Source: Selaginella moellendorffii (Eukaryota; Plantae; Lycopodiophyta). Taken from it: DNA of 64,000 bases. Below, in pieces: positions 1-64,000 of this stretch. Made by a program: the position numbers and the translations under genes. A model generated the notes under the pieces. The model saw nothing but the letters and a program-made list of their open reading frames with translations, was not told the DNA's origin and ran no database searches. Each line of letters begins with the position of its first letter. Within the stretch, counting starts at the first letter, position 1. The stretch is from positions 521,630 to 585,629 of the forward strand of contig NW_003314276.1 of the NCBI RefSeq assembly GCF_000143415.4, in the 5' to 3' direction.

Positions 1-3000
1 GAGTGTTTGCGGACTCCCTTTTCAAATCTCAAGAAAAATCTTTTAGTGGCATTCGTTTCGGATTAGATAACTGCCAGTAGCACGTTATTGCTCACAGGTA
101 GCTCACAATTACAGTAATATTTTTAAAAAAAGATGAACAACCTTAACAGTAAGCTATTTTTTTTTTGTTGTGCGGAGGTTTTTAGATGTTTAAAATGTTT
201 TCCAACCAAGAAAGACGTTCCAATCTGGGGCGGGTTTTCTATTAATGAGAATGGCATCAAATAAAAAAGATGTATGTGGATGTAAATTCTCATCTTAAGG
301 ATCACCTAAGACACTACATTATCTCAAGACAATAGCAGCGCTCTAACAGCACCTCGAGAAATTGAACACTTTGGGAAAGGGCATTATGAACATGTAGGCC
401 AGGCCTGGAATTCTCCGGAACACGAGTAATAACCACCCGGGAACCTCATAGGTGTTTCCTGGAGGTCAAAGTCTGGCCCAGGATTGACGAGAGGTTGTTA
501 TTTTTCTTTTTTGAAATATCACAAAAAGGAATGTGGGGAGCTTGGTTATCAAGCTCAAAACACGGGAAAAGAAAGGGCCAAACAGCTGCACAAGTATATA
601 TACACTTCAAAATCAAGTGGCAAAGTTTTGGATTTCTTTCTTTTTTTGCTCATGAAACTGAAGAAAAAAAAGGCGATGCTTGTTAGAAGTGGATGACTCA
701 AGTATTTATGCAACAAGTAGGAATATATAAAAGCGACATTCATCAACATTCAAAAGCAGGAGAATGAGACATGGAGCTCGTGGACCGCATGCATGGAATG
801 CATGTAGAAGTGTAGTTAAAGTAGTTTTTTCCTACGAACTTCCATTCTATCACGATCTGTGAAGTACTTGGTAGCAGATGGTGGCCATCAATTTGTGCTT
901 TACTACTAAACCTTTTGCAGATCCAGAATACTTGAATCTTGAATGTCCAAAATCTTGCTTGGCTATCGACTAATTTATGCTTGCTTTTTTTCTAAGTAAA
1001 CAACTCCGAAGAAGCTCAATTTAATATGCATGCAATCTTTGACTCCAACACAAATTTGGAAATCCACATAATCCTTCAAAACTAATGACTGTTAGTCAAA
1101 ATTCATTCACAGGGTTGTAACACAAGATGTTTCACTGTCAAGCCTTGAAGAGTGCAGACAGTGCTGGCGATTGGCCAAAGGAGATTGGTACTCAATTAAA
1201 ACCTGCCATGCTATAACCAAGAACTTGAAAGCAAAAAAATGATTACCTGTGAAGGTCCGTGAGTCTAATACTTGTTCATGATTTCTTGCACTTCGAAAAG
1301 GTAGGTTTGAAGAAAAGTTTTACCTGGATTCTGATGTAATTCCTGCATTGCATTGGTTGTCTCTTCACCATGTCAGAGGTTTCAAACCTTTGAATGGTAG
1401 CAGTACATACAAGGCAGTCGTCAAATGTAACATCCCAAATGAACTGCCTGGTGCAGCTTCAGACACCCCTTTGCTGCCATGTAAAACAGCTGTAACAAAT
1501 AAAAGGAATGATATGCCTCAAAAGATCTACAGTGTGATATATATTTCAGACCAACTGCATTTCACAAGCCGTGCAAACAAGTTGTACTTATGGAGACAGT
1601 CTCAAGTGGAAAAGACAATGGTAACTGTGTCCATAAGAACAGAAGATGAGGTCTAGATATGGCATGCAATCTGTAAACCATGCACGGACAGTTGTACGTG
1701 GCTGTATATAACCAGGCATTGTCCAGGTGGCAGCACCACATTGGCTGAATCCGAGTCTACACATGTACATGGTTGGATATTCCTGGAACATCACCCACAA
1801 ATATTTTCTAGAATCTAATGGCCATTCCCATCATGTTCATGACCCATACTATGACCCATTTCATGAGTCACGAAGGCAGGATCCCAGTCACCCTTTTTAT
1901 GAATCTCAGGTCCATTTCATGGTTTTGTTATCCCAAATTACCCAAGACTCTGTAGTCCTTCTCATTCATTAAGTTCACAATGTCACAACAAAGTAGAAGA
2001 CTAGAAGAGAAAATTGGCATAATACAAGGCAAGTACTTATCATAATGTGCTCATCTATAGCTAATTCTATAGTGTAAGTTCAACCAACTGTCAGGACCAT
2101 AGGGTAGGCAAAGATCTTCAACAAATGTTGAAACCTAAAGTACCACAACTATAGCAACTGCCAGTGGGTTGTATAATTTGGCTCGACCATCTTGTATTAC
2201 TAGCAATTCCATGTATTACCAAAGCTACAAGTGCAACAATTGTCTCATAACATGAAATTAGTGGCAAACTAAAAGGCAATGGCAAACTAAAAGGCAGTGC
2301 TATATCACAATAGCAAAGTAGAGAATTTCACCAAAATACTAAAATTTCTTTTGTAGCTTCAGAGATACAATAAGCTTTTAAAACTTGTTAAAAGGCAAGT
2401 CTAAATTAACCATTGTAGTGAAAAATTAAAAATCCAGGGTTTTGGGTGAGCAAGGATGGGCCAAAACTATTAAATGTATGTTGTTTGTTGTGGTAGAAAG
2501 ATTAGAATATTTAAAGATAGAAGTGTTCTCCATCCCCTAGTAGGCAATAACTTCTTTTCTATGTTTCATTGTATTGATCCTACTCTCATACAGCTTCATC
2601 AATCCTTCTCCCTCTCATTCCATAGAGTAGGTAAAAGGTTTCCTAAACCGTATAGTGCTTTGGATTTACTCAGCATATGAAACAAAGATCTGGCTACAAA
2701 AAGGCTCTAGGCTTGTGTCCAATTGGGTTAAAACTCATCCACATGCTTGTGGCCAGCAGTCCAAGCCAGCTTCTAGCACCAAGCCCAAACAAAAGGGGAA
2801 TGATATCAAAGACAAAGATGTAAAGAAGGATAGTTATATGACTGTTGAAGTCTAAATGAACCACACAGTCTAGAAGATTGTGGCTCTTGTTCCCAGAGTA
2901 GCAACAGTAATCCCATTCTAGAAAATTTATCGGTAACCCAACTATATCTTTGTCTATTGAAGGAAACAAGTGAAAAATTAAATGCCCAATAAAAATGGAA

Positions 3001-5758
3001 TATTCTCATGATGAACTTGGACTTTAATATTTGTTTGTAGAGTTTAGACAGTTTTGGAATTTCTTACTTTAAATTCACATTCACCATTTTTCAAGTGTTC
3101 CCTATGAGACTAGGCTAGAAAGCAATTGATATAGCAAGTATTGTGTGCACTCCTTGCTACGATAGCTTGTTGAGAACAAGCTCTCTCAAGCAAGTCTGGG
3201 CTGTGGGATGCTAGCCAGGCTGGTTGTTAACTGTATTACACCAAATCCATATTGGCTCACCCTACCTAAATTCAAGGGAGTCACATGCAAAGTGGTGCAA
3301 TTTCGAGAGTAACTTTCTATTCATTTTTGCAAAAGAAGCAATTTTCAAGTTAGGAGGATTATCACTCATAAACCATATCCATACCAATGATCTCAATGAT
3401 CTCAATGATCCAGGTGCACAAGTTCTAACCCATATGGTTACATATGGTTAACCCATGAGGCACTTGATGAATTGCTTTGGCTAGATGATTGTATGGACTT
3501 GGAAAACTTGAAAAAACACATTTGTGACAATTCTAGCCAATGTGACAAGTAGGATCCTTCTCCAATAGGGTCTTTGCCATGTCTCCATTGTCATTAAGTG
3601 AGCAAAACCTGCCTTTAGTATATCTACCACCTGCTTTGGCTCATTGAACAACACTTGCCACACTACCGTAGATATGCATTCTTCCATATTGTCAACATAG
3701 TTGTCATTGATCTTCAACTATAGTTGTAGGAGTTAGTTGAGATGCACAATTGCAAGTTCCTTAAGAGCATCTCAATTGCAAGTTCCTTAAGAATGGCTTC
3801 CGCAAACTCCTCCTAAACCTGTTTAGAGCCTCAATCTGTCACCTCTCAGAGAATGTTCATAGCATTCCTCACAATGGGCAAGATGGACTTCAGATCCATT
3901 TCAAATATTTTACCTTGGCATAATCTCTTGTCATCTTGCTTAGGCACCTCCTCTGTTGCTATTGCAAGCATGGCTATCATGCACATCTATGCATGTCAAT
4001 ACCTGGACATTATTCTCAAACACTTGGAAAAGAAGCCAATCCACAAACATCGCCTACATATTGAATACTTGTTAGAAAGAATTACAAAGGACCATCGAGA
4101 CTTACCAAGTTTCTATGACACTCCCGCAATCATGTCATATCAGGTAGCATCCTTAGATGCCAGTGGGCACCACCTTCTCCCATCACAAACATTCCCATCA
4201 ACTGCAAAGTGCAAAATATATGCCTTTGGCATCCACAATTTGGTCTTCCCAAAAAAGAAAAAAAACCATCGCCAAGTTCTACCACATACACCATGCTATG
4301 GCTTGTTAGATGCAGTTGGAGCTAAATTTTGATGGTAGCAAAAAGCAAATCTATACTGTTAGCCTTGAGCTATGCAACCTGTACAGTTGAAGCATCGCAT
4401 TGTCAATGAGGAAACACAAGAAATGCATGTAGAGTGTTTATGCTCATTCAACAAGTCCCTCAAACTTTGAATTGCATCCTTGTTTCTTTGTAGGTGCATA
4501 GAAAATATATTCAATATGAGAAAGCGTAGTGATGAGAGAATTATAACTCACCTTCTTTCCTAGTACCAAGATGTGGTCTCCTTCAATATGTTCTCTCTCC
4601 TTGTTATGCTTGATGCAATAGTGGGGAAGTCCTAAATGCTGCCATCATAAAAGAGTCATTCAAAGTCAGCCTCAAGGACCCTTACAGCAGCTAGGACTAA
4701 TTGCCACTCTTGCCAGTGTCTAGGCTATAGTCATTTAGCATATGACTTAGAAAAGCCTCACCACCCACCCAGACAAGTTCAACATGGCTAACAATGGCTA
4801 AAACCATGTTTTCATCCCCTCTACTTCCAATGCCAAAGTTTCCCAACAACTTATGCTTCAACCATTGCACTAGATGGCAAAGGTTTAGGTCATTTGTGGT
4901 CACCAACTCCATCTCTATAGCTGCATCCATGAGCTCCTATATGCAAAACAGGTTGAGCCGTATATCCTCCCTATTTGCAAGTGCAATAGCATTGTTGTAT
5001 TGGTCACTTGAGTCAAGCCATTGCTTTTGGTTGAACAAAAACTTGCATGCATTTTTATTAAGCCTTAGACCACACAATTCAAGGAAGACACTTACATGGA
5101 GATGTTGATATCATTTAGTAACTTTGTGACTTGTGCTAATGCCCCACCCATGTTTTCAGAAAAGGATGGTGGGGGAATGTCAACTTCTTCTAGCCCTTTA
5201 GGGCCTTCTTGGCTATTGTAGGTAAGAAGTGGATGCTCTCAAGAACATAGAACTTGTATAATGGACACAGTGAAAGCCATAAAAGTTTTTTTTACCTACA
5301 ACAACTTTTGCAACTGATATCTCTGGTAAAAGATATCCATAACAAATATCTAATTCTATCTCCTCTTGGGGCAATGAGTTATTGTTGACATCATTGATGC
5401 TCCTTCTCTACCACTTTATACTCATATTTTTCCTCAATAGGAACTTCTTGGCTGCCAACAGAGAGGTGCACTTCTTCTGCTACAGCTTGGATTTTAGCAG
5501 AAGTTGGGTTGTTCTTGGCACCTAGATGCATACCAAAACACTAATACTAAAGTATTATATTGTAAAGTTTACCATACCTTTTGTTAGTTCTTAGAGCTAG
5601 GCCACGTGCTTTCATTTGGTTTATGTTCTAGTGAGTAATGGTGAGATACTTGACCATGTTGTATAAGAAAATGACCATCAAGAGGGAAAAGGTGCTTTTG
5701 TTGTAAATGTAAACTCTTTGTGGGCCAGCCAGGCGATTGGATCGAACATGCTGACTAT

Positions 5759-6336
5759 TGTAAACTCCTGAATTTGGACTTTCCGAGAAGTTGTACTATT
5801 TAAACCCAAGGACACTTAACCCCAAGTATCCCAAAATCTTTAACTAATTGAAAAAACGGGTGCACTTTTATTTATAGGCCTTTTCCCTTTGTATTTGAAC
5901 CCCTATAGATCATTTTTCAAATTGTTCCCTTTGGTTGCTTACAGCTTCTTCATAAGTTCACACCCTTGTGAACGGAAGTTAAGAGCTATAACTCTCCCGA
6001 AAGCCCTACTCTCTTGACACCCTACCCCTTGGGTCGAGCCTAGCTAGAGTAAGCTGGACTTGTTAGATATCAATCAACATGTGGTGCAATTCCCCTAGCC
6101 AACTAATAGAGTCAGACTCAAGACCTCTTTGATACTAAATATAAACTCCTGAATTTAAACATTCCAGAAGGTCAACTAACCCAATACTATTCAAACCCAA
6201 TGACACTTAATTTCAAGTATTCTAAGACCCTTAACCAATTGGAAAAAGGGGTGCACTCTTATTTATAGGCCCTTTCCCTTTATATTTGAACCCTTATAGA
6301 TCATCTCTCAAGTCGTTCTCTTTTTGGTTATTTATA
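5759..6336 (-). mobile_element. Cassandra-type TRIM (5S-rRNA-bearing LTRs), full length but decayed: LTRs 5759-5943 and 6140-6336, internal domain ~196 bp
   Basis: Two ~190 bp direct repeats with TGT...ACA-type ends. Degenerate tRNA-iMet PBS (ctctttgatacta, 6125-6137) abuts the right LTR. LTRs contain the reverse complement of the 5S A-box to C-box region. Flanks actat/attgt may be a decayed TSD. Confidence 0.85.
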
Positions 6337-6365
6337 ATTGTTAGTTGTTGTTTGCAAAATTATGC

Positions 6366-6695
6366 TATAAGATCCTAAGTTTGGACTTCTTGGGAGGTCA
6401 CCCAACCTAGTACTATTCAACCCAAGGACGCTTAACCCCAAATATCCCAAGACCCTGAACCAATTAGAAAAGGGGGTGCACTTTTATTTATAGGCCTTTT
6501 CCCTATATATTTAAACCCCTATGGATCACTTCTCAAATCGTTCCCTTTGGTTGCTTACAATCCACCACGGCTCCCTACAAGTTCACAGACCCTTAACCAA
6601 TTGGAAAAGGGGGTGCACTCTTGTTTATGGGCCCTTCCCTCTATATTTGAACCCTTATGGATCATCTCTCAAGTCATTCTCTTTGGTTTCTTACA
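6366..6695 (-). mobile_element. Second Cassandra-type TRIM with an internal deletion (LTR 6366-6559, 28 bp internal remnant, truncated LTR 6588-6695)
   Basis: Perfect 5-bp TSD TATGC (6361-6365, 6696-6700). PPT-like tccaccac next to the left LTR. Deletion junction at the microhomology accctt. Confidence 0.85.
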
Positions 6696-9600
6696 TATGC
6701 ATAACTATCACCAATAGGGAGATATTCTAGCACCAAAAACAAGGGAAAAAAATAGTACAAGTCCAATAAAAAAAGGGTGTTATATATACCTCTAGCTTAG
6801 TTGGGAGTCAAGGTAAATCCTAGTGTGTACTCGTTGCCCTAGAGCTTGTATGGGTTTTAGTCAATCTCTCAAACAATGATGCTGATGAGTGGTGAGATGC
6901 CTCAATAGCCTAAATAGAACAGGGAGTGAGAAACATAAATTACACTCAAGAACCAACCAACTTACCGAGGCTTGCCATTTACAAGATGTTGAAGAAGATA
7001 GCATGGAGGCAATACAGCATTGGTATGGCAGCTAAGTTGCCTCTTCTATAGGGGAAGACATGGTGCAATTGTTGGCACAAAAGCCCCTAATGCCATGGTG
7101 TTGGTGCTTCTCATTCTTGTAACATTCACCCATACAAGTGTGGTAGGGACACACTTATGGGTTTCCAAAATAGGTAGAGATGCATTATGCTTGTGGGAAG
7201 GCTACTGGCTCATTGGTTGCCACAAACAAAGCCAGCATCAGTGAAATTTTGGAGAATTTGCATATGCTCTAGAGTAGAGATTTAGATGCTCCTTTTTGCT
7301 TGCTCATATGTTGTGGGAAGAAGTGGGATTGATCTTGTGGCCACCACAATTGTTCTTGGGGCTGCTCCAGGTTTGGGAAGATCTAATGGATTGTTTGTGT
7401 TGTTTGGGGGGTACCCCTCCTCTCCCTTTGTGGTATTGACCCAAATGCCTGCAAAACAATAAAGAGGAGGCAAAGAGTGAGAGGAGGATAAAGCTAAAGG
7501 ATTGATCACTCACCATTGTGCTTGGATCTATAGTGCTGAATCAAAGAAAATCATTGATTATTGGATAAAGTTGAATTGTGAACTTGCCACATTTGAGGAA
7601 CCCTAGAAGCTGTGTGGCAAAAATACAAACAATAATGATTGATTCAATCATGGGCCAATTACAACACAATCTTGCAAGATTGACAATCAAATATTGGTAA
7701 GGAAAGACCCTGACATGTCTTGGATCTCTTTTCCATCTTGGATTGGAACAATGTTGCAAGAGAAGAACAAAATCAAAGTACCACAAGGAATTGAAATTCT
7801 TACCCAAGTTCTCACTCCATGGGTTGAAATAGATTATTAGGAACATGAGATGGCTTGTAGAATTAGCCACAACAATAGGGACATGCCTTATGAAGATTCT
7901 ATGTAGCAACCTAGTGGGAAATATCCTTTGCAAGGTAAGGTGGTAATACATATATGAAACTTTGTATGTGCCATAGATTGAAGACATCCAAAATTCTGAT
8001 AACTTGAACAAGTGCTTATAAAACCATATAACATGCTCAAAAAGTTCACACCACAAGTGCTCAAAGTGCTTCAACAAAGTAGTGAGTAGTTGATTAGCTA
8101 AGAGACACAAATGCACTATACCTAGTTTTGTGTTGTATAAAACTTTTAGCTCTTACCCCCCAATAGCTCACCATATTAGCCTCAACCTTATGCTCAAGGG
8201 CATTGTCACTTCTCAATCATGTTGGCCTACCAAAGTGCCTCACATCCCATGCATAAGTGTTAACAATGGCATATACTTGCTTTGTGGTTGAGAGCTCACA
8301 AGAAACAATGTAATGAGTTATACCACAGATCACATCATGAACATAAAAACCATATGTCACAAGCTTGCAATAAGATTAGTTCCTAAGAATAGTTTGTAGA
8401 ATATAAAATTGAACTCACAGTCCATATGGCACAGTGCATAAGGCATATCATTTGAATATACTCGTTGGCAAATTCTAGTCATGTGTCTTTGTTGGAGTCT
8501 AGCTGGATTGTGTATAGCTAAAGCTTGCTGTATTTTATGTTGACTAAAACAATATCCTGCGATTCTACAGCTGTAGCAAGAGTTGATAATCCCCCCAGTT
8601 TTTGCTAGCATGATTCATAAAAATATTAGTTGGATAAGATTCACAAGATTCAATACCTCTCCTGGTGGCATCCTGTTATATACACCTCTTCAATTGGGAT
8701 CGATGAGCCTCATGTACTTGTACAGCATTAGCCTTGAAACTCCAAGGTAAGTTTCAAGGTAACTATTAGTTTTGGTCTCGAGAATTTTAAGTTGCATCCA
8801 AGTGGTAAAATCAGTTGGACTTCCAAAGCCTCGCAAATTTTCAAATCCCTATCCTCAATTATCTCGTTCTCAGCACTTCATTAATAAGAAACATCAATGC
8901 TATGATAGGCAACACTATATTCTTCATTCTCCACTAGACCTGCTTCTCCAATTAGATAAGGTAAATTGAAAAGCCTACACAAACCAATTGCTTCCACACA
9001 AGCCATTAGGAAATACCCTAGGCTAGACAGTTTTGACCCTACAATAGGATGATCTACAAACAGGAAATAGACTTCACCTCCTACTAGAAAACTCATCTAC
9101 CATGCTAGTTGAATCCCGTCTTGGGCAGCAACATTAGGGACCAGGACAAACACCGACCCTAAGTCAACAAGTCAAAGTCATGCTCATGTTGAATCAATGA
9201 ATGAATGGTCCTTGCATGTGCATGATAATGGAAACAAGCCATGGCCATGCAATGGGTGTATTATGGCCATAAAATTCTAGACAAATTGTAGGACATGGAT
9301 AGTCTTGTGCATTCAGTTTTTCAGACGCTTGCATATGATTGTCAGTGCATGGTTTACAAACTGCATGCCATACTAGCAGCACAAGGAGCAGCACTGGTAA
9401 ACCCTTAGGGAAGATGGCCTAGTTGTTACTGTGGGACTGCCCATTGCATCCTAGACTTCCTTGTAATAAACACCTCATGGAATCACATGGTTTCTAACAA
9501 AATGAAAAATATAAAACTTCTTGAAGGTTAGACAAGGCATGTAGTTTTCTGCACCAAATTTTAAAAAAAAATTTCAGCAAGAATTTTTCATTTGCTAATC

Positions 9601-9993
9601 CATTGTATTACAATTGTTAAAGTCTTACATTCAGTTTTTGATGTGGGAAGAATTGAGATCCAGAAAGGCGGTCAAGATCAAACCTCCATCAAATCCTTGC
9701 ATAGACTGTAAATTTTTAGACAATGCAAGGTGTAAAGTTTTTATGGAGGTTTGATCTTTGCTTGCTCCGTTAACAACAGGACTTCTATAACTTGGTTCAT
9801 AGCCTGTGGTTCTCAACATGATGCATGAGACTTTCTTTTACTTTCTTATATGTTTAGTTTGAATAGCTTTCACGTTTAATGTACATGATGCTTGTAGTGG
9901 TAGTATTACAGCAAATTACTTCACAGAAAAAGCCAAAGAAAATAAGAAATTCATGTAATTGTTAAAGGCTGATATCCTTAAATATAATAGGTT

Positions 9994-10243
9994 ATGACCC
10001 TTCAAAGTGTCAATCGAAGACAACTGAATTGGATGGACTGCAAGAGATGCATCTAGTTGGCAGGCACCATTTAGATTTCCCAGAAGGTATCATCTATTAT
10101 GTTTAGCTTACTAATATTGTGTTGGTTGTATAGAGGTCTGCGATTAACGGATGTCAAATTGAGAATCACACATTGTGGTATTTGCCACACTAATTTACAT
10201 TTAATTCACAATGAATGGGGATCCTCCAAGTATCCCATGGTTT
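9994..10243 (+). pseudogene. CAD: Cinnamyl alcohol dehydrogenase-like gene, 5' part (exons 1-2), interrupted by the retroelement nest
   Basis: Translates EDN*IGWTARDASSWQAPFRFPR | GLRLTDVKLRITHCGICHTNLHLIHNEWGSSKYPMV, the CAD N-terminus with the catalytic-Zn Cys. One in-frame TGA; start position approximate. Confidence 0.85.
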
Positions 10244-11275
10244 TGTGAGCCACAAATTTTTCCTTTCCAATTTGCCAGTTTACTTTGTTTATCTAACCAA
10301 TACTACCTTGGCCTTAGTTAAATTCCCTTGCCAAAGTTCTCGCTTATTGTACCAGCTCTTACTTGGTCCTACTTAGTTTTAGCTACTGATTGCACGAGTA
10401 ACGGAGCATTGCCATCCATCCACGGATTCCCAAATCTCTCCCAATCCCTTTCCTCGGGTTAGACTAGACTTAAGGTTCAACTATGCTCCCCATAGGCATA
10501 AACAGCCAAGCACACCAAGCCACCAAGTTCCTAACATCCCTTGGTACAACAAGATTTAATCATGGAACCCTCTAAATCCTAAGTCTTGGGTGCAACACTT
10601 GATTAGGGACACCGGAATTAAACACTGTGGCCTAATAGCCTGGTGTGGGTACCCTTACTCTCCCACTTCCATCCCAAAGGGAAGGTCCAAGCCCCTAGGA
10701 AGGGTGAGAACCAATGAGCTACAAGGCACTCAAGTGGGACACCACTCCACATGAGCCAGTTGGTTTCCCTTCTGGGAGTGGGAGTTGCTTTTGAGCACTT
10801 CCTTGGGTAGCCCCTTTGGCGCCACCCGAGTCCATGCTCACTCCCACCCAAGGCCCCTCAGCCCCAGTCTCAACCTCAAGTCAGTTTGGAAGCACCACTA
10901 GAGAGTTCTTTCAAGACTAGTTCCTAGACCTCACTACCCTTAGTATACTTTTAGTATTCAAACTTGGTCTTGGACTTGACCTCAGACTCAATCTCGAACT
11001 CGATCTTGGACCCGACCTTAGACTCTATCTCCAACTCAATCTCAGACTCGGTCTTGGACTCAATCTCGGATTTCGGACTGGGTCTTGAACTTGGTCTTCA
11101 ACTCGGTCTCGAACTCGGTCTCAAACTTGGTCTTGGACTCGATCTCAGACTCGGTCTCGAACTCGGTCTTAGAATTGGTCTCAGACTCGGTCTCATCCAA
11201 TGAACTCTATATCATTTTTATCGTGCTTTCAGGGATCTTTTAGCCTTTGACACCTCAGAAAGTTGGTTCCTTACA
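10244..11275 (-). repeat. 3' LTR of Gypsy copy A
   Basis: tgtgagccacaaat...ggttccttaca, homologous to 22004-23167. Carries a ~70 bp internal deletion. Confidence 0.92.
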
Positions 11276-11433
11276 ACTCCATCTGGGGGCATCCCCCCAC
11301 TTAGTGGTGTGCCTAAGTTAGCCTCCCCAGCCAAGAGCCCATAACAATAGAATATATGTGTCCCTATACCCCTCCCCTCACCACGCCCTAGTATGGGGTT
11401 GGGACTTGAACCCAGCCTTGCTTTACTAGAGGG

Positions 11434-12572
11434 TGTCCCGAATGTGATTTCGGGTATCGAAAGTTACCTGTCGGTTAGTCCTTACGGACACTCTTATCTT
11501 ACTGCCACGATGGCAGGAGGTCGGTATTGCTGGACCCATTATCAGTTTCCCACTTGAGCTAGTTGAGAAACTGGTCAATGACCATGAACTTAGATCGGAT
11601 AAACATAAGGTAGGAACCCTATGTGTTTCTTGTTGAGCATACTCGGCCCGGTTTGAGAAACTTGAGTCATTGGCTTGCACTTGCTAGTATCAAGAACCCC
11701 TGTGATATTGAGATTGGTCCCTCAATATCGCTAGATGATAGCTTACCGTGTCTGCCAAACACCCTTGCTATCATGCCCTTTGTGTTGGTCTCATTTCTGT
11801 CCCAAATGCTATTTATGGAAAGTGTCCAGATTTGCTTATTTGGCATATCTACGGAATGTAGAGATTGTCCTGAACACAATGGTGTTCGTCCCATGTCCAA
11901 ATTCGCAATCTAGGGACATTCTATATTTAGTAAGTTTCGAGCTTGTCCCAGAGACTAACTCCTGATACTAAGGGAGGTTTGGGGTGAAAGCCCAAAGCGT
12001 GTGTTCCTGAGGGGGGGGGGGGGGGAGGGGCTGTGGGGGGTTCCAAATGTATAGTAGGGATAGTGGGTAGGTCGGGCATGGCCGACCAACCTGAGGCATA
12101 GTCTAGCTACCGCTTGTGTGCCTGTCTTTGTTCTGCATCCGGCTTGGGTCTAAGCCCAAGTTCCATTCCATGCTAGCTGGTGGAGTACCCATATCCTCAC
12201 GTTAGGCCACTGGTATGCCGAAATAGCGCGAGACTCCATTTGGCTCCGTTTTGCATGCTAGTCCTGGCATTGGGATGCTGGTTGTTCTAGGACTGTTCCA
12301 AGTCGCTTCGGGCTCCTATCCCTTCGCTCCTTGGGCTGTACGCTCGGGAGTAGCTTCGTGGTTCGGTTCCGTCACTCCTTGGCTCCATGCTTGGGAGTTT
12401 GGCACCGTTCCTTCGTTCAGTGGCCCAAGGCCCTGAACCTCGGGTTCCACACCACGGTCCTTTGGACACGTGGCATCTGTCACGTGGCACAAAGAGGGTT
12501 TAGGTTCCGCTTCGTGGTGTTATCCTATGGTAAATCACCATAGGATAAAGGGTAAAAACCACGTGCGTTACA
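11434..12572 (+). repeat. 1.14-kb LTR of another family, + orientation, followed by a PBS
   Basis: TGTCCCG...GCGTTACA, then tttcgtatcagag (12573-12585, ~TGGTATCAGAG). Carries the ggggtgaaagcccaaagcgt...gtatagtaggg core shared with the other large LTRs. Confidence 0.75.
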
Positions 12573-12869
12573 TTTCGTATCAGAGACAACTGTAGCACAC
12601 CTTACTCCACACAAGAGGAAGGACGTACGCATGGATGCCCAATACGTACGATTTCAAATTTAGGGGTAGGAATATACCTTGCTCAAGGGTATATTATACT
12701 TTTTAAGTAGCCACTAATCAATGGGAATCGAACCCGTGCCATTTACTCCGATACCAACTGTAGCGCACCTTATCTCTCTCCCCTTAAGCTAATTGGAAAA
12801 GGGGCAATTGCTTGATGAGAGAGCCCTTAGTGGCTATTTTATCCCCATTTATGCCCCAAGGTTCCAAGG

Positions 12870-14637
12870 TGTAAGTGACTAATTTTTCCATTCTACTTGA
12901 GTCACTTAACCACACCTCCGACCAATTGGAGGAGTCTCACTCACAACCTCCATAAGTCCTATTTCAAACTTGGGTTTGCTAGCCCCGAGAATGGCATCCC
13001 CGCCACCCAACCTTTGCACTTGGTCCAAGTGCTCCACGTGACCGATCCCATGACTGACACTCCAAGGTACCCCCAACATATCAGCCCGTTACGCTAAAGC
13101 CATGCCCATTCACCTTGGTCACACTGGTGGTCTAACACCACCTCCATCACAGTCCCGTCCCTAAAAGACTGGGCCATCTGTTCATGAGTGATCATCCCAG
13201 ATCCACTCCTTAGCATCCTTAGGATGCCAACAGACATGGGGAATAGCCTTCCCCCAATGTCCCTTTTCTGGTCCCCACCAAGTCCCTTTACTGTCCATGG
13301 CCGTGTTCACCAACACTACCACTGGATCGAGGCCCGCAGGCCCGACCACTAAGTCCCACGGTCCTCTGGGACTTCCTCACCACACGACTGTGTCCTTGGT
13401 CACTACCCTAGAGGACTGCTCCTCTTCCTTTCCACAGTCTGGGCCTTTGGGACAACATTTCGGAACACCGTGGCCTTACGCGAGCCACCTGGGTACTCTC
13501 CCCACCTTTCGCCTTTAGGTGCTCTAGCCATGGGCTTAGAGCGAGGTTCCATTGAGCCACGCCTGGTATCTAAGTAGGTAGTGCCACCCACACTTGGACT
13601 GGAAGCACGGCCAGTTGATCTCCCGGGGGAACTAGAGCCGGCTCTTGAACACTTCACCAAGCTACCCCGCTTGTCGGTCCGTATTCACTTTAGTCTTGGA
13701 CTTCCCAGTGGTCAGTTCATCACCCAACACTGGGTCTGGCCTTCCTGGGCCAAACTGGCCTTTCCTGGCCAAACTGGCTCCACTGCAGTCCTCCCCCTTA
13801 CTATACTTTTGGAGCTCACCAAACCCCCCAGGGTCTGGGAGACGAACGCTTTGGGCTTTCACCCTCTCAGACTCGAATTCGGACTCGGACTCGGACTCGG
13901 ACTCGGACTCGGACTCGGACTCGGTCTCGGCCTCCGCCTCGGTCTCGGTCCCGGTCCCGGTCTTGGTCTCGGTCTCGGTCCCGGTCTCGGTCTTGGTCTC
14001 GGTCTCGGTCCCGGTCTCAGCCTCGACCTCGGACTCCATCTCGGGTCCTTCTCAGACTCCATCTCGGATTCCATCTCGGGTCCATCTCGGACTCCGTCTC
14101 GGTCCATCTCGGACTCCATCTCGGACTCCACTTCGGACTCCATCTCGGACTCCATCTCAGACTCCACCTCGGACTCCATCTTGGACTCCATCTCGGTCCA
14201 TCTCGGACTCCATCTCGGACTCTGTCTCGGTCCATCTCGGACTCCATCTCGGACTCCACCTCGGACTCCATCTCGGACTCCGTCTCGGTCCATCTCGGAC
14301 TCCATCTCGGGCTCCACTTCAGACTCCATCTTGGACTCCGTCTCAGTCCATCTCGGACTCCATCTCGGACTCCATCTCGGGTCCATCTCGGACTCCATCT
14401 CGGGTCTATCTCAGACTCCATCTCGGTCCTTTTTGGGTCCCTTTTTGGAGCCTCACTTATTGCTCGCTTCGTGCTTGTTCCTCGAGCACTTTGTTAGGAG
14501 TTCCACTCCTGCTCTCGACCTTCCAAGTCGGAGCTTTTAGTCCAAACGGGTCACGCTCGTTTGGTTTTTGCTTCAGCCACTACCACGTGGCACTCTTTCC
14601 AGCTCCACTTTGGGGCCTAGGGATTTTGTGTCTCACA
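12870..14637 (-). mobile_element. Solo LTR (family 2, 1.77 kb)
   Basis: TGTAAG...CTCACA with perfect TSD CAAGG. Homologous to 20677-22003 + 29568-29698. Confidence 0.9.
13868..14430. repeat. Degenerate hexamer/dodecamer array (ggactc, ggtctc, ggactccatctc) within the LTR U3 side
   Basis: Directly visible. Related arrays at 10960-11200, 21545-21920, 22800-23090, 29200-29490 and 32915-33120. Confidence 0.95.
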
Positions 14638-14870
14638 CAAGGATCCACGGTGACAGTATATCCAAATCTCATCCTATGATCACATGCGCTACAGAGGGTC
14701 AGGACTCAAACCCAACCTTTGTAGAATACGTTTGGATTCGACATTCCCGTGGGGAGTCAGGTGTAGTTTCTTATGTCTAGTCGACCTAGCTAACCCATGC
14801 TAATTATCTTATCTTTAGTGCATGTTTGGGTCCTAACATACGACATTGCTCAATTTTGCAAATAGATTCT

Positions 14871-16514
14871 TTAATTGAATTTTGCATAAGTACATAGAGT
14901 TTTACCTTGCAAAAATTCCTCCACTAGATCTCGCGTATTCACTAGGTTCTCCTTTAGTTCCCATGTTGCTTCACAGTGTAGAAATCCTTTCCACTTCACA
15001 TGGAACTCCCTCACCTTGCGTCTTTGTCACTTGCTTTTATGCACATTGAGGATGGCCTCAATTTTGTATTCCTCTTCCCCTTGGATAACCTCAAGTAAAG
15101 GTGTTACTTAAGTGGATCCTTAAGGTATGGCTTAAGTAAGTTCATATGGAACACAGGGTGCATTTTCCCCATCTCTCAAGGAAATCAAAGGTAATAAGCC
15201 ACCTTACCAATTCATGCCTCAATCTCGTAAGACCCCACAAACCTACTTAAGGAACTTAATATTAGTTTGTTTCTAGGAATATATGCATTTTTACCTTTGG
15301 GTCAGCTTTTGGTTAATCCCACTTGGTAGCTTTAGGTTCTTGGTTTTCAGACACACCTTCTCCCCAAGTTAGAACTCTACATTTTGGTGCTTTCGGTTTG
15401 CATACTTGGTTTGCCTTTGTTGAGCCCGTTCTAAGGAATCCCTCACTAGATTCCAAATGTTGAGTTCCAAATGTTGAATGCCTCCACTACAGGTAACTCT
15501 TCATAATACTCGGCTATGCCGAGTTCCACACCTTCAATAGCTCACCCATTGATGACTTCCCATGGACTCACCCAAACCCCTCACTTGAAGGGAGTCCCAT
15601 GATGAAGTACATCGTAAGATATTTCTACAGACGATCTGGAATTGAGATGCTTTGTAACAAGCCCCCACTAGCATTAGCCATAGCTTTGACCTGTTGACAT
15701 GTTGGATATGTCTTTGCATAGTCTTGGATGTCCTTAGCCATGTCTGGCTAGTGATACTTCCTCTTGAGTAAGCCCATTGTTTTGGGCACTCTGCCGTGTC
15801 CCGCAAAAGGTCTGTCATGACACTCTTCTAAGGCTACCTTCCTTAGTTCCCCTTTTGGAACATACACCCTCATTTGTTTATAATAGATGAGTCCATTGTG
15901 TTCTGCATAACTTGTTTTCTCTTCCATTGGCAGCTCACCTTTCTAGTGAGCTTTCTGTGCCTCTTGGTTCCTTAGCAACACTTCTTATGCTAGATCATCG
16001 TTCTCATACATTGTTTGCACATCATCCCAAAAGGTTACTATCGCGTTAGATATTGCCGACTTCAAGCTGGCCTTTCGACTTAGAACATCTGCCACGATGT
16101 TGCTCTTCCCAGGTTTATATAGAATCTCACAATCAAACTCGGCTAAAGCATTAGCCCACCGACCGTGTTTCCCTCTCAGGTTGGGGTATGACAAGAAGTG
16201 TTTCATTGCCACATTATTTGTGTAAACTTTGAAGTGTCCCCCAAGGTAGTGTCACCACTCCTTGAGTGCCTTGAGCACCGCAAACAATTCTTTCTCGTGT
16301 GCAGGCCACTTTCACTAAGCCTTATCTAACTTTTTCGAGAAGAATGCTACTGAATGGTTGTCTTGCTTCAAAACTACACCCAACGCAAAGTCTGAAGCAT
16401 CTGTTTCTAACTCAAAGTCTTTATTAAAGTTTGGTAATGCCAACACGGGAGCCTTCCTCAACTTCCCTTTGAGGTGGACAAATGTTGCCTCGCATTCCGC
16501 TGTCCATACCATCT
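14871..16514 (-). pseudogene. Copy A pol remnant: RNase H, integrase (core deleted) and chromodomain
   Basis: ETDASDFALGVVLKQ and YKPGKSNIVADVLSR. Colinear with copy B 23572-25655 except for a ~420 bp deletion near 15571. Many stops. Confidence 0.88.
15243..15294 (-). other. Homologous 52-nt GT-AG intron in copy A
   Basis: CAAAG|GTAAAA...ACTAAT...TTCCTTAAGTAG|GTTT. Same position and length as in copy B. Confidence 0.85.
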
Positions 16515-17679
16515 TGCTTAATACCAGCATGTATTACCCTTCCCCTCATTAGCACTTATCCAATATTCGTCAAGGGTTGGACACCGAAGGCTCACCTTGC
16601 CTTGTCCATCCTCTAAGGAGTATAGTGTTTCTGATATAGAGATTCATTTGACCGGTTCTCTACCTTTTATTGGTTTAGCTCTCGCAATACCCATTAGAGA
16701 CACCTTCTCTAGCTCAATCCCACTACTCATTCTCGAGTAGTCTCAACTTCTATTGACATAACCAGTTCACCTTAGAACTTTTAATTTTGACTTCTCGAAG
16801 TCAATTTTTTTTGGTGTCTCCGACACCTTTCATTGCATATATTGTGCAACTTCACTTCCCCATCCTAGGAAGTTCTCCATTTGAGAGCACTATCATCCTC
16901 CTTTCTATTTTGTGCTACCTTTGGCACCAAGTTCCAACTATTGTAAGTTGTGCTAAAGCTATCCATAGCCCTATCATTTAGCTACTTTGCCGCTCCCTCT
17001 CTTGAAGCTTTCACATTTGCCAACTTGGAGCATTTGGGAATCCATCCTTGGAAGCACACTTCCTTTCTCACAATCCGTTAGCATCCAATACATTAGTGTT
17101 CCATGCCTAACTTTGCCATTTGGATTCCTTCCAATGAATTCCATGGCCCACACTTGGCCACTAGTCCTTTGCTTTTATCTATTGATTGTTGCACTGAGCA
17201 ATATAGGATCACGACCTCTATTTTCGAGGTATCCTTTTGGTTCCATAGCAAAGGTTCTACTTTGCTAAGTCTAGAGGGTGCTCACCCCCAGTAGGTCTTT
17301 TTAGCATTTTCTGCTACAATCTCCATCCACGGCCCAACTTTGCGACCCTCCTATGGGTCTCTCCTAGAGACTACTTTCTTGGACTTATTATACCATCGTA
17401 TTGGCACAACTAATTTCCCTTTAGGTGTCCTTCCCACTTAATCACCTTGACCAAGCCACACCATTATCAATAGTTCAAATCAACACTTTGAACTAGGAAT
17501 CATATTCCTTAACCCAAACAAAGACCTTATTCTTGTTTAGCCACAAGATCACCTAGTGATTTCATCTCGACCTCTTAATAGGTCTTTCAGACCCTTTTAA
17601 ATTGTTGGCTATGACCCCGGGGGCATCCCCCACACTTGGTAGTGTGCCCAAGCCAACCCTTCCAACCAAAGATCTATAG

Positions 17680-17874
17680 TGTAAACTCCTGAGTTTGGAC
17701 TTCCCGGGAGGTCACCCAGCCCAGTACTATTCAAACCCAAGGACGCTTAACCCCAAATATCCCAAGACCCTTAACCGATTGGAAAAGGGGGTGCACTCTT
17801 GTTCATGGGCCCTTTCCCTCTATATTTGAACCCCTATGGATCGTCTCTCGAGTCGTTCCCTTTGGTTGCTTACA
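17680..17874 (-). mobile_element. Cassandra-type solo LTR (195 bp), the best-preserved copy
   Basis: TGTAAAC...GCTTACA with perfect TSD TATAG. CpGs retained. Confidence 0.93.
17697..17751 (-). promoter_or_regulatory. 5S rRNA-derived Pol III type-1 internal promoter (A-box, intermediate element, C-box) inside the LTR
   Basis: Reverse complement GTTAAGCGTCCTTGGGTTTGAATAGTACTGGGCTGGGTGACCTCCCGGGAAGTCC matches plant 5S rRNA nt ~51-105 (48/55 against the angiosperm sequence as I recall it). Confidence 0.9.
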
Positions 17875-20800
17875 TATAGCAACTGAGATTAGGTGTCCCC
17901 ATCTCATTCCCCACGTCATTGGTGCCCTTTGCACCAAAGTATTCAAGTTAGATATGCCGAGCTTTCACTCTAAGCAATCTAACCATGCATCATGACTCTA
18001 GAGCATCCCCAACTTAGTGGTGTGCCCAAGCCAGTCTCCTCACTAAGAGTCCATGACCACCAAAATATGAGTATCCTCATACTCCAAACCATCACCACGC
18101 CTTAGTGGTTTGGGACTCGAACCCAAGCACTAGAGGGTCCGGACTCGAACCCAACCTTCATATATGCATCTATGAATAGCATCACCCTAGATGCCTGGCA
18201 TGACTCCCCACGCCGGTGCACCAATTTATACCTAAAGCGCGTTACAGATCATAGCTTAGGAACCTAATCCCTCCAAATTGCCAAGTCCTCTCACTTGACA
18301 AGTCTATGATCATGCATGGACTCCTCCATGCTTTGCCCCATGGGCCACCCTTTTTGAAATTAGCACCTTTAACTAGGGGATTTATTCCCCTGACTTGCCA
18401 CTCTCACTTAGCAAGTCATCTGACCAATGTAATATGGTTTCATGCATAAGTGTGAAAGTCCTTGGCCATCAACTTTCGTTCAAAGTCATCTCTTTGAACA
18501 CTCGGGAATTACTTCCCCAACCTTGATAGCATTGTCTTATGGCAAGCTTCAAGACCACGCTTTTGCTGTGCCATTCTGATTTTGCACGTTTTATGAAACA
18601 TTCACACTTGGCTTTCTAGGTACTACGCTACCTAGAATTATCTTTGGGAACCTTGAATGAACTCTGTCCCTTAGCTTGCCAAAGCTTGTCCTTTCGCAAA
18701 TCTTCTAATTGCCATATGGTCTAACATGGACAATTCCATGCCTTAGACTCTCCATAGCACTACGGTTGTTAGTAACAATATGCTTGAGCGCCCACTTGAT
18801 TCTCCACTCCCAATTGGCATATGCTCTTCGATTCCTATGGTTTGGTTCTATCCTCTTATTATTTGCTTTTGGCCTCACACATTTCCTTTGGTTATTTGCC
18901 TCCAGACTAGGAAGATAGCTTTGCACTGTCTACCATGCTTTAGCAAATATTCTTAGGAATGAACCTACCCGATAGCCTAGGGAGTGGTTCCTCAATTCGG
19001 GTATGTTCACCTTATAATCCTATACATTGGGATTAACATTGCTACATATAAGCCTTTATATGCCCATCACTAGCCTTGCCAAAATCCCATTTTTGGCTTT
19101 GTCCAATTCGGGTAAATGGGTTTCTCCCATCTTTGCAACTTTGGATGTTTGGATAACACCTTCTATCCATTATTCGCTAAGGACTTAGTCTTTTGGGCCT
19201 TATTTATTGCCCTCGCGACATCAAACACCATCTCCTGGTGTTCTAGAGTGTTTGGGTGTCCTAATGATGGCCTCTTTGACAATGAACATTCCCTTTTATG
19301 ACATTGACTTACTATATCGGCACATAAGCAATTTATCTCCCTATAAGGGTATATTTAACTTCCTTATGCTATTAAAAACTCTTGTGTAGCTACTTACTAC
19401 CAATTTAACTGATTATTTTGCACCTTTTGCTTAGTTGCCTCATAGTTGTCAAGCTCACAACTCATTGCTAGTGCTTCCACACCTCCATCATTATCTGGGT
19501 GACCACACTCGAACTGCATGCCTTCTAACTTAAGCTATACCATTCCCATTTCCATTAGGATTCCTTTGGGAAGGGGTTCTTGTGAACCCGCTAATTTGAC
19601 CTCAAGGCATCACACCTTGATATATTCGGTGTTTCCACACCATTAGCTCCACGAGCCTACCTTTATGACACTTCTTATTTGTGTTTAAGTCTTTGCCAAG
19701 ACTAATATTGCCAACTATCCGTTAGCACTACACTATATAGTTTAGACATAATTTTGTGTTAAAGTTGCTTTCTTTTGGGAACCTTTTTCCCATAACTTTA
19801 GTATGGCACATTTTAGCATCAATGAGATACCCATTGTTCTCACACTTAGATCTTATGATCTTCCCCATCCTTCATGGGGCACAATGGACCTTAGTCCAAA
19901 TGCTTTTTACTAATCCTTTAGGACCATTCCTTCACTGTACTTAGTCATCTAACATTTTTGGACTTTGCCAATCCAATGACCCGTAAGGTCCTATTTTGAG
20001 GTGTCAGCTTGCTAGAATACCACTTTGTGTATTCATGTCTTACTCATAAGGACCATCTTTGCAAGTGTCACTCCAACACTTGATTATTTTCCGTTCCTTG
20101 TGGGCTACCTTTACCCCTTAGGGCTATCCGTCCATATGATGAGAATACCAACTCATCCTCTAAGCACTCCTCCAACTCTTTGGGTTTGTTCCAGCATTTA
20201 TAAAAGGTAGCCCCCACTACCATTTCAAGGACTTATGTCCTCATCCATATTTGACCTCCCATATTCATCAATTGTGGTCTCAAATTCATGAGCACCAGCC
20301 TCAACTATATGAGGGTAGTCTCGTGACTCCTTTATCGTTTTAGAGTCTCTATCTTCCCCATGATCCCAACCATAGTTGTTTACCACAACTACATTAGCCA
20401 ATTTGTTGAATCAAATGCTCATCTGGATCACATTCTCAAGTCCCTAAGGAAAACCTTATACTGTTCCCAAGATCCCAAAGTCATTCCATTTTAGCCCTTT
20501 TCTATCCACCACCTCATCTACAAGTTCATACCTGAACTGTAGTGGAGAGCCATGTCTTCCCGACTTGCTACTCCTCAAGGATAGGCCCACTTCTAAGACC
20601 TTTCGATGCCAACACTAGTAGTGATATACTTCAGCACCAATAAAAGTCGGACTAAGGAACCGCTCTAATACCAAGTTGTAAGCGACTATATTTTTCCATT
20701 TTACTTTAATCACTTAACCACACCTTCGACCACTTGGAAGAGTCTCACTCACAACCTCCATAATCCCTATTCCGAACTTGGGCGTGTTAGCCCCGAGAAT

Positions 20801-23800
20801 GGCATCCCCGCCACTCAACATTTGCACTTGGCCCAAGTGTTCCACATGTTCTATCCCATGCCTGACACCCAAAGGTACCACTGACATATCCGCCCATTAC
20901 GCTAAGGCCATGCTCATTCACCTTTGCTACACTGATGGTCTAATACCACTTGCATCACAATCCCGTCCAAAATTGGGCTATCCATCCACAAGTGGTCATC
21001 CCAGATCCACTCCTTAGCATCCTAAGGATGCCCATAGACATGGGGAATAGCTTTCCCCAATGTCCTTTTTCCAATCCCCACCAAGTCCCTTTCTATCCAT
21101 GGCTCCTTTTCCATTCTACAGTTTGGGACAACATTTTGGAACACTGTGGTCTTACGCAAGCCTCGTGGGTACTCTCCCCGCTTTCCACCTTTGGGTGCTC
21201 TAGCCATAGGCTTAGAGCGAGGTTCTATTGAGCCACGCTAGGTATCCAAGTAGGTAGTGCCACCCACACTTGGATTGGGAGCATCGACCATTCGATCTCC
21301 CGGGGGAACTAGAGCCAGCTCTTGAACACTTCACCAAGCTACCCCGCTTGTCGGTCTCTATTCACTCTAGCCTTGGACTTCCCAGTGGTTATCCCATCAC
21401 CCAACACTTGGGTATAGCCTTCTTGGGCCAAACTAGCCTTTCCTGGCCAAACTGGCTCCACTGGAGTCCTCCCCCTACTATACTTTTGGAGCTCACCAAA
21501 CCCCCCATAGTCTGGGAGACGAATGCTTTGGGCTTTCACCCTCTTAGACTCGAACTCGGACTCAGACTAGGACTTAGACTTGGACTCAGACTCGGACTTG
21601 GACTCGGGCTTGGGCTCGATCTCAGCCTCGGCCTCGGTCTCGGTCTCAGTCTCGGTCTCGGTCTCGGTCTCTTTCCCAGTCTCGGTCTTGGTCTTGACTT
21701 TGGACTCCGTCTTGGGTCCTTCTCAGACTCCATCTCAGATTCCATCTTGGGTCCATCTCAGACTCCATCTCAGGTCGATCTTGGACTCCATCTCAGACTC
21801 CATCTCGGGTCCATCTCAGACTCCATCTCGGGTCCATCTCAGACTCCATCACGGGTCCATCTCGGACTCCATCTCGGGTCCATCTTGGATCCATCTCGGA
21901 CTCCATCTCAGGTCCATCTCGAGTCCTCTTGTGTCCCTTTTTCTAGAGACTCTTTTAATGCTTACTTCATGCTCGTTCCATGAGCACTCCGTTAGGAGTT
22001 CCATGTAAGCCACAAATTTTTCCTTTCCAATTTGCCAGCTTACCTCATCTATTCGACCAACTCTGCCTTGGCTTGTGCTAAGTTCCCTCGCCAAGGTTCC
22101 CGCCTATGGTACCAGCTCCTACTTGGTCCTACTTGGTTTCAGCTACTTACTGCACGAGCAACGGAGTGTTAGCCATCTATCTACGGATTCCCAAATCTCT
22201 CCCAATCCCCCTCCCCGGGTTAGACTGGACTTAAGGTTCAGCTACACTCCCCGCAGGCACAAACAGCCAAGCATACCAAGCCTCCAGATTCCTAACACCC
22301 CTTGGTACCACAAGACTTGATCATGGGACCCTCTAAATCCCAAGTCTTGGGTGCAGCACTTGCTTCGGGACGTCGGGGCGAAACACCGTGGCCTAACGGC
22401 CCGGTATGGGTACCTCTACCCCCCCAGTTCCATCCCGAAGGGAAGGCCCAAGCCCCTAGGAAGGGCGAGGACCAATGAGCCACAAAGTACTCAAGTGGGG
22501 CACCACTCCACCTGAGCCGGGAGCACCGCAGTCGGTTTCCCTTTCGAGAGTGGGAGCTGCTCTTGAGCACTTCCCTGGGTGGCCCCTCTAGCACCACTCA
22601 GGCCCATGCTCACTCCCACCCAAGGCCCCTCGGCCCCAGTCTCAACCTCAAGTCAGTTTGGAAGCACCACTGGAGAGTTCCTTTAAGACTGGTTCCTGGA
22701 CCTCACTATCCCTACTATACTTTTGGAACCCCCTGCAGCCCGCCCCCCCCCCCCTGGGAGACGCACGCTTTGGGCTTTCACCCCTTGACCCGTATTAGTA
22801 TTTGGACTTAGTCTCTGGCTCGATCTCGGACCCGATTTCAGATCCGACTTCGGATTCGGGCTCGAACTCGATCTCGGACTCGATCTCGGACCCGATCTCG
22901 GACCCGACCTCGGACTCGACCTCGGACTCGGTCTCGGACCCGATTTCAGATCTCGGACTCCGTCTCGAACTCGGTCTCGAACTCGGACTCGAACTCGGTC
23001 CCCGAGTCGGTCTCGAACTCGATTCCGGACTCTATCTCGAACTCGGTCCTAGAGTCGGTCTTGGACTCGATCCTCGACTTGGTCGCATCCGATGAACTCT
23101 TTGTCATTTCGGTCAAGCTTTTGGGGATCCTTTAGCCTACGACATCTCGGGGAGTTGGTTCCTTACAACTCCACCACCCATAGAAGAAGTTCGATGCCCA
23201 CATCAAACGTCTCATTTTTATCCTACGACTTGTTGACCATGTCTCCGGGGGCATCCCCCCACTTAGCGGTGTGCCTAAGTTAGCCTCCCCGGCCAAGAGC
23301 CCATGACAACGGAATATAGGTGTCCCTATACCCCTAACCTCACCACGCCCTAGTACGGGGTCGGGACTTGAACCCAGCCTTGCTTTACTAGGGGGTTGGG
23401 ACTCGAACCCAACCTCCATAGAATACGTCTACGGATTCGACATCCCCGTGGGGAGTCGGGCGTAGTGCCCTACGCCTGGTCGACCTATCCAACCCATGCT
23501 AATTAGCTTACCTTCGGCGTGCCTTCGGGTCCCAAAATATGCCACTTGCTCAACTTTGCAAATTGATATTTTTAATTGAATTTTGCATAAGTACATAGAG
23601 TTCTGCCTTGCAGAAATTCCTCCACTAGATCTTGCGTGTTCGCTAGGTTCTCCTCCAGTTCCCATGTTGCTTCGCAGTGTGGAAATCCTTTCCACTTCAC
23701 ATGGAACTCTCTCACCTCGCGTCCTTGTCGCTTGCTCTTGCGCGCATTGAGGATGGCCTCGACTTCGTATTCCTCTTCCCCTTGGATAACCTCAGGTAAA

Positions 23801-23953
23801 GGTCTCACTTGGTCTTTGCGAAGTGGATCCTCAAAGTACGGCTTGAGTAAGTTCACGTGGAACACTAGGTGCATCTTCCCCATCTCTCGAGGAAGTCGGA
23901 GTCGGTAAGCCACTTTACCGATTCGTGCCTCAATCTCGTAAGGCCCCGCGAAC

Positions 23954-24005
23954 CTACTTAAGGAACTCAAGATCAATTCATTTACAGGAATACATGCATC
24001 TTTAC
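23954..24005 (-). other. Predicted 52-nt GT-AG intron immediately before the integrase GPY motif of copy B
   Basis: CAAAG|GTAAAG...TTCCTTAAGTAG|GTTC. Removal gives KLTQRFAGPY. Confidence 0.88.
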
Positions 24006-24423
24006 CTTTGGGTCAACTTTCGGCTGATCCCACTTGGTAGTTTGAGGTTCTTGGTGTTCAGCCACACCTTCTCCCCAACTTGGAACTCTACATCCCGACG
24101 CTTCTGGTTCGCGTATTTGGTTTGCTTTTGTTGAGCCCGTTCCAAGGAATCCCTCACTAGATTCCAAATGCTGAGTCTTTCCGCCGTGAATGCCTCCACG
24201 GCGGGCAACTCTCCATGATACTCGGCCATGCCGAGTTCCACAGGACCTTCAATAGCTCGCCCATTGATGACTTCCCATGGACTCACCCCGATACTCGAAT
24301 GTGGTGAGTTGTTATAACGCATTTCTGCAAGTCCCAAATGACTTACCCAATCGGTCTAGTCTCCCGAGACATAGCATCGCAAATAATCCTCCAGCTGCCT
24401 ATTCACCCTTTCCGTTTGTCCGT

Positions 24424-24469
24424 CTGTCAAGAAGTGTTAGTGCCAACAACTTGACTTAATACCCCATAC
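24424..24469 (-). other. Predicted 46-nt GT-AG intron in the integrase catalytic core of copy B
   Basis: ATAG|GTATGG...CACTAAC...TTCTTGACAG|ACGGA. Removal gives STAYHPQIDGQTERVNR. Confidence 0.85.
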
Positions 24470-27400
24470 CTATCTGTGGGTGATAGGCTGTGCTGAATTT
24501 CAACTTGGTGCGATACTGTTCTAGGAGAGTCCTCCAAAACCTACTGGTGAAGATCTTATGTCGATCTGAGATGATCTCTTCCGGTCTTCCCCGCACTTGA
24601 ACCACTTGTTCGAAGAACAGCTTCGCCACACCTTCCACATCCACCTCCGTTGTGGTGGGTATGAAATGTGCCATTTTCGAAAATCGGTCCACCACCACAA
24701 ATATCGCATCAAACCCCTCGCTTTGGGGGGAGTCCCGTGATGAAGTCCATCGTAAGACATTTCCACGGGCGATTTGGAATTGGGATGCTTTGCAACAAGC
24801 CCCCACTAGCCTTAGTCACAGCTTTTACCTGCTGACATGTTGGACATGTTTTTACATAGTCTTGGACGTCCTTAGCCATATCTGGCCAATTGTACTTCCT
24901 TTTGAGTAGGCCCATCGTCTTGGGCACTCCGCCGTGTCCCGCAAGAGGTCCGTCATGACACTCTTCTAAGGCCACCTTCCTTAGTTCCCCTTCTGGAACA
25001 TACACCCTCGTTTGCTTGTAATAGATGAGTCCGTTGCGTTCCGCATAGCCCGTTTTCTCTTCCGTTGGCAGCTCACCTCTCTGGTGAGCTTCCCACGCCT
25101 CTAGATTCCTCAGCAACACTTCTTGTGCTAGACCATCGTTCTCATATGCTGTCCGCACATCGTCCCAGAAGGTTGCTGTTGCGCTGGATATTGCTAACCT
25201 CAAGCTCGCTTTTCGACTTAGCGCATCCGCCACGGTGTTGCTCTTCCCAGGCTTGTACAGAATCTCGCAATCAAACTCAGCCAAGGCATTGGCCCACCGA
25301 CCTTGTTTCCCTCTTAGGTCGGGCTGTGACAAGAAGTGTTTCGTTGCCACATTGTCCGTGTAAACCTTGAAGTGTCTCCCAAGGTAGTGTCGCCACTCCT
25401 TGAGCGCCTTGACCACCGCAAACAATTCCTTCTCATGGGCAGGCCACTTCCGTTGAGCCTTGTCCAGCTTCTTCGAGAAGAACGCTACCGGATGGTTGTC
25501 TTGCTTCAAAACTGCGTCCAACGCAAAGTCCGAAGCATCCATTTCTACCTCAAAGTCCTTACCAAAGCCTGGTAATGCCAATACGGGAGCCTTCCTCAAC
25601 TTCCCTTTCAGGTGGACGAATGCCGCCTTGCATTCCGCTGTCCACACCATCTTCCCTTTTCCTGTTTGGTCCGTTAAGGGCAGGGCTACTCTCGAATAGT
25701 GTCTGATAAACTTTCGATAGTAGTTGCATAGCCCCAGGAATGCCCTCAACTCGTGTACATTGGATGGTCGCTCCCATTCCTGGATCGCTTGGACCTTCTC
25801 CGGGTCCACCTTGAGCCCGTCTTGGCCCACCACATGCCCGAGAAACTTTACCTCTTGTTGAGCAAAGTCACATTTGCTCTCTTTAGCATATAGTTTGTGT
25901 TCCCTTAGTTTCTCAAACACCTTTGCCAAGTGTTCGGCATGCTCCTCTAGCGTCTCGCTATAGATCAGGATGTCGTTGATATAGACGACCACGAAGTGAT
26001 CCAAATAGGGTACAAAGATGTGGTTCATTAGCGCTGAAAACGTTGCCGGCGCATTACATAGCCCGAAGGGCATCACCAGAAACTCAAAGCTCCCATACCT
26101 CGTTCGACAGGTTGTCTTCTCGACATCTTCCTCGGCTACCCTGATCTGGTAGTATCCTGACCTTAGGTCAATCCTTGAGAAGTATTTTGCCTTTCCCAAC
26201 CTATCGAACAGGTCCTCAATCCTTGGCAAAGGGTACTTGTTCTTCTTTGTATACTTGTTGAGCAACCGGTAGTCTATGCACATGCGCATAGATCCATCTT
26301 TCTTTTTCACAAATAACACCGGCGCCCCATACGGCGACTTGCTCAACCTAAATACCCTTTGTCCACCAACTCCTCTAGTTGGCACTTGAGCTCCTTGAGT
26401 TCTTTTTCGTTCAAACGATAAGGGGGATGAACCACTGCCTCAGCACCCTCGACCAGCTCAATCTTATGTTCTATCGGTCGTGCTGGGGGTAGCCCCGCCG
26501 GTAGCTCCTCTGGCATGGTATCCTGGAATTGGTCCAACACCCGCTGGATCACTAAAGGTACTTCTTCCATTCCTGTCTTTTTGTCACTCTTCACCGAGAG
26601 TAAGCACAAAAAGGCCGCCTTAGTTCCTTTAGTGAGTTGTCCTCTCGTGGACACCAGGTTTAAGCAGGAATCTTTGGCCTTGCTTTGCCCTACCTTTAGA
26701 TCTTGGGCCTCCACCCTAGATCTTCTTCCTTAGGCATTCGCCAGTACCACAAGGTTTCTACCTTGTCCATGCAGGGCTACCCCGAATCGATTGAACCAGT
26801 CCATTCCGAAGATCACGTCAAATCCCGCCATGTCCAACACAGTGAAATCCATGTCCACCTTCCAAGTCCCCACTTCGACTCTCGCTTGTCGAAGTACCTC
26901 ATCGGTGCTTTGGCTACCTTGAACAAACTCTATAGTCCTTGGTTCGCCTAGCCGCTGCACCGTTAGTCCGGCTTGCCGGACTATGTCTGCAGCCACAAAA
27001 TTATCCGAAGCACCCGTGTCAATAAGGATTTTAACAAAGCTATCTCCGAGCTTCCCTCGCAGGGCTAGTAGATGTCGCGAATGACTCTCTACTAAAGTTG
27101 CTCGTGTAATGAGTAACTTTGAGTTAGGGACTGGATCACATACCTCTGTTTGGACTTCACCCGACTTGATGGCCATATTGGCTCTGGCCTTCTTCGGGTA
27201 GGGACATTCCCTCGAGAAGTGTCCCGCTTCACCGCAGTTGTAGCATACGTTGTTTCCCACGCTGCTATATGACTTGACCTTCTTATCCGTGGGTTTGTCT
27301 CTTTTCGCTTGACTCCCCCACGTACTCGCTCGCTGGCCACCAGATCTGCCTTTCCGGAACCCCGAGGACTCATTCTTAGAGAAACTCTTCTTGAATTTCC

Positions 27401-29698
27401 CTCTGCTAAACGTTCCCCTTGGTTTGGCCCCTTTGCTAAACGTGGATCCTGACCCCGTCGTGCTCCCCTTTCACGGGTTATCGTTGAAATGCACCTTGAT
27501 GGCCGCATCCAATGCTTCTTTGTAGTTGGTCGGGTTCCACCGCATTACTTCGCCGCGAGCCCAGGTTTGCAAACCTGATATGAAGGCATGGAACGCATCC
27601 ATATCCCCCATGTCCGTGACAAGTATCCTCTTTGCCATAAACCCATTCACATACTCCTGAATGGTTCCGGTCTGCTTCAGCCTACTCAACTCGTCCCTTA
27701 GATGCAGAGTAGCATTTGGAGGAACGTAAGTTGCGCGGATCCTCGCCTTCATCATTTCCCAAGTGGCCACCGGTCCTTCGTTGGCCTCTGTTGTTCTCCA
27801 CCAAGACTTGGCATTATCTGCCAAGTATGGTTTTGCACGTGGGACCTTCTCCGAGCTCAGTAATCGTAACGCTCGGAAGTAGTCCTCCATATCGTAAAAC
27901 CAATCCTCCACCACCTTATAGTCATTCACTCCCTTGAAGACCGGTGGGGGCTTTGGTTTGTACTTGGGAACTGCCTGAGGGACTGATTCCACTTCGGTCT
28001 GTTCGACCTTGTCTGGTTTTGCCTCAGTCCCTGCCGAAGGGTCCGCACCTTCTGCGCTGCCAGCATCCGCAATCTTTCGCTTTTTCTTCCGCTTCTCGTC
28101 ACGCTTTAGCTTGTGTACGAGAGTCTCTAGCAGGGCATTGGTCTGTGCCAATTGTCCTTCTAAAACATCCAATCGAGCCTTGGACGACCGAACCTCACCA
28201 CCAGACTCCTGTTTGGAAGTTGCCTCACTGGAGTCCTCCTCATGCAAGGATTCCTCATCCATAGCCTCTTGTTCGACCGGAGGCTCCAGCTCTGGAGGAG
28301 GTTCCGTCTCTACCTGGGTTCGCTTACGTCCTGCCCTTGCCATCTCCCAGCAATCTGCCTCTATCCTTTGCTAGAACTGAGGAAGAGGCTCTGATACCAA
28401 ATTGTAAGCCACAAATTTTTCCTTTCCAATTTCCCAGCTTACCTCGTCTATCCGACCAACTCTGCCTTGGCTTGTGCTAAGTTCCCTCGCCAAGGTTCCC
28501 GCCTATGGTACCAGCTCCTACTTGGTCCTACTTGGTTTCAGCTACTTACTGCACGAGCAACGGAGTGTTAGCCATCCATCTACGGATTCCCAAATCTCTC
28601 CCAATCCCCCTCCCAGGGTTAGACTAGACTTAAGGTTCGGCTACACTCCCCATAGGCACAAACAGCCAAGCACACCAAGCCTCCAGATTCCTAACACCCC
28701 TTGGTACCACAAGACTTGATCATGGGACCCTCTAAATCCCAAGTCTTGGGTGCAGCACTTGCTTCGGGATGTCGGGGCGAAACACTGTGGCCTAACGGCC
28801 CGGTATGGGTACCTCTACCCCCCCACTTCCATCGCGAAGGGAAGGCCCAATACCCTAGGAAGGGCGAGGACCAATGAGCCACAAGGTACTCAAGTGGGGC
28901 ACCACTCCACCTGAGCCGGGAGCACCGCAGTCGGTTTCCCTTTCGGGAGTGGGAGCTGCTCTTGAGCACTTCCCTGGGTGGCCCCTCCGGCACCACTCAG
29001 GCCCATGCTCACTCCCACCCAAGGCCCCTCGGCCCCAGTCTCAACCTCAAGTCAGTTTGGAAGCACCACTGGAGAGTTCCTTCAAGACTGGTTCCTGGAC
29101 CTCACTATCCCTACTATACTTTTGGAACCCCCTGCAGCCCCACCCCCCCTGGGAGACGCACGCTTTGGGCTTTCACCCCTTGACCCGTATTAGTATTTGG
29201 ACTTAGTCTCTGGCTCGATCTCGGACCCGATTTCAGATCCGACTTCGGATTCGGTCTCGGACTCGATCTCGGACTCGATCTCGGACCCGATCTCGGACCC
29301 GACCTCAGACTTGACCTCGGACTCGGTCTCGGACCCGATTTCAGATCTCGGACTCCGTCTCGAACTCGGTCTCGAACTCGGACTCGAACTCGGTCCCCGA
29401 GTCGGTCTCGGACTCGATTCCGAACTCTATCTCGAACTCGGTCCTAGAGTCGGTCTTGGACTCGATCCTCGACTTGGTCCCATCCGATGAACTCTTTGTC
29501 ATTTCGGTCAAGCTTTTGGGGATCCTTTAGCCTACGACATCTCGGGGAGTTGGTTCCTTACATTCCACTCCCGCTCTCGACTTTTCAAGTCAGAGCCTTT
29601 TAGTCCAAACGTGTTACGCTCATTTGGCTTTCACTTTAGCCACTACCAAGTGGCACCCTTTTGGCTCCACTTTGGGGCTTAGGGATTTGTGTCTCACA

Positions 29699-32063
29699 CT
29701 CCTCTAGTGTCTCGCTATAGATCAAGATGTCATCAATGTAGACGACCACAAAATGATCTAGGTAAGGTACAAAGATGTGATTCATCAATGTTGAGAACGA
29801 TGTTGGTGCATTGCACAGCCTAAAGGGGATTACAAGAAACTCAAAGCTTCCATACCTTGTTCAACAGGTTGTCTTTTAGACATTTTCTTTTGCTACCCTG
29901 ATTTAGTAGTCTTCTAACCTTAGGTCGATACTTGAGAAGTATTTTGCCTTTCCCAACCTATCAAACAAGTCTTTAATCCTTGGTAAAGGGTACTTGTTCT
30001 TCTTTGTATACTTGTTGAGCAACTGATAGTCTATGCATATACGCATAGATCCATCTTTCTTTTTCACAAATAACACCGGTGCACTATATAGTGACTTGCT
30101 TAATTTAACATACCCTTTTTCCATCAACTTCTTAAGTTGGCATTTGAGTTCCTCGAATTCTTTTTCGTTCAAATGATAGGGGGGATGAACCACTACTTTA
30201 GCACCCTCAACCAGCTCGATCTTATGTTTTATCTATAGTTCCGGGGGTAATCCCACTAGTATGGTATTTTGGAATTGGTCCAACACCTACTAGATCACTA
30301 AAGGTACTTCTTTTATTCCCATCTTTTTGTCACTCCTCACCAAGAGTAAGCACAAAAATGCTACCTTGGTTCCTTTAGTAAGTTGTCCTCTTGTGAACAC
30401 GAGGTTCAAGTAGGAGTTTTTGGCCTTACATTGCCTTACCTTTAGATCTTGGGCCTCCACCCTGGATCGTTCTCCTGAGGCATTCGTCAGTACCACAAAA
30501 TTCCTATCTTGTCCATGTAGGGCTACCATTAAACGATTGAACTAATCCATCCCAAAGATTATGACAAATTCTGCCATGTCAAATACGGTGAAATCCATAT
30601 CTACTTTCCATGTTCTTACTTTGACTCTTGCTTGTCGAAGTACCTCATTGGTGCTTTGGCTGCCTTGAACAAACTCTATAGTCTTTGGTTCACCCAACCA
30701 CTGCACTGTTAGTCTAGCTTACCGAACTATATCTACAGCCATAAGGTTATCCGAAGCACTCGTGTCAATAAGGATCTTAACAAAGCTACCTCCGAACTTC
30801 CCTCGGACGGCTTATAGATATTGCAAATGACTCTTTACCAAAGTTGCTCATGTAATAAGTAACTTTGAGTTAAGGATTGGATCACATACCTCAATTTGGA
30901 TTTCACCTGACTTAATGGCCATATTGGTTTTGGCCTTCTTCGGGTAGGGACATTCTCTCAAAAAGTGTCCCACTTCACCACAGTTAAAGCATATGTTGTT
31001 TCCCAAACTACTAACAGAATTGACCTTCTTAGTCCCTTTTCGCTTGACTCCCCCATGTACTTGCTTATTGGCCCCTAGATCTACCTTTCTGGAACCTCGA
31101 GGACTCATTCTTAGATAAACTCTTCTTGAATTTACCTTTGCCATATGTCCCCTTTGGTTTGGCCACTTTGCTAAACGTGGACCTCGATCCCGTTGTGTTC
31201 CCCTTTCGTAGGTTATCATTGAAATGTAGCTTGATAGCTGCATCCAATGCTTCCTTGTAATTGGTCGGGTTCCAACGTATCACTTCACCACGAGCCCAAG
31301 TTTGCAAGCCTGATATGAAGGCATGGAAAGCATCCATATCACCCATATCTGTGACAAGTATCCTCTTTGTCATAAATGCATTCACATATTCTTGAATGAT
31401 TTCGGTTTGCTTCAACCTACTCAGCTCATCCTTTAGGTGCAAAGTAGCATTCGGAGGAATGTAGGTTGCACAAATCCTCGCCTTCATTATTTCCTAAGTA
31501 GCTACCAGTCCTTCATTAGCCTCTATTATTCTCCACCAAGATTTAGCAATTTTTGTCAAATATGGTTTTGCACATGAAACCTTCTTTGAGCTCAGTAACC
31601 ACAACACTCGAAAGTAATCCTTCATATCATAAAACCAATCCTCCACCACCTTATAGTCATTCACTCCCTTGAAGACTAGTGAGGGCTTTGGTTTATACTT
31701 GGGAATTGCTTAAGAGACTGATTCCACTTTTGTTTATTCGATGTTGTTTCGTTTTGCCTCAGTCCCCACAGTCCACACCTTTTACACTGCCAACATCTGC
31801 AATATATCACTTTTTCTTCCGCTTCTCATCACACTTTAGCTTGCATGCAAGAGCCTCTAGTAGGGCATTTGTTTGAGCCAATTGTCCTAGAATCAAGCCT
31901 TGGATAACTGAACCTCACCACCAAACTCCTATTTAGAAGTTTCCTCACTAGAGTCTTCTTCATGCAAGGATTCCTCATCCATAGCCTCTTGTTCAACTGG
32001 AGGCTCCAGCTCTAGAGGAGGTTTTGTCTCTGCCTTAATTGGTTTATGCCCTATCTTTGCCAT
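29699..32063 (-). pseudogene. Copy A gag-protease-RT remnant
   Basis: CFNCGEVGHFLREC zinc knuckle, ILIDTSAS protease, [18 protein letters not shown] and YIDDILI. Many stops and frameshifts. Confidence 0.9.
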
Positions 32064-32122
32064 CTCTCAACAATCCACCTCTATCCTTTCCTAGAACTGA
32101 GGAAAAGGCTCTGATACCAAAC

Positions 32123-33198
32123 TATAAGCTACAAATTTTTCTTTTCCAATTTGCCAGCTTACCTGGTCTATTTGACCAATATTGCCTTGGCCTTAGTTAA
32201 GTTCCCTTGCCAAGGTTCCCACCTATTTTACCAGCTCTTACTTGGTCCTACTTAGTTTTAGCTACTCATTGCACAAGTAACGGAGCATTAGCCATCCATC
32301 CATGGATTCCCAAATCTCTCCCAATCCCCCTCTTCGGGTTAGACTAGACTTAAGGTTTGGCTACACTCCCTGTAGGCACAAGTAGCCAAACACACCAAGC
32401 CACTAGGTTCTTAACATCCCTTGGTACAACAAAATTTGATCATGGGACCCTCTAAATCCCAAGTCTTGGGTGCAGCACTTGCTTCGGGATGTCGGGGCGA
32501 AACACTGTGGCCTAACGGCCCGGTATGGGTACCCCTACTCCCCCACTTCCATCCCGAAGGGAAAGCCCAAGCCCCTAGGAAGGGCGAGGACCAATGAGCT
32601 ACAAGGCATTCAAGTGGGGCACCACTCCATATGAGCCTAGAGCACTACAGTCGGTTTCCCTTCCGGGAGTGGCAGTTGCTCTTGAGCACTTCCTTGGGTG
32701 GCCCCTCCGGCACCACTCGAGTCGATGCTCACTCCCACCCAAGGCCTCTCAGCCCCAGTGTCAACCTCAAATAAGCTTGGAAGCACCACTGAAAAGTTCC
32801 TTCAAGACTGATTCTTAGACCTTACTATCCCTACTATACTTTTGGAACCCCCTCCAGCCCCCCAACCCCCAAGAGAGACACGCTTTGGGCTTTCACCCCA
32901 CAACCTGTATTAGTATTCGGACTCGGTCTCAGACTTGATCTTGGACTCAACCTCGGACTCGGTCTTAAACTCAATCTTGGACTCAATCTTGGACCCAACC
33001 TCGGACTTTGTCTCAAACTCGATCTCAGACTTGGTCTCAGACCCGATCTCAGATCTCTGACTCGGTCTCAAACTTAGTTTTGGACTCAGTCTTGAACTCG
33101 ATCTCAAACTCGGTCTCACTTGATGAACTCTTTATCATTTTGGTCGTGTTTTCGGGGATCCTTTAGCCTTTGACACCTTAGGGAGTTGGTTCCTTACA
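32123..33198 (-). repeat. 5' LTR of Gypsy copy A
   Basis: tataagctacaaat...ggttccttaca, adjacent to the tRNA-iMet PBS. Confidence 0.92.
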
Positions 33199-34364
33199 GG
33201 TTCCCAGGTAAGTGAGTGGTGATGGGAGTCAAATGATACGAAAATTTAAGATGACGAGTGCCACACACTAATTTTCTGAAGGCATTGTTTACAAGAAAAA
33301 ATCTGAAAAAATTGTTGGATTTTACCCAGGCATGAAGTTGTTGGGATAGTCACCAAGCTCGGTCAAAATGCAAAAAAAATCAAGATTGGAGATCATGTTG
33401 GTGTTGGCTGCATGGTGTACTCTTGTTTGAAGTGTGAACACTGCACCTACAGTGACGAACAATACTGCAATGGTCTCATTTGGACTTACAATAGTCTTGA
33501 AGAAGAAAAAGTTACAATAGGAGGATACTCTACATTCATGGTGTCAGATGAGAAATAAGTTACCTTTGGGATTAATCTATTTTTTAACAAAATATTATGC
33601 CAGGTTTATCTGCCAAATTCCAAAAAATCTTTCTCTAGATGGTGCAGCACCTCTGCTGTGTGCTGGGATTACCGTCTATAGTCCAATGAAGCATTTTGGT
33701 TTGACTCAGCCAGGCAAAAATTTTGGGGTTGTTGGGTTGCGTGGCTTGGGTCATATGACGGTAAAATTTGGAAAAGCTTTTGGTATGACAGTTATGGTGA
33801 TTAGTACTTCACCCTTCAAAGAAAAAGAAGCCTGCGAGATTTTGGGTGTTGACAACTTCATTGTGAGCAGAGATCCAGCCCAAATGAAGGTACATCAGAA
33901 CTTTTTTAGCATTAAGTTTGTCGTGCTTGCCATTCACAGAATGCAGAAAAGAGCCTTGATTACATACTTGACACTGTTTCAGCTCCACATCCTTTGGATG
34001 TGTGTGTGAGTTGTTAAAGGTTGATGGTAAAATTGTCATGGTTGGCTTGCCACATATGCCTCTCGACCTTCCTGCTGGAGTGATTATTTTCGGTAAATGC
34101 TGCAAGACAGTTGAATTTCAAATAATAGCTTTTTTTTTTGTCCAGGCCGTTGGTAGCTTCATTGGATCCATCAAAGAAACACAGGATATGCTAAACTTTT
34201 GTGGCATTAAGAATGTCACCTCTATGATCGAATTAGTGCCAATGAATTATGTAAATGAGGCAATGAAGCGACTGTGCAAGTCTGGTGTCAAGTACCGTTT
34301 TGTTCTTGACATGAAGAGTACTTTCAGATTTCCATCTGAATTTGATTTATTGGACATGACCTGA
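33199..34364 (+). pseudogene. CAD: Cinnamyl alcohol dehydrogenase-like gene, 3' part
   Basis: Continues VPG | HEVVGIVTKLG...GDHVGVGCMVYSCLKCEHC...EQYC, then [24 protein letters not shown] (GLGGLG degenerate) and VKYRFVLD. Short GT-AG introns. Confidence 0.9.
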
Positions 34365-35314
34365 GATTATAAATTACCCTCATTTTGAGCTTTTCTACTT
34401 CTGTAGACCGAAAACAGAAAATAATAACAACACCCATAGTTCTGTGAAATGTTACACATTAAAATCACGATTTCAAAAGTGAAGATAACTTACAAAATGT
34501 ATTTGTCAAGATTCTGGTTCCATCTTCAACAGGGTTTGTGAAAGATGTGGACTTGCCAAGCACAATACAATCACCCCTTCTACAGCATGAAAATTATGAT
34601 AGGTTATTCCATCCAAGCCCTGGTCCAAAAGTGTTTTTATAAGGGACAGCCACCTTTTGATCCTGCTTGGCAAGAAAATCTATTTTATGAAAAAAGTTTA
34701 ATTTAATTTGGTGAAACTGATTTCACTTAAAGCAAAAAAAGCAGGAAGAAAAAATCTGCATAAACTGACAAAATGACCACAACTTTCTGGTACACATATG
34801 AATATGGTTAAGGATTCAAGCAGGGCCGTACAGTATTTGCAGAAACTTCCATAAAAATGAATTTGTAGGTGTCAGTCTACCAAGTCAAACTGGATTGACT
34901 AAGGACAAAAATTTACCATCTTTGACAATAACTGTAGTGATTTCTAACCAAAAAACAAGTGTACAGGTACCTCTTCTTCTTTTATTAAAATGTTATCAGA
35001 TTCCTTTCTTTGAAAGCTAACAGTGCATGGCAACGGATTCTGACAGTTCAAACATAGAAAGACTTTTGCATGGCTCCTTGATTTCCAAAAATGCTATCTG
35101 ATGTTTATCAGGCCAGCTATAAACGCTATAGGCATCAAATAATGAACCTAAATAAAGAGTACATTAACAGTATCAAAGTGAGGAAAATCACCTCCCTTCA
35201 TAGCCTTTCATAATCTGCTGTAGGACCAATAATAACAATAGATTGGTGAAATGATTTGTCTGGTTAATTCCGTTAATGAATGGGACCTCAGCCTGTTCGG
35301 TGTCAGTCAAGAAA

Positions 35315-36454
35315 CTAGTCAAAAGAATGAAGACACTCCAGCGGAGCACTCCAGCGAAAATTCTTTCCCATTTGTGGGACCGTGGTCAAATAGTTTATCC
35401 AGTCATTCGTCACCAATTTCAAGTCACTGATCTTTCTTTGGAGTCCAATGCAGCAATTGGCATGAATTGTGCATATTTCATCAATGCTGTGCTTCATTTG
35501 GCAAAAACTCCCAAAGACATTCGTCCTCAGCAGCCTGACTTTCACACGTAAAGCCCAGAACTCATCCTTAAAAATCATCGCATTGAGGACGTCTTGGTCA
35601 TGCTTGTGAGGGAAGATTATGCGAGCTTTATACCAAAATTTATAGAGTTCTATTGTCCTGTTGTTAGAATGGACGTGAATGAAACCACCATTTGCTATTG
35701 GAGTGTCCGTGTGATGATCTGGGAAGTGATCGCAGGCAATCTCGATGTCAGCGCGAGGATCAAAGTGCTTAAACGGATCTCTAAACCACAGAACATCACT
35801 ATCCTACAAAGCTTGAGAGTTACATTCTCAGCAGAAGAATGCCACAGCTATTTACCGAGAAGATAAAGTTGTATCCGAGCTCAAGAACAGCTCCCAGGAA
35901 GTAAATCCTTCTCCACATCATATTAAGGTAGTCATCAGTCATGAATACTTTCTCTTCACTAAAATCGATGCCAAATGTTCGCAAAGGGAAGCAGTGCTTG
36001 TGGATGGCAAGGCAGCGGTCCTGTGACACCTTGTCTAGAGAAACAATCAAGAGATGATTGAGGAAGGACTCAGTGCCATCCCCGTTGCGGAAGCTGTCCA
36101 TAAACAGGTCGAGCATTCTATCTTCGGAAGCCCATGCTTGGTTTAGAGTGGTGATAATCACCGTCTTGTTCCGGAATGCAGTCCTGCGTAAGACATTATC
36201 CATGAGCCGCTTATCATGTTTGCTCTGCACGACTGACTCGTATTAAATCAGAAATCAGAGGGAGATATCTATTTAAAACTTACAAAGCTGGCACCCGTGG
36301 AGTCCCTTGGCAACAACAAGCGGCTGGGCAGCATGATTCTGCTGTAGAAAATACTATCACTGAAGTTCACACGCCAGAGTAAAGTCACGTCATATGCTAC
36401 AAAAACAAAAGTGGTGGCTGCTAGTAGCATGGCTTTGCGGTGGCAATTTCTCAT
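35315..36454 (-). CDS. Nucleotide-diphospho-sugar transferase family protein (GT77-like), 3 exons
   Basis: KTVIITTLNQAW, YLNMMWRRI, GYNFIFS|DSDVLWFRDPF, HDQDVLN, HANCCIGL. N-terminal TM segment. Confidence 0.9.
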
Positions 36455-36558
36455 GTTCACTTGATGGGTTCCCGCAGTTTTGACAAAAGGTAGTTATCGT
36501 AACGAAAGTAACTAACTGCGAGCTCTTGTTCTGACTTGGTTTTGGTGTCAACAAAGAA

Positions 36559-37974
36559 ATGGCATCCAGAGCTCTTCTGTCAAGCGTGATTACCGCAATG
36601 CTGTTTGTCATGATATTCTCCAGAAGATCAACACGCCTTCCCAGTTTTCAGCACATGAGCCAAAATGCTATTTGCGTAAGCAGGTCACACCACAGCTACA
36701 TGATGAAACCCTCCCGCGTGCTATCCGTTCCACCAGCATTTTCCAGTGCCTTAGCTGAATATGAGAAAATGCACAGTAAGTGTTATCACAGCCTGAAGCA
36801 GTCAATCACGAACCCAGCGGCGGGAGGTTCTTGTAAATACCTAGTGCACTACGAACTTGATGGGTTGGGAAATCGCCTCCTGGGCTTGGTCTCCACATTT
36901 GTCTTCTCCCTGCTTACCAACAGAGTGCTCCTCATAGATCCCAAGGGCCAGTCTGCGAAACTGCTTTGTGAGCCTTTTGCCAATTCTTCGTGGCTGGTCC
37001 CTCAAGAATTCCCACACTTCCATTTGGACCAAGCACAGTCCCTTGAAAAAGCTGTCCAATCCAAAAAATTTGGGAGCATGGTTCATGTGTGGGTGGCGAG
37101 CCTGCATAGGGACCAAGATATTTTCCATCACCAAGTCCGTTCCAAGCTCAAGAATGTCACCTGGATTTCCTTGACGAGTAATCTATACTTTGTCCCTCGG
37201 CTATTTACGTTCCCAGAGTTTTGGAAGCCGCTCATGTCACTGTTTCCCGATGTGAGGATGGCCTTCACTCACTTAACCAGATACCTTCTTCTACCTCAAG
37301 ATCACGTATGGGAAAAGATTGTTCGTTTCGATTCCACATATCTCTCTGGCCCAGGTAAACAGCTGGGCATACAGATCCGTCTCCATCACCGTGATGATCC
37401 AGGAGAATTTGATCAGCGGTCGTTCGATCGGATCTTGGAATGTCTCATTGGAAAAGAGTTCCTGCCGATGATGATGAACTCGACAACAGAGATAATATCA
37501 GCACATCCACCCAAGAGGATCAAAGTGTTTGTCGCTTCATTGCAAGGCCGATACTTTCAGGAATTGAAGCAGATGTACCTAAAATATCCATCTGTGGATG
37601 GAAGCCTCGTCCAGATCTACACATTCTCACAAGAAGGCGTCCAGAATGAGTCGATCCAACAGGCAACAAATGCACTAGCAGAGATGTGGCTTTTGGGATT
37701 CAGTGACGTGCTTGTCACCAGTAGCTCCTCCACATTTGGCTATATAGCACAAGGGATTGCAGGTGTCCGACCCTACGTGCTTCACATCCGACCAGAAGAT
37801 CTAAAAAACTGCTCGTTGCCGGCATGCTCCCGCCGCCTTTCACCAGCGCCTTGCAATCATCAACCCTATTTTGAAGAGGAGGAAAACTTAGAGAGAAGTA
37901 CGGAACATCTCCAATGGATGAACGTCCACATTCGTAGATGCCAAGACAACTGGCATGGCGTCCAAATCGTTTAA
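36559..37974 (+). CDS. FUT: Xyloglucan/galactoside 2-alpha-L-fucosyltransferase (GT37), intronless, 471 aa
   Basis: CKYLV...GLGNRLLGLVS...LLTNRVLLID, LGIQIR, ALAEMWLL...DVLVTS..STFGYIAQG. Confidence 0.93.
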   Translation: MASRALLSSVITAMLFVMIFSRRSTRLPSFQHMSQNAICVSRSHHSYMMKPSRVLSVPPAFSSALAEYEKMHSKCYHSLKQSITNPAAGGSCKYLVHYELDGLGNRLLGLVSTFVFSLLTNRVLLIDPKGQSAKLLCEPFANSSWLVPQEFPHFHLDQAQSLEKAVQSKKFGSMVHVWVASLHRDQDIFHHQVRSKLKNVTWISLTSNLYFVPRLFTFPEFWKPLMSLFPDVRMAFTHLTRYLLLPQDHVWEKIVRFDSTYLSGPGKQLGIQIRLHHRDDPGEFDQRSFDRILECLIGKEFLPMMMNSTTEIISAHPPKRIKVFVASLQGRYFQELKQMYLKYPSVDGSLVQIYTFSQEGVQNESIQQATNALAEMWLLGFSDVLVTSSSSTFGYIAQGIAGVRPYVLHIRPEDLKNCSLPACSRRLSPAPCNHQPYFEEEENLERSTEHLQWMNVHIRRCQDNWHGVQIV

Positions 37975-40900
37975 AAGCACAACTAGCAAAACGTTACTAG
38001 CAGCCTATATACTTATCAGCTTATGTTCCAGGCTTGTTTGTGACATACTAGAGAGGTTTAGTTGTAGATTTCTGTAGTTTAAAATGCATTCTATGTGGGT
38101 GGACAAAAAGTATGGTCAAGGAGTCTATCGAACATCTTGAAAAATGGACTCATGCAAAAAAAATCTCCTGATAAAACTGGAGACTTAGTGGAACCAGTTT
38201 TTGTAGTGTCCCAAGGCAATATTCAAGGGTACCAACAATCACTTCCGATGACATGCTCAAATTCGCATGATGAAGTCAAAATCAGTCTGATGATTCTAAA
38301 CTGAGCATTTACTGTTTCAGACAAAACTAGAAAATGAGAAATGTGCTATACAATCTCTATTTCTTTTCCAATTGAAATGAGACTCATCCCTTAGTGTCCT
38401 ATTTCCAGATTGATAATATCAGGGATTTTGAAAGGTTATGCTCTGGTGCCCACTCAAATGTAAGATTCATGTTCTCTTATATATATTGTCAAGAGTGCGT
38501 TTTTAGTTCAGGATAATCCAGAACCTTGTGCGACCTGCTCATAATCCCAGATATTCCGCAGTCATAAAGTTGTACTGAGACTGACTCACCATGAAAGATG
38601 TGCCTCTAGAAATTTTAAACATAAGTATAAATAATTGCTCGTTCTAATAAATATGAGCACATCTCGCATGAGCTAGACAGAAAAACTGTTTTTGCTTGTT
38701 TCTTTCTTTTGGATCTTAACATTTCCTCTCCAAGAAACTTGAAGATCTCAGAGGTGTGCTATACAAAATGTGTATAAATGAATAGTTCAATGTCCCTGAA
38801 AAGTGGATCTTCACAGCCAATCGCCATTGAGGATAATAGTTCTCAACCAAAATGGTGGTGGGAGCAAGTGATGAGGTTGCATACCAGAAGCTACACCACT
38901 TCTATTTTCACTGAATTCCTTCAGTGATACCGTCAGATTCAGTAGAGAGTTCCTGTGGGCCACCAACTTTTGCATTGTGGGAAGAGGCAGTAGCCGCCTG
39001 TATTTCTAACTGTAATGTTGGAGCAAGACTGCATAATACAAGGCGTGATCTCAGGCGTGGAATTATCGTACGCATGTATAAAGAGCCTCAAGGGCTAGAA
39101 GAGATAATAGAAGTGACTGTCTTTTCCATATAGTATGCTGTAGCGGCCCAAACTGATCATTAGGCCAGTGTGAAGCAAGGTTGAAGGAAAAGGGCGAGAG
39201 CTTCATGTTGCGAGAGGGGGATAATGGAGGATCTAGGGCTTGGTTTGAGAGGGAACTTGACCTAGAGGTGAGAGCTGAGTGTTCAATCACTGGATTAGCC
39301 ATGAGGTAAGCTCCATAACCTCTCCCAACATGCCTTGCCTGGGCTTACACCCGTTTTAAGACCAGTACAACGTTGCGTCATATATTCTGCTCAGTTCTTT
39401 TAGGTCTGTTTAGGGTGGAGAGTTTTGCGGCATGTGGCATGGTGGATGAACGACAAATAGCAGCAATCTGACAGTATTCTATTGGGTGGAGTGATCTTGT
39501 CCTCACACCACCACCACAGGGCGTTGACTCCACTCTTGAAGCACCGTCAATGCAAGATCTCACTTGGGCACCTATGTCAGCACCACACTTCATCTCCCGA
39601 TTGTCTAACACCGAGTGTTTTGTGTACAAATCTCCACAGGCAGCAACAATGCCTAAGCAAGACGAGCATATGAAGGAAATTTCATCCAATGACAAAGAGC
39701 TTGACTATAACTAAGTGAAGTTGTTTAGGGATCTTATGCTTTTTCTTTGTGATAAATCTTGGCTTGATGGTTTTGGATTACTCACCTATGAAGAGTTATT
39801 CGAAGGAAAAATATTAATTGAGCAAGGGATCAAGCTCATGGAGAAGTGATACCCAATAGAGTATGTATTTCTTTTTTGCGAGCAAGTCCATCCCTTTGGA
39901 CTCACCCAGTTTACTCATATTTTTTGCCTAGATAAAAAGGGTGAAATAATCATGATGAGCAAGAAGGATTGCATGCCCAATTAATACGTCCTCTTTAACT
40001 ACACATCTGGACGAGGAGACAACTTGACCTACCTAAAGCCCGACTATCATGCTATGATTTTGTAATTTTGATTAAATGAGAATGAATTAGAGTGGATGTG
40101 GATTGAAGGTAATATTTTTTTAAAAAAACATTGGAAAGAATTCTAGAATTCCCTTTTAAAAAAAAAAATTGGAAAGAATTCTAGAATTCTAGCTCAACAG
40201 CCTGGAGTAGGATTTAGAGAATTCAACTGCCTAAGGACAAGCAGTAACTTTATCGTGAAGGAGTAATAAAGAGGTAAATGTTTTATCTTGTGTATCTTCC
40301 CAAGCAAAGCAAAAGAAGAAAGTTTAGGCAAAATAGAATTATGCCTAAACTTAGGCATCCAAAGAAGAAAGACTTGACTTAGGCAATGCTTGTAATAAAC
40401 AAGTTTCCAATAACAAAAATATAACAATCAAAACAATGTTTACTAATTGGGTAGCATATGCTAGACAGGTTATAAGGGTGGCAATTTCAGTCCATGCTGA
40501 ACTTGTTGCCATGTTCCAATCCACCATGACAAACTCCCATCAAACAATGCCATTTCAGGGTTGATCTGAAATCAAGTGCTTATAGTTATAGGTAGAGAAA
40601 GTAAGTTGTGCTTTTCAACATGCTGCGACGTTTAAAGTATTTATGTGCAGCGCAGCAGACATGACAAGGTCTGCTAGTTATTTTGATTCACAAATACATT
40701 CCCAAATTTGTTTTGGGTATATAATGCTAAAGAACTGCAGTTATTGCTCCCTATACGCAAGATGCCAGTTACAAAAATCAACTAATGCTAGGTAAAACCT
40801 ATATAGAATCAGAAGGTGCAGTACTTCATGGGAATCAGTCAAGTGCGTCATTGTTGTTCCTGGCTTGAATAGACAAATGCATCGATTGTATCTAAAACAC

Positions 40901-41464
40901 AGATAAGGAGAAAAGGTATTAAAGAAGTTACAGCTTACCCAGCAGTAAACACATTCCCCAGATGAGAACAGCAGACAGAAAGCTGAATATGCTCGGTTGC
41001 ATAAACAAAAGTTGGGCACCATAAACATTGTCATTACGGTTCCTATTCTGACTCACAGAGCCTAACTTAACATACAATCTGACAGTAAAGCTGCATGACT
41101 CCCTTTTACATGCTTTTCTTTTCCATCCCAAGCCAAAGAATGGAAAGGTCTTTATTGGACCATAGGATGTTATGAATTATTTTCTCAGAAAAATGTAATT
41201 TCTTTGTTACATAAAACAATCCTATAAGACCTCATTTCAATAATTATTGAAGGAACTGATAGTTGATGGGCATCTGGAATGTATATTTCTATCACATCAC
41301 TCCACCAAGCAAGATAATAGTAATACAGTTACTCATTAGCATTTAGACCCCAGCTCTGTTGCGCGAACAAGTATAATTTTTGAATAAGCAATATACAAAC
41401 ATCCTCTTTTTGCTATTGAATTTAACATTTTGAAGAGTTTTAGCCTAAGAAATACTAGTACCAG

Positions 41465-43296
41465 TCATACCTTTTCCTTCTTTGCTAATGCCTCGCTTCT
41501 ATGCTCGGCACCCACACCAATGACGTAGCCACAGCCCACCTACACAACAGACTTATAAGCTGTGATCCATAAGCGTTGCATTGTGGTCCCTCACCTGGCA
41601 ATCTTTGAGGGTGACACGCTCTTGGAGATAAACATTACTGCAAATCACTGAATTTTGTACCAAGCATCCGTCTTCCAGGGTTACATGATTCATCACAACC
41701 GAGTTAATGACCTGGACACAAACCGGGCTCAAAACAAAAGAAAAAAAAGAAAAAAAAGAAAAAAAAGAAAAAAACAACCTTGACATTGGATCCAATTCTA
41801 CAGTGGCGTCCAACAACAGATCTCTTGACGCTGCATTTCTCCCCAAGCTCCGAACCTTCGCCAATTATACATTGCGGTCCAATCTGTAAAATTGAAATCA
41901 GCATATAAGGAGTAACAATTTGAAGGCATCTTACAGCCGTCTTGGCACCCGTTTGAGCACTCGGGTGAATTACGTTGTTCATGCCAGATACCGTGTATCC
42001 GGTGAGGTATATCGCGTCTCCTGCAACCTAGAGAGCGGTCAGTGCACAAAACAATTCCGGGTGCATTTGACTCACGTCTCTGTTTATGTCGCCATACGCT
42101 TCTATAGTGTTTACCCGCGCACAATATCTAGCCTTTCCAGCTACATAAGCAGAGCATGATAATGTGCCCTCCACCCTTCCATGTTTCTTGAAGAGAAAGC
42201 GTAAGTGAAGATTATCGAGCATCTATGTAAATACGAACCAGCTGAGATCGCACAATGTGAGGAACCAGGTCCCTTTTTATGCTTTTGAATTTTTCGTTTC
42301 TCTCCAGTGCCTCGAGCATAAGCTCTCTGTATGGGATAAGAAGAAAGAATCTAGCTGCGCTGAACCAAACCTGTTGAAGGCGTAAAGGTGCGCGTCCAAA
42401 AGGTCAGTATGAAGTTCGACCTTGGGCAACAGTGACAAAGTTAGCTCCCGTGCGTTAATATACTATAACATACTAACCTGGCCAGCTTCTCTCATCAAGC
42501 ACAGCGGAACTTTAACTTCCTTTCCTAGCTGTGAGCCGGAAGCCACGTAGAGCAAACGGTGGCGGGCAGAGTCGAGGCCAATGACATCGGCAGCAGCCAG
42601 TTGTTTGGCCTTTTCTTTGGTGCCTACACCGCCAGCACTGGCCTCACATCCCTCGCCTGGAGTGCGCGGACACAAAAGAGCAGTCAGCCCTGCTCGTTGC
42701 CTCTTGTGAGATGATGCAATGGCTCCCAGTGGTACATCGCATACCATGTCGCCGCTAACAACCTACACGCTTATAGTGAGCAAACCGCTGGCCACCTCTG
42801 GCAACATTTACCAAGACATTCTCGCTACTGAGCCGATGAGCCACGCTGCGAAGGGCATCCGCTGTCCCACTTTCTTCCGAGACCGTGGAAACCTACCCGC
42901 CCAGTGAATGACAATGAAGCCGCCAATTACACAGCTCACCTCCACTTGCAGGCGATCGTGATAAGCCTCCGCTATCCAGCTGCCGACTCTAACACCGGAC
43001 TCATGGCCCGCGACCACCTTGGGCAGAGACACAGACATAAGGGCGCGCAACAAAGTGCAGAGGCTAACTCACCACGCTCACGTTGTTGAGATTGCTATCC
43101 TCCAAAAGGTCCAAGACATAGGAGAGTAGGGGCCTGTTGCCGATGGGCAGCAAGGCTTTAGGGACATCCTTCCAAGACGGGGAAATGTAAGCAGAGAGTC
43201 ACCGCGGCAGGTAAAATGGACTACCTTGGACACCAGAGGGAAGAGATCCTTTGAGCTGCCTCCCGCGACCACCACCACTTGATACTCGTCGCCCAT
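41465..43296 (-). CDS. Translation initiation factor eIF2B gamma subunit, multi-exon
   Basis: YQVVVVAGG...PKALLPIGNRP, DLLDAHLYAF and C-terminal hexapeptide repeats (SVKRSVVGRHCRIGSNVK). Confidence 0.92.
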
Positions 43297-43365
43297 TCTA
43301 GTTCTCTATCCGATGCTAGGGCAACACTATAAATTGTTTTTTCAAAGCCTCAAACAAAACCAGTC

Positions 43366-44937
43366 CTAGTCTCCGTGAATGGTGTAGCGCTCCCACTTCT
43401 TTGTGGGATCATAGATCTCCCACCTCGAGGCAGGAAATATGTGCTTGTTCTTCTCATACCAATGCCGCTCCACAACCTTACCAGCGTGGGACTGCACAAA
43501 GCACAAGCGTCACCAACCGGCATACAAAACCGATATACACAAGGTACCTCGTCCTTCTCAATTGTGGCGTCAGCGATTGTGCGAATGTCCTCGTGAACAT
43601 CAAAATGAAAGAGCTATCCTCCACAGACAAATGGGCGTCAAGTCATGACAAAGACACCCATGGGCTTACCGGGCCGCTCTTTCCTCTGGCCTTGTTGGTG
43701 ATGAGCTCATAGAAGCTGTGTTGCTGTCAAACAAGGTGGGGAAAAACTTGAACAAGTGGCAACAACTGGAAGGAAACGTACATGAGGTATGATCAAATCT
43801 TCTTTCACGTAGAGCAGGTTCTCAACAGATGCAGTTCGGATCTCACGGAACTCAGACGCCAATTGCTGCTGGACAGCCCGTAGGAATTCAGCAATTGTAT
43901 CGCCCTTTCGCACCTGGCCAAGGAGAAACTGCAGTCAGCAAGGGTAATATCGAGACGAGGTGCGCACTTGAATGACTCGCCTGTGCCCCGCTCCGTCCCA
44001 GTAGCTGTATGTTATTTCTAGCGGCTCATCTACACAGGGGCGGGTGTTACCATATGTAAAGTTCAACATCGCTTACTTTTGATGCGTGTCTGCTCTTGGA
44101 TCCACTGCTTGCGAAGGCGTTCGCGTTCTTCTTGCTCATCCGCCTCACGCTCCCTGAATAATCATCCTCCGCCCCCTTGAGAACGCGTTAGCAGTCGATC
44201 CACCCAACAAAACAAAGACAGCCCTAGAGTACGAAGTGAAAGCAATACCTGTCAGGTAAGAAACTTGTCTCCACGGACGGATTCTTGCCGAACTTGCCCA
44301 GCTTCTTCTTTTTCCGTTCATCTGCCACGGCTCATGCATTAGGGGACTTGACCGAAGTTGCCAAAGCCATACCAGCACTGCCGTTTTCGTCTTCATCGGT
44401 GTCACCATCGACTTCGTCCGCAAACGACAGGCGGGAAGGGCCTTTCGCTCGTCTCTTTTTCCTCTTCTGGAGCTGACGTTCCTCTTCCCTGCAACACAGT
44501 TGGACTCGGACACACGGCCACAAAGATGGGATGTGGGCTTACTCTTGAGCAAGCTTCTGCAGCTTCTCTTTCTCCTCCTCCTCTATCTTGGTGCGCAAGT
44601 TGACCCTCTGCAGTGGCACGCAAATGAAACAAAGTGATGAAACAGGCCAGCTACCTTTTCCACGAACTGCTCCCTGGTGACAAGCCCAACAGTCTCTTTC
44701 TTGAAGGCGCTCTCCAGAATCTGTGGCGGCGAGCTCCGGTAATGAGGCGAAAAGAGAGCAAACAGAAGTCACCTCTGATGTCCCGGAGCCGAACTGCAGA
44801 AGCCCACCCTGCCCTTCAGCCGACTTCTTCTTGAGGTCTTGGATGCGCTTCCGTTCCACTTCGCGCTGCTTCTCCAGGCGCCGGATGCGAGCGGCGTCCT
44901 GCGCCGTCCCGACGTAGCCATCGCCCATGCCCGACAT
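43366..44937 (-). CDS. XCT: XAP5 CIRCADIAN TIMEKEEPER / FAM50 homologue, multi-exon
   Basis: [52 protein letters not shown]. Confidence 0.95.
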
Positions 44938-44996
44938 CGTCCTCACCCACCCACAAGCCCTAAACAAAAACCTCGCCCCAATGTCTCGTTTCGGTC

Positions 44997-46928
44997 ATGG
45001 CCTGGCGACGATATGGTCGGGAGCACGCGGTTGGGGAGCTCATCAAGCGGTGCAGCACGCCATTGGAGCTGGAAAGCCTCCACAAGAGCTGCGCGGGTGG
45101 CAGCAGCACGTACGTCTGCAACCTTGTGGTGGGCATGTATGGCAGATGCGGAAGCTGCAGCGGTGCGGAGGCGGTGTTTGCACAAATGGAGCAGCCCAAC
45201 GTCGTGTCTTGGAATGCCCTCATGGCAGCGTATGCCCACAACGGGCATCATGTGCACGCCAAGGCCGTTTTCGACAGGATGGAGTTGAGGAACGCGGTGT
45301 CATGGACATGCCTCATGACCGGCTACCACAAGGCCGCCTGCATGGAGGTGGCGGAGTGGATCTTTTCCAGGATGCCCAGCTGGGGAGTCGTGGCCTGGAG
45401 TGCGCGGGTAAGTGCCCTCTCCCGCAGCGGGGATGTGGCTAGCGCTGCACGCACGCTGCGGGCAATGCCGGCCAGGACCATCGTCGCCTGCAACTCGCTG
45501 CTCCGCGCGATTGGGGCCGACCAGCAGCAGGACCGCGGGGATGAGGCGCTGGACGTGTTTTCCCGGGTGATGCCCCAGCACGACCTGGCCTCGTGGAATG
45601 CCATGGTTGGAGTCTACGGCCGGCGCGAGCGGCCCGACGATGCCAAGCGCGTCTTTGACTCCATGGCTGAGAGGGACGTGATATCCTGGACGTCCATGCT
45701 GCTGGCTTTCGCCCATGCTGGTGCCACGGGCGACGCGGAGGCCACATTTGCGAAGATGGCCAGCCACGACACCACGGCGTGGAACGCGCTGCTGAGGAGC
45801 CATGCCAAAGGCAACACGCCCGTGAGCACCAGCCATGCGGCTCGGTTGTTTGACGGGATGCCCCACAAGGACATGGCTTCTTGGAACGCCATCCTTGTGG
45901 TGTTTACCACGGCGTCTGCGCCCAACGGCGTCAACGCAGCCGCGAGCTGCTTCAACCGGATGCCACGGTGGGATGCGAGCTCGTGCACGATACTGATGAC
46001 GGGCCTGTCCAAGTGTGGGCGTGTCGACTCTGCAAAACAGGTGTTCGACAGTATGCCGCACCGGGATGTGGTGGCTTGCAACGCCATGGCGGCAGCATAT
46101 GCCCGTGAGGGCAGGGTGGCACAAGCCAAGCTTACCTTTGACGGTGCGGCGACACGGGACTGCATGTCATGGAACACGCTCTTGGGTGGATACAGCCACA
46201 ACGGGCATGTCGGCGCAGCCAGGCACACCTTTTGTCGGATGCCTTGCCACTGCGTAGCGTCACAAAGCTCGTTCCTCGCGGCTCTGGCTCACGCCAGGGG
46301 TCGTCTGGAGGAAGCGGAGGCTGTGTTTAACGGGATGCCACAGCGGGACCTTGTGTCGTGCAATGCCATGATCCAGGCGTACGCGCTCAACGGCCATGCA
46401 GCAAGTGCGAGGAGGATATTTGACGCCATGCAGCGTAGGGATGCGGCGACATGGACAGGGATGATTGCAGCGTATACCGACGCGGGGCTCTGTGCCTCTG
46501 CTGACGCAGTGCTGAGAAGCATGAGCCTGGAAGGTGACGCGGAGCCCGATGGTGCCACCTTCAGCTGTGTCCTGGCTGGGTTGAGCCAGCGAGGGATGGT
46601 GGAAGCAGCGCGCCAGTGCTTCCGGAGCATGGTTTCAAACTATAGCATTCAAGCAAGCATCCAGCACTACTGCTGCATGGTGGATGCGCTAGGGCGGAGC
46701 AGGCAGCTGCGGCAAGCAGAGGAGCTGGTTGAGCATCTGGTCCGTGGTTGTGCCGCTGGCGATGACGATGACATGGGGATCGCGTGGACAGCACTGCTGG
46801 CTGCGTGCAAGTTGCATGGTGAGCCGGAGACTGCGGCTCGAGCTGCACACCGAGGTGGTGCCTTTGCCGCGGGGGCAACGGGCTATGTGCTCCTGTCCAC
46901 CACCTTCTGCTCATCTCAGGCGACTTAA
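44997..46928 (+). CDS. PLS-class pentatricopeptide repeat protein (E-type, no DYW), intronless, 643 aa
   Basis: Run of ~31-aa repeats (VFDxMPxRDVVxWN), then HYCCMVDALGRS, WTALLAACKLHG and GYVLLS. Confidence 0.93.
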   Translation: MAWRRYGREHAVGELIKRCSTPLELESLHKSCAGGSSTYVCNLVVGMYGRCGSCSGAEAVFAQMEQPNVVSWNALMAAYAHNGHHVHAKAVFDRMELRNAVSWTCLMTGYHKAACMEVAEWIFSRMPSWGVVAWSARVSALSRSGDVASAARTLRAMPARTIVACNSLLRAIGADQQQDRGDEALDVFSRVMPQHDLASWNAMVGVYGRRERPDDAKRVFDSMAERDVISWTSMLLAFAHAGATGDAEATFAKMASHDTTAWNALLRSHAKGNTPVSTSHAARLFDGMPHKDMASWNAILVVFTTASAPNGVNAAASCFNRMPRWDASSCTILMTGLSKCGRVDSAKQVFDSMPHRDVVACNAMAAAYAREGRVAQAKLTFDGAATRDCMSWNTLLGGYSHNGHVGAARHTFCRMPCHCVASQSSFLAALAHARGRLEEAEAVFNGMPQRDLVSCNAMIQAYALNGHAASARRIFDAMQRRDAATWTGMIAAYTDAGLCASADAVLRSMSLEGDAEPDGATFSCVLAGLSQRGMVEAARQCFRSMVSNYSIQASIQHYCCMVDALGRSRQLRQAEELVEHLVRGCAAGDDDDMGIAWTALLAACKLHGEPETAARAAHRGGAFAAGATGYVLLSTTFCSSQAT

Positions 46929-47002
46929 CTCCTCAACTCGGTTTCAATATTCCAAGGAACTAGCGACGAAAGAAAAAAAGGGGGCAAAACAAGAGACCAT
47001 GG

Positions 47003-49608
47003 CTATGGTCTGTTCAAAAAGCCTCGTCTCAACATGGACCTGGAATTCTCGCTCAAACCTGCTAAAGCTGTTGCAGGAAGACTATCGGGAGCTACGAGGA
47101 GCTCCTCGTCGTCAGGCCTTGTCAAATAATCTAGGCCGCCCACAAACGGGCGCCGAGGCGACCAATCATCACTAGCAGTGCCGGTCCGTGGCCGCTTATC
47201 CTGGCTTCTTTGCCCGTCAACCCCCCCATTCCCATGGCCACCACCACCGCCGTCGCTTACTAGCGTTAAGTTGTCCGTGTTATGTACTTGCACGTCTTCT
47301 GACGTAATGCTGCTCTGAAAGAGGCTACATTCCATGGCATCCCCCACTCCTTCCCTGTCCGGCGACTCATACGCAGCAGCTTGCTCTTGCTCCTCATCTG
47401 GCTTGGGGACGGCGGAAGAGCAGCAGGCGTCATCAGTGCACGAGCATGGCGACCTATGACCGCCTTGTCGACTCGCGTGCGCCTGCTGCCACCTCCTCTT
47501 GCCAGCCCTCTGCGCCGTCCCATTCATCATATGATTCGCAAACCCAGATTCAAGGGAGCTGTCTGACGACTCTAACAATACCTGCTTCGTCCCCGTGCGG
47601 GAGGCTATCACCTTTTCCCTGCTCTTGACTGGGCTGCCCGGGTGGTTGTGAGCTGTTGTCACCTCCTCGCGGCAGCTCCCCCTTGAATCGGACGTCGACG
47701 GCGTTGCGGCGCCATCCACGACGGGCCGTGGCCGTGGTGATGACCTGAAAGCTTGAGCTTGCTGAGCTTGAATGCATATCAGCGCGCAGGGGCTTACCGG
47801 CGGTAGAGTAGCATGTAGGCTTTCTGGGACATGACCCTGATTTGGTCTACCTCCTTCACCTATGTGGCAGCTTTTGTGTTATAACAACAGAAATGCACAC
47901 TCAAAACTTCCAACGCCGACTCACTTTGCTGTCATCGACTTTAAACCACGCCCCGTTGCCAGCTCGCACGTAGCACACATAGTGCCCAAAGTAGGACGCG
48001 TTGAGCATGTCCACGTGCACAACCACCGCATAGAGCTTGTATGCTGGGGGAGTATCCACCGTGCCGGACATGTAAGGGACCATGTCCAGCTCTTCAGGGA
48101 AGGTGACCTTCTTGTTGATCTTACCGAACTTTCCGCCCTGCACACAGCAGAGTGAGATCGCGAGGCGGACGAGCAGAGAGAGAGAGAGAGAGAGAGAGGT
48201 ACCTGGAAACGCTTCAAGGCGATGGTCAGTATGTTGGGTGCTTCGTGAACTGACAGGCGTTTCTTTGCCCGAACATAAGCGTTGCAGCTGGTTGGGGTGG
48301 TGGAATGTGGCGGGTAAGCTTTGCAAAGAGAGAGCTTATCGAGAAACTTACCGGTCGCACCTGTACTTGTTGTCGCCATCCAGCCACTCGGGGGACGTGA
48401 ACTGCTTGAGCGCGTCCTCTAACGACTCCACATTCCCCTGAATACCCACGCTCAGGTCCAACATGTTCTCGTACAGATTCGACCGCTGCTGGCACTGGCA
48501 ACACACCACCTAGGCAGGACAAGAGCAACCAAGCGCATCAGCAAATCTGCGCCACGAGGCTGAGGCGAGCGAGGCGCACCTGGGACTGGAGGTATCCACC
48601 AAATATGTGCTGAATAAGCGTTGTCTCTTGAGTGCGGGCATCCAGAGTGGTCTCTCCCCCAGCCTCGTCGAGACAAATCTTCTGCATGCAATCCACGGCC
48701 AACCTGTGTGCCTCGGGAGTTAAAAACACACCAACGACACCAACGAGCAAGCTCACCGCATAAACTCATGAGCATCCTCTTGCCTGCCGTAACCGAGGCT
48801 GTTCCCTATGCTCCTCAGCCTGGACAAGATCTTGATAGGGGAGAAGGGCATCTGGTTATTGAACGCCTTTTGGACGTGGTCCTCCAGCTCGCACATAAAA
48901 CACCAGCCCTCCCGCTGACCTGGGAACGCACAGTCAGAAACTCGTCGGTAAAGTTGCACACCTCACAAGCTTCCTGGTGCATCCCATGCAGAAGATAAGC
49001 AGCTAGCGGCCTGGTGGAGGCTAGGCACTGCAGCACCACATTCGCGTAGCAACTGCAGGCATTGGCGGGGAGAGGATCGCAAGATTAGATCCGTTCCACA
49101 GACACACACACACACAGACACATACCTGTTGCCGCAGTTGATCAATCCGCAAGGCACCTTGGAAATGTTGCAGCTAAAAAACTTGAGGAAGTCCCTGTAC
49201 GGGAATAAAATCTGTGGCAGCTCTCTATTAGCGAGACCAAGATAGGGGGGAAACTGGGAAGGAGGAAAGCCCACCTTCTTTGGCTTGGCAAGGGTTCCGT
49301 CAAGAGCACACAAGGCATGCTCTCTCTTGTCTCTGCTGACCACAACCTTTCTGGGGCATTCCAACCGATGGCCTTGCTTCCAGTGCTTCCCCTGACACTC
49401 CAAGGTGCTGCGCCAAGCCAACAAGCCATTAGCACCAATGGCGACGGGATTGACTCCAATGTATGTGGCTACATTCCGGGTTTTCTTGCACTAGGGAAAA
49501 GAAGAGCATGATTCTCATCACTCACCAGTAGTAGACTGCCTTGCAAAGCGAACAGCGCGTGGCCGTAGGTGTCCGGCATAGAACACACACGGGCCGGTTC
49601 GCCAACAT
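47003..49608 (-). CDS. Ubiquitin-specific protease with N-terminal MYND zinc finger (UBP15-19 group); the start may extend to ~49815
   Basis: [21 protein letters not shown]...[15 protein letters not shown]|[24 protein letters not shown]...GHYVCY, WFKVDDS. Confidence 0.92.
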
Positions 49609-49988
49609 GGGTCCTGCTATTCATTCAGGACCCTCCTTGCCTTTCTTGTCTCTGCACACTCCAAACACTCCAAGAGGCACACCATGGTGCTGCTGCTCCT
49701 GCTCCTGCGTATCATCCGCCGCACAGAAAGTTAGCTCCCTCAGACTCCTCATTCCAAGTGCAGATGCCCAGCATCCATGACCATGATGACCTCGCCATGG
49801 ACGCCATGGCACCATGCAGCCATGGCCGCGGTTAAACTAGTAGAAAAAATTCCCCTCTCGGCTAAATTGAAATTACACATTGACCGCCTATCGCCGGTTG
49901 GCCGGCAGCGCCACGACCGGTCACAACGGGTCACCCCACACACCTGACCTGCTGTTTTATCATACGCGGCCGCCGCCTGCCGTTATAA

Positions 49989-50333
49989 CTACTCCCCCTT
50001 TACCATTCTGGTTTGTGCAAGGGAATATGCTCTGCGGTGCTCGTGGCACGCCTTGAGCGCCTTCACCTCTGCGACACACGGAGAGGCGATCCCGTTAAGA
50101 AACCAAGCATTCAAAGACCCAACCAACCATCTTGGCAATTCTTCCAGTCCCGGTTGGTATTGATCAAGCATGCCTGCAAAACCGCAAAATCCTTTTTGCT
50201 ACGACCAGAATGCAAACAATGTAACCTGGAGCCTTTCGTACACGGGTGCGCACTCCTGCAGCTGTCGCACGCTGTCGTCGCCGCCGTCGCCGCCGTCGCC
50301 GTCCCGGCCGCTGGCGGGAAGAGGGGGAGACAT
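49989..50333 (-). CDS. Small twin CX9C (CHCH) protein, COA4/COX19-like, 3 exons; missed by the ORF track
   Basis: Spliced: MSPPLP...DDSVRQLQECAPVYERLQ|ACLINTNRDWKNCQD|EVKALKACHEHRR..., giving two CX9C motifs with GT-AG introns. Confidence 0.85.
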
Positions 50334-50371
50334 TTTAGCTATTAGCTGGCTAGGTCTCTTTATCTTTGGCC

Positions 50372-52274
50372 ATGGCCTCGCCACCGCACGCGGTGATTGT
50401 GGGAGCCGGACCTGCGGGCTGTCTGACGGCAATCTACTGCATCAGGCGAGGGTTCCACGTCCATCTGTTCGACAAGAGGACGCCACCTGCAACAGCAGGT
50501 AGAGTTACAACCATTGTGTTTGCTCTGTGAAATTCAATCCGCTCCGCTGCAGACAGATATGTTGGAAGCGATTCCCGCTCCTACACAATGCTACTTACCT
50601 GCCGGGCCATTGAGGCGCTCCAGGCAGCACAAGTGCAAGTGCCCAGCTCGCTCATGGGGCCACTCGTAGGAGGCTGTGTGCATCTGCCCAACAAGAAGAC
50701 GGTACGTGGCCAAGACTTCTTCATCAAGAATCTTCTTTTGGATGCGGCTGCAGAGAGTGTTCACCTATACGAACGGGAACAGTGCCAGCTACGGTATAAG
50801 CCGGAACGGACTTGTGTGGTACCTCCAGCGCGTGCTCCTCCAAAGGTACAGGCGAACTCGATAGAGCGACTGCATGCATGTTATGCCTGTCTGTCCCAAG
50901 ATATGCGAGCCATGTCTCGACCCACTTTGAATATGAGCTGGCCAAGATAGACGATGACAAGTGCGTGGCAGTGTTCCAATCCACTCGCGAAGGTATGCTT
51001 CTAGCGCCGTCAGGGTGAAACGCAATGCGTTTCGTGTGCCCGTGCAGGTGGCGACAGCATACAGGTGGAGTATGGCCTACTCGTCGGGGCTGATGGAGTT
51101 TCGAGCAAGACCCGGAGCGAGATGTTGAGGCTGGAGGAGACTCGACCAGAGTAAGCCTTTGCTTTTCATGTTCTCCCCGCAAAAGGGTTGATTATTGTGT
51201 CCAGGACTCCCTCGCTGACTTTCAAGTATACCCGCAATCCTGAAAGCTACAAGTCGTTCTACGTCTCTCCCGCACTGGCAAAGTCTTCTCCACTCTATGT
51301 CCATCACAGTTACGTCCAGGTCTGTCCACCGACTGCAAGCGAATCTAATGTGATTTGAGCCGCACCCTTGTCTCAGAGCTGGCCAGCTCTCAACATGTTG
51401 CTGGTTGGCATGGCAGACGGCAGCTTTTGGGGGGGCTCCAAAAATTCGGAGCTTCTAAACGCAACCAGCGGCGCTGCTGTTGAGCGTATCTTCAGGTAAA
51501 GTCCATTGGCAACTCCCTTGTCATGGCTCTGTTGTATGTATACACAGGGAAACAGCTCCCGAGGTGTATGATTTACTCTGTCAGCAAAACTCCGACTTTA
51601 GTGAGGATTACGCAAAGCAGCCACGCATCTCGTTTGGTGGCGCAGTCGTCCTCTCCCGCTTCCACCGCCGCAATATTGTGCTCGTCGGTGACGCCGCTCA
51701 TGCCATGGTAAATCGCCATATCCTTATCTTGTCGCTTAAAGCGCAGAGTTGTCGCAGTTCCCTTCATACGGCACCGGCTGCAATGCTGCACTAGAGGACT
51801 GTCTACTCCTGGACCGTATAATGGACGAGCTCGCCAGTTCCAACGGTACGTGTACGTGTACGCAGGCGAGGCTTGCAGCTCTAATTGAGGAAACTGTGCA
51901 GCACAAGGCGCGATTGATGCCTGCAAGCTGGCGGCAGAGTTCAGCCGCAGGAGAGTGGAGGATGCGCATGCCATTGTCGACATGAGCACAGACCTCAGGC
52001 TGCTACCTCGAGGACCAGTTGGGATCCTGCAGATGACCCTCTTGACAAGCCTTGGCGGGCTGTTACCCGGCTTGTTTGGACGGTAAGTGTCTTTGTTGTA
52101 GCTGAGCCTCTCTCGCTGATGCATTGCTCTGGAGTCAGGACTTCGTATCAGCTGCTGTGGTCGCATGTCCCGTTCAAGAGCATCATGCAGAAGAAGCGGG
52201 TCGAGGACACAGTCTTCGCCGTGGCCCTTGTCGCCCCCGTTGCGGCTCTCTTGTTTGTTTTAAAGAGTGTCTAG
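50372..52274 (+). CDS. FAD-dependent monooxygenase, kynurenine 3-monooxygenase-like, with C-terminal TM anchor, multi-exon
   Basis: AVIVGAGPAG, LLVGADG, IVLVGDAAHAM|FPSYGTGCNAALEDC and the hydrophobic tail VFAVALVAPVAALLFVL. Confidence 0.8.
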
Positions 52275-52318
52275 TCCAACTCATAATACGACTAGGGTTT
52301 GTGGCGAGAGGGGGAGCT

Positions 52319-52744
52319 ATGTCGCAAGCGGAGGACGCAGCTACGCCGCAGGCGGAGAAGCAGGAGCAGAAGCCCGCCGAGGGCGTCCACATCAACGTCA
52401 AAGTGAAGAGCCAGGTAGCCCCCTCTGTCGAATCCTCTTCCCTCCGTGCTATCTTATGTGCGGTTGTTTCCTCTAGGATGGGAACGAGGTGTTCTTTAGG
52501 ATCAAGAAGAACACCCAGTTCAGGAAGCTGATGACCGCCTATTGCCAAAGGCAGTCGGTGGAAGCTGATGCGATTGCCTTTTTGTTTGATGGGCGCAGGC
52601 TCCGCGCGGACCAGACACCCGAGGAGGTAGAGTAATCCCTCGCGCCCACATGCACCGACTGACTTGGCCTGTCTCTCTCAGCTGGAAATGGAAGACGGCG
52701 ACGAAATCGACGCCATGCTCCATCAGACCGGGGGCGCCTCGTAA
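52319..52744 (+). CDS. SUMO: Small ubiquitin-like modifier, 3 exons
   Basis: HINVKVKSQ|[10 protein letters not shown]...[16 protein letters not shown]|[20 protein letters not shown]. Confidence 0.97.
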
Positions 52745-52857
52745 GCTCCTCTCGCACATTTGTTGTCAAGCCTCTGGTTTCTAATTGGTATGTAGCTAAG
52801 GACTTCCGTTTCTTATTGTCTATTATTATGCACCTGTAATCACAGCTCCTCTAGCTT

Positions 52858-54247
52858 TCAGGCTGAAGTCGCAAATTGTATTCCTTTGTCAATGCTCCCC
52901 TGCAGCTCCTTCTTCATTGCCTCGAGGCCCTTCCTGTATGCGAACAAGGCAGACAGCCCTGTGAGTTGTGAATGCAAACGGTTGGCCTACCGTTCGAATT
53001 CGGTGAGTGGCCCCAGTGGCAAAATCTCCTCGGCTCCATTACGTCCCAGTTTGACGCGCGATGAAAAGTACGGCAAGTCGGTCACCTAGACACGAGGAGG
53101 TGATCTGATGCGGGCATTCATTCATTCTAGTTGGCTGACCTGGGAAGCAACAAAGGAGCACTCGACGATGCCATCCTCTCCCTTCAAGGCTCTCAGGCAG
53201 GCGTCGGCGAACTTTGCTGCTGCGTATGCCTAGCGAAACAGCAACAGAACAAGGTGTCAGCACATGAAGCGAAAGCGTACGCACCATTGAAAGGGTTGCG
53301 GATCCTGTTCCAGCCTTGGCCTCCACCACCTCAGTGCCCCCATTCTGAATCCTGTTGGTGAGGTAGTGTCGCTCCTCGTCCGAGAAACGAATGGCCGGCG
53401 TCACCTGAAGAGGCCAAAGTGCGTGAACCAGAGTGGGTATTAATTATCTTAACCACACCTGGGAGAGCAAGGGTAAGATAGTGACGCCGGCGTGTCCTCC
53501 AACCACGGGGACACTGATGAGCTTGGGATCCAATCCCACTACTTCGGCCTGCAAAACCGCAGTCCACATCCATCAGTGGACTGGACGTGGAGTTGGATCC
53601 AGGGGGAGCTTACCACAAACGTGTTGGCTCTAACAACGTCCAGGGTGGTGACACCAAACAACCGCCTTGGGTCGTAAGTACCAGCCTTCTTGAACACCTC
53701 CGCTGCTATAGGCACCGTGGAGTTGACCGGGTTGCTGATGACGTTGACAATCGCCCGCGGGCATGCCCGCGCAATGCCTTCGCAGAGCGTGCGCACGATG
53801 CCCGCATTTATCTTGAACAGATCGTCGCGGCTCATCCCGGGCTTCCGGGGTATGCCCGCTGGAATAATGACCAGGTCCACGCCTTCCAGGGCCGAGTCGA
53901 GCTGGTCTTTCCCCAGGAATCCTCGCACCTAGAGCCATATTAGATAGACGCTGTGGAGCACAACGAGTTTGAAATCCACTCACCACTGCTGAGGCATCAA
54001 TGTGACTCACGTCCGCAGTAACACCCGGAGTGTTGACCACGTCATACAGGTTCAACGTGGAGACTAAGGGATTCATTTTGAGTAGAAGCGAGAGGGGCTG
54101 GCCGATGCCTCCCGCTGCCCCCAAAATGGCCACCCTCAAACCCGTAGCACCACCCTTGGCACGGCACACCTCCATGGACACTCCATCGCTTGGATTGAGG
54201 TGTGATGACATCCGCCACAGCCGGCCGCGAGCACGACTCTCGGCCAT
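52858..54247 (-). CDS. PMDH: Peroxisomal/glyoxysomal NAD-malate dehydrogenase
   Basis: PTS2 RLWRMSSHL; [44 protein letters not shown]. Confidence 0.96.
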
Positions 54248-55717
54248 TGCTCTTGTTGCCCTAATTTGAATTTTCTTTCACTCCCGATAAGCTCTAGCAC
54301 ACTGACACTTGTGGCTATTCTTGGTCATCCTTTTTCAATAATCTGCCCTTAACAAGTATTTTGTTTATTAGTATAAGGGACCATAATAGTAATTATGGCA
54401 TAAAAAAAAATTTATCATAAAAGTATTAATGTGATTCAGTATCTGAGATTAGAATATAAAAAAATAAATGAGTATGAATGATAAGGGCTATAAAAAATTA
54501 AGAAGATGATATTTATAATAAAAATATAGGTAGAAATAGATATATATTATCATAGAAAAATACATTATTTTAAAAATAAATAATATATTATGATAGTCTT
54601 ATTTACATGTTATTTGAAATTCATAGTGAAGGGATGAAATCCTTTTATTGTAAGAAGAAATATTTCTTTGTATACTATATAGTTAAAAATGAAATCTAGA
54701 AGTAAACTAAATATTAGAATTGTATACATATAACTTAGGATTAATATGAATTTTATTTATTTATTTATTTATGATATAATATTTGTGTGTATCTCTAACA
54801 AATTTATATAAAATTTAATGTGTGTGTATATGTATGTGTGTAATTACTTTAATGCACTATAGCATATAGCTCATCCATTCGTCCATTTGAAACTAAATTT
54901 GATCTATCCATTCTTATATATAAACAAGGGTCTAACCCTAGTTAATATATTTATTCCTATATCCATAGTACTCATAATAGTATTTATTTCACAAGAAAGT
55001 AAGATGAGCCATTATGGTTTAATCTATGTTCTTTCAATAATTTCTAATACTACAAAGTAAATATGCTATTTTTAATAGTCTAGGATATGAATTGTTTAAT
55101 AGGGATTAAATCTGATCCATCTATTCATGTATATAAGCATTCATTTTTGTACTCATGGGAATACTTTTACTCACAAACATTTTTTTGTTTTTAGATTTTA
55201 TATTACTGTCATAGCATAATTAGGTAACTTGGCAGAAATGGATTAGTATAAAATTCAGTTCAAGCAAATCCCGAAGAGGTATGCTTGAGCAATCAAACTT
55301 TCATCATCAGCAAAGCAAAGCCATACAAAGCTCACAAAGCATCCATCAGTATGCTTCAAGTTGTGCACTGCGAAACTATCAAAACACCATATAGATAGAT
55401 AAATAGATTTCTTTTTTCTTTATAGAAGCGAGGTGTTAGCAAAGTAGCAAAAAGGCATGGCTATCAACGTTGCTGCTAGAGGAAGTTGTTTGCAAGCAAA
55501 AACACACTGGCACATGGTGCGCTCGTGGAGGAATACTTTGACTGTGGCATAGGAGAGTCTAGATGACTCTTCATTACCTTTATTTGCAAGAAAGCATCCT
55601 AAAGTTCAACTGTATACTCACATTGTGACGAGTCTTGGTAGGGGAGCTATATTATACCCAGTACTAGCTAGACGTACCATTGACGAGTTCCTTGCTGAGT
55701 AGCGGTATAAATCAAGG

Positions 55718-56876
<1,159 letters not shown>

Positions 56877-56958
56877 AAAACTGTCCCGGCCTGGTGTTGC
56901 ATAAGAAAGTGATGTATACCACCTCTCTAAATAAACTTGTGAGCTCCGCTCTGCTCCG

Positions 56959-59292
56959 CTAGCTCTCTCTTGCACAGATGCCAGACATCATTACGTAGGC
57001 TGCAGCATTCTTGGTGTCATCGCCCTCCACTGCCACGAGTTCATCGAACGCACGCTTGGCTACTTGTGCGCTAGCAGCTAAGGTCGACGACGTCGTGCAA
57101 GCCGCAAGCAGTGTGGTCCATGTCACCGCATTCGGTTCCACACCCTGCGTAGCCATGGCCTCGACCACCTCCAAGGCCTCCTCCACCCGGTTTGCACGGC
57201 CCAGCATATCAACCAGACAGTGGTAGTGCTCAATCTGGGGCTTCACACCGGCTCGGTCGAAATAGTACTTGCCGGTGTCAACCAGACCCGCACGGCTGCA
57301 TGCGGCGAGCAGGCATGTTAGAGTGGTAGCATCGGCGACCACCCCTTCCTCCGCCATTTGCCGCAGCCACAAGGCAAGGCTTTCCGGGTTGCCTTGGCGG
57401 CTCAAGCCCGACAGCAACGCATTGAGGGTGGCGGCACCAAGTGGAGAAGCAAGCGACTCGAACAGCAGCTCACAACGGAGCATGCAACCACACTTGGCGT
57501 ACAAGTCGACGACGCATGTCTCCAAACGCCGACGACTGCTCGCTCCTCCTTCTAGTAATCCCAGCCTGCAGACTTGGGCGTGGATTTGGCGGCCAGCATC
57601 GAGGGCAGCAGCACCAGCAGCGGCTTCGAGTGCTACTGCCAAGGCCCCCGCGTCCAGCGTTGCTAACTGCCACGAAAACAAGAGAGTGAGAGCTGCAAGT
57701 GGCTGGCCCGCCTCCGTGTAGCCGGAGACGAGCGACGTCAAAGCAGGCAGCAGCAGATGATCGTCCTTGCCGTGCTCCAGGAGCGCCCGCCTCCACACCC
57801 GTGCCGCATCTCCCAACGCCCCACACTTGATATACATCAGCACCAAGCTATTTGCAAGCCGAGGATTACAACCAAGTGCGCTGCTGCGAACATACTGCTC
57901 CAGGGCCATGCCTGTCTCCAGCAGCGCAATGTTGCTGCTCCCCGCTCGTTTGGACGCTAGCCCGGTGACGGCCTTGAGTGCAGCCACCAGAGTGTGGGCA
58001 TTGGGCTCCAGCTCCACGTCTTGGCATCTCATCCTCGCAAGGAGCTGCAGAGCCGACTCCTCGTCACCCGCATCCACAAGACCCGACATGAGACACGTCC
58101 ATGACACGGTGTTTCTGCACCGCATTTGCTCGAATACCCTCGTCGCATCCAGCAGGCTCCCACACCTGGCATACATTGCCACCAAGGAGTTGGCCACGAA
58201 GACATGACTAGATGAATCTAGCCCGGGTGCAGCAACGGCTTCCAGAAGGAGCTTGTGAATCCACATTCCTCTCTCCAGAGATGTGAGCTTGATGATGTTG
58301 TGCACACCGTCAAGGAGTTGGCCTTGTTCTTGCACTGCCATCTCCGCCACCGCCTTGAGGGCTGCTGCCAGCGTGTGAGCATTGGGGGGGCATGTCATGG
58401 CGGCCAGGACCGCGAGTGCCGATTGCTCCTCCCCGTTGTGTGTGTAGGCCGACATGAGCGACGTCCAGGTGTAAACTGTGTGGCTGGCCGCGGGGATCCT
58501 GTCGAAAGCACGCTCCGCATCACACAGGCTCCCGCATTTGGCATAAGCATCCACAAGGCTGCTGGCCAGTAGAGAGTTGGCAAGTAGTGGGCCGCTTGAT
58601 GCGTGGATGGCCATGCAAATCGCTAGGCATCTCTGCTGCTGGTCCGATTGCTTGGCTGCCAGCCCCGAGGAGGCCTTGAGCGCAACCACGAGAGCCGAGG
58701 AGTCGGGAGCACAATCGATCATGCCCAGAAGCTCCAGAGCCATGCCATGTTCATGGTTATCAGCGTAGCACAGCATCATGCACGTCCACAGCACCACGTC
58801 CGGGTGGCGGACCCTGTCGAACACTTGACGGGCTTCCAGCAGGCTGCCATGCTTGGAGTACATGGTGATCAATGCAGTGGCGACGCGAGCCTCCGAATCC
58901 AGTCTCATGTCCCGAGCGTGCCTGTGGATGGCAAGGCCTTGGGCGCGGCTAGAGCATGCCTTGAGCGCAATGAGGAAGGTTACCCTGTCGGCTGGAATGA
59001 TGCGATGGAGGAGCAAGCGCAGAGCCACGTCGGGGTGGCCGGATTGCGCGTAGGCGAGCATGAGCAGGTTCCAGGACGCGGAGGTGTGGCGGGGCATGGC
59101 GTCGAAGGTCGTGTGAGCCATGGTGGCACAACCACACCTGGCGTACATGCTCAGCAGCGCATTGGCAACCCGCAGGCCCGAGTCGTCCCCCGTCCTTGCA
59201 GCGTCCCCGTGCACCACTCTCCCGCGTTGCTCGTTGGCACACGCCTTGAGCGCAGCCACCAGGCCGCGCACCCTCGACGCATCACTGGTCAT
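56959..59292 (-). CDS. PLS-class PPR protein with extended L-type motifs, truncated E domain, intronless (first ATG 59292; frame open to 59406)
   Basis: VANSLVAMYARCGSLLDATRVF, LVAALKA...LERGMWIH, HYHCLVDMLGRA, WTTLLAAC, AAYVMMS. Confidence 0.92.
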   Translation of the reverse strand: MTSDASRVRGLVAALKACANEQRGRVVHGDAARTGDDSGLRVANALLSMYARCGCATMAHTTFDAMPRHTSASWNLLMLAYAQSGHPDVALRLLLHRIIPADRVTFLIALKACSSRAQGLAIHRHARDMRLDSEARVATALITMYSKHGSLLEARQVFDRVRHPDVVLWTCMMLCYADNHEHGMALELLGMIDCAPDSSALVVALKASSGLAAKQSDQQQRCLAICMAIHASSGPLLANSLLASSLVDAYAKCGSLCDAERAFDRIPAASHTVYTWTSLMSAYTHNGEEQSALAVLAAMTCPPNAHTLAAALKAVAEMAVQEQGQLLDGVHNIIKLTSLERGMWIHKLLLEAVAAPGLDSSSHVFVANSLVAMYARCGSLLDATRVFEQMRCRNTVSWTCLMSGLVDAGDEESALQLLARMRCQDVELEPNAHTLVAALKAVTGLASKRAGSSNIALLETGMALEQYVRSSALGCNPRLANSLVLMYIKCGALGDAARVWRRALLEHGKDDHLLLPALTSLVSGYTEAGQPLAALTLLFSWQLATLDAGALAVALEAAAGAAALDAGRQIHAQVCRLGLLEGGASSRRRLETCVVDLYAKCGCMLRCELLFESLASPLGAATLNALLSGLSRQGNPESLALWLRQMAEEGVVADATTLTCLLAACSRAGLVDTGKYYFDRAGVKPQIEHYHCLVDMLGRANRVEEALEVVEAMATQGVEPNAVTWTTLLAACTTSSTLAASAQVAKRAFDELVAVEGDDTKNAAAYVMMSGICARES

Positions 59293-59312
59293 TGCGATTA
59301 GGGCAGGAGCGC

Positions 59313-61608
59313 ATGGACAAGTCGCGCACGCCGTGGCGCCGCCGGCTGCAAGGCCTGGATCTCCTCCTTGTGCCACTCGTCGCTGCCCTCCATGTCTTGA
59401 TGGCACCCTACACCAAAGTGGAGGAGAGCTTCAACACACAGGCAAGCCTCGCGTTTATGGCTCTTTCTTAGCACAATCCTCCGTCCAGGCAATGCACGAC
59501 ATTCTCTACCATCACTACCATCTCCAAGAGGTGAGTGAGAGCACTCGTCCAGCCACTTGAGCCTTGTCTTCCTTTCCAGTATGATCACCTGGAGTTTCCC
59601 GGCGTTGTCCCCAGGACATTCATTGGTAAGCTAGAACTCCTCTTCTTCGTTTCCAGCACACTGTGTCTTCCAGGGGCACTGGTTGTGTCGGCGTTGGCTT
59701 CGCCGTATGTCACTCTGTTCAAGCTGCTTGGCCTCCCCAAGCTCTACTCCCTCTGCGCCGGTGAGCACAAAGAGCTGCTTTCTTTGCCAAGCTCACGTCC
59801 TCGCTCGCTAGTTCGTCTCGTGCTCGCCAGCATCGTTTTGGGAAGCATGTCCCTCATGCGTCGTGCCATCAGCAACGAGTTTGGGAGCACGGTCGCAAAG
59901 GCGTTTACAGTTATCACAGCAGTGCAATTCCACCTCTTGTTCTATTGTTCGCGGCCACTTCCCAACGTCTTTGCTCTCGCCTGCGGTACGTCCCAATCGT
60001 TTTCATGTGCTGAGCCTCATTCTTGCAGTCAATGTGGCCTATTATTTCTGGATCCGAGGCAAGCCGAGGGAAACACTGATCTCTCTGGTAAGTCGAACCA
60101 TTATCCTTAAAACCTCTCAAGCTTTTCTATCCAGGTCTTCGGTATGGTGGTCTTCCGATGTGACATAATACTTCTGGCTGCTCCGATTGGATTGAGCTTT
60201 TTCATTGTGAGTCCGTGGATCTTATGACCGAGTGTTGTTCCTCATGCATGCGGCTGCTGTTATGACAGACAAGATCCGTGACTGTGGCAGATGCGCTCAA
60301 GTGGTGCATCCCCGCAGCCATTGTAAGTGCTGGTACGAGCATAACTGGGCTTCCTGTGGGCGAGGCTGACGGGGGACTGGCCTTGCAGGCTTAACGTTCG
60401 TGGTGGACTCCATCATGTGGAGACGATGGGTGTGGCCCGAGTGGGAAGTCTTTTGGTTTAATTCCGTTTTGAACCGCAGTTCCGAGTGGGGTGTCTCTCC
60501 CTTCCACTGGTATTTCTCTTCTGCGCTTCCACGAGCTATGCTGGCTGCTTATCCATTGTCATTTGTAAGCTTGATGACAAGCTTGGATTATCTCACCTAT
60601 TCGTCACCTGCATCGCATGCAGGTGGGATTGGCTCTGGACAGGAGAATTCGGAGGCTTGCGCTTCCAGTATACGGCTTTGTCATCCTTTATTCCAAGCTT
60701 CCTCATAAGGTTTGTCCTGTATATCCTCGAGCTGGACTGACACATGCTTGTCACGCAGGAACTGCGCTTCATTCTGTTTGCTGTACCAATGCTTAATCTG
60801 GCCGCTGCGGCAGCCATAGCACGCATGTAAGTAGCTGTTTCAACTGTCAAAGCGCTGCCTACACTCGACATACAGATATAACAATCGTCGTAAACGACTC
60901 TGGTCCCTTTTCTACAATGCCAGCCTTGTTCTCTTGACTGCAAGGTGGGCATTGCGCTTGATTTCAAGGTGGTCGCGACTAATAGCAGGGAAGAAACACA
61001 GCTTCTCGTTTGCTTTGCTGTCGGCAGTTGCATCGTACAGAAATTATCCTGGCGGCCAAGCTATGGCACTGCTTCATGATCTAGGTTCGTCAATCCACTT
61101 GTAACTCACTTCCAACCCTGGCGAAACCCAGATACTGGCGACCAAGAGGCTCGCAGGTCTGTCCATATCGATGTTCTTCCGGCAATGACGGGTGTCTCAC
61201 GCTTCTGCGAGAGAGGACCGCCATGGAGGTAAGATTGTAGATCAACTTCTGCCTGTCTGTATACCTCAATGTGCGATCGCATTTGCAGTTATTCCAAGCG
61301 AGAAGGATTAACGCCCCGCGAGCTGCGTGAGAGCAACTTCACGTACCTTGTGAGGTAAAGTGAAGGAAGGTGGTGTCCAGTGGAATGACTCGTTTGCTGC
61401 TACAGCGCACAGGCAAATGTCGCTGGATTCGAGCGCGTGTTTGCAGTGGAGGGGTTCTCGAGGATAGCCTTGCAGCCTTCATCCTTTCCGCCTCTGATAA
61501 GACTGGTGAGTGAACTGATTGTTTTGCCCTACCGTACACAGACAAAAGGGATTGTCTCCACTCCAGGTGAGCGAGCCCCAGGTGTACGTTCACGTTCGAA
61601 GCAGATAA
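59313..61608 (+). CDS. ALG12: Dol-P-Man alpha-1,6-mannosyltransferase (ALG12/EBS4), many short introns
   Basis: [13 protein letters not shown]|[56 protein letters not shown]|[17 protein letters not shown]. Confidence 0.95.
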
Positions 61609-61693
61609 TGTGGTTTTATTTGAACTTTTGTCCCTCTGGCGGGAAGCTGGTGTTTAGAGAGAGAGAGAGGGTAGAGAATCTAGGGCTTGAGAA

Positions 61694-62630
61694 ATGGAGA
61701 ATGGCGCCCCACAGCTCAAGCGGGCGAGGAGGGAGGCTTGTGAGCGCTTCAGCAAGCTCCAGCAAGCCTTCTCCATGGCTGTGCACTGCCTGCTTACATC
61801 CTGCTCCCGCCAGGTGGAGCTAGCGCCTAGGGCTTTCTTGTTTTAACCCTGTCATTTGGGGCAGGAGTTTCTGGAGCATTTCGATTTCCTGGAGCCGGAA
61901 ATGCAGGGCCACACCTACGAGCTCTACACCGAAGTAAGTAGAGGCTGCTCCCCATTTTCAAACCATGTTTCTTACTCTGCCCGCTTCTCAAAGGTTGTGG
62001 CAGCTGTGCACAGAGCTTCGAAGGTATGTTTTAATTCCTTGAGCCCCGGCGAGTGTTTACTCCTTTCCTTGCTTCTTCTTCTTTTTCAAGAGTGAGTTCG
62101 ACACCATTTGCAAGGAGATGAAGGTAAGCTAGTAGCGTGCCTGCGGGTCTCTGATCAACTGTTTTGCGTTCCAGCTCAAATCTGTTCTTGCTGGCATTGA
62201 CAAGAAAATTGCTCGTGCTGCCAAGAGGTACTCTACCGAGAGGGAGAGAGAGAGAGAGAGAGAGAAGAGAGATGGTAATTGCTGTTTCCAGGACAAGCGA
62301 TGATCTAGGGGAGAAGAGATTTACACCTCCAAGTCTCATGGTTGTAAGTGGAGCGCTTGACGTGAAACAATCAGAAGTTGAAGAATTAAAGCGCCTTCTT
62401 ATTGAGGTAGCATGGCCTTGTACCTGTGTGAGAACCAAAAGCACCGGCACTCTTGCAGGAAGAAGAGCACAAGTCTCAGCTGTGTGGCCGCATCGACGGT
62501 ATGCGGGCTGAAATTGAAGCCATGGAAGGCGATGGTCTGCATGTTCCCGCGAATGTAAGTGATGCATAACATCCTGATTTCGAGTAATCTGTTTTGGATG
62601 CAGTTGAGGCTACCTCTCTTGAGATCGTGA
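61694..62630 (+). CDS. Probable NNF1/PMF1-like MIS12-complex kinetochore protein, multi-exon
   Basis: AFSMAVHCLLTSCSRQ|EFLEHF...LYTE|VVAAVH..|SEFDTICKE resembles plant NNF1 as I recall it. Coiled-coil C-terminus; 3' end approximate. Confidence 0.55.
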
Positions 62631-62739
62631 AGCCCTGAAGTGTATGTAGCGTAAAATCCTTCATTGCTCGTATTCTTTTTCATCTAGAAATACAAGTTTG
62701 TGTACTGGCTGAAATCAGGTGAACTTGTGCGTTCTCCGT

Positions 62740-64000
62740 TCAGGAGGGCGATGGCGATGCGTGGGCAGACATGTCAACCGGGTACCTGTGCAGGCAATCC
62801 AGCCAGGGGTTCCTGTACGGCTTGTCAAGGTTCCTGGTGGCCTTCCACACGACACTGTTGCACTTGAATCCAGAGCCAAAAGCTATCTGCCACACTCGGT
62901 CGCCCCGCCTGATTCTCTCCTTGGCTTCGGAGTAGGCAAGCTCGTACCACAGCGAGCTGCTGGACGTGTTGCCAAACCGGTGGAGAGTCATCCTTGCAGG
63001 CTCCATATGCCAGCTTCCCAGCTGCAAGTTCTTCTGGATCTCGTCCAGGACGCCCCGACCTCCAGCATGGATGCAAAAGTGCTCGAATGCCAGCTTGAAG
63101 TCCGGAATGTAAGGCTTGACGTGCTTCATGTGGAGGATCCTTCGAGCCACGAGATGAGCCACGAAGATTGCCTGCTCCGAGATGGGAAGGACCAAGGGAC
63201 CCAAGGTGCTGATGTTGGTCTTGAGAGCTTCGCCGGCAACAGCCATGAGGTTCTTGGACAGCGATACCCCTCGCAAGCCGAGCTCGTCTTCCCTCTGCTC
63301 CACGCATCCAAACGACTTGTCGTCGGCCCCCTTGTGCGTCCTCACTGAATGAACCAGCTCGTACTTTGCACGGTGGCGGTCCCTTGTCCGGTTTGTGAGC
63401 AGAATTGCAGCGCCACCGATGCGAAACAAGCAGTTGGTGACGAGCATGGAGCGGTCGTTTCCCACGTACCAGTTCTGGGTGATGTTCTCGGTGCTGACGA
63501 TGAGCGCACACGAGTTGGGGTGAACTCGGAGCAGGTCCTTGGCGAGCTCGACGGAGATGAGGCCCGCACTGCATCCCATTCCGGCCAGGTTGAAGCTCTT
63601 GATGTTCCCGCGGAGCTTGTAGTGGTTGACGATCATAGCGGAGAGGGAGGGCGTTGGATTGAAGAGGCTGCAGTTGACGATGAGCATCCCAATGTCCTTG
63701 GGCTTGACGTGGGTCTTGTCCAGCACCTCGTCAATGGCTCCAAACATGACTTGCTCTGCCTCCCTTCTCGCCTGCCTCATACTCGGCTGGGTGCCAGGCT
63801 CGTCAAAAACAAATGCGGGCACGTACGTTTCGGGCCCCAGGCCCGAGCGCCACACCACCTTCTTCTGGAACTCGAGGCTGGCGTCGTTGAACTTGCCAGA
63901 CTTGGCAGCAAAGTCCTCAAGCACCTCCATGGAGCACTTGTACTTGTCGTCGGGCTTGTAGCAGGCGAAGTCCAGGAGGTAGACTCTTCGGGGGCGAGCC
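62740..64000 (-). CDS. KCS: 3-ketoacyl-CoA synthase (FAE-type elongase); 5' end lies beyond the window
   Basis: [56 protein letters not shown]. Confidence 0.97.

What the first reader, a model, noticed from the sequence alone, without database searches (positions are those of the whole stretch)
23954..24469. Ty3/Gypsy chromovirus family with two spliceosomal-type introns in integrase: candidate splicing-gated integrase
Seen in sequence: two apparent frameshifts in copy B integrase are clean GT-AG inserts of 46 nt (24424-24469, with a CACTAAC branch-like site) and 52 nt (23954-24005). Removing them restores HPQ(I/T)DGQTE and KLTQRFAGPY with no extra bases. Their sizes match host introns in this window (46 nt in the peroxidase, 47 nt in ALG12). 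Unspliced RNA would stop at HPQIGMGY*, before the catalytic Glu of DDE, the GPY motif and the chromodomain. Established: LTR elements copy through RNA and should purge introns. The exceptions I know (the Ogre PR-RT intron, copia short-gag splicing, Penelope-like elements) are arranged differently. Inference: the family packages unspliced RNA and makes integrase from spliced mRNA, which would set Gag-RT:IN stoichiometry or give the host a control point. I cannot confirm this is undescribed.
Basis: partly seen in the sequence, partly recalled or inferred. Interest (0 to 1): 0.92.

Follow-up and report, generated by a model that had tools for sequence, protein, structure and literature searches.

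The report
Retrotransposon with four spliced introns
A high-copy jumping gene of the spikemoss Selaginella keeps two tiny introns inside its integrase gene, although copying through RNA should erase them, and public sequence assemblies that are likely RNA show both cut out along with two more, one of which removes the start site for copying, which would explain why only unspliced RNA is copied.

Summary
Both inserts are there as described, and they are spliced. The element is a complete 7,559-bp Ty3/gypsy insertion in Selaginella moellendorffii. Its anatomy matches SM1-Galahad: the published 1,295-aa ORF ends exactly at the stop inside insert 1, and the authors did not call the breaks introns. 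Contigs of runs guessed to be RNA skip the 52-nt insert in 3 of 4 runs and the 46-nt insert in 2 of 4; one raw RNA-seq read skips 46 nt (inferred from depth bins). The same lay showed two further GT-AG introns: 157 nt over the protease active site (2 of 4 runs; splicing gives Gag only, as in EVADE and BARE1) and 66 nt over the U5 end and primer-binding site (1 of 4). The middle integrase exon shows purifying selection in the spliced frame. Likely model: unspliced RNA is the genome, spliced RNAs make Gag and integrase, and loss of the primer site keeps spliced RNA from being copied. Coupling of these splices on one molecule is untested. Ten literature searches found no intron inside an LTR-element integrase; Repbase could not be checked.

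The parts
28403..29562 (-). 5' LTR of copy B (1,160 bp, TG...CA, poly-G tract, 12-bp-spaced repeats)
   Evidence: 1,131 matches, 29 mismatches, 4 gap columns against the 3' LTR
28377..28442 (-). Intron L, 66 nt, GT..AG: last 40 nt of the LTR (U5 end), the primer-binding site and 10 nt after it
   Evidence: joint 28376->28443 in X1, depth 7.86, side 122 (1 of 4 runs); retained in X5 contig 21
28387..28399 (-). Primer-binding site (tRNA-Met type), inside intron L
   Evidence: for place; tRNA identity from PMC3350952 section 5 and recall
27144..28343 (-). gag exon, ATG at 28343, 400 codons, capsid and CCHC knuckle; stop at 27471-27473 in this copy
   Evidence: Pfam PF03732, PF00098
26987..27143 (-). 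Intron G, 157 nt, GT..AG, in frame when retained (protease N-part with DTG); splicing gives Gag + T + stop
   Evidence: joint 26988->27149 with 3 letters between in X1 and X5 (2 of 4 runs); resolved to GT..AG
24470..26986 (-). pol exon: rest of protease, RT, RNase H, integrase zinc finger and core up to HPQ; broken in this copy at 26730-26732, near 26351 and near 24722
   Evidence: Pfam PF08284, PF00078, PF17917, PF17921, PF00665; Ty3 Gag-Pol 7q5b match E 2.3e-08
24424..24469 (-). Intron I1, 46 nt, five codons ahead of the catalytic Glu; in-frame stop at 24456-24458
   Evidence: 46-nt joint in X1 and X4; one X15 read by bin arithmetic; retained in X9, X3, X5 contigs
24006..24423 (-). Middle integrase exon with the catalytic Glu; stop at 24356-24358 in this copy
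   Evidence: 9 of 11 between-run differences synonymous, p 0.0016
23954..24005 (-). Intron I2, 52 nt, just ahead of the GPY motif
   Evidence: 52-nt joint CT..AC in X1, X3, X4; retained in X9 contig 6 and in copy A
23572..23953 (-). Last exon: GPY/F SH3-like part and chromodomain
   Evidence: Pfam PF24626, PF22938, PF00385; 309-nt ATG-to-stop ORF as published
23169..23179 (-). Purine-rich tract before the 3' LTR (likely PPT)
22004..23167 (-). 3' LTR of copy B (1,164 bp)
21999..22003 (.). Target-site duplication TTCCA (other copy 29563-29567)
14693..16515 (-). Copy A fragment (83-86% identical): keeps I2 with GT and AG at 15243-15294; a deletion spans the I1 region
29699..33198 (-). Copy C fragment (83% identical): LTR, gag, PR, RT start; keeps GT and AG of intron L (32097-32162) and intron G (30733-30889)

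Best explanation
This is a copy of a Selaginella Ty3/gypsy chromovirus family, likely SM1-Galahad, that carries four GT-AG introns seen cut out in assemblies of likely RNA runs, two of them inside integrase, so full integrase would be made only from spliced RNA while unspliced RNA likely serves as the genome. Shown: the four introns, their splice joints, their presence in mobile genomic copies, and selection on the middle exon in the spliced frame. Inferred: three RNA classes. (1) Unspliced RNA keeps the primer-binding site and is reverse transcribed; its own ORF stops in I1 after 1,295 codons. (2) RNA that keeps G but loses I1 and I2 encodes the whole 1,557-codon Gag-Pol. (3) RNA that also loses G encodes Gag alone and supplies the Gag excess. 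RNA that enters the splicing path most likely loses L too, and with it the primer site and U5 end, so spliced RNA cannot be primed. That filter would let ordinary host-sized introns persist in pol.
For: Joints for I2 in 3 of 4 runs, I1 in 2 of 4, G in 2 of 4, L in 1 of 4, from 4 studies; X1 shows all four, and one 2,500-nt X1 contig carries both integrase joints. All four read GT..AG on the sense strand, each about 1.1-1.4% by chance, and all are U-richer than their flanks, 0.29-0.37 against 0.11-0.18. In X15, on record as RNA-seq, depth bins sum to one 150-nt mate spread over 196 nt, a 46-nt skip in the I1 bin. Family-wide retention: ATG to the stop in I1 is 1,295 codons and the last ORF is 309 nt, both equal to the published SM1-Galahad reconstruction from many copies; X9 has one gap-free 691-nt contig, depth 46.9, over both inserts; copy A keeps I2, copy C keeps L and G ends; B has a 5-bp TSD and LTRs 2.5% apart. 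The X5 contig shares X1's alleles yet retains I1 with a 1-nt length change. Middle exon: 9 of 11 between-run differences synonymous, 34% expected, p 0.0016. Inside G, third-position changes between B and C are depleted, 5 of 52 against 148 of 596, p 0.011.
Against: The four contig runs are RNA only by the tool's guess. Raw RNA-seq gave 8, 1 and 0 reads from about 12% of each run, and no joint reached the listing threshold. L splicing rests on one contig of one run. No contig links L splicing to I1 or I2 splicing. No molecule that keeps G and loses I1 and I2 was seen; X1 shows only the G-spliced form, and G retention in X5 is inferred from a depth bin (4.36 against about 1.1). The deepest spliced contig (X3, depth 59.2) splices I2, retains I1 and runs into unrelated sequence at 24503, so it comes from a rearranged copy. 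Third-position excess between A and B is not significant in the middle exon (13 of 27, p 0.08) or last exon (20 of 47, p 0.12). The window copy is dead, and no genome was held to count copies.
Confidence: 0.66

Rival explanations
1. The introns are real and needed, but they persist for another reason: Gag packages only unspliced RNA, a separate promoter makes an unspliced genome pool as in BARE1, or the introns hold replication signals. L splicing is then a side event.
For: L splicing was seen in 1 of 4 runs. BARE1 separates pools by promoter and R domain. Intron interiors are not free: I2 is 42 of 52 identical between A and B, close to its flanks at 128 of 150 and 107 of 130.
Against: L ends are conserved in copy C at 83% overall identity. 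L removes exactly the U5 end and primer site with a 10-nt margin. X1 shows no L-retaining contig, though contigs drop rare forms.
Confidence: 0.2
2. The family is non-autonomous or dying: the inserts broke integrase, the intact sister SM2-Galahad moves it in trans, and the host spliceosome happens to remove the inserts.
For: No intact SM1-Galahad copy was found in the published survey, and SM2-Galahad has one uninterrupted 1,577-aa ORF with hundreds of copies. Expression is very low in three 2026 runs. The window copies are all broken.
Against: Both removals restore the frame exactly although each insert is 3n+1. The exon behind I1 is under purifying selection in the spliced frame. GPY and chromodomain motifs are intact.
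Confidence: 0.08
3. The joints come from DNA: insert-free genomic copies (ancestral or processed) present in runs wrongly taken for RNA.
Against: Four different GT..AG skips; one removes the primer site and one the protease active site, neither viable in an LTR copy. X5 has the same alleles unspliced. X9 shows no branch at either insert. One read of a recorded RNA-seq run skips 46 nt.
Confidence: 0.05

Closest known systems
SM1-Galahad, Galadriel-clade chromovirus of Selaginella moellendorffii (PMC3350952; section 5 read whole, passages, supplement searched)
   Same: About 7.5 kb, LTRs over 1 kb with poly-G, tRNA-Met PBS, ORF of 1,295 aa with no chromodomain, two short ORFs behind it, the last 309 bp with the chromodomain. 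Host confirmed by two window proteins whose cluster mates are S. moellendorffii.
   Different: The paper has 0 occurrences of 'intron' or 'splic'; it reports the broken ORFs without explaining them. ORF2 is 318 nt here against 316; LTRs 1,164/1,160 against 1,076/1,146. No sequence was available to align.
SM2-Galahad (same paper)
   Same: Closest sister family in the same genome, same domains, 1,577 aa against 1,557 codons here once I1 and I2 are discounted.
   Different: One uninterrupted ORF, so no frame-breaking integrase introns. Whether it has L or G was not testable.
Short-Gag splicing of Ty1/copia: EVADE (PMC5580714, passages) and BARE1 (PMC3735527, passages and part 1 of 2 of the discussion)
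   Same: Intron G removes protease sequence, shifts the frame and stops right after Gag; it is about three times the usual host intron length, as the Arabidopsis copia introns are.
   Different: Those are copia elements; the EVADE paper found no such conserved splicing in Arabidopsis Ty3/gypsy. Their Pol comes from unspliced RNA, so the genome RNA encodes everything. Here it cannot encode integrase.
Ogre intron between Gag-PR and RT (seen only second-hand in PMC6317226, PMC4408406, PMC12786077 passages; the primary paper was not held)
   Same: Ty3/gypsy element that keeps an intron in its genome and needs splicing to translate downstream enzymes.
   Different: One intron of about 274 bp between two ORFs. 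Here two 46-52-nt introns lie inside the integrase domain, plus L and G.
CRR of rice (second-hand, one sentence in PMC3735527) and foamy-virus spliced pol mRNA (PMC7828637, passages)
   Same: A chromovirus that splices; a retrovirus whose Pol needs a spliced mRNA.
   Different: CRR splicing removes rt. Foamy virus removes gag with one large intron. In retroviruses the spliced RNA keeps the PBS and loses the packaging signal (recalled); here it loses the PBS itself.

Membership tests
Ty3/gypsy chromovirus | LTRs with TG..CA, TSD, domain order PR-RT-RH-INT | tested here: met
Ty3/gypsy chromovirus | GPY/F part and chromodomain at the integrase end | tested here: met
   PF24626, PF00385; reached only across I1 and I2
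Galadriel clade | RT-RH-INT phylogeny with Galadriel references | not testable with these tools
   No named references could be fetched (empty); placement rests on PMC3350952
SM1-Galahad | Host S. moellendorffii; 7.5 kb; LTRs over 1 kb with poly-G; tRNA-Met PBS | tested here: met
   LTRs somewhat longer than published
SM1-Galahad | ORF1 1,295 aa without chromodomain; two short ORFs of 316 and 309 bp | tested here: met
   1,295 codons, 318 and 309 nt
SM1-Galahad | Over 80% nucleotide identity to the published sequence | not testable with these tools
   Supplement text holds no match for the name
U2-type spliceosomal introns | GT..AG ends, host-like length, U-rich interior | tested here: met
   G is longer (157 nt); a CTAAC near the 3' end only in I1
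U2-type spliceosomal introns | Precise removal in RNA, presence in DNA | tested here: met
   Joints, retention; run types partly guessed; one read in a recorded RNA run
U2-type spliceosomal introns | Lariat formation or spliceosome dependence | not testable with these tools
   needs bench work
Copia-type short-Gag intron (for G) | Splicing removes protease and creates a stop just after Gag | tested here: met
   400 codons then T and stop; works like it, but in a gypsy element
Copia-type short-Gag intron (for G) | Early termination of the spliced RNA | tested here: inconclusive
   X1 contigs run on past the joint through pol with the spliced form only, but contigs do not show single molecules
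Ogre-type intron | Intron between Gag-PR and RT ORFs | tested here: not met
   No joint or extra ORF break between PR and RT other than this copy's 1-nt break

The most novel reading that the evidence does not exclude
An LTR retrotransposon that protects its introns by splicing out its own primer-binding site: every translated RNA is made uncopyable, which frees pol to gain and keep ordinary spliceosomal introns, even inside the integrase catalytic core, and hands control of integrase to the host spliceosome.
Probability: 0.5. Interest if true: 0.92.

Novelty: new variant of a known kind. Interest (0 to 1): 0.83.

Why it matters
Intron loss during copying is the classic proof of retrotransposition, and a 2025 review says plant LTR elements generally lack introns, naming Ogre and EVADE as exceptions. 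Here a family of hundreds of copies carries two host-sized introns inside integrase, so its genome RNA cannot encode its own integrase. The primer-site intron suggests a simple new way to separate RNA for translation from RNA for copying. It also extends short-Gag splicing to a gypsy element. With an uninterrupted sister family in the same genome, it gives a tractable case of intron gain inside a retroelement. It explains a published oddity, a family with 'no intact copy', and warns that ORF-based TE annotation will call such families dead.

Tried and rejected
No genome was held, so no genome-wide copy count. Three word-seeded protein searches (middle exon, RH-INT part, Gag) found no hit at their cut-offs; weak evidence, not used. 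Scans of metagenome and viral contigs found no relative, so nothing is known about other Selaginella species. No listed holder was on record as RNA in the run search; X17 gave 0 reads, no test. The middle exon has no PDB match. No TATA or AATAAA motif by simple pattern in the LTR, so the start site is unmapped. One fold of the U5-PBS region had no shuffle control and is not used. Private decay insertions in copy B: rejected (copy A, X9 contig, published ORF length). A fungal host, suggested by the CTAAC motif: rejected. Intron gain after domestication: rejected, the introns sit in a copy with paired LTRs and a TSD. TE-derived origin of the introns: I2 has an AGGT repeat across its ends, and a variant letter at 24472 seen in X9 gives I1 a 5-nt repeat, but these overlap splice consensus and prove nothing. 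Papers checked by passages with nothing relevant: PMC2864245, PMC4558846, PMC7197481, PMC13148404, PMC5718144, PMC7730604, 10.1101/2020.02.20.956714. Two papers were not held. Earlier scan notes: none on this genome or sequence; the 8 of 35 shown concern other things.

Full report
Observation. On the minus strand, 24424-24469 (46 nt) and 23954-24005 (52 nt) begin GT and end AG. Their flanks read HPQIDGQTE and KLTQRFAGPY with no spare base. With I1 discounted the integrase spacing is D-X35-E; with it retained the frame stops at 24456-24458. I compared separately translated exon pieces with the 150 best hits of a full-library search (28-47% identity, unnamed). At site 1, 42 of 42 piece pairs in 40 proteins were contiguous. 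At site 2, 32 of 41 pairs in 39 proteins were; 5 had 2-6 residues between and 4 were offset by -30. The remaining proteins did not align up to both sides. So the inserts are additions to a conserved frame.

Element and host. Copy B spans 22004-29562 with LTRs of 1,164 and 1,160 bp, 29 mismatches apart, and a TTCCA target duplication. Pfam finds Gag, zinc knuckle, protease, RT, RNase H, integrase, SH3-like and chromo domains in gypsy order. Of three window host proteins looked up, two are in the collection, with cluster mates from Selaginella moellendorffii. Novikov et al. (PMC3350952, section 5 read whole) describe SM1-Galahad: 7.5 kb, hundreds of copies about 95% alike, no intact copy found, a reconstructed ORF of 1,295 aa lacking the chromodomain, then ORFs of 316 and 309 bp. 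In the window, ATG 28343 to the stop inside I1 is 1,295 codons, and the next ORFs are 318 and 309 nt. The match is by anatomy, not alignment. It implies that the family reconstruction contains both breaks. The paper never uses 'intron' or 'splic'.

The inserts are family-wide. Copy A (83-86% identical) keeps I2 with GT and AG; a deletion covers its I1 region. Run X9, of unrecorded kind, has one gap-free 691-nt contig at depth 46.9 across both inserts. I infer X9 is shallow DNA in which mainly repeats assembled. No genome was held, so copies could not be counted.

They are spliced. I laid 8 of the 23 listed runs. Four contig runs from four studies, RNA by the tool's guess, gave four joints and no others. 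A 52-nt skip with CT..AC ends appears in X1, X3 and X4. A 46-nt skip appears in X1 and X4; the tool places it 3 nt off, which fits a variant letter at 24472 (seen in X9) that repeats the intron end. One 2,500-nt X1 contig carries both. The X5 contig shares X1's alleles but retains I1, with one extra base inside it, and starts within I2. X3 splices I2, retains I1 and runs into unrelated sequence at 24503. Three recorded RNA-seq runs gave only 8, 1 and 0 reads from about 12% of each run, and no listed joint. In X15 four consecutive bins hold 19+67+21+43 = 150 bases over a 196-nt span, which is one mate skipping 46 nt in the I1 bin (my inference). Two reads, one each in X15 and X16, cover 23981-24005 inside I2.

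Two more introns. The joint 26988->27149 with three letters between (X1, X5) resolves to a 157-nt GT..AG intron G at 26987-27143 with two letter differences at the exon end. Retained, G is the protease N-part including DTG. Spliced, it leaves 400 Gag codons, one more codon and a stop. The joint 28376->28443 (X1 only) is a 66-nt GT..AG intron L that holds the last 40 nt of the LTR, the primer-binding site and 10 more bases; X5 retains it. Copy C keeps the ends of both. A random skip of each length reads GT..AG at 1.1-1.4% of positions, and all four introns are U-richer than their flanks. Twelve predicted host introns here are 43-62 nt, so I1, I2 and L are host-sized and G is about three times longer.

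Selection. Of the 40 variant rows shown (237 were not shown), 11 lie in the middle exon and differ between runs; 9 are synonymous in the spliced frame, against 34% expected (p 0.0016). The 8 rows private to the window copy show no third-position excess. The A/B comparison gives a weaker, non-significant excess in the two downstream exons (p 0.08 and 0.12). Within G, third-position changes between B and C are depleted (5 of 52 against 148 of 596, p 0.011), as expected where coding and splicing signals overlap.

Mechanism. Shown: four introns, spliced and unspliced forms, presence in mobile copies. Inferred: unspliced RNA is the template for reverse transcription; RNA keeping G but losing I1 and I2 gives the 1,557-codon Gag-Pol; RNA losing G gives Gag alone. 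If an RNA with the primer site but without I1 and I2 were copied often, intron-free autonomous copies should take over. The simplest filter is L: once spliced, the RNA cannot bind the primer tRNA. This coupling is not shown. L rests on one contig, and no molecule keeping G while losing I1 and I2 was seen; X1 shows only G-spliced sequence, and G retention in X5 is inferred from a depth bin. I give the full model 0.66, other ways of keeping real introns 0.20, a trans-mobilised broken family 0.08, and DNA artefact 0.05.

Comparison. G works like the short-Gag introns of EVADE and BARE1, both copia; the EVADE study saw no such pattern in Arabidopsis gypsy elements (passages; passages and discussion part 1 of 2). 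Ogre needs splicing of one inter-ORF intron, and CRR splices out rt (second-hand passages). Foamy viruses make Pol from a spliced RNA (passages). A 2025 review names Ogre and EVADE as the notable exceptions to intron-free plant LTR elements (passages). Ten searches (listings, with passages read in 14 papers) showed no intron inside an LTR-element integrase and no intron removing the PBS; only two papers name Galahad with Selaginella. The library lacks most subscription papers, and Repbase, REXdb files and the genome paper's supplements could not be seen, so prior annotation cannot be excluded. Rare introns in DIRS/Ngaro and Penelope-like elements are partly recalled (Penelope in a listing); these are not LTR-integrase elements.

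Verdict. A real, RNA-supported feature, larger than first reported: a new variant of splicing-controlled LTR retrotransposon expression. Interest 0.83.

Noticed in passing
window 10244-33198: Nested cluster of related elements. Copy B sits inside an LTR-like sequence of a second type (21627-22003 plus 29563-29699, continuous with 14108-14638), which also ends copies A and C; a further B-type LTR lies at 10244-11281.
   Followed up: partly
window 22710-23070, 29110-29490, 10930-11230, 13780-14440: Both LTR types carry 12-bp-spaced repeat arrays next to a poly-G tract; role unknown.
   Followed up: no
window 23704-24503, run X3: A contig at depth 59.2 joins the integrase tail (I2 spliced, I1 retained) to at least 255 nt of unrelated sequence: a well-covered chimeric transcript from a rearranged copy, possibly driven by a host promoter.
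   Followed up: no
window 28404-28442 and the three other B-type LTRs: The GT donor of intron L is kept in all four LTRs, so 3' and solo LTRs could splice into neighbouring host sequence.
   Followed up: no
window 28588, runs X1 and X4: Both runs have the same 28-nt loose end inside the LTR, and X1 and X5 share a 10-nt gap at 28516: a transcribed LTR variant that differs from the window copy.
   Followed up: no
window 5751-6700 and 17600-18160: Short repeats of about 180 nt in several copies, with pieces resembling the region before the 3' LTR; possibly a small non-autonomous element.
   Followed up: no
window 33300-64000: Ordinary gene-dense host region: alcohol dehydrogenase, two glycosyltransferases, eIF2B-epsilon-like, XAP5, two PPR genes, ubiquitin hydrolase, malate or lactate dehydrogenase, peroxidase, ALG9/12-like, FAE1/KCS.
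   Followed up: partly
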